64,000 nucleotides of DNA, taken from the NCBI GenBank assembly GCA_036676395.1, contig JAKFCY010000002.1, positions 800,001 through 864,000 on the forward strand, in the 5' to 3' direction. Shown piece by piece: positions 1-64,000 of the stretch. Numbering within the stretch: the first letter of the stretch is position 1; each line of letters starts with the position of its first letter. This DNA comes from Bdellovibrio sp. GTDB taxonomy: Bacteria > Bdellovibrionota > Bdellovibrionia > Bdellovibrionales > Bdellovibrionaceae. The notes beneath the pieces were generated by a model. It was not told the DNA's origin and did not search any database. It saw only the letters and a program-made list of their open reading frames with translations. Both the position numbers and the translations under genes were made by a program.

Positions 1-2
1 CC

Positions 3-260
3 AATATTGATATCCCGAAACCAGTTGATGCGAAGCAGAAAATCACTACAGTTAAGGGTAAGGTCAAACAGCTTACCTTAAATGCAAAGATTCAAGAAGA
101 CTGGGGCCAGTATTCTGAGCAACGTGAGAACGGTGTTCAAATCGAATACAGTATCCGTAACTCTAAAATCAGTCAGATGAAAATTGATCTGACGAAAACT
201 AAGCAAGTTCTAGATTGCAAAGTGAAGAACGAATCTGAAGTTTGTTATTGTCTAAAATAG
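3..260 (+). CDS. 3' end of hypothetical protein (partial)
   Basis: Open frame from the window edge (NIDIPKPVDAKQK...EVCYCLK) to TAG at 258-260. Confidence 0.6.
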   Translation, partial: NIDIPKPVDAKQKITTVKGKVKQLTLNAKIQEDWGQYSEQRENGVQIEYSIRNSKISQMKIDLTKTKQVLDCKVKNESEVCYCLK

Positions 261-389
261 TGCCTTAAAAAACACCTTGCATGCGTTGTTTGAATCCTTA
301 TACTTATTTATGTAAGTCATTGTTAACTTTGGAATTTTTCAGATTTTTAAAGAGATTTTCAAGCAACGGATGATATTAGGAAATACAGC

Positions 390-740
390 ATGAAGCACGA
401 CGCAAAAAAGGACACAGTTAAGGAAACAGTTAAAGTTTCTAGTAAGCCCACTTTCGATTTTAGAATCGCAGGTGTTTCTTATAAAATTAAAACTTCTCAC
501 GACGAACAAACTCTGCAAACTCTTGTTGAGTACGTTAACGGTAAAGTTACTGAAGCCATGAAAGCGACAAAAAATTCTTCTTTTCAAAATGCAGCTGTTT
601 TAGCATCCCTAAATATCGCCGAAGAAATGATTCTTCTAAAACGCAGAGCCCAAGCCGAACTAGAAAAACTAGAACAAAAAGCTCTAAAGCTTGCTCAAGA
701 AATCGAAAATACCAAAGCGAACAAGTCCTTGCACTTGTAA
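390..740 (+). CDS. zapA: Cell division protein ZapA
   Basis: IAGVSYKIK...LVEYVNGKV...AAVLASLNIAEE plus coiled coil; sits upstream of ygfA-rny. Confidence 0.85.
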   Translation: MKHDAKKDTVKETVKVSSKPTFDFRIAGVSYKIKTSHDEQTLQTLVEYVNGKVTEAMKATKNSSFQNAAVLASLNIAEEMILLKRRAQAELEKLEQKALKLAQEIENTKANKSLHL

Positions 741-763
741 CTTAACGCTTTGAGGTTTTATAA

Positions 764-1345
764 ATGTCGCATCCGACTAAATCTTTAAAAAAAGATTTAC
801 GAACTGCTGTTATAGCAGAGACGCTTTCACACAGTGAAGGTGAGCGTGCGCAACTATCAAAGCAAATCCAAAATAATTTATCTCAGTTCATGCAAAGTCA
901 ATCTGGATACTGGGGAGCTTTCAAACCTTTACATTCAGAGCCGCAAATTAACTTCGATCAAATTGGTGTTAAATGCTGTTACCCAAAAGTCGTGGGTGAT
1001 GATTTAGAGTTTTACGCTGATGTCGATCAATGGGCTGATTCTAGTTTAAAAGTACAAGAACCAGTTTCCGGAACCAAAGTAAACCTTTCTGACCTATCGG
1101 GAATTTTTGTCCCAGCTTTGGCCTTTCATGCCGATGGCCACCGCCTAGGTCGCGGCAAAGGTTATTACGATCGCACACTAGCTGATTTTATCGGCCTTAA
1201 AGTGGGCATGTGTTTTCAATTTAATATTTTAAATTCTGTACCGACTGAAAGTCATGATGTGGGTATGGATTATATAATAACTGATGAAAAAGTTATTCAA
1301 CCTAATAAGCAAAATAATAGTGGAGATCAAAGATCATGGAATTAA
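764..1345 (+). CDS. ygfA: 5-formyltetrahydrofolate cyclo-ligase
   Basis: VPALAF...GHRLGRGKGYYDRTL and HDVGMDYIITD motifs. Confidence 0.92.
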   Translation: MSHPTKSLKKDLRTAVIAETLSHSEGERAQLSKQIQNNLSQFMQSQSGYWGAFKPLHSEPQINFDQIGVKCCYPKVVGDDLEFYADVDQWADSSLKVQEPVSGTKVNLSDLSGIFVPALAFHADGHRLGRGKGYYDRTLADFIGLKVGMCFQFNILNSVPTESHDVGMDYIITDEKVIQPNKQNNSGDQRSWN

Positions 1346-2898
1346 TAGTAGCCGCCGTTGTCGGATTAGTGATTGGCGCATTCGTAGTGTTTGCGGCAAT
1401 TCGCATGCACGAACAAAGCACCAAAAAAACCGCACAAGGCGAAGCTGATAAAATCATTAACAAAGCAAAATCAGAAGCTTCTAAAATCAAAAAAGATTCT
1501 GAAACAAAATCTAAAGATTTTGAAACTAAAGCTCGCAAAACTGTTGAGACAGAAATCAACAAACAAAAAGCGCAGTTGAAAAACAAAGAAACGCAATTTG
1601 AGCGTCGTCTTAAAGAAATCGAAGACCAGCACAAACACAGAAACGACGAGAACGAAAAATTCGCTCAAAGTTTAAAAGACCGCCAAGAAAAAATTCATAT
1701 CGCTGAAGCTCGTTTACGTGAGTCTGAAAAAACAACCCAAGATCAAATTCAGTTCGTGCAAAAGAAATTAGAAAACGTTGCCGGCATGTCACAAGAACAA
1801 GCTAAACGTGAATTGTTTCAAGTGTTAGAAGAAACAGCTAAAAAAGAAGCGGCTGCAAAAATTGCTGAAATCGAAGAACAAGCTATGAAAGATTCTGATC
1901 GCAAGACCAGAAACATTATTGCGCGCGCATTGGCTCGTTTTGCTTCAGAGTACACTTCTGAGCGTACTGTGACGGTAATGCAATTAACTTCAGACGAGAT
2001 GAAGGGTAAAATCATCGGTCGTGAAGGTCGTAACATCAGAACTCTAGAAGCTATGTGTGGTGTGGATTTAATCGTTGATGATACTCCAGAAACAATTGTG
2101 ATCTCTGGATTTGATCCGGTTCGCCGTGAATTAGCCCGCAGAACAATTGATAAACTAATGGAAGACGGCCGCGTTCATCCGGCACGTATTGAAGAAGTTG
2201 TTGAAAAACAAAAATCTGAATTACAAAAATCGATGAAAGAAGAAGGCGATAAAGTAATTAATGAGTTAGGCCTTGCAGGTATGCACGGCGAACTTGTGAA
2301 ATACGTTGGCGCTTTAAAATACAGAAACTTACATGCACAAAATGCTTTGAACCATTCATTAGAAGTCGCTCATATCTCTGGGTTATTAGCTGCAGAACTT
2401 GGTTACAATGTGAAGCTGGCAAAACGCGCCGGTGTATTACACGGTATCGGTTTAGCGGCAGATCACTCTATGGAAGGCAGCTATTCTCAAGTAGGTGCTG
2501 AGATCGCAAAAAAATTAGGTGAAAATGAAGAAGTATGTCACGCCATTGGCGCGCACAATGATGATAAACATCAATCAGTGTTAGCTTGGATTGTACATGC
2601 GGCAAATATCTTATCAAATGCTCGCCCAGGTGCTCGTCGTCCACAAATGGATAGCTTTATTAACCGCTTAAAAGAATTAGAAAGTATTTCAAATTCTTTT
2701 GATGGCGTTATTAAATCTGTGGCTTTACAAGCTGGCCGTGAAGTGCGCGTGTTAGTTGAAAGTTCACGTGTAACGGATGATCAATCAGTGATGTTAGCTC
2801 GTGATATTATTAAAAAAATCGAACGCGAAATGCCTCATGCCGGTGGCGTAAAAGTAACTGTAGTTCGTGAATCACGTGCGGTTGAGATTGCGAGATAA
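1336..2898 (+). CDS. rny: Ribonuclease Y with degenerate HD motifs
   Basis: N-terminal TM, coiled coil, KH (MKGKIIGREGRNIR), HD-like region, ARPGARR, QAGREVRVLV. Confidence 0.93.
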   Translation: MELIVAAVVGLVIGAFVVFAAIRMHEQSTKKTAQGEADKIINKAKSEASKIKKDSETKSKDFETKARKTVETEINKQKAQLKNKETQFERRLKEIEDQHKHRNDENEKFAQSLKDRQEKIHIAEARLRESEKTTQDQIQFVQKKLENVAGMSQEQAKRELFQVLEETAKKEAAAKIAEIEEQAMKDSDRKTRNIIARALARFASEYTSERTVTVMQLTSDEMKGKIIGREGRNIRTLEAMCGVDLIVDDTPETIVISGFDPVRRELARRTIDKLMEDGRVHPARIEEVVEKQKSELQKSMKEEGDKVINELGLAGMHGELVKYVGALKYRNLHAQNALNHSLEVAHISGLLAAELGYNVKLAKRAGVLHGIGLAADHSMEGSYSQVGAEIAKKLGENEEVCHAIGAHNDDKHQSVLAWIVHAANILSNARPGARRPQMDSFINRLKELESISNSFDGVIKSVALQAGREVRVLVESSRVTDDQSVMLARDIIKKIEREMPHAGGVKVTVVRESRAVEIAR

Positions 2899-2901
2899 TT
2901 A

Positions 2902-4122
2902 ATGTCTTTCTTGCCTGCACAGGAACAGTTAGAAATTATCAAACACGGCACCGTGGATTTTATTTCTGATGCTGATTTCTTAAAAAAACTAAGAAAAAGC
3001 GTTGAGACCAAAAAGCCATTGCGTATTAAATTAGGCGCTGATCCAAATCGCGCGGATATTCATTTGGGTCACACGGTGGTAATTAACAAACTTAAAATCT
3101 TACAAGATCTAGGTCACCACGTTCAGTTTTTAATCGGTGATTTTACGGCGTTGATCGGCGATCCGACGGGCAAAAACACAACTCGCCCGATTTTATCCCG
3201 TGAAGAGATCGAAGAAAATGCAAAATCATACGCGACTCAGATTTTTAAAATCTTAGATCCTGATAAAACAGAAATCGTTTATAACTCAAGTTGGTTGTTA
3301 AAATTAACTTCGATTGATTTTATTAAGCTAGCAGCCCAGTGTACTGTGGCTCGCATGCTTGAAAGAGACGATTTTACAAAGCGTTATAAATCAGGAACTG
3401 CAATTTCATTGCATGAGTTTATGTATCCACTTTGCCAAGGTTATGATTCGGTCGCCATGCGCACAGATTTAGAACTTGGTGGAACAGATCAAAAATTTAA
3501 TTTATTAATGGGCAGAGACCTGCAAGGGTCGTACGGTCAAGAGCCGCAATGTATTTTAACAATGCCTATTCTTGAAGGCTTAGACGGTGTTAATAAAATG
3601 TCTAAGTCTTTAGATAACTACATTGGTGTGAATGAATCACCGAAAGACATGTTTGGTAAAACCATGCGCGTGTCTGATCAGTTAATGTTTAGATATTACG
3701 AGTTATTAACTGACCTTCGCCCAAGTGAAGTTGCGCAGTTAAAAGCGGATGTTGAATCTAAGAAAAAACACCCTCGTGAAGTGAAAGTGAATCTAGCTAA
3801 ATTTTTAGTGGCACGTTTTCATTCACAAGCGGCAGCCCAGAATGCTGAAGATGAGTTCAACCGTATTTTTGTCGACAAAGGTCTTCCGGATCAAATCGAT
3901 GATTTTAAAATCACGGCGCAAAATATTGGCTTGGCCCAGTTAATGACTTTATCAGCATTGACGGTTTCAAACGGTGAAGCTGCGCGCTTAATTACTGGCG
4001 GTGGTGTTAGTATTGATCAAGAAAAAGTTTCTGATAGTAAACTTAAGCTTGATCTGAAATCGGGAAGCGCATTTGTGCTTCGTGCCGGTAAGAAAAAATT
4101 TATTAAGATTGTGGTGGAATAA
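2902..4122 (+). CDS. tyrS: Tyrosine--tRNA ligase
   Basis: [18 protein letters not shown]-terminal S4-like domain. Confidence 0.97.
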
Positions 4123-4123
4123 C

Positions 4124-4519
4124 ATGCGTATCAAGTTTTTACCTTCGGGTGTAGAGATTCCAGTTGATCCAACGAAAAGTTTGTTAAAACTTGCGACTGA
4201 AAACGGCGTAAAAATTAAATCTGTTTGTGGCGGCGTAGCTTCTTGCTCAGAGTGTCGTATCAAAATTATTGAAGGTGCGCACTGTGTACCAGAACCTTCA
4301 AAAGCAGAATTAAATCTGATCGGCACATCCTATTACTTAGACGGGCGCAGACTGGCCTGTCAGGTTAAGTGTTTTGGTTCGATCACTGTTGATTTAACTG
4401 AGCAGTTAAATAAAGCCGACACGCAAAAGAAAATCAAAGGCATGAGAGTTAAAGATCAAAAAGAAATTCATGCAAAACAAGACACGATGATTTTGACCGA
4501 GACAAAGGATAAAAAATAG
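4124..4519 (+). CDS. 2Fe-2S ferredoxin
   Basis: CGGVASCSEC...RLACQ; ATG 1 nt after the tyrS stop. Confidence 0.88.
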   Translation: MRIKFLPSGVEIPVDPTKSLLKLATENGVKIKSVCGGVASCSECRIKIIEGAHCVPEPSKAELNLIGTSYYLDGRRLACQVKCFGSITVDLTEQLNKADTQKKIKGMRVKDQKEIHAKQDTMILTETKDKK

Positions 4520-4531
4520 CTAATGTCTAAC

Positions 4532-4723
4532 CTACCCATACGCTTTGTCGATGGTGAAACTTTTGATTTTGCCATCGATCACTTCATAAGTTAATTGAAT
4601 GGGGTTGCAACAGACTTCACAGTCTTCAACATAGGTCTGAGCCCCGGCTTCAGAGACATCTAAAAGCATCGATATTTTCTCTAAACAGTAGGGACATTTA
4701 AAAAACTTTTCGATCTCTTCCAT
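4532..4723 (-). CDS. CPXCG-type cysteine-rich small protein
   Basis: CPYCLE...YVEDCEVCCNPI. Confidence 0.85.
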   Translation of the reverse strand: MEEIEKFFKCPYCLEKISMLLDVSEAGAQTYVEDCEVCCNPIQLTYEVIDGKIKSFTIDKAYG

Positions 4724-4806
4724 ACGGTATTATAGCGACATTTAACGCCGCATTATCAACCCCTAAACAATTTTTTGGCTTATAAAGCATTTTATGCGGT
4801 TTAGGA

Positions 4807-4821
4807 TGGTCGACGGATTGC
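4807..4821 (+). promoter_or_regulatory. sigma54-like -24/-12 promoter
   Basis: TGGTCGACGGATTGC (GG-N10-GC). Confidence 0.45.
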
Positions 4822-4837
4822 TCTAATGTATGATCCT

Positions 4838-6184
4838 ATGAGCAAATTATCACTATTATCAATTATTTCATTGTTTATGCTTACGTTCACTTTGGCGAAC
4901 CAATCGCAGGCACAAGGCATGTGCCATGAGATGTTTCAAGAAGACAGCATTAACTTCAATTTCGATAAAATGTCAGAAATTGAACGTAGTGAAGCTACGG
5001 CCGAATTTAAAAAATTTGATGCAAAAATTCGTGGCTTAGAAAAACGTATCCGCATGTACAGCGAACTAACTGGTTCAGAGACAAATCGTACCTTAGTCGA
5101 AGCTGAAAGTTATGCAGTAAAAATTAAAGACCAGGTTCGTTTAGGCTTAACAACAAAAGTCGTTGAAAAAATCGGGCCTTTATTTAAACGCTACGAAGTA
5201 GATATTCGTGCCGCCGAAAAATTAAAAATCGAAATTTCTTTATTAAGTGAATACCTGATGCGTGAAGCTTCAATCGAGAAAAAACCCGAGATCGAAAAAA
5301 TGATCAAAGGCAAACAGGCTGAAAAAAATGTTTTAGATAAACATATCGGGCAAAACTATTACCGTTATATTACTCTTAAAGAAGCCTTAAACCAAATGTC
5401 TATCTCAAAAGTACAGGTGGTTTCTGAGCGCGCAAATACGGTAGTCACTGAACTTGAAGCTTTAGCCACTAATCATGCGGCAACTTATGGTTTAGAGTTT
5501 AAAAGATTTACGACCACTGATGTAAAGCGTTACGTACAGTCAAATATCAAAACACAGCATGCTCTATTAAAAAAAGCTGCAGTGGATGAGTTTTTCTTAA
5601 TGTTACGTTTAATGACGTTCAGTGGCCCGATTGTGAACGGGTTAAAATCAGTACTTTATAAAATTCCAGAAAAAATAGTTATGGGGCCCTTTATGGTTCC
5701 GGCGCGTAAAGTGATTACTGAGGCCTTTAATGTGGGCTACAATAAACATTTACGCAGCACTTATTTAGAAGACATCGAAATGATCATCGAAGCTAAATCT
5801 CCTGCTGAACAGTTCGAATTATTACGCTCATTAAATGTGAAGTCTGAAAAACCAGATGAATTAATCGAGCTATTTTCTCGTGTGGTTGAGAACACTGAAG
5901 AATGGGAAGCGATCAAGTCAGTATCAGCTTCAAAAGCCTCTGAAAATGAGCGTTATAGATTATTCAATGAACGACTTTTAGAAGCAGATAAAAGAGCTTT
6001 AGCCAAAGATGCATTTCCGCTTTATTACCAAGAATCAGGTGCGAATGCTTTTGGTAAAATTATTTTAGGTTCTTATGTAGGCGCATATATGGGTAATAAA
6101 TATTTACAAGCTCATCCTGAAGTGACGCAGTCATTTTTTGAGGGCCTAAATACTTTTACGACATCGATTCAAAGTTTATTCTAA
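4838..6184 (+). CDS. Hypothetical secreted, helical protein
   Basis: Long ORF with signal peptide (SQA-QGMC); alternative start at 4826. Confidence 0.75.
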   Translation: MSKLSLLSIISLFMLTFTLANQSQAQGMCHEMFQEDSINFNFDKMSEIERSEATAEFKKFDAKIRGLEKRIRMYSELTGSETNRTLVEAESYAVKIKDQVRLGLTTKVVEKIGPLFKRYEVDIRAAEKLKIEISLLSEYLMREASIEKKPEIEKMIKGKQAEKNVLDKHIGQNYYRYITLKEALNQMSISKVQVVSERANTVVTELEALATNHAATYGLEFKRFTTTDVKRYVQSNIKTQHALLKKAAVDEFFLMLRLMTFSGPIVNGLKSVLYKIPEKIVMGPFMVPARKVITEAFNVGYNKHLRSTYLEDIEMIIEAKSPAEQFELLRSLNVKSEKPDELIELFSRVVENTEEWEAIKSVSASKASENERYRLFNERLLEADKRALAKDAFPLYYQESGANAFGKIILGSYVGAYMGNKYLQAHPEVTQSFFEGLNTFTTSIQSLF

Positions 6185-6206
6185 ATTTCAATAATAAATT
6201 AAAATG

Positions 6207-6236
6207 AAAAGGGAGCTTGTTAAGCTCCCTTTTTTT
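6207..6236. terminator. Bidirectional rho-independent terminator
   Basis: AAAA-GGGAGCTT-gtt-AAGCTCCC-TTTTTTT between convergent genes. Confidence 0.85.
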
Positions 6237-6537
6237 ATTCTTCGCCGGCTTCAGTTTCGCCAGTTTGTTCTGGCGGCACACCGCTGTGACCGCAACCTTT
6301 ACCACCGTGTTCGGGAGGGGTAAAGCCTTTACCTTGTAAGCAAGTTTTCATGGCTTCACGCTGTTCTTTGGTAGGACGTTCTCCTGATTTGCGTTCAGGC
6401 ATACCTGCTTCTTCATGGCATGCAGCAAAAGCTGCTTTCATTTCGCCTGACATCTGCGGACGTTCACCGCCTTGGGCGCGCGCATAAGCCATAGATAAAG
6501 AAGAGATCACTAAAATTTGAGTGATGAATGTTTTCAT
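6235..6537 (-). CDS. Small secreted protein (G/P/E-rich, Cys pair)
   Basis: AGGAG SD, signal peptide. Confidence 0.75.
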   Translation of the reverse strand: MKTFITQILVISSLSMAYARAQGGERPQMSGEMKAAFAACHEEAGMPERKSGERPTKEQREAMKTCLQGKGFTPPEHGGKGCGHSGVPPEQTGETEAGEE

Positions 6538-6711
6538 CGGTTAGCTCCTTTGTTTGTAGGTCTAGAATAGAAGCCGAATATTGAATAAATATGGAAGAAA
6601 CAAATAAACTTTAGTCTTGTTTTGATACGAATTATAATAATCGGCCAGAATTCACAATTCTTCCACACTGTTTAACTAATCTAAGAGTGAACAAAAACGA
6701 TGGGAAGATTT

Positions 6712-8373
6712 ATGAAACATTGGCTCTTATATACAGTTGTAGTTTTCACGCCTCTTACAAGTGTTGCACAGTATGGTTATGCAAATATGAACTTGCAAGG
6801 CAGCGGCTACTGGGGCGGCCAGCAAAACTGTGGTTATCAGCAAACCCAAAATACCGGAAGCATGCAAGCCCAAGGCAGATCTCAAACTGCTGAAAAATCT
6901 GAAGAAGAAAAAACGGCAACTAGCCGTATCAGTGATTTAAAAAAACAACTCGCCAGTAAACAATTAGAAAAAAAGCGTGCTGAAAGCGAAATGCAAATGG
7001 CAGCTCGCAAGTTAGAGCGAGTTTTTGATTCTGAGATTCTAGATTTCTTATTAGAAGTCCATATCGAAAAAGGTAATGAGTGCAAAAACTATAAAACTTT
7101 TCCGGCAAATCACTGCGTGGATCAGGCAATTACTGGAAGAACAGCGGTAGCTGAAGGAACAGTCGATGCTAACGGTTCGCAAGTTATTAGCAGTGAAGTT
7201 GTTAAATTTGATTGCGATGGCAAAGACGAAGTGCCGGATAAATTAAAAAATAAATGGACCATGGCCGGATCGGGCAGTTACTGTACGGCGAATTCTCGCA
7301 GCAGCGGTGGATCAATTTCGGCAAGTATTTGTAAAGATCAAACCTTACGAAGTGATGAACGTAAAAGTAGCGCCTCAAGTTCAGATTGTGGTCAGCAATT
7401 AACTAGCTATCGTAAAAACAGAATTAAGCGCGATGATGTTCAAAGTAAAATCGAAAGAATTGAAGATGACATTGAAAATCAACAAATGGCTATCGCTGAT
7501 GCCAAAGAGCGCCAAGCTCTCGAAAAATCATACCGTATGAGCAATTCGACAGAGGCAGCCTGTGAAGAGTGCGGTGACATGTCACGCGATGGCGGGCAAA
7601 AACAAAAATCAAACCGCGATTGGGGAAGCATTTTAGGAAACATCGGTGTGGGATTAGGCTTAGCCTATGTTGGTAAACAATACGATGAATTGAATGCCGA
7701 ATACTCAGCGCAATTGGGTTATCCTCCTCAGAGCGGTTATCCAACCGCGGTATCAATGGGTGCGCCTTATATCTTGAATGGAGTTTACGGCGCGGTGAAT
7801 GGATCAAGCGGCCAAGGATCGTTTGGTTGTGGTAATGGCGCCTCAATGGCAAGTGGAATGTCAGGACAAATGAATGCATTCGGCTATCCGCAAAGCATGT
7901 TAGGCCAACAAACGAACGGCGGTGGTATGTACACCATGGGTTACAATCCTTATAACTCAATGTACGGCAATACGACAAACCCTTATGCAAGTGCATATGG
8001 TAATGCAAATCTTGGCGGAAACAATTACCAAAGTCAGTTATTAGCCCTGCAATATCAACAGCAAATGGCGCAGTACCAATCGCAGTATTATCAGCAACAG
8101 TATCAACAACAATTGCAATCCTATCAGCAGCAACAACAAACTTCGCAGCAATCACAACAGATTCAGCAAGAGATTTATAATTTACAACTGCGTTTGCAAA
8201 ATATTAATACCGGAAACTACAATTATGGCACAACCACCAGCGGTTTAACTTACAGTGGTGGCTATTATGGGACCACAGGCAGCACTTCTACGCCGCCAAC
8301 TTGGATTCCGGGGTCAACTAACACGATTTACACGGTGCCAACCACCTATTCAACGACAACAAATGGGCGGTAA
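6712..8373 (+). CDS. Secreted coiled-coil/Cys-rich protein with Q/Y/N/G-rich C-terminus
   Basis: Signal peptide, two coiled-coil segments, many Cys, low-complexity tail; alternative start at 6700. Confidence 0.8.
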   Translation: MKHWLLYTVVVFTPLTSVAQYGYANMNLQGSGYWGGQQNCGYQQTQNTGSMQAQGRSQTAEKSEEEKTATSRISDLKKQLASKQLEKKRAESEMQMAARKLERVFDSEILDFLLEVHIEKGNECKNYKTFPANHCVDQAITGRTAVAEGTVDANGSQVISSEVVKFDCDGKDEVPDKLKNKWTMAGSGSYCTANSRSSGGSISASICKDQTLRSDERKSSASSSDCGQQLTSYRKNRIKRDDVQSKIERIEDDIENQQMAIADAKERQALEKSYRMSNSTEAACEECGDMSRDGGQKQKSNRDWGSILGNIGVGLGLAYVGKQYDELNAEYSAQLGYPPQSGYPTAVSMGAPYILNGVYGAVNGSSGQGSFGCGNGASMASGMSGQMNAFGYPQSMLGQQTNGGGMYTMGYNPYNSMYGNTTNPYASAYGNANLGGNNYQSQLLALQYQQQMAQYQSQYYQQQYQQQLQSYQQQQQTSQQSQQIQQEIYNLQLRLQNINTGNYNYGTTTSGLTYSGGYYGTTGSTSTPPTWIPGSTNTIYTVPTTYSTTTNGR

Positions 8374-8381
8374 GATACATC

Positions 8382-9059
8382 ATGTTTATCCAAATAGTTG
8401 AAGATGATCCCATTTTAGCCCGTGCACTGCAAGTAAACCTTGAGCTTGAATCTCATAAGGTTGTGATTAACTCAAATTTAGAAAGTGCGAACAAACAGTT
8501 GCAGTCATCAACAATTGATTTCGTGATTTTAGATTTAGGTTTACCTGATGGCTCAGGTTTTAATTATTTAGAAAAAGTTAGAAAAGATTTTTCACATTTA
8601 CCGGTGATCATTCTATCGGCACAGTCTGATGAAGACTCTGTCGTTAAAGGTTTAATGCTTGGTGCGAATGATTTTGTTAAAAAGCCTTATAGTTACAAAG
8701 AACTTTCGGCTCGCATGCAGGTGATTGTTAAAAAACCAATCACAAAAGCTGCTGTAGTTGAATTTGCCGGCGTAAAAGTATATGAAGACGACCGGTTAGT
8801 TAAATACAACGAAACTACAATAGATTTTAATCGTCGTGAATTTGATATTTTCTTTTATTTAATCAAAAATGCAGAACGCATTGTCTCGCGCGATTCGTTA
8901 TTACAGTTTTTGGATAAAGAATCTGAAATTTTTGATCGCACCATTGATTCGCATATTAGTCATTTGCGTAAAAATTTGAAAAAACATGAAGTAGGTTCTT
9001 TAAAAATTTCATCAGTTTATGGCTTAGGCTACAGATTGGAAAAAAATGATCAAGCATAG
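8382..9059 (+). CDS. OmpR-family response regulator
   Basis: VEDD, LDLGLPDG, GANDFVKKP, RTIDSHISHLRK, GLGYRL. Confidence 0.93.
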   Translation: MFIQIVEDDPILARALQVNLELESHKVVINSNLESANKQLQSSTIDFVILDLGLPDGSGFNYLEKVRKDFSHLPVIILSAQSDEDSVVKGLMLGANDFVKKPYSYKELSARMQVIVKKPITKAAVVEFAGVKVYEDDRLVKYNETTIDFNRREFDIFFYLIKNAERIVSRDSLLQFLDKESEIFDRTIDSHISHLRKNLKKHEVGSLKISSVYGLGYRLEKNDQA

Positions 9060-10572
9060 ATTGTTTCGCGATTATTTTTTATTAGCGTCGGTAATTATTA
9101 TTTTAACTATCGTATTAGGTTTTTTTGTTTCACGTCTTGTCAGCGAAAGTTTTAGACCCGAGCGCGTTCAGCGCCAAATGTTGCCGCCGATTTTTTTAGC
9201 TAAAACGATAGATAATTTAAATTACCCAACAAAACTTGAAGCGATTAGAGCCTTGGAGTCTTTTCATGATCGTCAAGGTCCGAAACCATCTCTTGTTCTT
9301 ATTAATCAAGATCGGCAGATTCTATATTCTGAGGCAGAACTTTCAGACAAAGATATTCCAACTATCGAAGTTTTAACTTCAATTGTTAATGATTATGATT
9401 TTAAATTTTATGGTGAAAAGCAAGAACGTCCAGGCCCACCAATGCCGGGACCAGGTGGTCCTCCTCCGGGTGGTCCTGGTGGCCCCCCGCCAATGCCAGT
9501 GCAAAAATCGGTGATTAAATTAAAAGATGCGCAAAACGATCCCCAGAAATATTATTTAGTAATTTTGCCGCCCAAAATGTTTGAACCGCAAGGTATGGCG
9601 AAATTAATGCCTGTTTTAGGTATTGGTTCATTAGTATTATCACTATTGATCGGTGTGGGGCTTACGCTATTTGTAATTTACTTATCAGTGCGCAAAAAAG
9701 TTAAGGATGCCGATTACGTAATTTCAGAATTACATAAAGGTAATCTTAAAGCGCGCTTTGCCGTAGACCGTAATGATGAATTCGGCCAAGCGATGCTTCG
9801 CTTTAATCAAATGGCCGACCAGATCGAACATTTAGTCAGCCATTTAAAAAGTGTAGAAGTCAGCCGCCGTAAACTTTTACAAGAATTAGCTCATGATTTG
9901 CGAACGCCAATTGCTTCGTTAAAAACCTTACTTGAGACCTTAGAAACAAATAATGAAAAACTTGATTCTAAAACTAAATCAGAACTTCTTTCGCTTTCAA
10001 ACAAAGAAATAAATTATTTTGCTCGTTTAGTTGAAGATTTATTAGTGTTATCTCAGGTCGATGATCCCAAATACAGCAGCGAAAATTCTGGTGTCGCCAT
10101 TTCACAACTTCTTCAGGATGAAATCTATGATGTCGAAGTTAAAAACGCGACAAAACAAATAGAATTTAAGTCTGATTTCAGCGAAGGTCTGCCGCTAATT
10201 GATGGAGATCGAAATTTATTAAAACGTATGTTGCGCAATGCTCTCGAAAACTCTGTTTCATTTACGAAAAACAAATTATGGATTTCGATTCGTGATATTA
10301 GCCCAACAACATTCAGTATTGTGATCTCTGACGATGGTTCGGGGTTTAATCCAGATAGTTTATCTGAATTTGGCGAGCGCCGTATGACTAGAAAAATTCA
10401 ATACAATGGAAACGACAATTCACGTGTATCGGTAGGATTAGGCTCTGTGATTATGAAAAAGATCTGCGAAATTCATGGTGGAAAACTAAAAGCCGAAAAT
10501 CGCACGAACGAACGGGGAGTCATAGAGGGTGCGATTGTCACCTTCACTTTACCGAAATCAAAAAGCGCATAA
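9046..10572 (+). CDS. HAMP sensor histidine kinase
   Basis: 2 TM, HAMP, AHDLRTP, NALENS, DDGSG, GLG. Confidence 0.93.
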   Translation: MIKHRLFRDYFLLASVIIILTIVLGFFVSRLVSESFRPERVQRQMLPPIFLAKTIDNLNYPTKLEAIRALESFHDRQGPKPSLVLINQDRQILYSEAELSDKDIPTIEVLTSIVNDYDFKFYGEKQERPGPPMPGPGGPPPGGPGGPPPMPVQKSVIKLKDAQNDPQKYYLVILPPKMFEPQGMAKLMPVLGIGSLVLSLLIGVGLTLFVIYLSVRKKVKDADYVISELHKGNLKARFAVDRNDEFGQAMLRFNQMADQIEHLVSHLKSVEVSRRKLLQELAHDLRTPIASLKTLLETLETNNEKLDSKTKSELLSLSNKEINYFARLVEDLLVLSQVDDPKYSSENSGVAISQLLQDEIYDVEVKNATKQIEFKSDFSEGLPLIDGDRNLLKRMLRNALENSVSFTKNKLWISIRDISPTTFSIVISDDGSGFNPDSLSEFGERRMTRKIQYNGNDNSRVSVGLGSVIMKKICEIHGGKLKAENRTNERGVIEGAIVTFTLPKSKSA

Positions 10573-10603
10573 AAAAAGGAGAGTTATTAGACTCTCCTTT
10601 TTT
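10571..10603. terminator. Bidirectional terminator
   Basis: AAAAAAAGGAGAGT-tattag-ACTCTCCTTTTTT. Confidence 0.85.
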
Positions 10604-10644
10604 GCTCGTGTTTTCGGTTTACAATGTAAACCGAAATACAGAGT
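10604..10644. repeat. REP-like inverted repeat, copy 1
   Basis: GCTCGTGTTTTCGGTTTACA-a-TGTAAACCGAAATACAGAGT; arms nearly identical to 43098-43156. Confidence 0.75.
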
Positions 10645-10663
10645 GATGAAATAGAACTATTAA

Positions 10664-12616
10664 CTAGTCACGTGAACGAGGTGGGCCTGATGGACGACCA
10701 CCGCGTGATCCTCCGCCGCCGAAACTGCGTCCGCCACCAGATGATGGACGACCAGGTCCGCCGCCACGACCACCACGGAAACCGCGTGCGTCGCCGCCAC
10801 CTTCAGCACGTGGCGCATCGCCATCGAAACTGCGTTGAGGGCGGTCACCACCGAAAGATGGACGATCGCCGCCGAAGCTAGGACGATCTTCACGAGGACG
10901 ATCGAATGAACGTTGTGGACGATCGGCGCCAGCGCCGAATCCACCGCGGTCATTACCACGGAAACCCCATGGACGGCCTTCGCCAGAAGAACGTTCTGGA
11001 CGATCACCACCACCGAAATCACGAGGACCACGATCACGAGAGAATCCACCACGAGAACCGCCGCGGTCATTACCACGGAATCCGCCGCCGCCGAAACCAC
11101 GACGCTCGCCACGGCCTTCGCCGCCACGGTCATCATAATTTCCTTCAGAACGGTGACCAGTTGATTCGCCACGCTCACGTAATTCTAATGAACGAGGTTG
11201 TTTCATGCGAAGTTCTTCGCCTTGGCCAATGTAGTTTAAAGCTTTTGCTAACCACTGTTTTGTTTCAGAAGTAAGATCAGCCATGCCATCTAATTGATCG
11301 ATCGCTTTTTCAAATTTAGAAGTGTCTTTTTCATGCATCTTCATAGCCGCGATCTGTTTTAACCAATTTAATTTCATATTGATTTGAACATCTTCAACTA
11401 AAGGAATTTTTAAACCTTTGAATTTGAAATTTAACGCGCGTTCAAAGCGTGATAATTTTCCAGATTCTTTTGGTTTAACCATTGTCCATACGATACCGGC
11501 TTTACCAGCACGTGCTGTACGACCAATACGGTGAGTGTAAGTTTCTGTATCCCAAGGGATTTCGAAATTCACAACGTGAGTTAAATCCTGGATATCTAAT
11601 CCGCGGGCTGCAACGTCAGTTGCCACTAAGATTTTAGTGCGTTTAGATTTCATGCGCTCAATCGTACGCGTACGGTCGGCTTGCACCTTATCACCGTGAA
11701 GTGAATCAACGTCTAAGCCTAAAGAGCGTAAGCGTAATTCTAATTCTGCAACTTGTTTTTTAGTCGTTGCGAAGATGATACCGTAGAAATCCTGAGTGTT
11801 TTTGATTAATAATGATAAAGCATCTTCTTTATCTTCTTCAAAAATCACGCAGGCAAATGATTCAACATTTGATTTTTCAGCGTGCGTATTTAAAGTTACT
11901 TCTTCAGCGTCTTTTAAATATTTAGACGATAAAGATTTAATTGCGCGAGACATAGTTGCAGAGAACAACCATGTTTTTAAATCTGTTTTAGCAGAAGCTT
12001 TCCAGATTGTTTCTAAAGCTTCTTCGAAACCAAAAGATAACATTTCATCGGCTTCATCTAAAACTAAGTATTTCACGTCTTTAAGATCAACGATTTTTTG
12101 TTCCATAAGATCGACTAAACGACCTGGCGTAGAAACTAATACTTCTGGATTAGCGCGGATGTTTTTGATTTGGCGTTCGTAAGATTCACCACCAACAACT
12201 GTTGTTACTTTGATTTTTTTAAATTCACCAAAGTTACGGATGTGGGCTGCTACTTGCTGAGCTAACTCTCGCGTTGGGCAAAGAACTAAGGCTTGAAGAC
12301 CAGCTCCTGCAGTGATTTTTTCGATAACCGGTAAACCGAACGCTGCGGTTTTTCCAGTTCCTGTTTTAGCTAAAGCCACGATGTCTGTGTCTTTTTCTAA
12401 TAAAAGCGGGATACAGGCTTTTTGAACCGGTGTCGCTTTCGTAAAGTTTAATTTAGTTAAAGCCTTATGAACTTCAGCAGATAAGGCAAATTCCAAGAAA
12501 TCAGATGCGATTTCGTTACCTTCTTGTGCGTCCATTTCAATAATTGGCTCAACTGTTTTTTTCGGTGCTTCTACTGCTAATTCAGCCGTAGGCTCCATGT
12601 TTTCTGTGTTATTCAC
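10664..12616 (-). CDS. DEAD-box RNA helicase with RGG-rich tail
   Basis: TPVQ, AKTGTGKT, PTRELA, TPGRL, DEAD, SAT, ARGLD, HRIGRTAR; probable GTG start with AAGGGA SD. Confidence 0.93.
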   Translation of the reverse strand: MNNTENMEPTAELAVEAPKKTVEPIIEMDAQEGNEIASDFLEFALSAEVHKALTKLNFTKATPVQKACIPLLLEKDTDIVALAKTGTGKTAAFGLPVIEKITAGAGLQALVLCPTRELAQQVAAHIRNFGEFKKIKVTTVVGGESYERQIKNIRANPEVLVSTPGRLVDLMEQKIVDLKDVKYLVLDEADEMLSFGFEEALETIWKASAKTDLKTWLFSATMSRAIKSLSSKYLKDAEEVTLNTHAEKSNVESFACVIFEEDKEDALSLLIKNTQDFYGIIFATTKKQVAELELRLRSLGLDVDSLHGDKVQADRTRTIERMKSKRTKILVATDVAARGLDIQDLTHVVNFEIPWDTETYTHRIGRTARAGKAGIVWTMVKPKESGKLSRFERALNFKFKGLKIPLVEDVQINMKLNWLKQIAAMKMHEKDTSKFEKAIDQLDGMADLTSETKQWLAKALNYIGQGEELRMKQPRSLELRERGESTGHRSEGNYDDRGGEGRGERRGFGGGGFRGNDRGGSRGGFSRDRGPRDFGGGDRPERSSGEGRPWGFRGNDRGGFGAGADRPQRSFDRPREDRPSFGGDRPSFGGDRPQRSFDGDAPRAEGGGDARGFRGGRGGGPGRPSSGGGRSFGGGGSRGGRPSGPPRSRD

Positions 12617-12853
12617 GATCGTCCCTTTTGGTGTGTCGTCGACACTACCTATGTGCATATATTTGCCCGCGTTATTTCACGGATCTATCTGCTGTTTATT
12701 GAGGGCATAAAGTCGCACCGGATTGCCTACTAGTAAAGCATTTTACTGCCTTATGGTAACAAAGCCATCCTGGTGAATTATTTATATGTTTTGGACTGCG
12801 TAATTTAGAACCGTTAGAAAGAGTCAGCAGGGCTGAACAACACTAGGATACCG

Positions 12854-13180
12854 TTATACGTTGAAGCTTGAACCGCAACCACAATTCTTCGTGGCGTTCG
12901 GGTTATTGAAAACAAAGCCTTTTCCGTTTAGTCCGCCAGAAAAATCCAGCGTCATCCCAATTAAATACAGAAGACTTTGGCCATCAACAATGAGTTTTTG
13001 TCCGTTAGATTCAAAGACTTGGTCGCCCTCTTTGGCCTCAGAACCGAAATCCATTTTATACGATAAACCAGAACAACCACCTTTTTTTACTTCGACTCTC
13101 AAAGCGGCTGTTTCGGGTTTGCCTTCCTCAGATTTGAGGGAAGCTAATTTGGATGCTGCGGATTCTGAAATTTGAATCAT
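12854..13180 (-). CDS. iscA: Fe-S cluster assembly A-type carrier (IscA/HesB)
   Basis: GGCSGLSY...NPNATKNCGCGSSF. Confidence 0.92.
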   Translation of the reverse strand: MIQISESAASKLASLKSEEGKPETAALRVEVKKGGCSGLSYKMDFGSEAKEGDQVFESNGQKLIVDGQSLLYLIGMTLDFSGGLNGKGFVFNNPNATKNCGCGSSFNV

Positions 13181-13249
13181 GGGCCCACTATACCCCAAGA
13201 AATGGAGATTGGCTAGGGCCCATTACGACTTTAAATAGATTATAGGGTA

Positions 13250-13654
13250 CTAGAAGCGTTTAACCGCTTCGCCCCATAAGTGAATTTGAATAGCATCCTG
13301 TTTGAAGTTAAGCACAAAGTCACCCGAATCATGACCTTCGAATGATGGCCAATAAACGACTTCGATTTGGCAACGTTGTCCCGGTAATAAAGTTCCTGTG
13401 CAGCTATGACGACCTCTGAAGTCAAAACTTCCGTACATATTAGCGCTGACGTAATCAAGATTTTCGTCACCTGTGTTCGTGATCGTCCAACGAACGGCGT
13501 TGTGTGAGTTTACAAACACACGGCCAAACCAGTGCGAAGTGTAATCTTGTGCAGATACAGATTCTAACTCTGGAGTTACTTCGATTTGGGCGGCTGCATG
13601 AACGGCTTGGGTCAAGCTAAGTGTAGCTGCTAAAGCTAAGAAAAATTTTGTCAT
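13250..13654 (-). CDS. Secreted Ig-like (ASH-type) domain protein
   Basis: Signal peptide; TITNTG...CTGTLLPGQRCQIEVVYWP. Confidence 0.7.
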   Translation of the reverse strand: MTKFFLALAATLSLTQAVHAAAQIEVTPELESVSAQDYTSHWFGRVFVNSHNAVRWTITNTGDENLDYVSANMYGSFDFRGRHSCTGTLLPGQRCQIEVVYWPSFEGHDSGDFVLNFKQDAIQIHLWGEAVKRF

Positions 13655-13742
13655 ATGAAATCCCTTTCACAAATGGTGATGCGGTAATTGCACCAATATT
13701 TTTTAACTTTGTCCAACAAAGATATTGTGCTTCAATTAATTC

Positions 13743-16004
13743 ATGGCAAAAACCACTCCGTTTTTTCAACCGTATTTCACTGCTGATCGTAAACCTCCGT
13801 ATTTTAAGGTGAAAACTTTCGAAGCGGTGATTAAAGACTCCCAAAATCGAATTTATTTTGAAAAGCATGGCGTGAATGCCCCAGAACACTGGTCGCAGAC
13901 GGCCGTCGATATTGCCGCTAGTAAGTATTTTCGTAAAAGCGAGAAAAAAGAAAATTCAATTTTTGCTTTAGTGAATCGTATCGCATCAGGTCTTAAAACT
14001 GCGGCAACCAGTTCAAAATTATTTAGCGGTGCAAAAGAAATTGACTCGTTTATCAATGAGATTACCTTTCACTTATTGAACCAATCAGCGGCTTTTAATT
14101 CGCCGGTGTGGTTTAACTGTGGTTTGCATGAAACCTATAAAATTTCATCGACCAGCCATCACTTTGCCTGGGATTATAAGAATAAAAAAGTCAGCGAAAT
14201 CACCGATGCTTTTAAAAGACCGCAATGTTCAGCGTGTTTTATTCAATCAGTCGATGATTCTTTAGAGTCGATTTTTGATTTAGTTAAAACTGAGGCTAAA
14301 CTTTTTAAATATGGTTCAGGCTCTGGTACTAATTTTTCAAGTTTACGCAGTAAATATGAAACTTTAAATTCAGGTGGCACAAGTTCTGGCTTAATTTCAT
14401 TTTTAGAAATTTTAGATAAATCAGCTGGTGCCATAAAATCTGGCGGAACAACTCGCAGAGCCGCAAAAATGGTTTGTGTTGATATGGATCATCCTGAAAT
14501 TTCAGAATTTATTTCCTGGAAGATGAAAGAAGAAAAAAAAGCTCACGCCTTAATAGCTCAAGGATATTCAGCAGAACTTGACGGTGAATCTTATCACACA
14601 GTTTCTGGCCAAAATGCGAATAACTCGGTTCGTATTTCGGATAAGTTTATGCACGCTTTAGAAAAGAACACACAGTGGACTTTGAAATCGCGTATAAACG
14701 GCAAAACGGTTTCTGAAGTCACCGCTGATGCCCTTTGGACAAAACTTTGTCAGGCCGCCTGGCATTGCGCTGACCCTGGCGTGCAATTTAGCGATACGAT
14801 TAATAAGTTTCACACCTGTAAAGAAACAGCGCCAATCAATGCCAGCAATCCTTGCTCTGAGTATATGTTTTTAGATGATTCGGCCTGTAATTTAGCTTCG
14901 TTAAATTTAGTAAAATTTTTTGATAATGCAAAACCGGGTGATGAGAAATTTAAAATTCATGAGTTTTTATTAACCGTTAAAACTTTTATTTTAGCGCAAG
15001 AATTTTTTGTCGATTATTCAAGTTATCCGACTGAAGAAATTGCGCAAAACTCGCATGACTATCGCCCCTTAGGTTTAGGCTATGCCAACCTGGGAAGTCT
15101 GCTTATGCAAATGGGCTTAGCTTATGATAGCGACCATGCCAGAGCTTTCGCAGGTGCCATGACGGCGATGATGACAGGCATGGCTTATTACACCAGCAGT
15201 GAATTAGCCACCAAACTAAAACCTTTTGCTGGCTTTAAGAAAAACAAAAAATCAATGATGGCTGTTATGAAGCTGCATCAAAAAGCTTTAAAAAATATCC
15301 AGTGGGACTTGCTGCCTGCGGTGTACAAAGACATTTGCCAAAATATCTGGAGTGAAGTTCTAGTAATGGGTGAAAAGCACGGATTTAGAAATGCGCAAGT
15401 GAGTGTGATCGCGCCAACTGGAACCATTGGGCTTGTGATGGATTGTGACACTACGGGCATTGAACCAGATTTTTCACTCATCAAACGTAAAAAATTATCT
15501 GGTGGCGGACAAATCAAGATCGTTAATCAGTCGGCGAAAGTGGCTTTAGATAATTTAGGTTACTCTGTTGTTGATCGTGATAAAATTTTATTTCAAATCG
15601 AAAATGGTGAAGATTTTATTGCGGGCCCTGTTTTGCGAAAAGAACACAGAAAAATATTTTTTACCGCTGCAGGAACTACGCAAACCGGAGACGATGTGCT
15701 ATCGCCAGACGCCCACATTTTGATGATGGCGGCGGTACAACCTTTTATCTCTGGCGCTATTTCTAAGACTGTAAATTTGCCAAACAGTGCAACTGAAGCT
15801 GACATCGCCGAGGTTTATCATAAAGCGTGGCGCTTAAATTTAAAAGCGGTGGCTGTATACCGAGATGGCAGCAAATTTGTACAGCCCTTGAATCGCAATA
15901 AACCTGAATTTCCTGCTTGCACCGAGTGTGGTAGCCCCACAGTTCTAGAATCAGGCTGTTATCGCTGTTTGAATTGTGGAACCACAACAGCCTGTTCGAG
16001 TTAA
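13743..16004 (+). CDS. nrdJ: Vitamin B12-dependent class II ribonucleotide reductase
   Basis: [43 protein letters not shown]-terminal CxxC..CxxC. Confidence 0.93.
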
Positions 16005-16089
16005 ACAAGCGGTCAAGATTCGGTTAAAATACGTTATAGCTAAGAGCTATCTCTAGGAATCATCTTTGATCTGTGATATTCAAGCATCC

Positions 16090-16476
16090 ATGCAGGCACA
16101 AGCTACGATTCTAGTAATGGATGATGATATTGATCTTCTCGATGTTCTTAAAGAGACATTAATTACATTGTGCAAAATCGATAAAGTCATTACAGCCACT
16201 TCACTATCTGCAGTTCAACAACAAAAAGAAGCTATTCTAAAATGCCAAATAGCTATTTTAGATGTGAACTTAGGTGCCGGCCACCCATCTGGCGTTGATG
16301 TGGCTGAATGGCTTCGCACAAATAATTTTACAGGTAAAATTGTTTTTCTAACAGGACATGCTGTTTCAGATCCAGAAGTTTTAGCCGCAACGAAAATGCC
16401 TGACACTAAAGTGGTTGCAAAGCCAATTGGCCTAAGCCAGTTACTTAGTTTTGTCGAAGGTGTAGCACGTACGTGA
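16090..16476 (+). CDS. Single-domain response regulator
   Basis: VMDDD, ILDVNL, FLTG, KP; alternative TTG start at 16066. Confidence 0.85.
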   Translation: MQAQATILVMDDDIDLLDVLKETLITLCKIDKVITATSLSAVQQQKEAILKCQIAILDVNLGAGHPSGVDVAEWLRTNNFTGKIVFLTGHAVSDPEVLAATKMPDTKVVAKPIGLSQLLSFVEGVART

Positions 16477-17309
16477 ATAACCGCACCGCTGAATCGCATA
16501 TGGAAGCCTATCGCACGCTGGTGTTTGCCTGCGTGGCCTCAATTGTGGTGCAGACGATTTTTATTTTCATCGATGGCGCAACTTTAGGAATATTTATGGC
16601 TTGGCTTAATGGGGCACATGTATTCATAGCAGCGGTCATCGGTTATTGGCTGTTTAGGCATCGCGAAAATGTGCCTTCGATAAAATCTTTAGAGGTCGGA
16701 TTTTTTATTTTATCCGCTCCGTATTTAGTCACAACCTGGATGGGTGAAGCTAAGGGTATCGAGCTTGGACAAATTCGGCAACCGTTTGTTCCCTTTCAGT
16801 TTCTTTGTGTTTACATTGCCGTGTTATCGCCTGGACGCATAGTCGTTGCGGTCGCTGAAATTTTTGTAAGTCTTGTGGTTGCTGTTGCTTTCTGGTTTGT
16901 TTTAAAGAGCCAGTATCCATTAACAGGTATACCTGGTGAGCCTTGGGCGACTTTAACTTTTGGTCTTATCGCCTTGATGATGTTAGCAGCTAGAGCTTAT
17001 CGTAAAGGTATAATTCAGAAATTAGAAAAAACGCGTGCAGAAGCTGAAGCCTTCGAGCGTGCGGCTCGTTTATTCTTAGCAGTACGTGATCGGGCTAATT
17101 CTCCGTTACAAGTCATTAACCTGTGCGCAACTTTAATCATGGCGCGTAATCCTGCCGAAGTAGAAACAGTTGAACGTTTGCAGCGCTCCTTGGTCAAACT
17201 GCAAGAGCTGACAGATATTTTAGCCGAAACTGAAATTTGGCGCGAAACTTATAAGGCTGGCGGCGATATTTCTGCAGAAATCGACAAAACTTTTAATAAG
17301 CTGGTTTAA
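16473..17309 (+). CDS. Polytopic membrane protein with degenerate HisKA-like tail
   Basis: ~6 hydrophobic segments, then RDRANSPLQVI helices; GTGA overlap with the upstream gene. Confidence 0.75.
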   Translation: MNNRTAESHMEAYRTLVFACVASIVVQTIFIFIDGATLGIFMAWLNGAHVFIAAVIGYWLFRHRENVPSIKSLEVGFFILSAPYLVTTWMGEAKGIELGQIRQPFVPFQFLCVYIAVLSPGRIVVAVAEIFVSLVVAVAFWFVLKSQYPLTGIPGEPWATLTFGLIALMMLAARAYRKGIIQKLEKTRAEAEAFERAARLFLAVRDRANSPLQVINLCATLIMARNPAEVETVERLQRSLVKLQELTDILAETEIWRETYKAGGDISAEIDKTFNKLV

Positions 17310-17329
17310 TTATTGCTGAACAATTTCTA

Positions 17330-18394
17330 ATGAAATTGATGCGCAAAATATTAATTATCGTTTTAATTCTTGGTGCAATTCGGTTACTGCTTCCAGTCGC
17401 TGCGTTGGCAGCTATAAATTACGCCTTACGCAACAAAATCCAAGATTACGTGGGGCATATTGATGATCTTCATCTTGCGATCTTAAGAGGTGCTGTAGAG
17501 TTTAAAGACCTGCATCTTGAAAAAAGAGATAAACCAGAGGTGCTACAAGCGAATGTCGAAAGTATTAAATTCAATCTTTCATGGCAAGACCTATGGGATA
17601 AGAAAGCAATTGCTGAAGTTTATGTAAATAAGGTTGAAGTTGTTTTGACTGAAATCCCTAAACCAAAACCACCAAAGCCCGAAGATTTAACATTTAAAGA
17701 AATCAGAAAAATATTAGCTGAATCAAAATGGTCTTCAGAGATCAATAAATTTGAAGTTAAAAATTCGTCGGTTAAATTTATAGTTCCTGAAGCTAAAACT
17801 CCGCTCGTGGTTTCAAATATTAACGTTGATATTTATAATTTACATTTTTCGCCAGCTAAAGAATGGCAGCTAGCTGATTTTGCAGTAAAGGGTTTGTTGC
17901 AGGGGCAGGGCGAGGTCAATCTAAGCGGCAAACTTCAACCGCTGGCCTTGCCGCCGATGGCTGATCTTAATTTTTCATTAGTTGATTTCGATTTAAAAAC
18001 TTTGAATGGACTATTACTTAAAATCTTACCAATGGATATTACGCGCGGTAAATTAAGCGCTTATATCGAAACAGCTACAGAAAAAGGTTATTCAAATGGC
18101 TATGCTAAAATATTTTTTGACGAAATAGATGTGATTGCTAGTCCGCAAAAAATCAAATCAGGGCGGCATTTTTTAATTGAAGCAAGTGCAGCCCTTGGAT
18201 ATTGGATTTTGAAAAATGATAAAGAAAAATCCTTAGCGGTCAATCTGCCGTTTAAAATTAAGCATGATAGCGTGGCAGTTAATACTTCTGAAGCCTTCTG
18301 GTCAACGATTGAAAATAAACGTGATGAGCTTGATCGTAAATTAGAAAACTCAGTCAGTTTTGCACAAAATCGCGATGAAAATAAATTGGAATAA
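17330..18394 (+). CDS. DUF748/AsmA-like protein
   Basis: N-terminal anchor, YVGHIDDLHLAILRG, beta-rich body. Confidence 0.7.
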   Translation: MKLMRKILIIVLILGAIRLLLPVAALAAINYALRNKIQDYVGHIDDLHLAILRGAVEFKDLHLEKRDKPEVLQANVESIKFNLSWQDLWDKKAIAEVYVNKVEVVLTEIPKPKPPKPEDLTFKEIRKILAESKWSSEINKFEVKNSSVKFIVPEAKTPLVVSNINVDIYNLHFSPAKEWQLADFAVKGLLQGQGEVNLSGKLQPLALPPMADLNFSLVDFDLKTLNGLLLKILPMDITRGKLSAYIETATEKGYSNGYAKIFFDEIDVIASPQKIKSGRHFLIEASAALGYWILKNDKEKSLAVNLPFKIKHDSVAVNTSEAFWSTIENKRDELDRKLENSVSFAQNRDENKLE

Positions 18395-18554
18395 GCCAAA
18401 GTGATCGGCACTAAGACTGCGCTTTTCATTAAAAGTGAAGCCTTCATAAATATTCCTTTTTGCCTCATTTTTTTGTCTATGGGGCGATATTGCCAATTGA
18501 TAATTTAAATTCAGCTTTACGTGCCATTAAATGCAATTTGTATGTCGTTAACTC

Positions 18555-18569
18555 TGGCGCCAGGTTTGC
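18555..18569 (+). promoter_or_regulatory. sigma54-like promoter
   Basis: TGGCGCCAGGTTTGC, close to consensus TGGCAC-N5-TTGC. Confidence 0.6.
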
Positions 18570-18617
18570 TTTAGTCGATGCAAACTACATTACAGACATT
18601 GTCAGAAGAAGGACAAC

Positions 18618-18848
18618 ATGGCTCAACACCAAACCAGCAAGAATCAAGTCACGCGCAGTGGCCAAATGAATAAAAACGACATGGCAAAAACCACTCCTGC
18701 TAGCAGACCTCGTGATGATTTGCGAACAGCCTACGGTGGCGATGAAAACCGCGGCCCAGCTGGCGATCAAAAGGCCACAACATCTAAAAGTGGCAGGGTT
18801 AAAGGTCGCAGGCTTCCTGCCGATTCGGCGAAAACGCCAGTTCGTTAG
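18618..18848 (+). CDS. Small basic hydrophilic protein
   Basis: AAGGA SD, sigma54-like promoter upstream. Confidence 0.55.
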   Translation: MAQHQTSKNQVTRSGQMNKNDMAKTTPASRPRDDLRTAYGGDENRGPAGDQKATTSKSGRVKGRRLPADSAKTPVR

Positions 18849-19054
18849 ATGCGGTCGGCTCGGCGCCCCCGGCTAGACCCAGATTGGAACTCATTTATTT
18901 TATCTGAATTATAACTGAGTCCGAAATGGAACTGGTGCGATAAAAAATTCCTTTACCAAAAATTGATCAACAAAAAAATGGACTATGTTCATAGGGATGA
19001 ACTACAAACAGCTCATCAATTTATTTTTATTTACTAATTATTTTTAGGAGATTT

Positions 19055-19594
19055 ATGAAACAGTTATTAATGGTTATCGCGGTGATCTGCTTAGCACAAA
19101 CTGCAAAAGCGCAATCTTGGCAGTATATGCCTGAAAATCTTTCTTTAGTTCACGAACACTTAAATAAAGATCTTTATAAATTCGACAACAAAATCGTTAA
19201 TTTTTCGATATCTAAAAACAGAGAAGTAGCGCGCTTACAAATTTTAAATAACCTGTGCCCTTCGGCTAATGGCGGCTTTTCTTGTTTAGCAATGCCTTCA
19301 GTTGTTTTAAACGCAACATATACAATCAAGCAGGTGACTACTGATGACTGCGGCATTCAAGTTCTAATCAGCAATAACGTTGATGTCGGCAGTAAATTTA
19401 TGAGAAATGTAAAACGTTATGCGCAAGTTCGCATTACTGATTACACTCACTCAGTATGTGAAATGGTTTACCCGGCTGATGTGAAGGTAGAATTAAAAGA
19501 AACTACTAAAGATTCTGAATTAGACAAAGTTGAAATTCACTATTCGACATTATTATTCAATTACGAAAAAATTAGTGGTCCTGTGTCTCAGTAG
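19055..19594 (+). CDS. Hypothetical secreted protein
   Basis: AGGAG SD, signal peptide, 4 Cys in the mature part. Confidence 0.8.
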   Translation: MKQLLMVIAVICLAQTAKAQSWQYMPENLSLVHEHLNKDLYKFDNKIVNFSISKNREVARLQILNNLCPSANGGFSCLAMPSVVLNATYTIKQVTTDDCGIQVLISNNVDVGSKFMRNVKRYAQVRITDYTHSVCEMVYPADVKVELKETTKDSELDKVEIHYSTLLFNYEKISGPVSQ

Positions 19595-19622
19595 TTGTTG
19601 ATTGAAATACGGTACTCAAATT

Positions 19623-19654
19623 AAAAGAGGCGACTTATGTCGCCTCTTTTTTTT
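19623..19654. terminator. Bidirectional terminator
   Basis: AAAAGAGGCGAC-ttat-GTCGCCTCTTTTTTTT. Confidence 0.88.
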
Positions 19655-19657
19655 GGT

Positions 19658-21901
19658 TTAAGCTAGTGTATTAGCTAGTAACATTTCACGGTACTTCGGT
19701 AATGGCCAGAATTCATCTGATACGATAAGTTCTGCTTCATCACAAGCGGCGCGCAGTTTAAAGCTTAACGGCTGCAAAGTATTTACGATTTCATGCATAC
19801 GTTTTTCTTCGTCATGAGACTTTTTAGATTTCTCAACTAACGTTTTCATTTTTTCTAGCTCAGTTAATACGCGAGCTAAAACGCCATCTAAAGTGGTTAA
19901 ACGACTTTCGTGTAACTTAGCTGTAGCTTTGGAAGGAATCGCTGCGTGAGCCTGGGCCATGGCGCCGAATTGTTTTTCGATTGCAGGCACAATGTAAGTC
20001 TCAGCTAATTCGATTAAAGCTAAATGTTCGATGTCTAAAGTTTTCACGTAACGTTCAACCGCGATATGGTAACGCGAATTGATCTCTTCTTGCGATAATA
20101 CATTTGTATCAACTAAGAATTGAGTTTTCTTTTTGTCTTTAAACATCTCTAAAGCTGCAGGCGTCGTGTTTAAGATTGGTAAACCACGCTTTTTAGCTTC
20201 AGCTTTCCATTCATCAGAATAGCCATTACCGCTGAAACGGATATTTTTAGTTTCTTTAACAACCTGACGAACTAATTCCATAACAGCTTCATCGCGCTTT
20301 TTCTTTTTCAATAGGTCTTTTAAACGGGCAGAGCACTCTTTGAACGAGTTCGCTACAGCTGCATTTAAGATCGACATAGGCACGGCTACGTTTTGCGTAG
20401 AGCCTACAGCGCGAAATTCAAATTTGTTTCCGGTAAAAGCAAACGGTGAAGTGCGGTTGCGATCTGTGTAGTCTTTAGAAACTGTTGGAATTTTATTAAC
20501 ACCTAAATCAATGATTGATTGTTCGGTGGCTTTTAAAACTTTACCAGCTTCAATTGTATTTAAGATGTCTTCTAATAAACTTCCTAAGAAAGCAGAGATG
20601 ATCGCAGGTGGCGCTTCGTTAGCCCCTAAACGGTGATCGTTGCCAGGTGAGGCAATGGCTGCACGTAAGATCGCTGCATTGTCATGAACCGCTTTTAATA
20701 CCACAGCTAAACACGCTAAGAAACGTAAGTTTTGGTGCGGAGTGTTTCCTGGTTCAAGTAAGTTTTCACCTTTGTCGTTAGCCATTGACCAGTTGTTGTG
20801 TTTTCCTGATCCGTTAACGCCGGCAAAAGGTTTTTCGTGGAGTAAGCACACTAAACCATGTTTTAAAGCTGTGCGTTTTAAAACTTCCATAGTTAATAAG
20901 TTGTGATCTGAAGCGATATTCATATCTTCAAAGATCGGTGCCAATTCGAATTGGCTTGGTGCCACTTCGTTATGGCGAGTTTTAATCGGTACGCCTAATT
21001 TGTATAATTCAAATTCACACTCCTGCATGTACTGGGTAATACGAGAGGGGATAGCTCCGAAATAGTGATCTTCTAATTGTTGGCCGCGGGCTGCCGCAGA
21101 TCCAACCAATGTGCGACCAGTCATGATTAAGTCAGGGCGTAACGCGACAAAGTTTTTATCCACTAAGAAATACTCTTGTTCAGCACCTAATGTTGTAGAA
21201 ATCTTTTTAACATCCACATCGCCTAACATTTTTAAAAATTCGCAACCAGCATTCGAGACTGATTCAATCGAACGTAATAGGGGAGTCTTATTATCTAATG
21301 CTTGGCCGTGATAACCGAAAAACACTGTAGGAATACATAATGTTTTACCGTTGCCTTCTTCTAAGATGAATAACGGAGAAGAAGGATCCCAAGCCGTGTA
21401 ACCACGTGCTTCAAAAGTTGAACGCATGCCGCCTGAAGGAAATGACGAAGCATCTGGTTCACCTTGAATTAATTGCGAACCCGTGAATCTTTCGATAACA
21501 CGAAGTTCAGAGTGGTTTGAATGTTGAATAGTGATAAAGGCATCATGCTTTTCAGCTGTTGAGCCAGTCATTGGTTGAAACCAGTGACAATAATGAGTCA
21601 CACCTTTTGTGATCGCCCATTCTTTCATTGCCGAAGCAATCGCTTCAGCAGTTTCTTTAGGAAGTTTTTTTCCCTGATCCAAAGTTTTGATTAAATTGTT
21701 ATAGGCATCTTTCGGAAGTTTTTCGCGCATCTGCGCAAGACCGAACGTCGAGCAGCCAAAGTATTCAGATATCGGAGATTCTTTTCCGAACTGATCTTTG
21801 ATTTTTACGATTGAGGTAGTTTTTGTTTCGATGGCCGCTTTAAAAGCGCCGTGACGTGCGGTTACAGCAGTGCCTGCTGCAGTCTCGTTAGTCGAGTGCA
21901 T
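19658..21901 (-). CDS. Glutamine synthetase type III
   Basis: HWFQPMTGSTAEKHD, GEPDASSFPSGG, HEKPFAGVNGSGKHNNWS, HRLGANEAPP, WPLPKY. Confidence 0.96.
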   Translation of the reverse strand: MHSTNETAAGTAVTARHGAFKAAIETKTTSIVKIKDQFGKESPISEYFGCSTFGLAQMREKLPKDAYNNLIKTLDQGKKLPKETAEAIASAMKEWAITKGVTHYCHWFQPMTGSTAEKHDAFITIQHSNHSELRVIERFTGSQLIQGEPDASSFPSGGMRSTFEARGYTAWDPSSPLFILEEGNGKTLCIPTVFFGYHGQALDNKTPLLRSIESVSNAGCEFLKMLGDVDVKKISTTLGAEQEYFLVDKNFVALRPDLIMTGRTLVGSAAARGQQLEDHYFGAIPSRITQYMQECEFELYKLGVPIKTRHNEVAPSQFELAPIFEDMNIASDHNLLTMEVLKRTALKHGLVCLLHEKPFAGVNGSGKHNNWSMANDKGENLLEPGNTPHQNLRFLACLAVVLKAVHDNAAILRAAIASPGNDHRLGANEAPPAIISAFLGSLLEDILNTIEAGKVLKATEQSIIDLGVNKIPTVSKDYTDRNRTSPFAFTGNKFEFRAVGSTQNVAVPMSILNAAVANSFKECSARLKDLLKKKKRDEAVMELVRQVVKETKNIRFSGNGYSDEWKAEAKKRGLPILNTTPAALEMFKDKKKTQFLVDTNVLSQEEINSRYHIAVERYVKTLDIEHLALIELAETYIVPAIEKQFGAMAQAHAAIPSKATAKLHESRLTTLDGVLARVLTELEKMKTLVEKSKKSHDEEKRMHEIVNTLQPLSFKLRAACDEAELIVSDEFWPLPKYREMLLANTLA

Positions 21902-22076
21902 ATTTGCTCCTTCAGTCTCTAAGAATGCGTAACTCTTAGAAAGTTAAAATTTTGCTTGGGAAAGCTTACAGAAATATAAATCTATGTAAAACAGTCCACG
22001 AGACATAGGCTATCGTGCCCGTGAAAAGTTCGCAAGTGGGTCTGGTAAATAATTTAGAGCGTTAGGTTTGGTCTGA

Positions 22077-22409
22077 TTACTTGGCTGCGACTTTAGCGCA
22101 CTTATAGGCGACACCTAGGGCTTTGCCGCCGAAGAATCCGCCTTGAGCTAGCGTCCAAACGATATGAGTGGCGCCCATATTGGCAGCGTCGTTCATAGCT
22201 TGGTTTTTAGCGTAGTTTTTACCAGCTTCTTGCATGAATAAGCCGCCGTATGAAGAGTTACCCACAACTTCACCCATAGTCTTGCAATCTTTAACTTGGC
22301 TTCTTTCGTTATCGTTAACTTGTGTAATACGAGTAGCTTCGTGGGTTAAAGCTGTTGCGCAGCCAGAAAGAGATATAGCTAATAATCCTAATACTAAAAA
22401 ATTTTTCAT
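22077..22409 (-). CDS. Small lipoprotein (DUF4156-like)
   Basis: LSGC lipobox; C..GEV...NDAANMGATHIV..AYKC. Confidence 0.75.
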   Translation of the reverse strand: MKNFLVLGLLAISLSGCATALTHEATRITQVNDNERSQVKDCKTMGEVVGNSSYGGLFMQEAGKNYAKNQAMNDAANMGATHIVWTLAQGGFFGGKALGVAYKCAKVAAK

Positions 22410-22434
22410 TATGTAATCCTTTACGTGTGAAAAT

Positions 22435-23574
22435 TTATTTTACGTGTTTAACAAAAGCGATCAAGGCCATTTCGGCAAAGTACTGCTTACGTCGCTCGAT
22501 CATTAGCGGGGAATTTGACGTAGCTTCAAGTTCTTGCGTGAAGCTGTGGCCGTTGAGGCTTCCCATGACCACGGCGCGCTCTAGATTTTCGTCCTGCGGA
22601 AATAAAGCAATAAAGTTTTCTTCATGTGTGAAAAAATCTGTATCTAAGGGCTCAAGTGATTGTTTCCACATCCAGTTTTTATATTTTTTTAATTCAGTTG
22701 ACAGTCGGTGGTTTAAAAAGCCACTGCTCACAAAATCATAAAATGCAAATTCTGAATTCGCTGTAAGCTGTGAAAACACTTTTGTGATATCAGTAAAGTT
22801 TTTTAACGCCGTAATATTTTCTAAAGCTTTATCAATTTTATCGACGATAGGTTTGGCTAAATTTTCTTGTGATTTGTGATACGTGAATTTCACTTCGACG
22901 TAGGGGTGGTGAACGCGGTAGCCAATATCAAATTTTAAATCTGGCCAGCGGCCTTCAAGACAAGCTTCTGTTAGAGCAGCGACTTCTGATTCTGGAGTTC
23001 CTAGGGTATCCCAAGCTTTGGTGAGTTTTTTATCGAACAACTGGGTTTCGACAAATAACCATTTAGTAATTGATTCATTCCAGACAGCTTCAATTTCTGC
23101 TGGCGGGCCAGGAAGTACAAAAACATCTTTTAATCCATAAGTGGTTTGCACTTCCATTTGAAAACCATTTGCTGTTCCTTGTGAATTATTTAAAATCACA
23201 GCGCCTTCAGGAAAATAACATTGTTGTTTTTGAATGTCTCTGACGACAAGATTTCGGCTGTTCATACGAACAACAATAGATTGCCAAGATTTATCATCAA
23301 ATTTTAATTCTTTTTTTGACCACTCCGAAATTAACTCGCGGGTGAAATCATCACTCGTTGGGCCAAGGCCGCCAGTTACAAAAATATAATCAGAATTTTG
23401 GGCGCAAAAATCTAAAGATTTCAAAATAGAAGGGCGATCATCCGGCACAGTCAGCTGTAGAGCGGTTTCTAAACCAAAAGGGATAAGTTTGTCTGAAATC
23501 CATGCTGCGTTCTTATTGAAGATTTGTCCGGTGGTTAATTCAGTGCCAACGCCTAAAATAGTGGCTTTTTTCAT
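22435..23574 (-). CDS. cinA: CinA-family protein (MoCF/MCD domain, degenerate C-terminus)
   Basis: GTELTTGQ, TGGLGPTSDDFT, GTANG, LPGPPAE. Confidence 0.85.
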   Translation of the reverse strand: MKKATILGVGTELTTGQIFNKNAAWISDKLIPFGLETALQLTVPDDRPSILKSLDFCAQNSDYIFVTGGLGPTSDDFTRELISEWSKKELKFDDKSWQSIVVRMNSRNLVVRDIQKQQCYFPEGAVILNNSQGTANGFQMEVQTTYGLKDVFVLPGPPAEIEAVWNESITKWLFVETQLFDKKLTKAWDTLGTPESEVAALTEACLEGRWPDLKFDIGYRVHHPYVEVKFTYHKSQENLAKPIVDKIDKALENITALKNFTDITKVFSQLTANSEFAFYDFVSSGFLNHRLSTELKKYKNWMWKQSLEPLDTDFFTHEENFIALFPQDENLERAVVMGSLNGHSFTQELEATSNSPLMIERRKQYFAEMALIAFVKHVK

Positions 23575-23660
23575 AGCTAAATCCTTATTTTGACCTTTAT
23601 CAAGCCTGATACCTTTGTTACAGTCAAGCCATTCAAAAACCAGCTTTCCGAGGTGAAACC

Positions 23661-24860
23661 ATGAACACAGTTGATTTAAAAACTTTTGATTTAGCTAATC
23701 CTACTGAAACGCACCAAATGTTGCGCGACACTTTAAAATCTTTTGTTCAAGCCGAAGTTGAACCACAAGCTCATGAGCACGACAAAAAAGAAAAATTCAA
23801 TTTACCTCTGTTTAGAAAATTAGGCGAACTTGGTTTATTAGGAATCACGGTTCCAGAACAATACGGTGGTTCGGGGCTTGATGCGACTGCAGTTGTATTA
23901 GTGCATGAAGAATTATCTGCAAGTGATCCAGGCTTTGCGCTAGCTTATTTGGCGCATGCATTACTTTGCGTAAATAACTTAGCTGTTAATGGTTCTGATG
24001 CGCAAAGAGAAAAATACTTACCAAAACTTTGCTCTGGTGAATTTGTTGGTGCCATGGCGATGTCTGAACCAGATTACGGCACAGACGTGATGGGCATGCA
24101 AACTACCGCAACTAAAAAAGGCGACAAGTACGTTCTTAACGGTCGCAAAATGTGGATCACTAACGGCGCAATCGATGATAATAAAACTGCGTGTGACATG
24201 GTTTGGGTTTACGCAAAAACTGGCGAAAAAAATGGCCGCGCCCAATTATCAACATTCATTGTTGAAAAAGGGGATTTAGGTTTCTACGTTGGTCAAAAAA
24301 TCCACGATAAATTAGGAATGCGCGCTTCAAACACAGCAGAATTAGTTTTTGAAAACTGCGAAATTCCAGCAGACCGTTTAGTGGGCCACGAAGGTGATTC
24401 TATGCTTCATATGATGCGTAACCTTGAATTAGAACGCATTGGTTTAGCGGCGATGTCTTTAGGTATCGCTCGTCGTTCAATTGAAATTATGAATAAATAT
24501 GCAACTGATCGTAAGGCTTTCGGAAAGCCTTTAAATTTCTACGGCCAAATCCAAAAGTATGTTGCAGATTCTTACGCTGAATACAAAGCTAGCTCTGCGT
24601 ATGTGTACGATACAGCACGTAAACATGATCTGCATAAAGAAGGTAATCGTTTAGATTCAGATGGCGTAAAGCTTGTAGCTACGACTATGGCTAAAAACGT
24701 AGCTGACCGTGCAATCCAGGTTCTTGGTGGTTTTGGTTATGTGGGTGAGTATGTTGTTGAGCGCCTATGGAGAGATTCTAAATTATTAGAAATCGGCGGC
24801 GGTACATTAGAGGCGCACCAAAAAAATATCACGCGTGATCTTGCACGTTTAGGTTTCTAA
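23661..24860 (+). CDS. Acyl-CoA dehydrogenase (isovaleryl-CoA dehydrogenase-like)
   Basis: AMSEPDYGTD, NGRKMWITNG, KLGMRAS, QVLGGFGY, EIGGGT. Confidence 0.92.
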   Translation: MNTVDLKTFDLANPTETHQMLRDTLKSFVQAEVEPQAHEHDKKEKFNLPLFRKLGELGLLGITVPEQYGGSGLDATAVVLVHEELSASDPGFALAYLAHALLCVNNLAVNGSDAQREKYLPKLCSGEFVGAMAMSEPDYGTDVMGMQTTATKKGDKYVLNGRKMWITNGAIDDNKTACDMVWVYAKTGEKNGRAQLSTFIVEKGDLGFYVGQKIHDKLGMRASNTAELVFENCEIPADRLVGHEGDSMLHMMRNLELERIGLAAMSLGIARRSIEIMNKYATDRKAFGKPLNFYGQIQKYVADSYAEYKASSAYVYDTARKHDLHKEGNRLDSDGVKLVATTMAKNVADRAIQVLGGFGYVGEYVVERLWRDSKLLEIGGGTLEAHQKNITRDLARLGF

Positions 24861-25574
24861 TTGGCGTCTAATCATTTTCCACTAAAGTCTGATCTTGAAA
24901 TCACACCCGGGCGTTTTGTTTCGGCTGATACGGTTATGGAAAAAATCTGGCCGATTTTAACTCCCGAGCGCCAGCGAAAAATTGAAGCCGTTACTTCAAA
25001 AAGATGTTTTTCAATTCCGGTGGTTTTAGAAAGTATTTATGACCGCGGTAATATCAGCGCGGTTATGCGTACAGCCGAAGGCTTAGGTTTTGCTAACTTT
25101 CACATTATCGAAACGGCCGAGAAATTTAAAAATTCTCAGCGTGTGACCCAAGGTGCTGATAAGTGGATTGAAGCTAAAAAGTGGAAATCCTCTGCTGAAG
25201 CGATTAAGTATTTTAAAGATAATAAAATCCGTATATGCGTGACTTCACTAGAGGCAGCTAAACCCCTGCATGAAGTCGATTTTTCTACGCCTTTAGCTTT
25301 AGTGCTGGGTAATGAAAAAGACGGAGTATCAAAAGAAATGTTAGAGGCCGCCGATGAACGGGTGATTATCCCGATGCCTGGCTTTGTACAAAGTTTTAAC
25401 ATCTCGGTAGCCGGTGCTTTGTGCCTGTATCAAATCTTTCAAAGCCGATTACATCGATTAGGCCAAAATGAAGATGTAACCCCTGAGCAGATCTCGATTT
25501 TAAAGGCAGCCTATGCTTTACGAACCCTGGATTCGGCCGAAGACATTTTGCGCGCAGACACTGTAAAAAATTAA
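24861..25574 (+). CDS. trmH: SpoU/TrmH RNA 2'-O-methyltransferase
   Basis: GNISAVMRTAEGLG, LGNEKDG, IPMPGFVQSFNISVA. Confidence 0.88.
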   Translation: MASNHFPLKSDLEITPGRFVSADTVMEKIWPILTPERQRKIEAVTSKRCFSIPVVLESIYDRGNISAVMRTAEGLGFANFHIIETAEKFKNSQRVTQGADKWIEAKKWKSSAEAIKYFKDNKIRICVTSLEAAKPLHEVDFSTPLALVLGNEKDGVSKEMLEAADERVIIPMPGFVQSFNISVAGALCLYQIFQSRLHRLGQNEDVTPEQISILKAAYALRTLDSAEDILRADTVKN

Positions 25575-25680
25575 CCTTATTTTCCAAAAACCTGCCTTAA
25601 CTGAATTCTAACCCGGTTATATACGATTTAATGGTATAACTGCTCCTGTTGATAAAAACCCAACCCTTCAGGAGATATGT

Positions 25681-26145
25681 ATGAAATACACTTTAGCTTT
25701 TTTAATCGCAACGATTGCGGCGTCTTCGGTATTCGCCGGTGAAACAGTCTGTTTAAACGCAAAACTAAAAGTAAACACGGTGCCATCTTTAAGTTGTGGC
25801 AGCGTTAAGCAAATTTGCGTGACTGGCTACGAACAACACGACGAAGCTCGTGTAGACGAAAGAATGACGGCTAAATCATTAGTGTTAACGAATGAAAGCG
25901 GTAAATCTTTAGAATTACGATTTGATGGACAAACGGTAAGTCACGATTCAGATGTCGACACTCATTTAGGTTTGGATTTTAGTAACAAAACGATTTCAGC
26001 TGCTTTAGAAATTGAAACTGATTATATGGATTACGATTCACGTGCACCAATTACTGGAACATTCATTTTGATGGATCTATACAGAGCTTATAAAGTTAAT
26101 GGTGATATCAAAGTTCAACGTTGTGAATACGAACTTTCAAAATAA
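25681..26145 (+). CDS. Hypothetical secreted protein
   Basis: AGGAG SD, signal peptide. Confidence 0.75.
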   Translation: MKYTLAFLIATIAASSVFAGETVCLNAKLKVNTVPSLSCGSVKQICVTGYEQHDEARVDERMTAKSLVLTNESGKSLELRFDGQTVSHDSDVDTHLGLDFSNKTISAALEIETDYMDYDSRAPITGTFILMDLYRAYKVNGDIKVQRCEYELSK

Positions 26146-27726
26146 TTAAATTTTTCTGACGATGATGCCTTTGAGTAAATTATCAAAGGCATCAGGAAAC
26201 TCAAAATCCAAATCTGGTGTTGCTAATTCCTGAAATTTAAACTGACCTTTTGGTAAAGCCTTTTCAAATTGTTTTTGAATGTCATTCAAAGACCACTTTT
26301 CAAAGTTACACGTAAATAAAATTAAACCCTTACCATTTAAACAAGACCACATTAACTTAGCTAACGCGGGAAAGTCTTTATCTAACTTCCAGGTCGTGGT
26401 TTTCGTTCTGCCAAATGATGGGGGGTCACAAATGATCACATCCCACTTGCGGTTACGCTTAATCGAGCCTTCTAAGAAAAGCAGTGAATCTTGAGCGAAG
26501 AATTCGTGCTTTTCAGAATCTAAGTTATTTAATTTAAAATTGTCTTTAGACCAATCTAAGAAAGCGCGGCTGGCATCGACTGTGGTGATCTGTTTGGCGC
26601 CGCCAACTCCGGCAGCGACCGAAAACACCGACGTGTAAGAAAATAAATTAAGAACTGACTTACCCTTAGAGTTTTCTAAGATAAATTGGCGGTTATCACG
26701 CTGATCTAAAAATAATCCAGGTGAAAAACCCTGATCACGGCGAAGTTCGCATAACAGGTTATGTTCTTTCGCGGTCCATTTTTCAGGAGCCGTCGAATAG
26801 TACAAATCTTTTTGTTCTTTACCACCGACGCCAGTGCCACGATTGATCATATGGCGAACGACATAATCCAAATTATGCTTTTTGCAAAAATCAGCAAGGG
26901 TTGAAAGATCAAGATCAGTGGGTGGATCTTTTTTATACCAATACACCCAAATAATTGAACCGTACAAATCAGCGCGAATTTCTTGCTCTTGATTCGTGCG
27001 ATGATACAGGCGATATGTTTGATCTTTTTCGATCGTCATCATCGCATTTAAATCAGTGTATTCGCTGGTGACGAAATCACCTAAAGTGTTTACAGAATTT
27101 TCAAAACAATAAGGAAGCGGAGCTGTAAACGTTTGCATTTTACCATCGAAAGAAAAAGAAATTTCAGCCGCGTGCAGGGCAAGACGAAACCAAGGGCTTC
27201 CGCCATGTTCGGTGTCGCCTAATACAGGAATCCCTAATTTTTCTGCATGTAGTCTGATTTGGTGTGGCTTTCCGGTGATGGGTTCAGCTTTCCATAAATA
27301 CAATAAATCAGAAATTTTTTTAGAAAGCGTGAATTTGGTTTCAGAGTTATCTTCTTTGGCCGGAATGTTAGCGAATTTTTTATCTACTTTATCGATATGT
27401 GATTTTACGGTGTGTGCTTCGCCCGCGTTTTTTAAAGTTTGATCTGTTAGAAAGTAGTAAGTTTTTTTAACGTCGCGCGATTCAAATTGCTTGGCTAATT
27501 GTGCAGCAGCCTCTTTATTTTTGGCGAACACGATGAGGCCTGAAGTTTCTTTGTCAAGGCGGTGCACAACCAATAATTCTTGTTTAATTTTGCTCGATAA
27601 TACTTCAACTAACCCCAACTGGTTCTCATTCACTTTGTGAGTGCGAAAGCCTGATCTTTTGTTAAAAACGATATAATCAGGCTGATCAGTGTATCGTAGG
27701 TTGTAGGGGCTGCCAGACTGTTGCAT
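26146..27726 (-). CDS. Fusion of RluA-family pseudouridine synthase and RlmI/RlmK-type SAM methyltransferase
   Basis: VHRLDKETSG and TGKPHQIRLH; then GLFLDQRDNR, VLNLFSYT, DPPSF; start may be GTG at 27759. Confidence 0.88.
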   Translation of the reverse strand: MQQSGSPYNLRYTDQPDYIVFNKRSGFRTHKVNENQLGLVEVLSSKIKQELLVVHRLDKETSGLIVFAKNKEAAAQLAKQFESRDVKKTYYFLTDQTLKNAGEAHTVKSHIDKVDKKFANIPAKEDNSETKFTLSKKISDLLYLWKAEPITGKPHQIRLHAEKLGIPVLGDTEHGGSPWFRLALHAAEISFSFDGKMQTFTAPLPYCFENSVNTLGDFVTSEYTDLNAMMTIEKDQTYRLYHRTNQEQEIRADLYGSIIWVYWYKKDPPTDLDLSTLADFCKKHNLDYVVRHMINRGTGVGGKEQKDLYYSTAPEKWTAKEHNLLCELRRDQGFSPGLFLDQRDNRQFILENSKGKSVLNLFSYTSVFSVAAGVGGAKQITTVDASRAFLDWSKDNFKLNNLDSEKHEFFAQDSLLFLEGSIKRNRKWDVIICDPPSFGRTKTTTWKLDKDFPALAKLMWSCLNGKGLILFTCNFEKWSLNDIQKQFEKALPKGQFKFQELATPDLDFEFPDAFDNLLKGIIVRKI

Positions 27727-27806
27727 AGAGTTACAAGGTAACTGTTTCCTTTTCTTCACGCAAGCAGGTTGATATATTTCAACTACTCAAAAGGAGTATA
27801 TTTCTT

Positions 27807-28388
27807 ATGAACAAAATCGTTTTATTAGCTATGGCTTTATTTCTTACAGGTTGTGGTATTCAAAGCATTCCGCAACAAAAAAATGAAGTTGATGCTTCAT
27901 TGGCTGAGATTACAAATCAATATAAACGCCGTGCGGATCTAATTCCAAACTTAGTCAATGTTGTAAAAGGTTACGCAGGTCATGAAAAAGACACATTACA
28001 AGGTGTTGTTGAAGCGCGCGCTAAAGCGACTTCGGTAAACATTGATCCAAAAAACATGTCAGCTGAAAAATTAGCTGAGTTTTCAAGAGCACAGGGCCAA
28101 TTATCACAAGCTTTAGGTAAGCTAATGATGATCACCGAAAATTACCCTAACTTAAAAGCCGATCAAAACTTTCGTGATCTACAAGCTCAGCTTGAGGGCA
28201 CTGAAAATCGTATCACTGTAGCGCGTAACCGTTACATCGAACAAATCAAAGGCTTTAATAATTTAGTGACTGTTCCGCCAACGAACATCACGAACATGAT
28301 TATTTATCGCTATGAAAAAATGCCTCAATGGGATGTTTCAGAAGCTGAAAAAGCAACTAACGAAAAAGCTCCAGAAGTTAAATTTTAG
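27807..28388 (+). CDS. lemA: LemA family lipoprotein
   Basis: LTGC; YKRRADLIPNLV; ENYPNLKA; LEGTENRITVAR. Confidence 0.93.
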   Translation: MNKIVLLAMALFLTGCGIQSIPQQKNEVDASLAEITNQYKRRADLIPNLVNVVKGYAGHEKDTLQGVVEARAKATSVNIDPKNMSAEKLAEFSRAQGQLSQALGKLMMITENYPNLKADQNFRDLQAQLEGTENRITVARNRYIEQIKGFNNLVTVPPTNITNMIIYRYEKMPQWDVSEAEKATNEKAPEVKF

Positions 28389-28393
28389 TTTTA

Positions 28394-29191
28394 ATGTTTA
28401 ATAGAACTCTGTTCTTTATCTTAGGATTTCTTTGGCTAAGCGTAAGCTTAGCCTTTGAAGTGCCAAACCTAACCGGTCCGGTCGTTGATCAGGCAGGTGC
28501 TTTATCGCGCGAAGAAGCTAATCAAATTTCTGAACGCTTGCACGCGATTAAAAATCAGGGCGGCGCACAGATTCAAGTGTTAATTGTTTCTACGCTTCAA
28601 GGTGAAGCGATCGAGCAAGCTTCGATTCAGGTTTTTGATAAATGGAAACTGGGCGATGCAAAAAAAGACGATGGCATTTTATTTTTAGTGGCTCTTAATG
28701 ATCGAAAACTTCGAATCGAAGTTGGCCAAGGTTTAGAAGGTAATATTCCAGATATTATCGCTAAACGTATTATCAGCGAAATCACCAGACCCATTTTTAA
28801 ATCACGTAATTATTTTGCCGGTATTTATTTAACGACTGAAGCCATTAATCAGGCGGCAACGACTGCAGATGGTCAAATCTTTGATGTCTATGGTTTTAAA
28901 GAACAGGTGTTAGCAAACCCAAGTTTATTAACTGAACGAGAACGCAGTAATTTATCAGATCGCCAAGAACCCGCAACAAAAGGCAAAAAACTTTCAAGCA
29001 CTTTGGTGTTTTTAGTTTTAGGTGTGCTTTGGATCATTATTTTTATTTTTAGCCCATCAACGGCTCTGTGGATTTTGTTTTCGCTATTAAGTGGCGGCCG
29101 CGGCGGTGGTGGTGGACGTGGCGGCGGAGGCGGCGGTTGGTCTGGTGGTGGCGGAAGCTCATCAGGTGGCGGCGCTTCAGGAGATTGGTGA
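28394..29191 (+). CDS. TPM-domain protein (YgcG-like) with Gly-rich tail
   Basis: VVDQAGAL, WKLG..DDGIL, IEVGQGLEG, GGGSSSGGGASGDW. Confidence 0.9.
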   Translation: MFNRTLFFILGFLWLSVSLAFEVPNLTGPVVDQAGALSREEANQISERLHAIKNQGGAQIQVLIVSTLQGEAIEQASIQVFDKWKLGDAKKDDGILFLVALNDRKLRIEVGQGLEGNIPDIIAKRIISEITRPIFKSRNYFAGIYLTTEAINQAATTADGQIFDVYGFKEQVLANPSLLTERERSNLSDRQEPATKGKKLSSTLVFLVLGVLWIIIFIFSPSTALWILFSLLSGGRGGGGGRGGGGGGWSGGGGSSSGGGASGDW

Positions 29192-29841
29192 TGTCTAAAA
29201 TTAAAATCGATGCAGCAAAAATTGAAGCAGCCATCGCAGACTTTGAACAGTCTGTTGATTTTGAATTAGTTCCGGTGATTGCTAAAAGCTCGACACCAAC
29301 GCTACATGTTCCGTTCGTGATTAGTTCATTATTAATGATCTTTGTATTCTTTGGTTTTGAAGCCTATTACTTGGCCCAGTGGCACGATTGGGAAGCTTCG
29401 ACGATCATTCACTGGTTAGCGACGTTGTTTGCCATCACGCTAGGCGTAGGGTTTTTGCTGGCCCGTATAGATAGCGTTCGCAGATTATTAACGCCAAGTA
29501 AATACCGTCATCAGTTTGCCCAGCTTGAAGCTGAGCAAGTCTTTTTAAAAAAACGCCTCTATGAGACCCATGCTCATCAGGGTTTACTTTTGTTCATCTC
29601 TTTAATGGAGCATCGTATCGTGGTATTACCGGATATTCGTTCTGAATTTAGCGGTGCGCAAAAGCTCAGTGAAGAAGTGCTTAAAATTCTACAAGATGAT
29701 TTTAAAGCGGGCAGCTATGAGCAAGGTCTTTTAGACGCCATCGCGCATCTTAAACTGGTGTTAGCTCCGCAGTTTCCTAAAAAAGCAGATTCAAACCATG
29801 GAAATCAACTTCCGAACAAGTTGATTTGGTGGGACGAATAG
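29191..29841 (+). CDS. TPM-domain membrane protein
   Basis: TGATG coupling; GLLLFISLMEHRIVVLPD, NQLPN. Confidence 0.85.
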   Translation: MSKIKIDAAKIEAAIADFEQSVDFELVPVIAKSSTPTLHVPFVISSLLMIFVFFGFEAYYLAQWHDWEASTIIHWLATLFAITLGVGFLLARIDSVRRLLTPSKYRHQFAQLEAEQVFLKKRLYETHAHQGLLLFISLMEHRIVVLPDIRSEFSGAQKLSEEVLKILQDDFKAGSYEQGLLDAIAHLKLVLAPQFPKKADSNHGNQLPNKLIWWDE

Positions 29842-29873
29842 CCTAGTATTTTCTTAAATTAATTATCTACAGT

Positions 29874-29949
29874 GCGATCGTAGTTCAATGGATAGAATTC
29901 CCGGCTTCGAACCGGTAGGTTGCAGGTTCGAGTCCTGCCGATCGCACCA
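29874..29949 (+). tRNA. tRNA-Arg(UCG)
   Basis: Cloverleaf with GCGATCG/CGATCGC acceptor stem, loop CT-TCG-AA, GGTTCGAGT, A20, encoded CCA. Confidence 0.95.
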
Positions 29950-29991
29950 ATTCTAGATCTTCGTTTTTCAATTCGTTCTATGTGAAGAATG

Positions 29992-30801
29992 CTAGGGATT
30001 ACTACACCTACTATTGATAAGCCCAACAACAGATTGGGACCAATCATATCTATCCTCTCTGTTTTCGGAAGAGGGCGGAAAAGAATGGGAAAGTAATTTA
30101 ACACATTCTGGATTTTCGTACACCATACGAAGAGACTTTTTATCATTAAGACTAAGCATGTTTTTTGATCTTACAAATATTAATCCATTCATTGCTGAAT
30201 CTCTATCGTACTCACTCAAAAAAAGTGTAAACAGTGAATAAGGTTCATTTTCTTTAACATCTTTATCTTCAGGATGGATGAATTCATGTCTAAAGCCTGC
30301 GAGATGAAGAAATTCATGTAAAACAGTCTGTTTGGATGGCTCGTTAAAAGCGATTGCTGGAATTTCTCCGAGATCTTTTTTTGACCTTAAGCTTTCAGCG
30401 TCAATTATGCCTTGACCTATGGTTGAAAGCCCAAGCCAAGAAGGAGATTTGCTAAACCACATCTTTTTTTTAATTTTACCGGCCTTTACAATTATTACGT
30501 CATAATTATTCTCTTCAGAACATGGTCTCCACCCATCGAAATGAATGCCTGTTTCATCTTCCGAAAAACTTTGTTCAACAATTTTTTTTAATATAGTCTG
30601 AAAATTCGAAGAGTAGAATTCTGGGTTAAAGCTAAAATTTTCAATGGCATATTCTTTATTTTTAAATTGTGTCTTTTCTAGTTGTTTAAGATCATCTAGA
30701 AAACATACATTGACCTTGCGTTTATTCCACATCGCTTGAGGCTCAATTATCGCAGAAAATGCATTAAGCGATAATAAAATACAAATAAAAGCAATCTTCA
30801 T
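29992..30801 (-). CDS. Secreted metzincin/astacin-like zinc metalloprotease
   Basis: Signal peptide; HEFLHLAGFRHE (HExxHxxGxxH); YDRDSAM Met-turn. Confidence 0.8.
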   Translation of the reverse strand: MKIAFICILLSLNAFSAIIEPQAMWNKRKVNVCFLDDLKQLEKTQFKNKEYAIENFSFNPEFYSSNFQTILKKIVEQSFSEDETGIHFDGWRPCSEENNYDVIIVKAGKIKKKMWFSKSPSWLGLSTIGQGIIDAESLRSKKDLGEIPAIAFNEPSKQTVLHEFLHLAGFRHEFIHPEDKDVKENEPYSLFTLFLSEYDRDSAMNGLIFVRSKNMLSLNDKKSLRMVYENPECVKLLSHSFPPSSENREDRYDWSQSVVGLINSRCSNP

Positions 30802-30865
30802 TTTTTACCACACGCTCATTCAATAAATTGTTTTAAGCCATCGTTTGTTATTAATAATTATAGAA

Positions 30866-30880
30866 GCAAGGTTCATACCT
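30866..30880 (-). promoter_or_regulatory. sigma54-like promoter
   Basis: Minus strand AGGTATGAACCTTGC. Confidence 0.45.
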
Positions 30881-31088
30881 TTCAGTAAGTAATAGAGCGG
30901 TCATAGCTTGCAGTAGCAATTGAAGGAGACGCAATTTGTGTCGTTTTTTAGATTTTTTGGATAAAAGGCAGGCTCATTATGAGATTTGTGGGTAAAAAGA
31001 GTATCTTAATTGGACAGACGATTTTGGTTCTTCCAAAATCGTCTGCAATGGAGCGTGAGCTGTTAATTTTAATAAGGGGTTTTAATCC

Positions 31089-31535
31089 CTAGTATCGACA
31101 AGGTGTGATTGCGTATTTAACCGCACGAACTACAATGTGATTTACATATGAAGTTGATCTCAAGCCCGGAATTTTAAATAATTCTGTATCGGTGCTACCG
31201 TCTATATTTATGCTATACTTTTTGCGGTCAGAAACTCTTTTTTCAATATCTGTACTAATGATTTCACATTCATGATAGCCCGCATAAGACTGATTGTGCC
31301 ATCCTTTAGCGCTAACAAGACCTTCACAATAAGCTTTCGCTTCAACAGCGTCTTTCTGTAAAGAGTTTGTTGCATCTTTTCTTGAGTTATAGAACTGGTT
31401 TGCAACTTCAAGTGGAAGAGTAGAACTCGCAATTTTGCATTTAGCAACATCCGCATCAGCCGACCCTGTGTCACCAGTGCCTGCAAATGAATTTAAAGAC
31501 AGCATCACTAAAACCATTGTTAATACTTTTTTCAT
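31089..31535 (-). CDS. Hypothetical secreted protein
   Basis: GAGGAG SD, signal peptide, GTGDTGSA start, 4 Cys. Confidence 0.78.
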   Translation of the reverse strand: MKKVLTMVLVMLSLNSFAGTGDTGSADADVAKCKIASSTLPLEVANQFYNSRKDATNSLQKDAVEAKAYCEGLVSAKGWHNQSYAGYHECEIISTDIEKRVSDRKKYSINIDGSTDTELFKIPGLRSTSYVNHIVVRAVKYAITPCRY

Positions 31536-31775
31536 AAAATCTCCTCGATTTTTTTGTTAGTGACATCGAGAATCAACCGTTATGGCGGCATCAATGTCTT
31601 TATAAAAGGTTAGTTTTGCATTTTCAAAGCCATGCAGGTCATGCCTAATATCCGTTTAAAGCAACCTTGGGTGTTAGCAATTTAGACAGCTTACACAAAG
31701 TGATTCATATGACCTTGGTAGGGAACATTTTTGTTCGCTTGTTGAAGCGCCCTCCCTCGTGGAAAAATTAGCTCG

Positions 31776-32588
31776 ATGGAAAAGCCTACAATTTTTGATT
31801 ATTTGGATGTTGTTCATTTTTTAAATGCCCACTTTAAATGGCGAAAATTCATTGAAGCTAATTTTACCTATACTTCATGGAGTCATGAACTCGATATTGG
31901 CAGCAAAACAATACTGCGGTTTATATTACAGCGGAAACGAAGAATTTCAGAAAAAACACGTCTGGCTATGCTAGCTAATTTAAAATTAACATATAAAGAA
32001 GCCGCGTATTTCGACCTTCTTATTTCTTATAGTCAGCCCCGATCAGAACCTGAGCGTTTAGCGGCTGGACGACAGCTTATAAATATGCAGCGCGATCAAT
32101 ATACACAACTTGAAGTTCAAGCTGAAACAGCTGCAAGTGATGCTTTAGGCCCTGTTATTTTAACACTTCTGACTTTTCATGATCTTGAAGCAACAACTGA
32201 GGAGTTAGCCCGTATCATGAATGCTGATCAAAATAAAATTCAAATGATCTTGGATAAGTTCGTTCAGTTTAATATTGTAGAATTTAAATCCGATCGCTAT
32301 TGGCTCGATGCAGAAGCCATAAAAATAGCAGACAGTCCAAACTTAGAATCGTTACAAAATTTTCATCGATACTGGTTAGATAGAGGTAAGGAAGCGTTTA
32401 GATTTGATTTTAAAACCCGCAGATTTAGATCGTTGAAGTTTGCGTTAACTGAAGAAGAATTTAATTTGGCTCTTGAAAAAATCAATGAATTTGCGCTATC
32501 CATTTTAAATCAATTTCACACATCCCAGATGAGTGGACGCAGATTGTACATGTTGGAAAATGTTCTTTTTCCGATAACCGACCAATAA
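31776..32588 (+). CDS. TIGR02147/DUF4423-like protein
   Basis: IFDYLD..F..FTY.SW HTH-like N-terminus; FH..W..A...F..R.FRSL..AL C-terminus. Confidence 0.75.
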   Translation: MEKPTIFDYLDVVHFLNAHFKWRKFIEANFTYTSWSHELDIGSKTILRFILQRKRRISEKTRLAMLANLKLTYKEAAYFDLLISYSQPRSEPERLAAGRQLINMQRDQYTQLEVQAETAASDALGPVILTLLTFHDLEATTEELARIMNADQNKIQMILDKFVQFNIVEFKSDRYWLDAEAIKIADSPNLESLQNFHRYWLDRGKEAFRFDFKTRRFRSLKFALTEEEFNLALEKINEFALSILNQFHTSQMSGRRLYMLENVLFPITDQ

Positions 32589-32614
32589 GGTCTTTCCGAC
32601 TGCGCCAATTCAGT

Positions 32615-33349
32615 TTAAATATTTTTTAAAAGTTCACGCGCTCCCTCAATTAAAGTGTCACTCCTTCTAATTTTGAATATCACATTGGTTTTTTCTGTGG
32701 ATAAGATTCTATCAATTCTAAATAATCTTGCGGCCTGACGTAGTTCATCCCAGCATAAGAAGTACCAAACGGGAAATTCTAGATACAATATTTGAGGTTC
32801 TACTAAACGTTCAGTGATTTCGTTTTTGGCAGACTTATATCTAATTTTAATTTTTGTAAAATTAAAAAAACTATCTGTCAGAGCACCTAAAACAGACTGT
32901 CGGGGAGCTGTATAACTTTGAAGTACATGTTCGGATGCGATGTCGCCTACCAATATCCGTTTTCTTATTCTTGAAATGATTTGTTGTTGTTCAATCGGGA
33001 ACGCCGATGAAATTCTATTCTTTATCGAATGTATATTATCTACAAGTATCGGCGACTTGATGGATTCTGTTATTGTCAGTGAAACTAACAAGGTGATGAC
33101 TTCAGAATTATTTAAATGTAACTGATTGAGTCCCCATCGGCCAACAATTGAAATTCCGCCTCCACGACCTCTTTCTGATTCTATGGGCACACCGGTTTCT
33201 TTAAGCTCTGCAAGATCCCGCATGAGCGTGCGATAGCTAATATCAAGCTGGTCACAAAGTCTTTTGCTTGTCCAATAACTTTCAGACCGAAGGCAATCAA
33301 CGATTTGCTCTTGTCTTTCTTTTTTTTCTCTTAAGCTGCCTTTTGCCAT
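32615..33349 (-). CDS. HTH-WYL transcriptional regulator (YafY-like)
   Basis: LDISYRTLMRDL..GVPIESERGRGGG; RLVEP..WYFLCWD..RLFRIDRI. Confidence 0.9.
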   Translation of the reverse strand: MAKGSLREKKERQEQIVDCLRSESYWTSKRLCDQLDISYRTLMRDLAELKETGVPIESERGRGGGISIVGRWGLNQLHLNNSEVITLLVSLTITESIKSPILVDNIHSIKNRISSAFPIEQQQIISRIRKRILVGDIASEHVLQSYTAPRQSVLGALTDSFFNFTKIKIRYKSAKNEITERLVEPQILYLEFPVWYFLCWDELRQAARLFRIDRILSTEKTNVIFKIRRSDTLIEGARELLKNI

Positions 33350-33368
33350 ACTACTGACTATAGCACAA

Positions 33369-33389
33369 ATGTGCCAAATAGTGGCATAT
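33369..33389. promoter_or_regulatory. Putative operator of the WYL regulator
   Basis: ATGTGCCA-aatag-TGGCATAT inverted repeat between divergent genes. Confidence 0.6.
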
Positions 33390-33423
33390 ATTGTCATATA
33401 ATTGTCTGAAAAGGAGAGGTGTA

Positions 33424-34368
33424 ATGTTTAATCCAAAAAATTTTCCAAATTCCACTATTGTTTCAGTCAATGATATTGAGCTTGAGGTCTTTGAAGCCGG
33501 CCAGCAAAATATAGGAAGGCCTATTGTGCTCTGTCATGGTTGGCCAGAGCATGCTTTTTCATGGCGATTTCAAATTCCTGCCTTGGTGGCCGCAGGCTAT
33601 CATGTCATAGTGCCAAACCAGCGAGGTTATGGTAACTCCTCTCGTCCATCGGAAGTAGCAGCCTATGATATCGAAAACTTATCGGCCGATCTCGTCGCAC
33701 TTCTTGATCACTACGGGTATGAAAAAGCCATTTTTGTAGGTCATGATTGGGGCGCGATGGTTGTCTGGGGGCTGACGTTATTGCATCCAGAGCGGGTAGA
33801 CAAGGTGATAAACTTGGCCTTACCTTATCAAGCGCGCGGAGAAAAACCTTGGCTTGAGCTCATGGAACAATTTCTTGGCGGCGACTACTATTTTGTTCAC
33901 TTCAATCGACAGCCAGGCATCGCGGACGCGATTTTAGAAGAAAATACTTCTCAGTTTATTCGTAATATTTTTCGCAAGAATGTACCTGCTGCACCGCCTG
34001 AGCCGGGTATGATGATGATCAATCTTGCCAGGTCTGAATCACCACTTGGTGAACCCATAATGAACGACAGCGCATTGGCTGTTTTTGTATCGGCCTTTAA
34101 AGCCTCAGGGTTCACAGGCAGCATAAACTGGTATAGGAACCTCGACCGCAATTGGCATTTATTAGCAAATGTAAACCCAATTATCCAACAGCCTACACTC
34201 ATGATCTATGGCAGCCGTGATTTGATCCCAAAGTCTGACAACCTGACCGAGTTCGTGCCTAATGTGAAAGAAGTCAGTCTGAATTGTGGTCACTGGATTC
34301 AGCAAGAAATGCCGGAAGAAACAAACCGAGTAATTTTAAATTGGTTAGAGCAGCAGGGGGCTCCCTAG
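33424..34368 (+). CDS. Epoxide hydrolase-type alpha/beta hydrolase
   Basis: HGWPE, RGYGNS, GHDWGA, NWYR, GHWIQQE; AGGAG SD. Confidence 0.92.
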   Translation: MFNPKNFPNSTIVSVNDIELEVFEAGQQNIGRPIVLCHGWPEHAFSWRFQIPALVAAGYHVIVPNQRGYGNSSRPSEVAAYDIENLSADLVALLDHYGYEKAIFVGHDWGAMVVWGLTLLHPERVDKVINLALPYQARGEKPWLELMEQFLGGDYYFVHFNRQPGIADAILEENTSQFIRNIFRKNVPAAPPEPGMMMINLARSESPLGEPIMNDSALAVFVSAFKASGFTGSINWYRNLDRNWHLLANVNPIIQQPTLMIYGSRDLIPKSDNLTEFVPNVKEVSLNCGHWIQQEMPEETNRVILNWLEQQGAP

Positions 34369-34402
34369 AACTTTTGCTCAGTATTTGTAAAACGTAATTC
34401 TT

Positions 34403-34430
34403 AGAGGAGGCCTTTTGGCTTCCTCTTTTT
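34403..34430 (+). terminator. Rho-independent terminator
   Basis: AGAGGAGGCC-tttt-GGCTTCCTCT-TTTT. Confidence 0.8.
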
Positions 34431-34601
34431 ATTTGTGCTTAAATGTTTTATAAACTGTCAAATTAGTTAGCGCTCCTCTCGTTGTGATACTCATTTTTTT
34501 CAAAAATTCGACTTATCTGAACACCTGCATTATTCTTAATAAAACGATAGAGCGCAGGATGTGATCTGTTATTGGCCTATCAAAAAAAAGGAGTTTTAAA
34601 A

Positions 34602-35414
34602 ATGGGTACGCCAAAGGGTTTTAGTAAATTAACGTATGCGACCACACTGTTATTAGTAACAGTTATGGCCGGGTGTTCGGTTGGTCCAGAAGAGGGCGAA
34701 GGCGAAAGTACATCGAGTATGGAAATCGGTTACGGTTATTCTTCGATGGCCAGCGCTTACAAAATCGGTGTTGAAGATGCAACAGTGCAGGATTTAATTC
34801 CGCATAAAGTTGCGTGTCCTTCGCAAAAAAATGGTAAACACCAAGATCAGATCTGTATTCAGATTTGTCATGTTCCTCCGGGAAATCCAGACAACTCGCA
34901 CGATAAGGTACTTCCGCTTTCAGCGATTAAAGCTCACTTAGGCCACGGTGATTATTTAGGCCGTTGTGATGCTTCAGTTGGCGAACTTCCAGTAGATGAA
35001 GGTTCTGGTGGTGGTACGACAGATGATGGTAATACAGGTGGCACAACAGATGATTCTTCTTCAGGTGATCCTTCGTCGGGTACGACAACAACAGATGATG
35101 GTTCAACAGGTGGTGAGACCTTACCAACTGACCCTTCAACTGAAGACCCTTCTTCTGGAGACGGGCCAACAGGTGATTCGATATCTGGTGGATCTACTGA
35201 TGAATCGGTTCCTGATTCAGGAAGTTCATCTGGTGGGGATTCATCTTCGGGTGGTGAAACTTTTCCTGACGAGGGCACTGGTGGCAGTGTCGACGACGGC
35301 GCAGGTGATAGTGCAGATGGCAGTACAGAAGTTCCAAATTTCTGCGTGCCGTATTTTGACATCGATCAAAACTGCGATGGATTTAACGACAGCACCGGAA
35401 TGCCGTATTTATAA
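34602..35414 (+). CDS. Lipoprotein with His/Cys mini-domain and acidic G/S/D/T linker
   Basis: MAGC lipobox; ICHVPPGNPDN..AHLGHGDYLGRC; DIDQNCDG tail. Confidence 0.8.
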   Translation: MGTPKGFSKLTYATTLLLVTVMAGCSVGPEEGEGESTSSMEIGYGYSSMASAYKIGVEDATVQDLIPHKVACPSQKNGKHQDQICIQICHVPPGNPDNSHDKVLPLSAIKAHLGHGDYLGRCDASVGELPVDEGSGGGTTDDGNTGGTTDDSSSGDPSSGTTTTDDGSTGGETLPTDPSTEDPSSGDGPTGDSISGGSTDESVPDSGSSSGGDSSSGGETFPDEGTGGSVDDGAGDSADGSTEVPNFCVPYFDIDQNCDGFNDSTGMPYL

Positions 35415-35438
35415 TAATGAACTGTAAAAGATAAATTC

Positions 35439-35473
35439 AAAGCTTCGAATCTAATTTAGGTTCGAAGCTTTTT
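35439..35473. terminator. Terminator hairpin between convergent genes
   Basis: AAAGCTTCGAATCTA...TAGGTTCGAAGCTTTTT. Confidence 0.8.
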
Positions 35474-35483
35474 GGTATTTTAA

Positions 35484-35828
35484 TCAGCTCCATTCGACTC
35501 CCCATTTTGCCAAGGCCTCGACAACACCTTTTAGTGCCAATCCTTTTTTGGTTAAAGAGTATTCGACGCGTGGAGGGATTTCTGCATATATTTTTTTCGT
35601 AACTATTTTTGCTTTTTCAAGTTGGCGTAGTCGATCAGTCAAGGTCTTGGGATTTAGATCGCCTAGTGATCTTTTCAGTTCTCCAAACCTTTTTGTTCCA
35701 CTAAGAAGGTCTCGCAAAACAAGAATTGTCCACTTTCCATCGAGCGCTTCTAAAGTTTTCCTGACAGGACAGTCTGGATTACATGCGTCATCAAAATTAT
35801 TTTTATTTTTTTTTGCTAAAGATTTCAC
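35484..35828 (-). CDS. HxlR-family transcriptional regulator
   Basis: CPVRKTL..GKW..RFGEL..PPRVEYSLT. Confidence 0.92.
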   Translation of the reverse strand: MKSLAKKNKNNFDDACNPDCPVRKTLEALDGKWTILVLRDLLSGTKRFGELKRSLGDLNPKTLTDRLRQLEKAKIVTKKIYAEIPPRVEYSLTKKGLALKGVVEALAKWGVEWS

Positions 35829-35934
35829 TGTTTATTACCTTTCCTTCCACATAGTTACTTTTTTACTACTACTTTAAAATATAATCAAAGATCTCTAATA
35901 TAACTGTAACAGGTTATAACCAGGAGAACCACAT

Positions 35935-36516
35935 ATGAAGTTCAAATTTCAATTAACCACTCTTATTTTAGGAGTGGCTTTTGCCCTAGGGGCGATTCAA
36001 GTTCATGCAGCAGAAATTTCGGTTGAGACTGATCCCGCAACATTTGCATTCGAAGGCTACGCCGGGCATGTAAGGATTCAACCAGACGGTTCTCCGTGGG
36101 TTATTAGTTTGGGTGCCTACTCTCTTAAATTTCCTGGTATTATGCGAAAACTTGTAATTGAGCCCTCGTCTGACAGTATAAACCTTAAACTCGACTCAGG
36201 GGTGGGGCTGTTTGTGGATCGCTATTGGTCTGCAGCAAAAAATGAAGGCTTTTTTACAGGAGCTCAGGTTGCGCATCACAATCTAACCGTCAGTGACAAA
36301 AATGCACCGGGCAGTGAATCTAAATACAAAGCTGTGATTGTTATGCCTAGGATGGGATATCGTTGGAACATAGGAAATAGCGGATTTTACCTTTTGCCTT
36401 GGGCGGGGCTTGGCTTTGTTTCTACAATTGGAGATGATCCAAAAATTGGAAACCAAACTTACTCTGCAAAAAAAATGCTGCCATTTGGAACCCTTCATCT
36501 TGGTTATCAGTTTTGA
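35935..36516 (+). CDS. Putative small outer-membrane beta-barrel protein
   Basis: Signal peptide, GYRW, C-terminal LGYQF. Confidence 0.7.
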   Translation: MKFKFQLTTLILGVAFALGAIQVHAAEISVETDPATFAFEGYAGHVRIQPDGSPWVISLGAYSLKFPGIMRKLVIEPSSDSINLKLDSGVGLFVDRYWSAAKNEGFFTGAQVAHHNLTVSDKNAPGSESKYKAVIVMPRMGYRWNIGNSGFYLLPWAGLGFVSTIGDDPKIGNQTYSAKKMLPFGTLHLGYQF

Positions 36517-37583
36517 AAGTGCTGAAGCGGGTAAGTCTAGCTATGAGTTTTCTTGGTTTTTTTGGTTGTGTTTCGACTGGCCAGAAAGTTTCGGATCACT
36601 TTGACGGCAAAAAATTCTTTTATAAAGACGCTCCAGCACAGAAAAGTTTTTTTGATCTCTTCAAATGGCAAATGACAGGAGAGAAATCCAAGTGGCCAGA
36701 ATGGATCAACGATAATGCTCAACCTGATCTGCAAACCCATGTCGAAAAAGGAACGGCTTGGATTACTTATATTAATCATGCAACTCATTTGATCCAGTTA
36801 AATAATTTGAATATTTTAACGGATCCTATATTTTCCGAACGAGCCAGCCCATACAGATGGGTTGGTCCCAAGCGCATTCGGCACCCCGGAATTCATTTCA
36901 ATGATCTGCCAAAAATCGATGTCGTTATTCTAAGCCACAATCACTATGATCACATGGACTTACAGTCGATCTCTGAACTAGAAAGAAAATTTAGGCCACT
37001 TTTTTTAGTTCCATTGGGAAATGCAAGTCTTCTTAAAGAATCTGGAGCCACAAATGTGCATGAATTGGATTGGTGGGAATCCAAAAGAGTTGGAGATAAC
37101 CAAGATGAGATTTTTTTAACACCTCTTCATCATTGGAGTGCGCGCGGGCTTTTTGATCAAAATGAGAGTCTATGGGGCGGGTACGTCATTCGATCAGCTG
37201 AATTAAAACTATTTTTTGGGGGAGATTCTGCCTACGGACCTTTTTTTAAGGAAGTCTATAGTAGATTCGGTGCGATGGATGTCTCCATAATTCCAATTGG
37301 AGCTTATGAGCCTCGTTGGTTTATGAAGGACCAGCATTTAAACCCTGATGAAGCTGTTCAGGTTCATCTTGATTTGAAGTCTCGATTGAGTATTGCAACT
37401 CACTTTGGAACATTTCCACTAACTGATGAGGGATACGATCAGCCCGTTATTGATTTGCAGGCCGCTTTGTTAAAATTGAATATTTCAAACCATGAATTTG
37501 TTGCTACGAAAAATGGCGGCACAGTTTATTTTCGTAGAAATCTTAGTTTAGGGAAGCAATCAAAACTGCGATGGATTCAATGA
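36513..37583 (+). CDS. MBL-fold hydrolase (NAPE-PLD/RomA-like)
   Basis: LTDPIFS, SHNHYDH, HWSARG, PIGAYEPRWF, HFGTF. Confidence 0.92.
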   Translation: MKVLKRVSLAMSFLGFFGCVSTGQKVSDHFDGKKFFYKDAPAQKSFFDLFKWQMTGEKSKWPEWINDNAQPDLQTHVEKGTAWITYINHATHLIQLNNLNILTDPIFSERASPYRWVGPKRIRHPGIHFNDLPKIDVVILSHNHYDHMDLQSISELERKFRPLFLVPLGNASLLKESGATNVHELDWWESKRVGDNQDEIFLTPLHHWSARGLFDQNESLWGGYVIRSAELKLFFGGDSAYGPFFKEVYSRFGAMDVSIIPIGAYEPRWFMKDQHLNPDEAVQVHLDLKSRLSIATHFGTFPLTDEGYDQPVIDLQAALLKLNISNHEFVATKNGGTVYFRRNLSLGKQSKLRWIQ

Positions 37584-37637
37584 CAGCAGATGATGGCCTT
37601 TTGCCTCATTTGCCGCAGCTCAGTCGTAGTTTGATAG

Positions 37638-37652
37638 TGGCTCAGACTTTGC
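37638..37652 (+). promoter_or_regulatory. sigma54-like promoter
   Basis: TGGCTCAGACTTTGC. Confidence 0.55.
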
Positions 37653-37668
37653 AATTTCTATTGTCACG

Positions 37669-39576
37669 ATGTTAAGAAAAAATCATGACAACTTACATAT
37701 GCAGCACAATGAAAAAGATCACTTTAAGGCTTTATCTCAAGTTGTGCCTGTAGGTATTTTCTTTGCTGATCAGCAAGGTATCTGCACCTATGCCAATGAT
37801 AAGTGGCTGGATATTTCGGGCCTGCAGTTGCGCGATGTGCTTAACAAGAATTGGTTAAAATTCATTCACCCTGACGATCAGACAAAAATTTCTAAAGCTT
37901 GGCAGATTGCCACCCGTAGGCAAATTCCTTTTCAACAAGAGTTTCGCTTACTTCATTCTAATAACGAAATTACTTGGGTTAATGTGCAAGCAAATCCTTT
38001 AAAAGATCAGGCAGGTTCTATTCGCTATGCCGGGGTCTTAAGTGAAATTAGTGAACGCATGAAAGAGCAAGAGATTTCTCGTGAAAATGCAGAACGCTTC
38101 ACGAATGCTTTTGAGTATGCGTCGATTGGGATGGCGTTAATTTCAATCGAGGGCGGCTGGCTCAAGGTTAATCAAACGGTCTGTGATTTATTGGGTTACA
38201 CGAAGTCAGAATTAATGCATTTAACTTTTCAACAAATTACTCATCCAGATGATCTGGCTCAGGATCTGGATTATGTGCACATGCTACTCGATGGTAAAAT
38301 TAAAAGCTATGGCTTGGAAAAACGCTATTTTACCAAATCCGGAAAAACTGTTTGGGCTCATTTAAGTGTTTCACTCGTGCGCAATCAAAAAGGTGAGCCA
38401 CTTTATTTTATTTCTCAGATAGAAGATATTTCTGATCGCAAACGCATGGAAGAAGAGCTTAGAAAAAATGAGCAGCGATTACTTATGGCCACAACCTCGG
38501 CTCAACTTGGGGTTTGGGATTTCGATTTAGAAGCAAATAGACTTGAGTGGAATGATCAGATGTACGCACTTTATGGTGTAAAACGAGAAGATTTTCAGCC
38601 CTCGTTTGAAGGCTGGAAAAAAAGTCTGCATCCAGATGACATGAGCCGCAGTATTCAGGATTTTCAGGCCTCTTTAAGTGGCGAAAAATTTAATTCAGAG
38701 TTTAGGGTTGTGTGGCCGAACGGAACCATAAGAAATATCAAAGCTATGGCTGGGCTTGTGCGCAATGCTCAAGGGGTTGCAACGCGGGTGACGGGGATCA
38801 ATCAAGATATTACCGAAGATAAAAGAGCCATGGAAAGACTAAAAGAATTAAATGAATATCTTGAAGAAGCCCGTAATGTTGCAGAAAAAGCGACCGTGTT
38901 AAGATCACGTTTTCTGGATATAGCGGCGCACGAACTACGCACACCAGTAACGGCATTTAATCTCATCTTGCAAATTGCGCAAAAGAAACTTGAAAAAGGC
39001 CAGCAAGTTGGCGCTGAAGTTTTAACGCGTCTTCAGATGCAGGGTGATCGTATCGCCCGATTGGTTGTAGATCTTTTGGATGTCTCAAGGCTTGAACGAG
39101 GAGTGCTGCAAATCAAGCGCGAGCCGGTGGATATATCGAATCTTATTATTAACTGCATGAATGAAAATAAGCTGAGATATCCAAATCGAGAGATCGTGTT
39201 CGCGCAAATAAAACCAGTGGTGATTAAAATTGATCCGATTAGGATTTATCAGGTGATTTCAAATTTATTGGACAATGCCTGTAAATATACGCCAGAAAAT
39301 TCTCCGATCGAAATATCTGTAAAAGATGAGCCTCATGGCGTGACTGTATCTGTAAGTGATCATGGTCCTGGTATTCCAGAAGCCCAGAAAGAAAGTTTAT
39401 TCACCATTTTTTCGCGCGGTTCGACTGAGTTGGTCGAGCGATCAGGTGGGCTTGGATTAGGGTTATTTATTTGCCAATCCCTTGTAGAACTTCATCAAGG
39501 AAAAATCGCTGTCACTAGCCAAATTGGTCAAGGAAGTACTTTTTCTTTCGAGCTTCCAAGAGAGGAAGCCTTATGA
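37669..39576 (+). CDS. Cytoplasmic triple-PAS sensor histidine kinase
   Basis: Three HPDD PAS repeats, AHELRTP, NLLDNACKY, GLGLGL. Confidence 0.92.
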   Translation: MLRKNHDNLHMQHNEKDHFKALSQVVPVGIFFADQQGICTYANDKWLDISGLQLRDVLNKNWLKFIHPDDQTKISKAWQIATRRQIPFQQEFRLLHSNNEITWVNVQANPLKDQAGSIRYAGVLSEISERMKEQEISRENAERFTNAFEYASIGMALISIEGGWLKVNQTVCDLLGYTKSELMHLTFQQITHPDDLAQDLDYVHMLLDGKIKSYGLEKRYFTKSGKTVWAHLSVSLVRNQKGEPLYFISQIEDISDRKRMEEELRKNEQRLLMATTSAQLGVWDFDLEANRLEWNDQMYALYGVKREDFQPSFEGWKKSLHPDDMSRSIQDFQASLSGEKFNSEFRVVWPNGTIRNIKAMAGLVRNAQGVATRVTGINQDITEDKRAMERLKELNEYLEEARNVAEKATVLRSRFLDIAAHELRTPVTAFNLILQIAQKKLEKGQQVGAEVLTRLQMQGDRIARLVVDLLDVSRLERGVLQIKREPVDISNLIINCMNENKLRYPNREIVFAQIKPVVIKIDPIRIYQVISNLLDNACKYTPENSPIEISVKDEPHGVTVSVSDHGPGIPEAQKESLFTIFSRGSTELVERSGGLGLGLFICQSLVELHQGKIAVTSQIGQGSTFSFELPREEAL

Positions 39577-39932
39577 AAAAAACCATTATGATCATCGAAG
39601 ATGAAAGCGACATTCGCTCATCGTTAAAAGAAATTTTAGAGCTTGTCGGCTACAATGTATTGACCGCAGAAAATGGATTAGACGCCTTAAATATTTTGAA
39701 AGCCTCTGTGACGCCCAATTTGATTCTTCTGGATATGAAAATGCCTGTGATGAATGGTTGGGAATTTGCCGACCAGTTTCGCAAAACTTACGATCACAAG
39801 TCACCGATTGTAGTTGTGACGGCTGCCGCTGATAGTGAACAAAGGGCAAAAGATATTAACGCTATAGGCTGGATATCTAAACCTTTTGAGCTGGACATGC
39901 TTCTTAAAAAAATCAAAGAATGCGAAAATTAG
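39573..39932 (+). CDS. Single-domain response regulator
   Basis: IEDE, LDMKMPVMNG, KPF. Confidence 0.92.
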   Translation: MKKTIMIIEDESDIRSSLKEILELVGYNVLTAENGLDALNILKASVTPNLILLDMKMPVMNGWEFADQFRKTYDHKSPIVVVTAAADSEQRAKDINAIGWISKPFELDMLLKKIKECEN

Positions 39933-39981
39933 AAGAGCATTCCAATTGACGGAAAAATAAAGACATGTTTAGTATTAAAGC

Positions 39982-41502
39982 ATGAAAATACAGTGGAAGA
40001 TATTTTATTGCCTATTTACCATTGTACTGTTTTTAATCGTTATCGTTGCATTTACTTATAATGCGACCACCAAAGTTTCGTACTTTCGTGACCGTTCATT
40101 AGCTGTTGAAGGTCGCCTTTTGGCAGAAACTTATTTGCGAGCGCAAGTTAGAAATCAGCTGTTAGAAACATTTGATGTTTTGTATGTGTCAGGAATCGAC
40201 AGGTATGAAGATCGAATTAACCAAGGCAAAGAAGAAGTTCAAAATAAAATTTTGGATCTTAAAAATGCTCTCACGGAATCCGGTGTGATCGATGCCACCT
40301 ATAAAGCTGATCTGGATGAAATTGTAAATTCATATGATAGGCTGCAAAGCACTTTAGATCAGGGTGTAGCACTTTTAAAAAGTGGTAACGTAAAAGAAGC
40401 GCGCCAGGTTCTTATTGATGCCCGCGAGAATAAATTTAAAAAAGGCTTTCTTGAGAAAATCTCTGTGCTTATTGAGAAAGAATCGCAAATCAGTAATTTT
40501 GAATCAAATAATTTAGAACAAAGTATTAAGTGGCTTCAAAGAATACTTTTGCTTTCTGCAGGGGCTGCGTTGTTGTTGTCGTTAATTCTATCGACATTCA
40601 TTGCCCGTTCAATTGGACGAAGACTGGACCGCATCGAGAAGGCGGCACAAAGAATTTCTTCTGGTGATTTTAATATTTCGTTACCTACGCATGGACAAGA
40701 TGAGGTCTCGACATTGTCGCAGGCGATAAATAAAATGGCGGCATCTTTATTTGAAGCACAAACGCAAATCATCAAACAGCAGGAGCTATTGATTACAAGT
40801 TCTAAGATGTCATCCTTAGGTGAAATGGCCGGTGGCATTGCTCATGAAATTAATACGCCATTGGCCGTGATAGCGCTGAAGGCCGACTTGCTTGAAGCGG
40901 CAAGTAACACCGAGGAGTTTGCCTTAAACGGCAGAGAAATTGTTGCAGAGGCCTGTTCGATGATTCATAGAACAACCGATCGTATCGCAAAAATTATTAT
41001 TGGTCTTAGGGCTTTCGCACGTGATGGTACTTCTGATCCTTTTCAAAAAATGGATATGCAGACTATTGTTAAAGACACGCTTGATCTTTGTAGCGAAAAA
41101 TTTCGTAGCAGTGGAGTTGCGCTGCAAGTGCAAATGCCTGAAAGCGAATTAGCCTTAGCTTGTCGCGCAACGCAGATTTCGCAGGTTCTTTTAAATTTAT
41201 TAAGTAATTCATTTGATGCCATACAAGAGATTTCAGAAAAGTGGATAAAAATCGAGGCGCGGGATTTGGGCACTGAGGTAGAGTTGAGTGTGACTGATAG
41301 CGGCCATGGAATATCGGCGGCTATTCGCTCTAAACTGGCGCAACCCTTTTTCACTACTAAAGAAGTCGGCAAGGGCACAGGACTTGGTCTGAGTATATCT
41401 CGCGGAATTGTCATGGATCATGGCGGACGCTTAATCTTAGACGAACAAAGCCCTCATACTCGCTTTGTCATTATACTTCCGAAAGATCGGATCACTTCTT
41501 AA
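39982..41502 (+). CDS. Membrane HAMP sensor histidine kinase (NtrB-like)
   Basis: 2 TM, HAMP, AHEINTPL, PFFTTK..GTGLGL. Confidence 0.92.
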   Translation: MKIQWKIFYCLFTIVLFLIVIVAFTYNATTKVSYFRDRSLAVEGRLLAETYLRAQVRNQLLETFDVLYVSGIDRYEDRINQGKEEVQNKILDLKNALTESGVIDATYKADLDEIVNSYDRLQSTLDQGVALLKSGNVKEARQVLIDARENKFKKGFLEKISVLIEKESQISNFESNNLEQSIKWLQRILLLSAGAALLLSLILSTFIARSIGRRLDRIEKAAQRISSGDFNISLPTHGQDEVSTLSQAINKMAASLFEAQTQIIKQQELLITSSKMSSLGEMAGGIAHEINTPLAVIALKADLLEAASNTEEFALNGREIVAEACSMIHRTTDRIAKIIIGLRAFARDGTSDPFQKMDMQTIVKDTLDLCSEKFRSSGVALQVQMPESELALACRATQISQVLLNLLSNSFDAIQEISEKWIKIEARDLGTEVELSVTDSGHGISAAIRSKLAQPFFTTKEVGKGTGLGLSISRGIVMDHGGRLILDEQSPHTRFVIILPKDRITS

Positions 41503-41578
41503 TTTAATAAATTTGATCGTGGCACTGCTTTTGTATCTTGGATTGGTTTTCCGGGAATTTAATCCATTAGGGGGCTTT

Positions 41579-42514
41579 ATGGGGCACAAATATTTAATTG
41601 CCGCACTGTCGTTAGTTTTTTTAGCCACAAGTTGTGGTCCGATTAAAAATAAAAAAGAAGATGAACCTGTTGTTGAAGTCTCGGCCTTTAATTCTGGCTT
41701 TGGTGGCGGAATCTATTTCGATTCAAAAGAAAGTTACGCTCGCCTTGATTTAAGCACGGGAACTGTCGAAAATTTTTTATCCAGCGACCGTAACATGACC
41801 TCGGCCTCTGTTCAGGGCGATCAGTTTGTGACTGTGAAAAAATCTCGAAGTCATCCAGAAGTATTAGTCATTAATCGCAGTAAAGACGCGCTCGTGCGAA
41901 TTTCAGTTCCTGAAAATCCAACAGGCACGCCGAAACTTTCGCGAGATGGCCAGTTCATTATTGTCGGCGGCATTGCGGGTGATACTAAAATCTATAATCT
42001 AAGTGGCCAGGTTGTGACGAATCTTTACTCGAATATTTCAAGTTATGAATGGTTAACTGACGGACGAATTATTTTTTCGCGATTTGGCACTTTATATATT
42101 TTAACTGCAGATTTTAAATCTTATAATGTATTTCGCGCCTTGCCTGGAACACCGAATTCTTTGGCTGTTAGCCCCGATGGCGGTAGAGTGGCTTTTTCTA
42201 TGATTCATATGGGTTTACCACATATCTGGATTATGGACTTATCAGGCGCACTTCGCCAAGTTACAACTTCAGCGGTGGGCGAAAATTATCCTGCTTGGTC
42301 ACCAGATGGAAGCCATCTGGTGTTAGCTAAAGGTAAGGTGGCAACAAAGGGCACACCGAATTGTTTAGAGCTGTGGGTTGTAGGTGCTCATGCGGATACA
42401 GTCAGTGATTTAACTTCTGAAGGTTCAGCCAATACATTTCGTGTACGCCAAAATGTATCTGGCCAAATTTCAGAAACGTGCGCGGTGGCAGCCCCGGCAT
42501 GGCGAAGTTACTAG
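41579..42514 (+). CDS. TolB-like beta-propeller lipoprotein
   Basis: ATSC lipobox; SRDG, SPDG, PAWSPDG repeats. Confidence 0.8.
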   Translation: MGHKYLIAALSLVFLATSCGPIKNKKEDEPVVEVSAFNSGFGGGIYFDSKESYARLDLSTGTVENFLSSDRNMTSASVQGDQFVTVKKSRSHPEVLVINRSKDALVRISVPENPTGTPKLSRDGQFIIVGGIAGDTKIYNLSGQVVTNLYSNISSYEWLTDGRIIFSRFGTLYILTADFKSYNVFRALPGTPNSLAVSPDGGRVAFSMIHMGLPHIWIMDLSGALRQVTTSAVGENYPAWSPDGSHLVLAKGKVATKGTPNCLELWVVGAHADTVSDLTSEGSANTFRVRQNVSGQISETCAVAAPAWRSY

Positions 42515-42894
42515 TTTTGATCAGAACAGGCTTTGATATCTAATTTAATATTTTTATCAGACGCATCTTGTGGATAATCTGAAATGCGATCGTAAGTTAG
42601 TTTAATAAGAGCGCGTTCAGCACGACATTCAATGATGGTGAATGTACCGTGATCTCCAGAGGCATATCTGTCATCAGCAGCTTTTTGCGCCGTTTTAATT
42701 AAAGCACAAACACCTTTAGCACTTCCTAAATAACAAGTATTAGGGGCGCGGCTAAAGCCATCTTCCATAAAGCCAGAAAAAATAGCCACCGTAATATTGC
42801 CATCTTTTATTTTTGGATAATAAGATAGAATCTGCGTTGCAGAAGCCAGTTGGGCGAAAGCTGATAATGCAGTTACGAAAATAAATTTTTTCAT
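42511..42894 (-). CDS. Hypothetical secreted protein
   Basis: AAGGAG SD, signal peptide, 4 Cys. Confidence 0.72.
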   Translation of the reverse strand: MKKFIFVTALSAFAQLASATQILSYYPKIKDGNITVAIFSGFMEDGFSRAPNTCYLGSAKGVCALIKTAQKAADDRYASGDHGTFTIIECRAERALIKLTYDRISDYPQDASDKNIKLDIKACSDQN

Positions 42895-43097
42895 GACGGA
42901 ACTCCTTGGTTCTTTGAACAGGCTCATCTTAACACAAAATCACTGTGACTTTAGAGAGCTCTTCCGGTCTTTGAAAAGGATTACTGAACGTCAAAAAGTT
43001 AGACGCTCTTTACGAGCTTCTTCTTTTTGTGGGTAACGTATTTTCATTATAAAGCCAAATAAGAGGTATTTAATGATGTCGAAGCATCTTTTGCTTA

Positions 43098-43156
43098 CTC
43101 ATGTTTTCGGTTTACAAAAATTAAGATCTACAAAAAGTGTAAACCGAAAACATGAG
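43098..43156. repeat. REP-like inverted repeat, copy 2
   Basis: Perfect 19-bp arms CTCATGTTTTCGGTTTACA / TGTAAACCGAAAACATGAG with a 21-bp spacer. Confidence 0.8.
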
Positions 43157-43189
43157 CGAAGAATTCTGTATTATCTAGAATAATCCCGG

Positions 43190-43741
43190 TCACGCCCACA
43201 GACAGGCTAATCCAAATCCAATAAAAAGCAGGCTAGCCACACGATGCACCCACTTCATCGGTATACGGTCAGTGAACCATTGGCCAAGATAGACTGCGGG
43301 AGCGTTGGCTAACATCATTCCCAGCGTAGTTCCAACGGTCACAGCCGCAATAGAAGTGTATTTGGCCCCGAGGGCTACGGTGGCTAACTGAGTTTTATCA
43401 CCCATTTCAGCAATAAAAAAAGCAATCAGTGTTGTCACAAAAGCGCCATAACGATCAGTCATTTTCAGGCCGTTATCTTTATCAGGAATTAAAACCCACA
43501 AACCAAAAATAATGAATGTGATCGCCAATAACCAGCGTAAAGTGTACGACGAAAAATAATTTGTGATAAACGAACCTACATAACTTGCTAACGCGTGATT
43601 TAACAGCGTGGCTATGAAAATGCCGAGTAAAATAGGAAGGGGTTTTCTAAATCTAGCGGCCAGAATTAAAGCTAACAATTGGGTTTTGTCGCCCATTTCG
43701 CTGATAAAAACTAAAACTGTTGAATTGATGATAGATTCCAT
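43190..43741 (-). CDS. TMEM165/GDT1 (UPF0016) putative Mn2+/Ca2+ exporter
   Basis: Two EMGDKTQ motifs. Confidence 0.93.
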   Translation of the reverse strand: MESIINSTVLVFISEMGDKTQLLALILAARFRKPLPILLGIFIATLLNHALASYVGSFITNYFSSYTLRWLLAITFIIFGLWVLIPDKDNGLKMTDRYGAFVTTLIAFFIAEMGDKTQLATVALGAKYTSIAAVTVGTTLGMMLANAPAVYLGQWFTDRIPMKWVHRVASLLFIGFGLACLWA

Positions 43742-43744
43742 TTG

Positions 43745-43816
43745 TAACCTCACTTGTTCGCCGTGAGATCGATAGCCTTTGCTAAAGAGTTAAAGACATA
43801 TGACTACTCCCTAACA
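43745..43816 (-). ncRNA. Candidate yybP-ykoY-like (Mn2+) riboswitch, shortened
   Basis: GGGAGTAG hallmark at 43804-43811 in the leader of a UPF0016 gene; SD-occluding hairpin; P3 CAACA loop not seen. Confidence 0.45.
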
Positions 43817-43928
43817 ATTTCTAATTTAAAATAGGCTCAGAAAAAACGCAAGGTTTTACCTGTAATGGCATTTTTTGGTCTGAACTGTATCTTGTATACT
43901 AGCTTAAGTTTAACCTAGAATAAGTGGT

Positions 43929-44609
43929 ATGAGCCCATTTCGCCGCGGTTTTAAAGGTATGCTGCCAATCGTTCCAGGAATTATTCCTTTTGGTGCGGTC
44001 ATGGGAACTGTCAGTGCCGACGCCCATTTAAGTTTTTTTCAAACAGTATCGATGAATTTTTTAGTGTTTGCAGGCGCATCGCAACTTGCTGCGATTGATT
44101 TAATGAATCAGCAAGCGGCGGTTATCGTTGTTGTTGCGACCGGACTAATTATTAATTTACGTTTTTTACTTTATAGCGCGGCTATGTCACCGATTGTGCA
44201 GCAAGAAAGTTTTATAAAAAAGTTTATCACCGCATATTGTGTTACTGATCAAAGTTATGCGGTGATGATCTCTGAGCAAGATCATTTTAAATCCAATCAC
44301 GAAGCTATACAGTTTTATTTGGGGTCATGCCTATGCATGGTGATCGTGTGGCAATCATCGGTAATCGCTGGATTTATCTTCGGAAATTTTGCACCTAAAT
44401 CATTATCCTTAGATTATGCGATCCCTTTAAGTTTTGTTGCTTTACTTATGCCGACACTTAAAAATTCGAAGTACGTGATTGTAGCGATTTTTTCGGCTGT
44501 GGCGTCTTTGTTATTACAGCAAATGCCTTTTAAAACGGGATTAATTGCGACGGCGATTTTAGGAATCTGTTTGGCGTTATTTTTAACTCGTAAAAAGGCG
44601 GCGAAATGA
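43929..44609 (+). CDS. azlC: AzlC-family branched-chain amino acid exporter
   Basis: VFAGASQ, INLRFLLYSA, TDQSYA. Confidence 0.9.
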   Translation: MSPFRRGFKGMLPIVPGIIPFGAVMGTVSADAHLSFFQTVSMNFLVFAGASQLAAIDLMNQQAAVIVVVATGLIINLRFLLYSAAMSPIVQQESFIKKFITAYCVTDQSYAVMISEQDHFKSNHEAIQFYLGSCLCMVIVWQSSVIAGFIFGNFAPKSLSLDYAIPLSFVALLMPTLKNSKYVIVAIFSAVASLLLQQMPFKTGLIATAILGICLALFLTRKKAAK

Positions 44610-44929
44610 TTCCTCAAGGCTATTACTGGTTAAATATAGCTTTATTAGCGGTTGGAACTATCGTTATTCGCGGATCAATCATTGCTCTTTCTGCGCGGGT
44701 AAAAATTTCTGACCGATTAAAAGAATTATTCACGTTTATTCCTGCGGCTATATTGCCAGCCTTTATCGCTCCAGCTGTTTTTTTTCATCAAGGTGAAGTG
44801 TCATGGATGATGGGTAAAGAACGTGTCGTGGTGCTAATCTTAGCCGCTATTTTATGTTGGGTGACCCGCAGCACACTGGCGACGGTAGGTTTTGGTTTAC
44901 TTGCGCTTTACCTTTTTACTAACTTTTGA
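44606..44929 (+). CDS. azlD: AzlD-family membrane protein
   Basis: Coupled to azlC; FIPAAILPAFIAP. Confidence 0.85.
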   Translation: MIPQGYYWLNIALLAVGTIVIRGSIIALSARVKISDRLKELFTFIPAAILPAFIAPAVFFHQGEVSWMMGKERVVVLILAAILCWVTRSTLATVGFGLLALYLFTNF

Positions 44930-45670
44930 TTTTTTGGCTTTAGCCAGCCGCGCTTTATCTCGAAGCCCTTTAGCAAAGACTTGAGCTTCAGTTTTTAACT
45001 CTTGGCTGATGGCATGCCACTCAACATTTTCTAGCGCGCCAATAAGAGCGTAAGCAAAAATCGAATGATTATTTTTAGGATTTACTTCGCATAATTTTTG
45101 AAAAGTCTTTTTCCAGCCTAACTTCATAAACTGGGCCGGAGTTTTAATTCCTGCTTTTGCAAAAGTGCTGACCGCTGCCGGCCCCAGATTTTTAAAATCA
45201 GAGATCGATTTAATTTTATCTTTTTTCTCGGCGATAGTTTCATCGCGAAACATACGTGGCTTTCGCATATCTGCTGTCGAAACTTTTTCGATTTTGACTG
45301 GCTTATTTACTTTTTTTTCAGCTTTTTTCTTGCGGTCGGGGATAGTGCCAAATAAAGTTTGCGGCTTTGCTAATTCGCGAATCACTTTTTTAGCGTGGTC
45401 TTCAAAGTCTTCATCACTTAAAGATAAATAAAGCCATTTTGGTAAAATGCTATGGTTGACTAAAAACGGAAAAGCTTGCAGAAGCTTGGGGTGATGTTCT
45501 TTTTCAGCCGGAAACATACAGCCATTCCAGCGGTCTGAACTGCCCTCAAAAAGGATGAGCTTTAAAAAAGGGCCATCATAATAAGCAAATCCACCGAACA
45601 TAGCGCGGCGGTTAAAGCTTTCTGGCAGCTGATCTTCAATCCATTGCAATTCATTAAGAGTTTTGGCCAT
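44897..45670 (-). CDS. TfoX N-domain plus TfoX C-domain protein
   Basis: RAMFGG..Y; KNLGP..KAGI..YALIGAL..W. Confidence 0.8.
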   Translation of the reverse strand: MAKTLNELQWIEDQLPESFNRRAMFGGFAYYDGPFLKLILFEGSSDRWNGCMFPAEKEHHPKLLQAFPFLVNHSILPKWLYLSLSDEDFEDHAKKVIRELAKPQTLFGTIPDRKKKAEKKVNKPVKIEKVSTADMRKPRMFRDETIAEKKDKIKSISDFKNLGPAAVSTFAKAGIKTPAQFMKLGWKKTFQKLCEVNPKNNHSIFAYALIGALENVEWHAISQELKTEAQVFAKGLRDKARLAKAKKSKVSKKVKRK

Positions 45671-45755
45671 AGGTTATTCATAACTAAAAAATCTCTTTTA
45701 CTCAAAAAGATTTAACATCTAGAGTTAAGGTATTAGCTACTTTTAAGGAGATCTT

Positions 45756-46640
45756 ATGATTAAACAGCTTGGTTTGGCGCTTATGACCGTATTTATGTGT
45801 TCTTGTACATCACTTCCAAAAAGTGAAGTCTACTCTGCAAATTCAAAAGGATCGACCGGTAACCCCAAAGAGATCGTATTTATTCACGGTATGTTTATGA
45901 CTCCAGACAACTGGACCGAGTGGCAAAAATACTTTACGCAAAATGGCTATAAAACATCAGCCCCAGCTTGGCCTCAGCATGACAAGTCAGTGGCTGAAAT
46001 GAATGACCCAAAAAACTATGAGGCTTTAGCCAAAGTCACATTAGAAGACGTGCTTAATCATTATCGTCAAATTTTGCGCGAGAAAAAAGTAAAGCCTATT
46101 TTAATAGGGCATTCAATGGGCGGTCTAATATCACAGATTTTATTAAGCGAAAATTTGGCATCAGCGGCTGTGGTTTTAGATTCAGCTCCACCACGCGGAG
46201 TATTTATCATCAGTACAACTTTTTTAAGAGCTAACTGGAAAATCATTACTCCGTTTGCCAGCAAAAATAAACCGATCGTGCAAGATCAAGAAAGTTTTGC
46301 AGCCAGTTTTTGTAATGCACAATCTGAAGCTGAACAAAAAAGAATTTATTCGACATTTGCAGTGCCAGAATCAAAACGTGTTGGTCTTGGCCCATTAACA
46401 AAAGTGGGTTCATTAAATGAAGAAAATGCACGTGGGCCGTTATTGTTAGTGGCGGGCAGTGAAGATCGTATTATTCCGGCGCGCTTAACCTATGAAAATT
46501 TTGAAATCTATGAAGATACTCCAGGTTACACTGAATTTTATTTGGCAGATGGAAAAGATCACTGCCTGATGTTAACCCCAGGTTGGGAAGCCTTAGCCGA
46601 AACTTCGCGTTTATGGTTAGAAAAACAACTGGTGAAATAA
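45756..46640 (+). CDS. Alpha/beta hydrolase lipoprotein
   Basis: IHGMF, GHSMGG, GSEDRII, DH. Confidence 0.85.
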   Translation: MIKQLGLALMTVFMCSCTSLPKSEVYSANSKGSTGNPKEIVFIHGMFMTPDNWTEWQKYFTQNGYKTSAPAWPQHDKSVAEMNDPKNYEALAKVTLEDVLNHYRQILREKKVKPILIGHSMGGLISQILLSENLASAAVVLDSAPPRGVFIISTTFLRANWKIITPFASKNKPIVQDQESFAASFCNAQSEAEQKRIYSTFAVPESKRVGLGPLTKVGSLNEENARGPLLLVAGSEDRIIPARLTYENFEIYEDTPGYTEFYLADGKDHCLMLTPGWEALAETSRLWLEKQLVK

Positions 46641-47134
46641 TGAATTCAAGTGTTGTGCAATGGAAATTTGATTCAAGCGTAGGGCCGATTTATCTAGAGG
46701 CTAGTGAAACGGGTTTGCGCGGTTGTCATCTTGAAAAACAAAAGACACCTGTGATCAAATCTTTAAGTGAAGCAGGTCCAGCTAAAAAGTTTTTAGTTCA
46801 GGCCGAAAGTGAAATCACTGAATACTTAAACGGCGAGCGAAAAAAGTTTACTATAAAGCTTGAAATTATCGGCACAGATTTTCAAAAACAAGTTTGGCAG
46901 CAGTTGCAACAAATTCCATTTGGTCAATCACTGTCATATAAAGAACTTGCTGAAAACATCAAAAACCCAAAAGCAGTTCGCGCTGTCGGAACAGCCAACG
47001 GACGTAATAACTTTTGCATTATTATTCCGTGTCACCGCGTGATTGCCGCTGATGGCACTTTAGGTGGTTATTCAGGTGGATTACCATTTAAGAAAAAATT
47101 ATTACAATTAGAAAACATCGCTTACAAAAACTAA
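46640..47134 (+). CDS. ogt: Methylated-DNA--protein-cysteine methyltransferase
   Basis: RAVGTANGRN, IPCHRV, GGYSGG. Confidence 0.93.
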   Translation: MNSSVVQWKFDSSVGPIYLEASETGLRGCHLEKQKTPVIKSLSEAGPAKKFLVQAESEITEYLNGERKKFTIKLEIIGTDFQKQVWQQLQQIPFGQSLSYKELAENIKNPKAVRAVGTANGRNNFCIIIPCHRVIAADGTLGGYSGGLPFKKKLLQLENIAYKN

Positions 47135-47241
47135 TGATTTAGACCAGCATTCAATAATTTCTGTCCAGATTTGAGATTTCGGCCCTTGTTCAAGACCAAG
47201 GGCCCGTTTAATAAAGCCGTAAAAATTACGATAATTAACCT

Positions 47242-48279
47242 ATGATATCACTATGGATTACCATCGGCCTTGTCATTTCTGCAGTTCTGGTTTCATCACT
47301 AGGAGCTTATTTCTCAATTATCGGGATCGGTGCCTTATTTAGCGGTGCTCTTGTTGCTGTGTGCTTAATGGCTGGATCTTTAGAATTTGCTAAGTTTGTC
47401 TTAGCGGCTTACCTTCACCAAACCTGGAAAAATCTTAATTTTGTATTTAAAATTTACATGACTTTTGCGGTTATCACTTTAAGTGCGATTACAAGTATCG
47501 GGGTGTTCGGATTTTTATCTGATGCTTACCAATCAGCTTCTACAGTTTTAGAAGGTGAAACCATCAAATTAGAGAATGTAAAAAAACAACAAGAAATGAT
47601 CACCGCTGAAATTGAACGTTTAAACTATTCTGTTGAAGAGATTCCAGAAGAGCGCATGTCGAAAAGGCTAGCAGCACGTCAGGCGATTGAGCCTCGCATT
47701 TTAGAGCTTAATAAAAAATATGCCGACAACGAAAAAACCGTGACTGATTCGCAGTTGCAAATTTTAGAAGTAAAGAAAAAAGTAGGACCATTAATTTACA
47801 TTTCTCGTAATTTTAATGTGCCGATTGATAAAGTAGTTCAGTACTTAATATTAATTTTCGTGAGCGTATTTGATCCATTAGCGATTTGTTTGGTTATCGC
47901 TTCGACGTATTCGATTGAATCACGTAAGAACAAACATTTAGTGCAACACATGGAGCAAATGCAAGAAGCTGAGTTAGAAGCTAAACTTGCAGCCGCAAGA
48001 CAGGCAGCCGCTCAGCAAATGAGTGCAACGGCCACAGAAGTGGCGCAGATGACAGCAACAGTTGAGGCCGTCGCGCAAGCGAACGTGCAACAAGCAGTTA
48101 ATGAAGTCGTTACAGAACAAAAAGAAGTGGCTGCAGCAGAAGCTGAGCATTCAAAAGCTATCGCTGCAGAAGCTGTTAATCCAGATAATGTGGCTACAGA
48201 AGACGACGTTATTGTACAGATGAATTTTAAAGATGAAGTTGCAACTGAGCCAGTCGTAAAAGACGATAAAGTGGTTTAA
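47242..48279 (+). CDS. Membrane protein with coiled coil and A/E/Q-rich tail
   Basis: 3 TM, coiled coil, TM (VFDPLAICL), low-complexity tail. Confidence 0.8.
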   Translation: MISLWITIGLVISAVLVSSLGAYFSIIGIGALFSGALVAVCLMAGSLEFAKFVLAAYLHQTWKNLNFVFKIYMTFAVITLSAITSIGVFGFLSDAYQSASTVLEGETIKLENVKKQQEMITAEIERLNYSVEEIPEERMSKRLAARQAIEPRILELNKKYADNEKTVTDSQLQILEVKKKVGPLIYISRNFNVPIDKVVQYLILIFVSVFDPLAICLVIASTYSIESRKNKHLVQHMEQMQEAELEAKLAAARQAAAQQMSATATEVAQMTATVEAVAQANVQQAVNEVVTEQKEVAAAEAEHSKAIAAEAVNPDNVATEDDVIVQMNFKDEVATEPVVKDDKVV

Positions 48280-48282
48280 GCT

Positions 48283-49146
48283 ATGATCATTGTTACCAAG
48301 TTTTTAGAACGCAAATGGGTTATTCAGCTGTTCGGTCTTGGACTGATCATCGCTCCATTTGTGAATATTCTAATTCAATTCTTGGTGTTAAATTCTAAAT
48401 CCGGCATTTCTTGGCGCTATATCAGCATTTCGTCGTATTTAATGAGCGGTTCGATTGCTAATTATATTTTAGCGATTGGCAGTGTGGTCATTGGCGGTAT
48501 TATGCTATCGGGTTCAACCAAAGCCTGGAAAGCCGTTTTACTTTTAGTCGGAACTCATTTGCTGGTGCAAATTTTAAATTATAAATCTAAAGAATGGAAT
48601 GGAACTCTTGGATGGGGAGCCTTTGCTGTCAATCTTTCGGTTTTCTTATTTATCGCCGATCAATTAGTCTGGCGCGTGAAAACAAAAGAAGAAATTTTTG
48701 CTGAAGCGATGGAAAAAGCAGCTGCTTTAATTCCTAAAACGAAAGCTGAAATAAAAATTCCCGTAACAGCCACTCCTGAGGTTACTCCTGCGCCGACGGC
48801 TCCAGTAGCAGCGTCTGCAGAAGCAGGTTTTATTTTAGGTGCGGGCAGTTCGATCGAAAAGATCTTACATTTGAAATCATATAAAAAAATATTTTTTAGT
48901 TTTGGCAGTGATCGCCCCTGGGGCCGTTTGATGACTTTAAACAGTCATCAATTAATCGTGAACTGTTTTGCGGCAGCGCCTGAAGCCATTGAAAACAAAG
49001 TCGTTGCCATCAGCTTTACTAAAAATTTAGTGATCGATATTAAATTTGATCGAAAAGAGAGTAATTTGTATTACTTTACTCCCTTAGATATGACGCCAGC
49101 TCGTGTATCTGAATTAAACCAATGGCTTAAAAAGATTGCTGTCTAG
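48283..49146 (+). CDS. Hypothetical 4-TM membrane protein with cytoplasmic domain
   Basis: Hydrophobic N-terminal half, P/A/T linker, beta-rich C-terminus. Confidence 0.75.
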   Translation: MIIVTKFLERKWVIQLFGLGLIIAPFVNILIQFLVLNSKSGISWRYISISSYLMSGSIANYILAIGSVVIGGIMLSGSTKAWKAVLLLVGTHLLVQILNYKSKEWNGTLGWGAFAVNLSVFLFIADQLVWRVKTKEEIFAEAMEKAAALIPKTKAEIKIPVTATPEVTPAPTAPVAASAEAGFILGAGSSIEKILHLKSYKKIFFSFGSDRPWGRLMTLNSHQLIVNCFAAAPEAIENKVVAISFTKNLVIDIKFDRKESNLYYFTPLDMTPARVSELNQWLKKIAV

Positions 49147-49147
49147 T

Positions 49148-49504
49148 TTATTTAACTGGAACGGCCTCTACAGCTGGAGCTGCTTTTAATTTATTGGCCT
49201 GTTTCACGATCATAAATAAAACAAATGCGATAATTAAAAAATCAATTAGAGCCTGCATGAAGTTACCATAAGCAAGAACTGCAGCGCCCTTAGTTTTAGC
49301 TTCTTCGATAGTTAAATACGTATTGCCATCTAAAGCGATAAACTGTTGAGTTACATTGACGCCTTTCATGACAAGACCAATTAACGGCATTAGAATATCA
49401 TTTACTAAAGAGTTAACGATTTTGCCGAAGGCCGCTCCGATAATTACCCCAACAGCTAAATCCATCACATTGCCTTGTGCTAAAAACTTTTTAAATTCTC
49501 CCAT
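49148..49504 (-). CDS. mscL: Large-conductance mechanosensitive channel
   Basis: EFKKF..GNVMDLAVGVIIGAAFGKIV; AGGAG SD. Confidence 0.95.
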   Translation of the reverse strand: MGEFKKFLAQGNVMDLAVGVIIGAAFGKIVNSLVNDILMPLIGLVMKGVNVTQQFIALDGNTYLTIEEAKTKGAAVLAYGNFMQALIDFLIIAFVLFMIVKQANKLKAAPAVEAVPVK

Positions 49505-49666
49505 AAATATATTCTCCTTTAGATCACAGCTTAAAACAGGCATCACGAAATACAAGGATTAGTTCCGCAAACGGGCGGAGCGAATTGTCAGAATGTCTTA
49601 TGCTTAGACACTGATAACAAATATAATGAGTATAAACTCGGAACAGCATGTGCATGGTTAATCACC

Positions 49667-50296
49667 ATGCACGTTTGCAGTTTGAAATCTATTTTAAGTC
49701 TTTCATTGGTTATGGCCTTTGCTTCAGCAGGATTAGCTGCTGGCAAGTCTAATCTGGTTAAGCCAAGTCAAATGGATAAGACCAAGTACTGCCAAGATCA
49801 AGAAAAATTAAAGACCTTAACTTCAATTGTGCATTTAGATGAACGCAACAGGATTGACCGTATCGTTATTCAAAAGAGCACTAAGCAATTACATTTATTA
49901 AGCCAAAGCCGAATCTATAAAACCTATAACGTGGCTTTTGGTTTTGGATTTTCAGAGGGTAATAAAGTCAAAATGAAAGACGGCCGTACGCCAGAAGGTC
50001 TTTATCACGTAGAACTTAAAAATGCGCAGTCAGCCTATCACAGAGCCTTACGAGTCTCTTACCCAAATGCTAATGATGTGGCCTTTGCTAAAGCTAACAG
50101 AGTAAACCCTGGTTCAGACATCATGATTCATGGTTTTCCGAGTGGTAAAAACAAAGACTTTGCCCGTTGGGCTTTATCAGAAACGCACCCGAAATTTAAT
50201 TGGACACAAGGTTGTATCGCAGTAACTGATAAAGAAATAGAAGAAATTTTTTCGTTAGTTACGGTTAACACCGCGATCGAAATCTGCCCGCGTTGA
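49667..50296 (+). CDS. L,D-transpeptidase/carboxypeptidase (YkuD, YafK-like)
   Basis: DGRTPEG, SYPN, IMIHG, WTQGCIAV. Confidence 0.9.
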   Translation: MHVCSLKSILSLSLVMAFASAGLAAGKSNLVKPSQMDKTKYCQDQEKLKTLTSIVHLDERNRIDRIVIQKSTKQLHLLSQSRIYKTYNVAFGFGFSEGNKVKMKDGRTPEGLYHVELKNAQSAYHRALRVSYPNANDVAFAKANRVNPGSDIMIHGFPSGKNKDFARWALSETHPKFNWTQGCIAVTDKEIEEIFSLVTVNTAIEICPR

Positions 50297-50425
50297 TTAA
50301 ACACCACGAGCGTGTCAAAAAGTTTACCATCACCCCTTAGACCTAATTCAATATAACGCCAAGGCAACTGGTCCTTATATTGGAATGTATTCATGCATAA
50401 CTTTAAAAAACAAAGGTGTGTCATA

Positions 50426-51757
50426 ATGAAACATTCAGTAATTATCAGAAATTTAGTGTTATTAAGCCTGGTTTCAACGTCAGTAAATCCTGCTTGGGCA
50501 CACGTCAATGGTAAAGACACCTATCGCGTAGAGATCACTATGGATCAAGCAGCGCGCGAATCATTAAAATCAAAAGATAAAGTTGAAGTTTCAGAAGCAA
50601 ACTTAAAAGTCTACTCTGAAGGTCAGTTAACTGATGAAGAGCAAGTATCAGTATCAACTCGTGGCCAAAGCTCATTAAAATTTCCGCGTAAAAACTTTGC
50701 CGTAAAAGCCCTTAAAGAAGCTGATGGCGAAAGTAAAAAACTTAAAGTTGGCGGCATTAAATCAAAGAGCATTACGATGTCAGCAAGCCCTGAAGATTTA
50801 TTATTCGTAAAAAATAGCATCGGTTACAGTTTATTAAAAGCTATCGGCATTCATTCGTTAAAAACTCAGTTTGCTGAAGTTAAATTAAATGGTGTTTCGC
50901 AAGGGTTATATATGTTAACCGAGAACCAAACAGACAATTTAATGAAAGAACAAGATGCTGAAATTGTTATCCGCCGCAGATACAATGATGCCTTAGAAGT
51001 CAAAGACGCTAAAAAAGAATTGTCTGAAGCAGATATTTTAAAATACCAAGCTACTTTAAAAAGTGTTCATAAATCTATTCGTGAAATGCAAGGCAGTCAC
51101 TTAATTGCGACTTTAGAGAAAAATTTAAATCTTAAAAATTACTTAAAATGGTTAGCTTTTAATTATATCGTTAAAAACGGCGACTATTCAGATGAAATTT
51201 ATTTCTATGGTAAAAAGAATGCTGCCGGTGAAATTTATTTCGATGTTTCTCCGTGGGATATGGATGATTCATTTTCTGACAAAATGCACTTAAGTGGTTT
51301 TCCAGGTGGTCCGAATTACCATATGACCGAGAATTCTCAGAAACAAATGATTTATAATTACGAAAGCCGTATCGACCGCAAAGTTGCAGGTGATGCCAAG
51401 TTATTACGTATGTACTTTGAAGCTATGGATGAAGTGGTCAGTACTTTATCGCAAAATGACGTGCTCTTTAATATTCAGCAAAAGATCTTGGGCAATTTAG
51501 CTCCATATATTCAAGATGCAGATATTCAGGCAAATGGTTTATTAGACTCTGTTCAAACTCGCCATACGCCTGCAGCTATTGAAGACAATGTAAAAATCAA
51601 AATGGCTAAAATCCAATTGCGCATGCAAGAAGTTAAAGAAGAACTTGAAGTGATTAAAACTGAAGAAAACCTGAATCACCGCGTACTTGATTTGTCTGGT
51701 TTAAGAAAAGTTCTAATTAAAATTGATAACGTTTTATTAAGACATTTTACTAAATAG
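50426..51757 (+). CDS. CotH-family atypical protein kinase, secreted
   Basis: Signal peptide; RGQSS..RKNF, LNG..GLY..E, NGD, PWDMD. Confidence 0.82.
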   Translation: MKHSVIIRNLVLLSLVSTSVNPAWAHVNGKDTYRVEITMDQAARESLKSKDKVEVSEANLKVYSEGQLTDEEQVSVSTRGQSSLKFPRKNFAVKALKEADGESKKLKVGGIKSKSITMSASPEDLLFVKNSIGYSLLKAIGIHSLKTQFAEVKLNGVSQGLYMLTENQTDNLMKEQDAEIVIRRRYNDALEVKDAKKELSEADILKYQATLKSVHKSIREMQGSHLIATLEKNLNLKNYLKWLAFNYIVKNGDYSDEIYFYGKKNAAGEIYFDVSPWDMDDSFSDKMHLSGFPGGPNYHMTENSQKQMIYNYESRIDRKVAGDAKLLRMYFEAMDEVVSTLSQNDVLFNIQQKILGNLAPYIQDADIQANGLLDSVQTRHTPAAIEDNVKIKMAKIQLRMQEVKEELEVIKTEENLNHRVLDLSGLRKVLIKIDNVLLRHFTK

Positions 51758-51778
51758 TATTTTAACGGAGTTTCGCCC

Positions 51779-53080
51779 ATGTTAGCAAAAACTTTAGGTT
51801 TAGTTTTATTCGCTTCAACATTCACCCTGTCTGCTTTTGCAGGTAAGGGTGAAGACATTATAGAAAAGACAAACTTAATAATGACTTCTGAAGAAACTTG
51901 CGCTGGTGTCATCGACAGCCACATGCAGCTTATTGAAGATAGTGAAGAGTACTTTGCTAAAACTTTTGCTATTCCTGCGCATCAGTTAAAGCCTCATGAG
52001 ATCACGGTCATTCAAAAAGTCTTAAAGGTTCGCTTTGACCATTTAATGAAAGTAGTGGCGAAATTTCACTCTGTATCTGATTGTAATCTTCCGAATTTAG
52101 GTAATGTTGTAGCGGTGTATGATTTTAATGTTTTAGCTGAATCAACAATGAAACATTCGTATTCACGCAAAATGCTACATAGCTTTACTAAAGCTGCTGA
52201 TTACGGGATGCGAGATTTTAAAGAGCAGTATAATCATTTTACCAGACTTAAAACCATTGAAGACGTTCGCGGTAGCTTAACCCAGCAAGATTTAGGCTTA
52301 TTACAAATGTTTAATTTAAAAGTAGACCAAGACCAAAACGGCACAAAAATTTCAACAACCGGTGATGCTTTAACGCGCGTCTGGGGCTGGGTTTTAGGTA
52401 AAGGCTTAGTTCGCTCTTGGGGTATGCTTTCTGACAACTTAAAAGTTCGTCACGGTTATTTACGCGATTATCGGTTAGTGCGCGCTACGATTGAAGAATC
52501 ATTAAAGCCGTTAGATTTACTATTTGAACAACGCCGTTTTGTGCTTTCAAATTTAACCATTCCAGGTCACTGGGGGCATACCGCTGTTTGGTTAGGAACA
52601 AAAAAAGAACTACAAGCTTTAGGTTTGTGGGATCGTGAAGACTTCGCCGTATTTAGAAAACAAGTAGAGCTTGGAAAAAATATCGTGCAGATGCGTAAAG
52701 AAGGCGTTGTGTTCAGTTCATTAAAAGAATTTATGAATTTAGACGAAATCGCTGTGATGCGTGTGAATAGCGCCCAGATTAATCCAGCCGCGGTATACCC
52801 ATTAATGGCCGAGCAATTAAATAAAAATTATGATTTTAGTTTTGACTCTACAACACTGGGTAAAATTACTTGTACTGAGTTTGTGAGTTTTTCTTTCGGC
52901 GAAATTACATGGCCTAGCCGCACGCAGATGGGTCGTACTGTGATTGCTCCCGATGATATGGCAAAGCTATCGATCGACAGTGGGCAGGCTCACTTGGTGC
53001 TTTATTTCGGAAGTGATTCAGGTAAAGTTCGCCAAAAAACTGTTAAAGACTGGTTCAATAATTTTAACCCGCAAAAATAA
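51779..53080 (+). CDS. Permuted NlpC/P60 (YiiX/YebB-like) cysteine hydrolase, secreted
   Basis: LKPLDLL..IPGHWGHTAVWLG...YDFSF...ITCTEFV. Confidence 0.82.
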   Translation: MLAKTLGLVLFASTFTLSAFAGKGEDIIEKTNLIMTSEETCAGVIDSHMQLIEDSEEYFAKTFAIPAHQLKPHEITVIQKVLKVRFDHLMKVVAKFHSVSDCNLPNLGNVVAVYDFNVLAESTMKHSYSRKMLHSFTKAADYGMRDFKEQYNHFTRLKTIEDVRGSLTQQDLGLLQMFNLKVDQDQNGTKISTTGDALTRVWGWVLGKGLVRSWGMLSDNLKVRHGYLRDYRLVRATIEESLKPLDLLFEQRRFVLSNLTIPGHWGHTAVWLGTKKELQALGLWDREDFAVFRKQVELGKNIVQMRKEGVVFSSLKEFMNLDEIAVMRVNSAQINPAAVYPLMAEQLNKNYDFSFDSTTLGKITCTEFVSFSFGEITWPSRTQMGRTVIAPDDMAKLSIDSGQAHLVLYFGSDSGKVRQKTVKDWFNNFNPQK

Positions 53081-53138
53081 ATTGAAACATATTTAAACCT
53101 ATGATTTGGTTCTACCATTACAAATCATAGGGGTAGTT

Positions 53139-53990
53139 ATGCGTCTTGTTGGTTTTTTAACTTTATTGTTTTCGGCACACGTTGCGTTCGCACAAATTGA
53201 ATTCAATGAAACTAAATATGACGAAGGCACATTGTTCGCGCCGGCATTTAATATGTCAAAAATCGATTTCGAATTAACAGATTTGTTAGCCGACAACGGC
53301 ACTTCACAACTGTGTGCGCCGATGGCGATCACGCACGCCTTTGAGTTTTTAAAAAATTACCGCAATCCAGGTTTTGCAAACCTTCCGACGGTTGCAGACC
53401 TTGATAATGATGGCCAAGCCAACACCTTTAAAGACCGCGTTCGCTATTTCTTTCAAACTTGCAGTACTGATCGAAATGAAGGAACCCGCTACCGCCAAGC
53501 GATTGGCTGTATGGATGCATTTATTAAAACCAGTTCGTATCAGTCTTGGGCGTATATGATCGGCCCGCATTCAGTGAGTGCGCCGGTGGGTAGCCCATTA
53601 GATGCGGTTCAACATGTGCTGCGTTTATCTGAAATTAAATATTACGTGGCTCACCAGACTGCTGTTTTGATGGGCATCGGTTGGTATAAGTTTAATCCAG
53701 CCACGCAAATGTATGAGCGCACCGGCGGGCATTTCTTTAATGTTTATGGGTATGCAGCCATGACAGCTTGGGGAGAAGATCAGAGTGATCTTTTCGCCGT
53801 AAACTCATGGATTGATTACCGCAGTCGACCGGCTAATCAGCAATACGACACGATCAAAATCAGCAGCACAAAGTATCTTAATCAGGCGTCTATGCCCGCA
53901 GAAGTTGCCTATGAATTAACAGGTGAGGGGTTTGATTTTGCTGAATATAAAGCCTTTGTCGAAGACATTTTTGTAGCATTTCCTTATTAA
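53139..53990 (+). CDS. Secreted papain-like cysteine protease (putative)
   Basis: Signal peptide; SQLCAP (Cys), GGHFFNVYGY (His), AVNSW (Asn). Confidence 0.65.
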   Translation: MRLVGFLTLLFSAHVAFAQIEFNETKYDEGTLFAPAFNMSKIDFELTDLLADNGTSQLCAPMAITHAFEFLKNYRNPGFANLPTVADLDNDGQANTFKDRVRYFFQTCSTDRNEGTRYRQAIGCMDAFIKTSSYQSWAYMIGPHSVSAPVGSPLDAVQHVLRLSEIKYYVAHQTAVLMGIGWYKFNPATQMYERTGGHFFNVYGYAAMTAWGEDQSDLFAVNSWIDYRSRPANQQYDTIKISSTKYLNQASMPAEVAYELTGEGFDFAEYKAFVEDIFVAFPY

Positions 53991-54060
53991 TAAATTTCTT
54001 GACGAATATGTGTGGCGAGCATTAGATTGTCCCTCACAGCGTTATACGCGTTTAAAAAAC

Positions 54061-54136
54061 GCGGGAGTAGCTCAGTTGATAGAGCGATGCCTTGCCAAGG
54101 CATAGGTCGCGGGTTTGAGTCCCGTCTCCCGCTCCA
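54061..54136 (+). tRNA. tRNA-Gly(GCC)
   Basis: GCGGGAG/CTCCCGC acceptor stem, loop TT-GCC-AA, U73, CCA; variant D- and T-loops. Confidence 0.93.
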
Positions 54137-54176
54137 ATTTTTCGATCGAAAAATTGGCTTGTTTACCCTTAAATTT

Positions 54177-54230
54177 TAAATATAAAAAAACCCGATAGAA
54201 ATATCGGGTTTTGTTTTTTGTGGGTTTGAT
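54177..54230 (+). repeat. 54-bp direct repeat, left copy (contains terminator hairpin)
   Basis: TAAATATAAAAAAACCCGATAGAAATATCGGGTTTTGTTTTTTGTGGGTTTGAT, identical to 56866-56919. Confidence 0.95.
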
Positions 54231-54348
54231 TAGTGGTTTTTTGTCTAATTTTTTTAAAGTATCTGACTCTTTGCAAAAATGGCCAGTAATCTTTACTTCA
54301 ATCGGCAATTTCAAGACAATTCAGTCTTATTCAATTTGGGAGTTAGAT

Positions 54349-56844
54349 ATGAACTTACAAGCAGAAAGAAATATTCCTCACTCAATTATTAAAGCTTGTT
54401 TGCTAAAAATGAGTGATGGTTTTAGGTTCGAAGATTTTGCTAAAGCGATTTTAAATATTACTCAAGGATTAAACTTTGTTCCTGTCGGCGGTATTCATGA
54501 TGGTGGTCAAGATTCATTTGTGTATGAGTCGAGCGACAAGCGTATAGTTTATCAATTTAGTATCAGGAAAGATTGGCGAACTAAAATTAGGAAGACAATT
54601 GAGCGAATTCAAGCCAATCCTCAGTTTAACGGGATTACTTTTTCTGTGATTTATGTCACGAATATTGAAATTGAACAAAGCGAAATAGATACCTTTCAGA
54701 TAAAAATTTTAACCGAAACAGGAGTAAATTGCCTGATTCTCGAAAACTCTAAATTGACTCTAGAAGTTGATAGCTTAGAAGAGACGAGGAAGCAGTTTAT
54801 AGATTTTTGCACCAGATTTGCAGTTTTTCTTGAAGTTGAAAATCAAGTTAAAGATATTTATTCTTCAGATGGACTAGACAACACGCTAGTTTATCTAAAA
54901 CATTTTTCGGAGAGTTCTGGACAAGTTGATTATTTAGAAATTCTAGTAAGCACCCATCTTTTTAATTGTTTGAAAGAAACTGATCCAGACAAAAAACTTT
55001 TCGTTAGCTACAGCAAATGCATTGAGTACATTTGTGGTCAACTTCCCAATCTTTCAAAAGATTTTATTTCTGAAAACGTTCAAAAAATCTTCAAACGTAT
55101 CGAGAAGAAACACAGAGATGATCGTGAGATTAGAGATCATCAAAATGAAGGTTACTGTTTAGCCTATTCAAAGCGTTTGCAAGTTCAGGAATTTATCGCG
55201 CAAGATGCTATTCTCTTCGAAAGATTCACGGCTGAACTTGTTGAACAAATAGCAATTTGTTCAAATGAGGTTATTAAAACAATAGATCCAAAAGTTGTTG
55301 AAGCTATAATCAAGGATGTGCTAGCTGAGGTTTTCCGCAGGCAAGGATTAGAAATTTCGGTCGCAATTCATGATCCAAAAAGTGCATATGTAAATGCAAA
55401 TCTGAAGGAAATTACACAGTCGGTTATCGCAACGAAGTATTCGACTACTTTAAATGCAAAAAAACTTCACATGCCGATTTTCGATATAGTTTATAATATT
55501 TTATGGAGACCAACTTCAATTCAAAAAGAATTTTGTACTTCACTTGCTAAAACTTTCTCTCTATTGTTTTTGGGACGGGCTGATGCGCATGTTGTAAAGC
55601 ACTTAAAGCAATCCGCACGCGGACTTCGTCTTTTGATGGGTACGGATGTTATTATTAAAGTTTTAGCTGAAATTCACTTACCCAATGAGCTACAAAGATT
55701 TACTAATTTAATAAGAAGCTTGAGAGCATCCCAAGTTACTTTATGCGTTTGCGATTCAATCTTAAGAGAAACGGCAGCGCATATTCGCTCCTCTATCAAT
55801 TGGTATCGTGAACATATTCAGCCTTCAGTTAAGGATGCAGAATCTGACCCTGCGCTACGGGAAGTGCTTGATTTTGAGGAAAGATTCTCCGGAAAAATTT
55901 TGATTCGGGCTCACTATCACGCGAAGAATGACGGTAAGGTAAAAACTTTTGAAGAATTTATCGAAAATTTCGTCGGCCCAAATCAAAATCACTTCTATAA
56001 AGATATTTTTGATTATCTTAGAGCTGAATTTGGAGTTGAGCAGGTAAATCAAAAAATAGCGGAAGAAGATAGGGATTTTCAGTTTGTTTTTAGTGAATTA
56101 ATGAAAGTAAATGGACGTGCATTAACAGAACACGCAAAAAGAATTATCATTGAAACAGACGCTAAAACTATCATGTGTACCTATCATCTTAGAAAAGATT
56201 ATCCAATTGGTCAAAATTTAGACTTTATTTTGCCAGAAAAAGTATGGTGGCTTACATTTGAATCTAAGATTTCAAAAGTTTATGGGAAGCTAGAAGAACG
56301 CTTCGGGAATTTACCAAATATCAACCCGGTTGTTATTGTAAGTTTGCTTGCCAATTTAGATGTTTTAACTTCGAAAAGCACTTTTGATTCAGTTTTGGGA
56401 ACGGCAATCGGGATTAATATGTCTCACACCGTACCAGACGAAATTGTGGAAATGCTAAATACGACGTATCAATCGGTAAAGACTATGAACAAGGGTAAAA
56501 AAGCTCAACTAATGAGACGGATATTCGAGAATCTGCAGGCAGGGGATTTCGATAAAGTGACTCATTATTTTGAGGACTACTTTTCTCAAGTGAAAAAGGA
56601 GCAAGGCCGCATCGAAGAAATTCATGCTAATATGAAGGGGAATATGGACCCAAAAGAAATTTGGAAGGCAGTTTCCTTAGTTGAAAGCAATCCAATTAAG
56701 CGCGTGATTTTGTTTAAAGAGGTTACTGAAGAGTCTTTTCCTAGAACACTAGCAATCTTGAAAGATGTTGGGTTGAGTGACGAAGTACAAGCATTTCTTG
56801 ATAATCATGGACAAAACGCATTATCCAAAATTCCAGACGTTTAA
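54349..56844 (+). CDS. Large protein with N-terminal restriction-endonuclease-like and C-terminal PIN-like regions (candidate defence protein)
   Basis: GGAG SD; FEDF..GGIHDGGQD..YQFS; LLMGTDVII..ILRET..ETDA..WWLT. Confidence 0.7.
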   Translation: MNLQAERNIPHSIIKACLLKMSDGFRFEDFAKAILNITQGLNFVPVGGIHDGGQDSFVYESSDKRIVYQFSIRKDWRTKIRKTIERIQANPQFNGITFSVIYVTNIEIEQSEIDTFQIKILTETGVNCLILENSKLTLEVDSLEETRKQFIDFCTRFAVFLEVENQVKDIYSSDGLDNTLVYLKHFSESSGQVDYLEILVSTHLFNCLKETDPDKKLFVSYSKCIEYICGQLPNLSKDFISENVQKIFKRIEKKHRDDREIRDHQNEGYCLAYSKRLQVQEFIAQDAILFERFTAELVEQIAICSNEVIKTIDPKVVEAIIKDVLAEVFRRQGLEISVAIHDPKSAYVNANLKEITQSVIATKYSTTLNAKKLHMPIFDIVYNILWRPTSIQKEFCTSLAKTFSLLFLGRADAHVVKHLKQSARGLRLLMGTDVIIKVLAEIHLPNELQRFTNLIRSLRASQVTLCVCDSILRETAAHIRSSINWYREHIQPSVKDAESDPALREVLDFEERFSGKILIRAHYHAKNDGKVKTFEEFIENFVGPNQNHFYKDIFDYLRAEFGVEQVNQKIAEEDRDFQFVFSELMKVNGRALTEHAKRIIIETDAKTIMCTYHLRKDYPIGQNLDFILPEKVWWLTFESKISKVYGKLEERFGNLPNINPVVIVSLLANLDVLTSKSTFDSVLGTAIGINMSHTVPDEIVEMLNTTYQSVKTMNKGKKAQLMRRIFENLQAGDFDKVTHYFEDYFSQVKKEQGRIEEIHANMKGNMDPKEIWKAVSLVESNPIKRVILFKEVTEESFPRTLAILKDVGLSDEVQAFLDNHGQNALSKIPDV

Positions 56845-56865
56845 TGGGGGCTAGGTCTAAATGCA

Positions 56866-56919
56866 TAAATATAAAAAAACCCGATAGAAATATCGGGTTT
56901 TGTTTTTTGTGGGTTTGAT
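56866..56919 (+). repeat. 54-bp direct repeat, right copy
   Basis: Identical to 54177-54230. Confidence 0.95.
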
Positions 56920-56938
56920 AAAGAAATCTTATCAGCAA

Positions 56939-57436
56939 TTATTTAAAAATTTCGATCACGTATCCAACTGTTGTACTGTTAGCTCTCAACATTTTGTAGG
57001 CAGCTTGTTCAAATATTTGATCGCCTTCAGGATTTTCAGGGATATTAGAAAGCATTTCGTTTGAAATTTTTGATACTGAATCTGAATGAACCTTAGCTCC
57101 GGCTTTTAGCTCAGCTGAACGTTTTTCAACTGGTATTTTTACTATAATGCATGCCGCTTCTGTAAGTAAAAGCGCCATATCATCAGGGCTGGTTTTTGCG
57201 GCTTCGGCATTGTCATTTAAAACGGTTTGTAACTCTTTTTTAAGAGCTCTACCTAATTGAATTACAGGAATAAGATCTCCGTCTGTCTGCATATCATAGC
57301 GGTCTACAGCTGCGACAAGGATCGCATCAGCTTCTTCTGGCTTGCATGTAATCGGCGTATCATTGATATCTTTTTGCGCGAAAGCTGAAGTTGTAGTTAC
57401 TAAGATAGACGCCATTAAAATAATTAGTGTTTTCAT
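56939..57436 (-). CDS. Hypothetical secreted protein
   Basis: MKTLII..AFA signal peptide. Confidence 0.72.
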   Translation of the reverse strand: MKTLIILMASILVTTTSAFAQKDINDTPITCKPEEADAILVAAVDRYDMQTDGDLIPVIQLGRALKKELQTVLNDNAEAAKTSPDDMALLLTEAACIIVKIPVEKRSAELKAGAKVHSDSVSKISNEMLSNIPENPEGDQIFEQAAYKMLRANSTTVGYVIEIFK

Positions 57437-57561
57437 ACATTGGGTAAATGCACTGGACATACCAAAACACAAAGTGTCTCAGGGTAAATATATTTGATTT
57501 CAGGCTGTCTAAAATTTTGAAAAGGCGCAAAATTGGTAGGCGCCTCAGGTTGAGATTCAGG

Positions 57562-57582
57562 CTTTTTACATCTTTTTTACGC
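57562..57582 (+). promoter_or_regulatory. KdpE-binding box candidate
   Basis: CTTTTTACATCTTTTTTACGC resembles the T-rich KdpE site upstream of kdpFABC. Confidence 0.6.
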
Positions 57583-57632
57583 GATTCAGCCGTAACCTCG
57601 ATTCTACAAGATTCAGCTTTGGAGGTTTTTAT

Positions 57633-57716
57633 ATGGAATTTGTCATTGCAGGGCTAATTGGTACCGCAGTCCTAGCGTATTTAACTTATGCTCTTTTTAA
57701 TCCGGAAAAGTTTTGA
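57633..57716 (+). CDS. kdpF: K+-transporting ATPase subunit F
   Basis: GGAGG SD; MEFVIAGLIGTAVLAYLTYALFNPEKF (too short for the ORF track). Confidence 0.9.
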   Translation: MEFVIAGLIGTAVLAYLTYALFNPEKF

Positions 57717-57724
57717 GGGCTTAT

Positions 57725-59416
57725 ATGCATATTAATGATTATCTTCAATTTATTATTTTTATTGTTCTTCTAATCGCCATTACACCACTACTTGGTCGTT
57801 ATATGGCCAAAGTTTTTACCGGCGAAAAAACTTTTATGCATAAAGCTTTGGGTTGGTTAGAAAACTTAACCTATAAGGCTTCAGGCATTCATCCCACTGA
57901 AGACATGAGCTGGAAAAGTTATGCCGCAGCTTTTATGATATTTCATATTTTAGCCATCATTGTTTTGATGCTTATTCAGATGAACCAAGCTTGGCTTCCG
58001 CTTAACCCGCAAAATCTACCTAACGTGGTTTGGCATTCAGCCTTAAATACTGCTGTAAGCTTTGTGACTAATACAAACTGGCAAGGTTATTCAGGTGAAG
58101 TGACTATGAGTAGCTTCACGCAAATGGTTGGCCTTACAGTACAAAACTTTTTAAGTGCAGCCTGTGGTATCGCCATCGCGGTGGTGTTGACTCGCGGAAT
58201 CGCGCGAAAAAATGCAAAAGCAATCGGAAATTTCTGGGTCGATACAACACGCGCAACAATCTATGTGTTATTGCCGATTTGTGTGGTGTTTACTTTATTT
58301 TTGGTTGGCCAAGGTGTGGTGCAAACGTTTGCTCCGTATGTTGAAGCCGTTACCCTTGAGGGCGTAAAACAACTAATTCCATTAGGACCAGCGGCCTCAC
58401 AAGTGGCGATTAAAATGCTTGGCACAAATGGTGGCGGATTTTTTAACGCCAATGCATCTCATCCATTTGAAAATCCCACTGCATTATCAAATTTTTTTCA
58501 AATGCTTTCGATTTTTTCAATCGGTGCAGCGCTAACTTATATGTACGGTTCAGTGACCGGAGCACGTAAACATGGCTGGGTGATTTTTGGTACCATGTTA
58601 ACTTTATTTATTACATTCACCAGTATTTCGTTAGCTTCTGAATTCACTGCAAACCCTGTGTTTAACCAATCAGGAATTATGGAAGGTAAAGAAGCCCGCT
58701 TTGGTGTTTTTAACAGTGTGTTTTTTTCTTCTGTGACAACATCAGCATCTTGTGGCGCTGTAAACGCGATGCACTCGTCGTTATCTCCGTTATCAGGCGG
58801 TGTCGCGATGGTGAACATGATGTTAGGAGAAATTATTTTCGGTGGTGTCGGTGCAGGTTTTTACGGCATGATGCTTTTTGTGCTGATGACTGTGTTTATC
58901 GCAGGCCTGATGGTCGGACGCACGCCAGAGTATTTAGGTAAAAAAATCGAAGCTAAAGAAATGACGATGGTGATCTTAGCTATTCTTGCACCTTGTGCGG
59001 CAGTTTTAATTGGAACAGGAATTTCTGCAATTTCTCCTGTGGGATTATCAAGTTTAGCTAACAAGGGCCCGCATGGTTTATCAGAAATGCTTTACGCCTA
59101 CACTTCAGCAGCTGCTAACAATGGCAGTGCGTTTGCGGGATTAAATGCGAACACGTTATTTTATAATCTAATGTTGGCGGTCGCGATGTTTGTCGGACGC
59201 TTTGCGATTATTATTCCGATTTTGGCTATAGCCGGAAGTCTAGTGCAGAAAAAATATTCGCCACCTTCAACAGGAACTTTTGAAACTGGCACGACATTGT
59301 TTGCGTTGTTACTGATCGGTGTCATTTTAATTGTAGGTGCATTAACATTTTTACCAGCCCTTTCGCTTGGACCAATTGTCGAACACTTAATGATGATTAA
59401 AGGCCAAACTTTTTAA
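57725..59416 (+). CDS. kdpA: K+-transporting ATPase subunit A
   Basis: [33 protein letters not shown]. Confidence 0.96.
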
Positions 59417-59427
59417 AGGAAGATGAT

Positions 59428-61491
59428 ATGTTTGAAAAAAAATTAATTGGCCCAGCTATAAAAGAATCATTTTTAAAGCTTGATCCGCGTGTGCAAATGA
59501 AAAATCCAGTGATGTTTGTCACCCTAATAGGGGCGGTCATCACAACTTGTTATGTGATCTTTGGCATAGGCTATGGTTCAAAGATTTTTGAATTTCAAAT
59601 CTCTTTGTGGTTATGGTTTACTGTGCTATTTGCAAACTTTGCTGAAGCCGTGGCCGAAGGCCGAGGTAAAGCGCAGGCTGAAAGTTTGAAAAAAACCAGA
59701 ACGCAAACGGTGGCGCGATTATTAACCGGAAAAGCAGAATCTAAAATCAGTGCTGCTGAGCTTAGAAAAGGATATCTCGTCATCTGTGAAACAGGTGATA
59801 TTATTCCAGGTGACGGCGAAGTCGTTGAAGGCATCGCGAGCGTAGATGAATCAGCTATTACTGGTGAATCAGCTCCTGTGATTCGTGAGTCGGGTGGTGA
59901 TCGCAGCGCGGTTACGGGTGGAACACGTGTGATTAGTGACCGCATCGTGATTCGTATTACGGCAGAACCAGGAAATAGTTTTTTAGATAGAATGATTGCG
60001 TTAGTTGAAGGAGCGAAACGTCAAAAAACTCCGAACGAAATTGCTTTGAGTATTGTGTTAGCCGGGATGACAATTATTTTTGTCTTAGCGGTTATGACTT
60101 TAAAACCATTTGCAGATTATAGTGCAAATGCCGCAGGCCAAGATTTAGCGATGATTGTAACTGTACCAGTGTTAATTGCGTTACTAGTGTGTTTAATTCC
60201 GACAACGATTGGTGGTTTGTTAAGTGCCATCGGTATCAGCGGGATGGATAGATTAATTCGCCGTAACGTAATTGCAACAAGTGGGCGCGCCGTCGAAGCA
60301 GCGGGTGATATTGATGTGTTGTTATTAGATAAAACCGGAACAATCACTTTGGGTAATCGTATGGCCACAGCATTTTGGCCAGTCAAAGGTGTAACGCCTG
60401 AAGCACTTGCGCAGGCTGCGCAGTTGGCTTCACTTGCTGATGAAACTCCTGAAGGCCGATCGATTGTTGTACTAGCTAAAGAAAAATTTTCGATGCGTGC
60501 TGAAACTGTACAGCCGCATCAAGCGCAGTTTGTTGCGTTCTCGGCAAACACGCGCATGAGCGGAATTGATTTTGAAAGTTCAACGGGTAAAAAAAGTATC
60601 CGTAAAGGTGCAGGTGATTCGATAAAAGACTATGTTAAAAATAAAGGCGGCCTGATTCCTAAAGAATTAGACGGCATCATTGATGATATTGCTAAAAAAG
60701 GTGGAACACCTTTGGCTGTTGTCGACGGCAAAGAAATTTTAGGCGTCGTGCAATTAAAAGATGTCGTTAAGGGTGGTATCAGTGAACGTTTCGCTGAACT
60801 TAGAAAAATGGGCATTCGCACTGTGATGGTGACGGGAGATAATCCACTCACAGCAGCGGCGATTGCTGCTGAAGCCGGGGTTGATGATTTTATGGCACAA
60901 GCTACACCTGAAACAAAATTAAAACGTATTCGTGAAGAGCAAGCAAAAGGGCATTTAGTCGCAATGACTGGTGATGGAACAAATGATGCTCCAGCCTTAG
61001 CACAAGCCGATGTAGGGGTAGCGATGAATACCGGAACTCAAGCGGCTCGCGAAGCGGGAAATATGGTTGATTTAGACAGTAATCCAACCAAGCTGATTGA
61101 AATTGTTGAAATTGGTAAACAGCTCTTAATGACTCGTGGGTCGCTGACTACTTTTAGTATTGCCAATGACGTTGCAAAGTACTTTGCTATTTTACCAGCA
61201 CTATTTAGCACGCTTTATCTTATTCAAGGCACGAAAGAAGGTCCACTGGCTGTGCTAAATATTATGGGCTTGGTCTCGCCGCAAAGTGCGATTTTAAGTG
61301 CGGTGATATTTAATGCCTTAGTGATTGTGGCGTTAATTCCGTTAGCTTTAAAAGGTGTGCCTTACCGAGCTGAAGGATCATCAGCCGTGCTAAAACGTAA
61401 TTTACTAATTTACGGTTTGGGGGGAGTCATCGTGCCATTTATTGGAATTAAAGTGATCGATGTTCTGATCACATCTCTGGGTTTAATTTAA
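59428..61491 (+). CDS. kdpB: K+-transporting ATPase subunit B
   Basis: TGES, DKTGT, TGDN, GDGTND. Confidence 0.97.
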
Positions 61492-61508
61492 AAGATAAAG
61501 GATTTTTT

Positions 61509-62072
61509 ATGAAATACTTAATACCGGCCTTGCGATTTAAAATTTTTATGACAGTGCTTTTAGGATTAATTTATCCCTTTACCATGACTGGAATTTCACA
61601 AATGATTTTTCCAACACAAGCTAACGGTAATTTTATCAGCCGTGATGGCCAAATTATAGGATCAAAATTGATCGGGCAGAATTTTGAAAAGCCTGAATAC
61701 TTTTGGCCACGTCCATCGGCGATTAGTTATAATCCCCAACCTTCTGGGGGATCAAATCTAGGCCAGGCAAATAGCGCGTTAAAACAAACGGTCGACGAAC
61801 GCCGCGCAAAATTAAAAGCTGCCCATGCTGAGCAAACCAAAGAGCCACCACAGGATTTACTATTTGCTTCGGCTAGCGGACTTGATCCGCACATTAGCTT
61901 TGAAGCTGCGATTTACCAGCTACAACGCGTGGCTGAAGCGCGCGCTTTAGATCCAGTGCAAGTGCAAAAAATGATTGATGACGTGACTGAAAGCCGCCAA
62001 TTCGGTATTCTTGGCGAGAAAACTGTGAATGTGTTGAAGTTAAATTTGGCTTTGGATAAAGCCAAGGAGTAA
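61509..62072 (+). CDS. kdpC: K+-transporting ATPase subunit C
   Basis: GSKLIGQ, YFWPRPSA, SASGLDPHIS. Confidence 0.96.
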   Translation: MKYLIPALRFKIFMTVLLGLIYPFTMTGISQMIFPTQANGNFISRDGQIIGSKLIGQNFEKPEYFWPRPSAISYNPQPSGGSNLGQANSALKQTVDERRAKLKAAHAEQTKEPPQDLLFASASGLDPHISFEAAIYQLQRVAEARALDPVQVQKMIDDVTESRQFGILGEKTVNVLKLNLALDKAKE

Positions 62073-62076
62073 TTTT

Positions 62077-64000
62077 TTGAAATACGATCAGCGTCCAGAT
62101 CCAGATGCACTTTTGAGTGCCGTCGATGAATTAGAAAAAAGACGTCACGAGGGGCGATTGCGTATTTTTTTAGGAATGTCTGCGGGAGTAGGTAAGACTT
62201 ATGCCATGCTTCGCGCAGCTCATCAAAGACTGCGCGAAGGTATTGATGTTGTCGTCGGTATTGTCGAAACGCACGGTCGTTCAGAAACCTTAGAATTAAC
62301 CGAAGGACTGCCTCATATTTCCCGCAAAAAAATTCATTATCGCGGAGCCGATCTTGAAGAGTTAGATATTGATGAAATTTTACGTCGTAAGCCAGAACTT
62401 GTGATCGTCGATGAATTAGCCCACACAAATGCGCCTGGATCACGCCATGCTAAAAGATACCAAGACGTTATAGAAATATTAGAAGCTGGTATTGATGTGT
62501 ATACAGCTTTTAATGTGCAGCACTTAGAAAGCCGTAAAGACGCTGTTGAAGCGATTACCGGAATTCCCATTCGCGAAACTGTACCAGATAGCATTTTAGA
62601 AAAAGCCACATTAGTTGAATTAGTTGATATTGCTCCTTCTGAATTATTAAAACGCCTTAAAGAAGGTAAAGTTTATTTGGGTGACAAGGCTGAGAGAGCC
62701 ACACAAAATTTTTTCAAAGAAGATAAATTAACGGCCTTACGTGAAATTGCTCTGCGGATGACAGCTGAGCGTGTTGATCAAGATTTGCAAAAATTTGTCA
62801 GCATCAGAGCTGAAGGTAATCCTTGGCAAACGAATGAGCGCTTATTAGTGGCGATCAGTCACAGCCCGTATTCAGAAAAGCTGATTCGCGCAACTCGCAG
62901 GTTAGCTTATAATTTAGAAGCTCCATGGATTGCACTTCATGTCGATACCGGAATTACCTTAAATGACAACGATCAGGCACAACTTGTAAAAAACTTAAAC
63001 TTAGCCCGTGAATTAAAAGCAGAAGTTATCACGACAACAGAAGTTGATGTGCCCTCGGCAGTCAGCCGTGTGTGTCGGCAAAAAAATGTGACTCAAGTTG
63101 TTGTCGGAAGGCCTACGCGACGATGGTTTCGTGACCTGATAGAAAAAGGAAATCTTTTAGAAGGTTTAATTCGCGAAAGTTTAGAAGTTGATGTGCATGT
63201 GATTCGTCAAGAGGGCGAGTCTACGGCTAGGCCGAGTCTGCTTGATGAAGTATCGTATTATCGTTCTAAAACTGGTCCGGTGAAATACTGGTACACATTG
63301 TGGTTTGTCGTTGCGGTAAGCTTACTAGGTCTTCTGATGGAAGGTTTTATCGGCTACCGAGCCGTCGGATTCTTTTTTCTGTTGGCCGTGGTTATTGTAA
63401 GTATGTTTGGTTCTATTGGTGCCGTAGTTTTGGCCGCCTCGCTGAGTACAGTGATTTGGAATTACTTTTATATTCCGCCAAAATTTACTTTTTTTATCAG
63501 TAACACAGAAGATATCTTGATGTGTTTTGCTTTTTTTATTGTGGCCTTGATTACGGGATTTTTAACCAACCGCACACGCTATCATGAACGCGTCATTCGC
63601 GAACGTGAAGAGCGCACAAATGTGCTGTATGAAATTTTACAGGATATTTCGGCCGCTTCAGAAAAATCAGAATTCTTAAATAAAACTACAGCTCGGGTCG
63701 GAAAACTTTTGGATGCAGAATGTGGTGTGATTCTGAAGTCTGTCAGTGGTATTCTGGAGTTCGACGAGACAAAACCATATTATCTAGAACTAAGCCCCAA
63801 AGACTGCGCCGTTGCCCAGTGGTGCTTTGAGCATGATAAAGCGGCAGGCTGGTCAACAGAAACACTTTCGCAGGCTGAAGCTTTATTTCTGCCTTTAAAA
63901 GGTGATTCTGAAATTGTCGGTGTTTTTGTATTTAAGCCAGTTCGCAAAGTAAGAAAATTAGATTTAGAAAAAGAAACTTTATTAATCTCAGTCGTGCGTC
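62077..64000 (+). CDS. kdpD: Sensor histidine kinase KdpD (partial, runs off the window)
   Basis: AGGAG SD plus TTG; MKYDQRPDPDALL, GMSAGVGKTYAML, VDELAHTN, Usp-like, TM and GAF regions. Confidence 0.93.
   Translation, partial: MKYDQRPDPDALLSAVDELEKRRHEGRLRIFLGMSAGVGKTYAMLRAAHQRLREGIDVVVGIVETHGRSETLELTEGLPHISRKKIHYRGADLEELDIDEILRRKPELVIVDELAHTNAPGSRHAKRYQDVIEILEAGIDVYTAFNVQHLESRKDAVEAITGIPIRETVPDSILEKATLVELVDIAPSELLKRLKEGKVYLGDKAERATQNFFKEDKLTALREIALRMTAERVDQDLQKFVSIRAEGNPWQTNERLLVAISHSPYSEKLIRATRRLAYNLEAPWIALHVDTGITLNDNDQAQLVKNLNLARELKAEVITTTEVDVPSAVSRVCRQKNVTQVVVGRPTRRWFRDLIEKGNLLEGLIRESLEVDVHVIRQEGESTARPSLLDEVSYYRSKTGPVKYWYTLWFVVAVSLLGLLMEGFIGYRAVGFFFLLAVVIVSMFGSIGAVVLAASLSTVIWNYFYIPPKFTFFISNTEDILMCFAFFIVALITGFLTNRTRYHERVIREREERTNVLYEILQDISAASEKSEFLNKTTARVGKLLDAECGVILKSVSGILEFDETKPYYLELSPKDCAVAQWCFEHDKAAGWSTETLSQAEALFLPLKGDSEIVGVFVFKPVRKVRKLDLEKETLLISVVR

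Follow-up and report, generated by a model that had tools for sequence, protein, structure and literature searches.

The stretch of Bdellovibrio DNA analysed here (the window, 64,000 nt) raises the question of how a single gene, accompanied by no gene for its own mobility, came to lie between two perfect copies of a 54-nt sequence beside a tRNA gene. The copies, at 54177-54230 and 56866-56919, are 100% identical and lie 2689 nt apart from start to start, as the first-pass annotation had described, and they are the only two in the genome (3,401,850 bases searched), both at the ends of the cassette. A 124-nt query laid over copy 1 recovered from the whole genome the locus itself, the 54 nt of copy 2 and a 21-nt self-palindrome adjoining the tRNA, and nothing else. 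The left neighbour, tRNA-Gly(GCC) (54061-54136, + strand; ARAGORN), stays outside the repeat; the 54-mer contains no tRNA sequence and its first base is the 41st past the CCA, again as first described. Copy 1 encloses a hairpin (54187-54212) with a perfect 11-bp stem, a 4-nt loop, an A-run on its 5' side and a T-run on its 3' side, and it is terminator-like on both the + and the - strand; the predicted RNA folds reach −15.0 kcal/mol (+) and −13.5 kcal/mol (-), a stability equalled in 0 of 200 shuffles per strand, and the 24-nt core of the hairpin has two matches in the window at three or fewer mismatches, a count of at least two being reached in 0 of 100 shuffles. To the right of copy 2, a gene for a 177-aa protein with no family found runs towards the repeat (56939-57472, - strand; stop codon 19 nt from copy 2), and the same gene adjoins the single 54-mer of a close relative, G018.

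The 54-mer is a bidirectional intrinsic terminator common to tRNA-Gly(GCC) and the convergent 177-aa gene. With the insert in place, tRNA-Gly ends at copy 1, while copy 2 terminates both the cargo gene on the + strand and the convergent gene on the - strand, which bears out the earlier proposal that the cargo is insulated by a terminator of its own. Short TAAAT motifs to the left of the repeat, too short and too AT-rich to judge, may be a degenerate extension of it.

The inserted segment measures 2,635 bp (54231-56865) and is made up of a non-coding leader (54231-54348, in which GGGAG precedes the ATG by 6 nt), one gene, P0001 (54349-56844, + strand), and a 21-nt spacer from the cargo stop codon to copy 2 (56845-56865). 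It is, as had been noted, one large AT-rich gene, the interior having a GC content of 0.353, below that of the flanks (0.390 over 10 kb on the left side, 0.416 on the right), and it carries no integrase: its single open reading frame has no match to a transposase or integrase family. Inspection of the insert ends revealed no terminal inverted repeats or transposon-like ends, and a promoter scan called none in 54231-54348, nor any in or beside the repeat facing the cargo. The cargo reading frame is open from 54211; the ATG at 54349 is most likely the true start, since the resulting 831 aa come within one residue of both closest homologues, of 832 and 830 aa.

The comparison with related genomes gave the empty site that had been predicted. 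In G018, which is ~95% identical, the left flank is followed by one 54-mer (52 of 54 positions identical to the copies in the window's own genome, G000) and then by the right flank. P0001 is present in 1 of 52 genus genomes, the window's own. G018 is the one close relative in which the site can be compared, so the direction of the event is read from the 51 more distant genomes and from the identity of the repeats. It could be argued that the cassette is ancestral and that G018 lost it by recombination between the repeats, given that identical 54-nt repeats favour precise deletion and that an empty site alone gives no direction. This course of events would leave the origin of the duplication unexplained, and it is rendered very improbable by the absence of the gene from all 51 other genomes of the genus, by the lower GC content of the interior and by the repeats themselves, which show 0 differences in 54 nt against flanks that are ~5% diverged from G018; the probability of 0 differences in 54 nt would be ~0.07 if the copies dated back to the divergence of G000 and G018. 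We conclude that bases 54231-56865 are foreign DNA, recently acquired and put into the shared terminator, with 54 bp of the target duplicated. No different cargo was seen at the site in G018, the one comparable relative; the other 39 relatives compared show little match past the tRNA gene, where similarity outside G018 extends in G016 alone, by a few bases. Across the window and its surroundings, G000 and G018 differ by five indels or replacements, of which the cassette is the only one with flanking repeats, so most of the gene flux here took another route than insertion with repeats.

The first-pass annotation had named an assembly artefact as its own possible refutation, and in its simple form this was not borne out: a 431-nt contig from run X3, another sample of the same study, spans the cassette, the 54-mer and the right flank (56755-57185) with 0 differences and so bridges the right junction. 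The read-run data of all four runs are contigs built at k=31, shorter than the 54-nt repeat, and the left junction is bridged by none of the listed contigs. In the source run, the contigs (left flank, a 2,695-nt cassette, the 54-mer and right flank) fit equally well an integrated cassette and an empty chromosome plus a separate 2.69-kb circle sharing the 54-mer, which assembly would have threaded into the chromosome; word depths were 54.6 for the cassette, 77.3 for the 54-mer and 45.4 and 49.4 for the flanks, values that cannot rank these parts. The repeat lies inside a 2.7-Mb contig, and the X3 contig joins cassette, 54-mer and right flank, although X3 and the possible source belong to one study and are not fully independent; we regard such an artefact as barely credible. 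In run X4, from groundwater in another study, both flanks are found at 90-96% identity and the cassette is hardly covered; the X4 contigs across the site meet in one low-depth joint alone (depth 2.9, side 22), and the run is not counted here as evidence for an empty site. A loose end in X4 at 57549 resembles the arrangement in G018.

A second insertion in the same genome bears directly on the role of the 54-mer. Here a 33-nt terminator hairpin, unrelated in sequence to the 54-mer, is duplicated (G000:C2:2603271-2603303 and 2604761-2604793) on either side of ~1.46 kb containing two genes, for a DUF4423 protein and for a small protein of no named family, and G018 has at this locus an empty site with one hairpin. 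Were the copies at both insertion loci as old as the G000/G018 split, the joint probability of 0 differences would be ~0.013. Genome-wide, similar terminator-like hairpins account for 6 of 765 pairs within 30 kb compared with 35 of 42,013 pairs farther apart (odds ratio 9.5; Fisher P=8 × 10−5), and of the hairpin pairs in the genome, two are perfect and three diverged.

The earlier reading of the 54-mer as an attachment site is not supported by these data, there being no third copy of the 54-mer, no recombinase beside one and, at the second insertion, an unrelated hairpin, which is evidence against a dedicated att site serviced in trans. Under the alternative that draws on this reading, a site-specific recombinase acting in trans would have moved the cassette as a non-autonomous element, in the manner of a CIME (cis-mobilizable element), an integron cassette or an IMEX, and the 54-mer would be its att site. 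Direct repeats beside a tRNA gene that have a perfect palindrome at their centre do resemble the att sites of integrative elements, and the genome has six Phage_integrase matches (four full-length tyrosine-recombinase matches and two fragments), all away from the cassette and the nearest on its contig >400 kb off, as well as seven Y1_Tnp (RAYT-like) matches. However, two unrelated hairpins would require two different missing recombinases, and the spacer beyond the tRNA gene is so barely conserved, as the few bases in G016 attest, that it would make a poor target for a travelling element. An origin of the REP/RAYT or IS200/IS605 type was considered and rejected, as the REP adjoining the best Y1_Tnp match is unlike both the 54-mer and the 33-mer; around the remaining six matches, perfect hairpins alone were checked. 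For these reasons, we consider movement in trans improbable.

Comparison with the individual classes of element agrees with this assessment. In a CIME, the repeats are att sites that belong to an ICE or IME, whether resident or visiting, and the cassette shares with CIMEs and with tandem accretion the form of an integrase-less segment between direct repeats beside a conserved gene; in contrast to a CIME, its own genome has no ICE or IME with the 54-mer and no third copy of it. Islands at tRNA genes likewise combine a neighbouring tRNA gene, direct repeats and presence/absence polymorphism, but those with tyrosine integrases differ from the cassette, which has no integrase and whose repeat excludes the 3' part of the tRNA, starting 40 nt past its end. 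A classical island of this type exists in the same genome on contig C4, where 45 nt of a tRNA 3' end are repeated at a spacing of 15,715 and an integrase match adjoins the repeat. As for integron cassettes and CALINs, the attC cores RYYYAAC and GTTRRRY are absent from either copy ±30 nt on both strands, and the 11-bp stem of the terminator hairpin pairs perfectly, whereas the attC palindrome is imperfect. A 28-nt match to the hairpin, identical in G001 and G020 and variant in G014, was also considered as an att site and rejected, since it serves there as the terminator of housekeeping-type genes, one of them ATP-synthase-c-like, that converge on it; the orthologous site in G000 has a different hairpin.

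Insertion of restriction-modification gene units with long target duplication was reportedly described by Nobusato et al. in 2000 (Gene 259:99). According to Furuta, Abe and Kobayashi (2010; PMC2853133), such insertion is described for restriction-modification genes; the inserted units, and a lone mcrA, are flanked by unique repeats of >30 bp (46-47 bp in examples), have an empty counterpart in a sister strain, lack mobility genes and have a GC content unlike that of the genome, while the repeats leave neighbouring genes intact and are proposed to allow amplification and release. That search took inserts of <20 kb free of other mobile-element genes, with a repeat of >30 bp that is single at the empty site of a relative and absent elsewhere in the genome; here, 2,635 bp with one gene lie between 54-nt repeats that are matched by a single copy (52/54) in G018 and have two copies in 3.40 Mb. 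The cassette matches insertion with long target duplication, an architecture already in print (PMC2853133), and it agrees with those cases in being a small insert free of mobility genes, with unique target repeats, an odd GC content, nuclease-type cargo and intact neighbours. It differs from the published cases in several respects. The published search required R and M homologues in the cargo, with orphan M genes also reported (PMC2853133), whereas the cassette carries neither an R and M pair nor a known restriction family, its restriction-endonuclease-like and PIN folds coming from a structural model; what was duplicated is an intrinsic terminator working in both directions; the host belongs to the Bdellovibrio lineage, outside the examples given there; and our second case carries no nuclease. 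The word 'terminator' appears nowhere in that paper (PMC2853133), and of 32 papers using the phrase 'insertion with long target duplication' 3 also use 'terminator', as judged by titles. Defence nucleases are documented to enter genomes by insertion of this kind, with no mobility gene, and it is not known to have been reported before in the host lineage; the locus adds a clean case, with perfect repeats, an exact empty site and one uncharacterised gene with two predicted nuclease domains.

A perfect identity of 54 bp suffices for homologous recombination, and a circle made of one terminator copy and the cargo could have integrated reversibly by a RecA-type single crossover, the terminator serving as portable homology. 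Two further loci vary between G000 and G018 exactly at same-stem hairpins, and the higher word depth of the cassette than of its flanks would suit the circle, although the depths, as stated above, cannot rank the parts. A precedent is offered by the PeSLs, mobile regulatory cassettes of T4-type phages, whose promoter-terminator units are described by Arbiol et al. (2010; PMC2839356) as recombining, shuffling genes and making mini-circles. In both systems terminator-containing repeats bound small modules that vary between close relatives, and recombination between the repeats could delete, swap or circularise the module. In contrast, the PeSLs as presented there are dispersed, multi-copy, promoter-bearing and of phage origin, whereas the 54-mer has two locus-specific copies on a bacterial chromosome and no promoter call. 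With the 54-mer found nowhere else, the incoming DNA would have needed a species-specific intergenic sequence beforehand, and the origin of the first duplication would merely be moved back by one step; no circle was seen in the contigs, built at a k below the repeat length. Integration of a circle by homology is, in our view, unlikely.

The reading we prefer, namely insertion of a foreign segment with defence-type cargo into a terminator, with long target duplication that originated by end joining, is given as a whole a probability of roughly 0.45. For the duplication itself, we tentatively favour formation in place by a staggered break, fill-in and end joining, a route suggested by the architecture and by the presence of Ku and a ligase in the genome. 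Nicks in opposite strands would flank the palindromic terminator and yield long overhangs, the hairpin or cruciform aiding the parting of the strands; the overhangs would be filled in, duplicating the target in place, and a linear foreign fragment would be ligated between the two ends by host end joining of the Ku/LigD type. Homologous recombination between the identical repeats could then delete the cassette precisely or amplify it in tandem. The host has a Ku match (144.8 bits) 1 kb from an 845-aa open reading frame with an ATP-dependent ligase domain (113.5 bits). Such a process would be independent of sequence, which would account for the duplication of an unrelated terminator hairpin at the second insertion. 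Because the second cargo, a DUF4423 protein and a small protein, is not a nuclease, the published idea of a break made by a cargo nuclease does not fit both cases. A possible rule emerges, in that both duplications involve a bidirectional terminator hairpin, in a host with genes for Ku and a LigD-like ligase; should the link between terminators and end joining hold across genome pairs, it would provide a testable mechanism and explain why transcription of the neighbours is undisturbed.

A broader version, which we offer as a speculation with the odds against it, is that intrinsic terminators, being palindromic, serve bacteria in general as points of entry for genes inserted without a recombinase, whatever the sequence of the terminator. 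Extrusion of a hairpin or cruciform would provoke staggered breaks, and foreign DNA would be inserted, with duplication of the terminator, by fill-in and end joining or by a hairpin-directed enzyme. [quoted passage not shown]

The cargo itself is a protein of three predicted domains, namely a PD-(D/E)xK restriction-endonuclease-like domain (residues ~3-158), a winged helix (~190-290) and a PIN-like domain (~421-675), in an AlphaFold2 model with a mean pLDDT of 72.9. The N-terminal fold of the model resembles restriction-endonuclease cleavage domains (Z 8.7-9.1; FokI 9.1, MspJI 9.1), and the local Foldseek matches to FokI and MspJI have a probability of 1.00, yet E-values of 0.03-0.05. This predicted fold is similar to those of FokI, MspJI, AspBHI and the Type ISP LlaBIII nuclease, with sequence similarity below family cut-offs: the Pfam family SMEK_N (PF21941) matches residues 27-115 at 19.9 bits, under its cut-off of 27 (E=7.2 × 10−4). 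The SMEK nuclease domain occurs in partner proteins of short Argonautes (PMC10810196). At the usual lysine site of the (D/E)xK motif, P0001 has Q-x-S (Q69 and S71), and K79 is invariant. The modelled residues ~421-675 resemble PIN/VapC chains (Z 9.2-10.8; 1y82 10.8, VapC21 10.5, VapC15 9.9), a likeness of predicted fold to VapC-type PIN nucleases; E441, E474 and D604 do not vary among the 26 homologues aligned, and D433 adjoins the first conserved acidic column. The C-terminal part of P0001 is a predicted PIN fold with conserved acidic residues, in which Pfam PIN gave no match. No match to the whole protein was found by structure, nor any among curated defence families (PADLOC 0, NCBIfam 0, PHROGs 0), and the insert contains no methyltransferase.

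The family of P0001 is very rare, with 27 clusters at E≤10−3 among 5.8 billion, its own included, the atlas clusters all being named 'hypothetical protein', and the closest non-self homologues, P0003 and P0004, share 58% and 57% identity with it. Eight loci of distant homologues were compared, and direct repeats of at least 14 nt flank the gene in 0 of these 8, which indicates that the repeat belongs to the insertion event and not to the gene family. Around one distant homologue (L025), a BrxC/D-like ATPase, helicases, WYL, a type I restriction-modification system and GmrSD lie nearby; another (L031) has an integrase and AAA_15/21, and a third (L032) has T4CP, RepA and MobA. The earlier suggestion of a variable defence slot serviced in trans is supported as far as the cargo is defence-like in its folds and in the context of its homologues, and not supported as far as servicing in trans is concerned, given the unrelated second hairpin. 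Since distant members reside in defence islands and plasmid-like DNA, P0001 most likely acts on its own as a nuclease for defence or addiction, and its family is a candidate for a new single-gene defence system.

The exact 54-nt direct repeat described in the first-pass annotation was recovered at 54177-54230 and 56866-56919 (start-to-start distance 2,689 nt), and the two copies enclose, as had been claimed, a single gene in AT-rich DNA (interior GC 0.353, whereas the left flank has 0.390 and the right flank 0.416). The repeat is likewise free of tRNA sequence: tRNA-Gly(GCC), to the left of copy 1 at 54061-54136, stops 40 nt short of it. Within the 54-mer lies a hairpin with an 11-bp stem, a 4-nt loop, a 5' A-run and a 3' T-run; both strands were called terminator-like, and none of 200 shuffles was equally stable in either direction (folding energies -15.0 and -13.5 kcal/mol). 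Together with the minus-strand neighbour of 177 aa (56939-57472), which ends 19 nt from copy 2, these features indicate that the 54-mer is a bidirectional terminator shared by two convergent transcription units. Its 24-nt hairpin core has two matches in the 64-kb window at up to three mismatches, a number reached in none of 100 shuffles. Apart from its own position, a 124-nt query covering copy 1 matched the second 54-nt copy and a 21-nt palindrome next to the tRNA, and nothing else in the whole 3.40-Mb assembly; there is no third 54-mer copy. An AT-rich palindrome with a 10-bp stem (54134-54157) overlaps the CCA end of tRNA-Gly and is kept, with two changes, in G018, a close relative of the same genus. 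The 28-nt hairpin of the 54-mer recurs in two further species of the genus (L035:6018-6045 and L037:6015-6042; genomes G001 and G020), where it serves as the terminator separating an ATP-synthase-c-like gene from a convergent one, and a loop variant of it occurs in the genome G014 (L036:6006-6051); the orthologous site of the window's own genome, G000, in which the window is C2:800001-864000, carries a different hairpin.

When 5.5 kb of the locus was searched against 40 relatives, one same-genus genome, G018, matched it in two pieces sharing a 52-nt overlap. This is the empty site that had been predicted for relatives, consisting of the left flank with tRNA-Gly, a single 54-mer (52 of 54 positions identical) and the right flank, which carries the 177-aa gene; flank identity between the two genomes is 94.6% over 2,727 nt and 95.2% over 690 nt. 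The cargo gene was found in one of the 52 genomes of the genus, its own (1 of 31 when only those at least 90% complete are counted), and the two 54-mer copies show no differences; were the copies as old as the G000/G018 split, the probability of this would be ~0.07 for 54 nt, and ~0.013 jointly with a second locus of the same type. On the basis of the empty site, the rarity of the gene and the identity of the copies, we read the cassette as a recent insertion in the G000 lineage; an ancestral arrangement followed by deletion in G018 is very improbable.

Contigs from metagenome runs bear on the correctness of the assembly. The best DNA matches were two soil-metagenome runs, which may be the source, along with further runs from the same study and from other studies. 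The k=31 contigs of the source run (X1) end precisely at the repeat, which splits the region into the left flank, a 2,695-nt cassette contig, the 54-mer and the right flank, with depths of 45.4, 54.6, 77.3 and 49.4, respectively, that are not usable for ranking the parts; the contig graph fits the integrated form as well as an empty site plus a circle. In another sample of the same study (X3), a 431-nt contig (56755-57185) spans cassette, repeat and right flank with no differences, which confirms the right junction of the integrated form; no contig among those listed bridges the left junction. An assembly artefact is barely credible.

A genome scan of G000 for exact direct repeats of at least 25 nt, 200-30,000 nt apart, gave 148 matches, mostly coding repeats; a second scan at 18 nt, in which a hairpin was required within the repeat, yielded two terminator-type cases, the cassette locus and a pair at G000:C2:2603271-2603303 and 2604761-2604793 (L039:2272-3794). 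There the repeat is a 33-nt hairpin, unrelated in sequence to the 54-mer and bidirectional by its fold. Its copies lie 1,490 nt apart and enclose 1.46 kb, with genes for a DUF4423 protein of 290 aa on the minus strand and a 142-aa protein on the plus strand; G018 has an exact empty site with one hairpin. We give a probability of about 0.85 to the structural reading of the cassette locus as a 54-bp target duplication with a recombinase-free cassette and unique repeats, accompanied by a second case with another hairpin.

Because the two insertions have different hairpin sequences, a single sequence-specific recombinase for both is unlikely. The cassette is integrase-less, as the first-pass annotation held, with one ORF and no recombinase; a site-specific recombinase acting in trans would be compatible with this, but all six Phage_integrase matches of G000 lie elsewhere than beside the locus, attC cores (integron cassette sites) are absent inside and near the 54-mer, and we regard this alternative as distinctly unlikely. 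In contrast, a classical tRNA island of the same genome has a 45-nt repeat of the tRNA 3' end (C4:4599-4643, with a copy 15,715 nt downstream) and a Phage_integrase match beside it (C4:4770-5240). An origin from REP palindromes mobilized by a Y1 transposase (RAYT) was rejected, the REP beside the best of seven Y1-transposase matches being unrelated to the 54-mer. Two contigs, C9 (4,580 nt) and C14 (7,173 nt), have an identical 123 nt at both ends, as expected of small circles of 4,457 and 7,050 nt; the 54-mer is absent from both.

Similar hairpins are enriched at short range. The 293 terminator-like hairpins of G000 contain 43 similar pairs, with 6 of 765 at 100 nt-30 kb versus 35 of 42,013 farther apart (odds ratio 9.5, Fisher P=8e-5; 7.9 and P=7e-4 when a pair on the small contig C6 is removed). 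Three neighbouring pairs, at G000:C2:501001/503496, 527618/530285 and 2139905/2141130 (blocks of 1.2-2.7 kb), have identical stems and differing loops, and could represent earlier duplications of this type. The block of one pair is also present in G018; at the other two loci the first hairpin is precisely the point at which G018 diverges, carrying 1.24 kb and ~3 kb of additional DNA together with other hairpins.

The duplication could have arisen in place if a staggered break around the palindrome of the terminator were followed by fill-in of the break ends, which would give the 54-bp duplication, and then by ligation of a linear foreign fragment. We favour this route, though tentatively. G000 encodes Ku (144.8 bits), for which only 1 of 14 control genomes has matches, and an 845-aa ORF with an ATP-dependent DNA ligase domain 1 kb away (G000:C2:659645-661710); the two are probably an end-joining pair. 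The genome also has a ComEC-like gene. As an alternative to such end joining, a circle that already carried the terminator could have integrated by a homologous single crossover; we consider this rather unlikely.

Insertion with long target duplication was reportedly first described by Nobusato in 2000. In the available part of a later study, restriction-modification units and a lone mcrA gene were inserted without any other mobile element, between repeats of >30 bp (46-47 bp in the examples) that are unique in the genome and single in the sister strain and that often cover the start or stop of a neighbouring gene, leaving it intact (Furuta, Abe and Kobayashi, PMC2853133). Most of those cases come from naturally competent species. 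The authors suggest a role for double-strand breakage, and propose a cycle in which a unit inserts, is amplified by way of its repeats and is released; of these steps, amplification alone was shown. In structure the cassette locus is an insertion of this class; judged against the accessible text, it differs in its cargo and in the nature of its target. The word 'terminator' is absent from that paper and, among 32 papers that use the name of this insertion type, appears in only 3; we found no closer precedent in the literature for terminator-duplicating insertions. As far as the available portion of PMC2839356 extends, the closest functional parallel to what the repeats can do afterwards is offered by the PeSLs, terminator-containing cassettes of T4-type phages.

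The cargo ORF is open from 54211, within repeat copy 1, where the public gene call (874 aa) begins; an ATG at 54349 with GGGAG ahead of it yields a protein of 831 aa, a start supported by the lengths of the closest homologues (832 and 830 aa). The protein belongs to a rare family: a search of 5.8 billion clusters gave 27 proteins at E<=1e-3, with two homologues at 57-58% identity and the others at 24-28%. Pfam gave SMEK_N alone, below its cut-off (19.9 bits versus 27), PADLOC, NCBIfam and PHROGs gave no matches, and every Atlas neighbour is a 'hypothetical protein'. An AlphaFold2 model (26 input sequences, mean pLDDT 72.9) suggests a restriction-endonuclease-like fold at residues ~3-158 (Z 9.1 to the FokI cleavage domain, 9.1 to MspJI, 8.9 to LlaBIII and 8.7 to AspBHI), a winged helix at ~190-290 (Z ~7) and a PIN fold at ~421-675 (1y82, Z 10.8; VapC21, 10.5; VapC15, 9.9); local Foldseek matches returned the same restriction enzymes with probability 1.00 but E of 0.03-0.05. 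Invariant residues include D51, G53, D55, Q69, S71 and K79 in the first domain and E441, E474, D604, R615 and W633-W634 in the PIN part. Distant homologues neighbour a BrxC/D-like ATPase, two helicases, WYL, type I HsdM/HsdS and GmrSD (L025), an integrase and an AAA_15/AAA_21 ATPase (L031), or a T4 coupling protein, RepA and MobA (L032). According to the part of PMC10810196 available, partner proteins of short Argonautes carry a SMEK nuclease domain. We infer that the cargo is a putative stand-alone defence or addiction nuclease.

As a control, comparison of the window region with G018 revealed five indels or replacements. A 5.35-kb G018-specific insert (G018:C4:373434-378787; window ~10572-10578) separates the end of a gene from its terminator hairpin, thus reusing the resident terminator without duplication (no flanking repeat of at least 10 nt). 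A 3.4-kb G000-specific block (29953-33356) starts 4 nt after tRNA-Arg(TCG), without a junction direct repeat of at least 10 nt; it encodes another DUF4423 protein, a WYL/HTH regulator and two unknown ORFs, and G018 has ~29 bp instead. At 35480-40000, 4.5 kb in G000 corresponds to 1.8 kb in G018, with no G018 match at E<=1e-20; the content is a metallo-beta-lactamase-fold protein, a PAS histidine kinase and a response regulator. The fourth event is the cassette with its second repeat copy (54231-56919; flanking repeat 54 nt), and the fifth a 7.9-kb block starting with kdpA and kdpB (57556-64000, continuing to G000:C2:865481), which is absent from G018, where 42 bp take its place, and which has no flanking repeat seen on reading the junctions. 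Among the four events examined for flanking repeats (~10575, 29953-33356, 54231-56919 and from 57556), the cassette alone has them; the terminator-duplicating route is real, but a minority route. At the kdp block, the end of a contig from a groundwater run of another study (X4) resembles the G018 arrangement.
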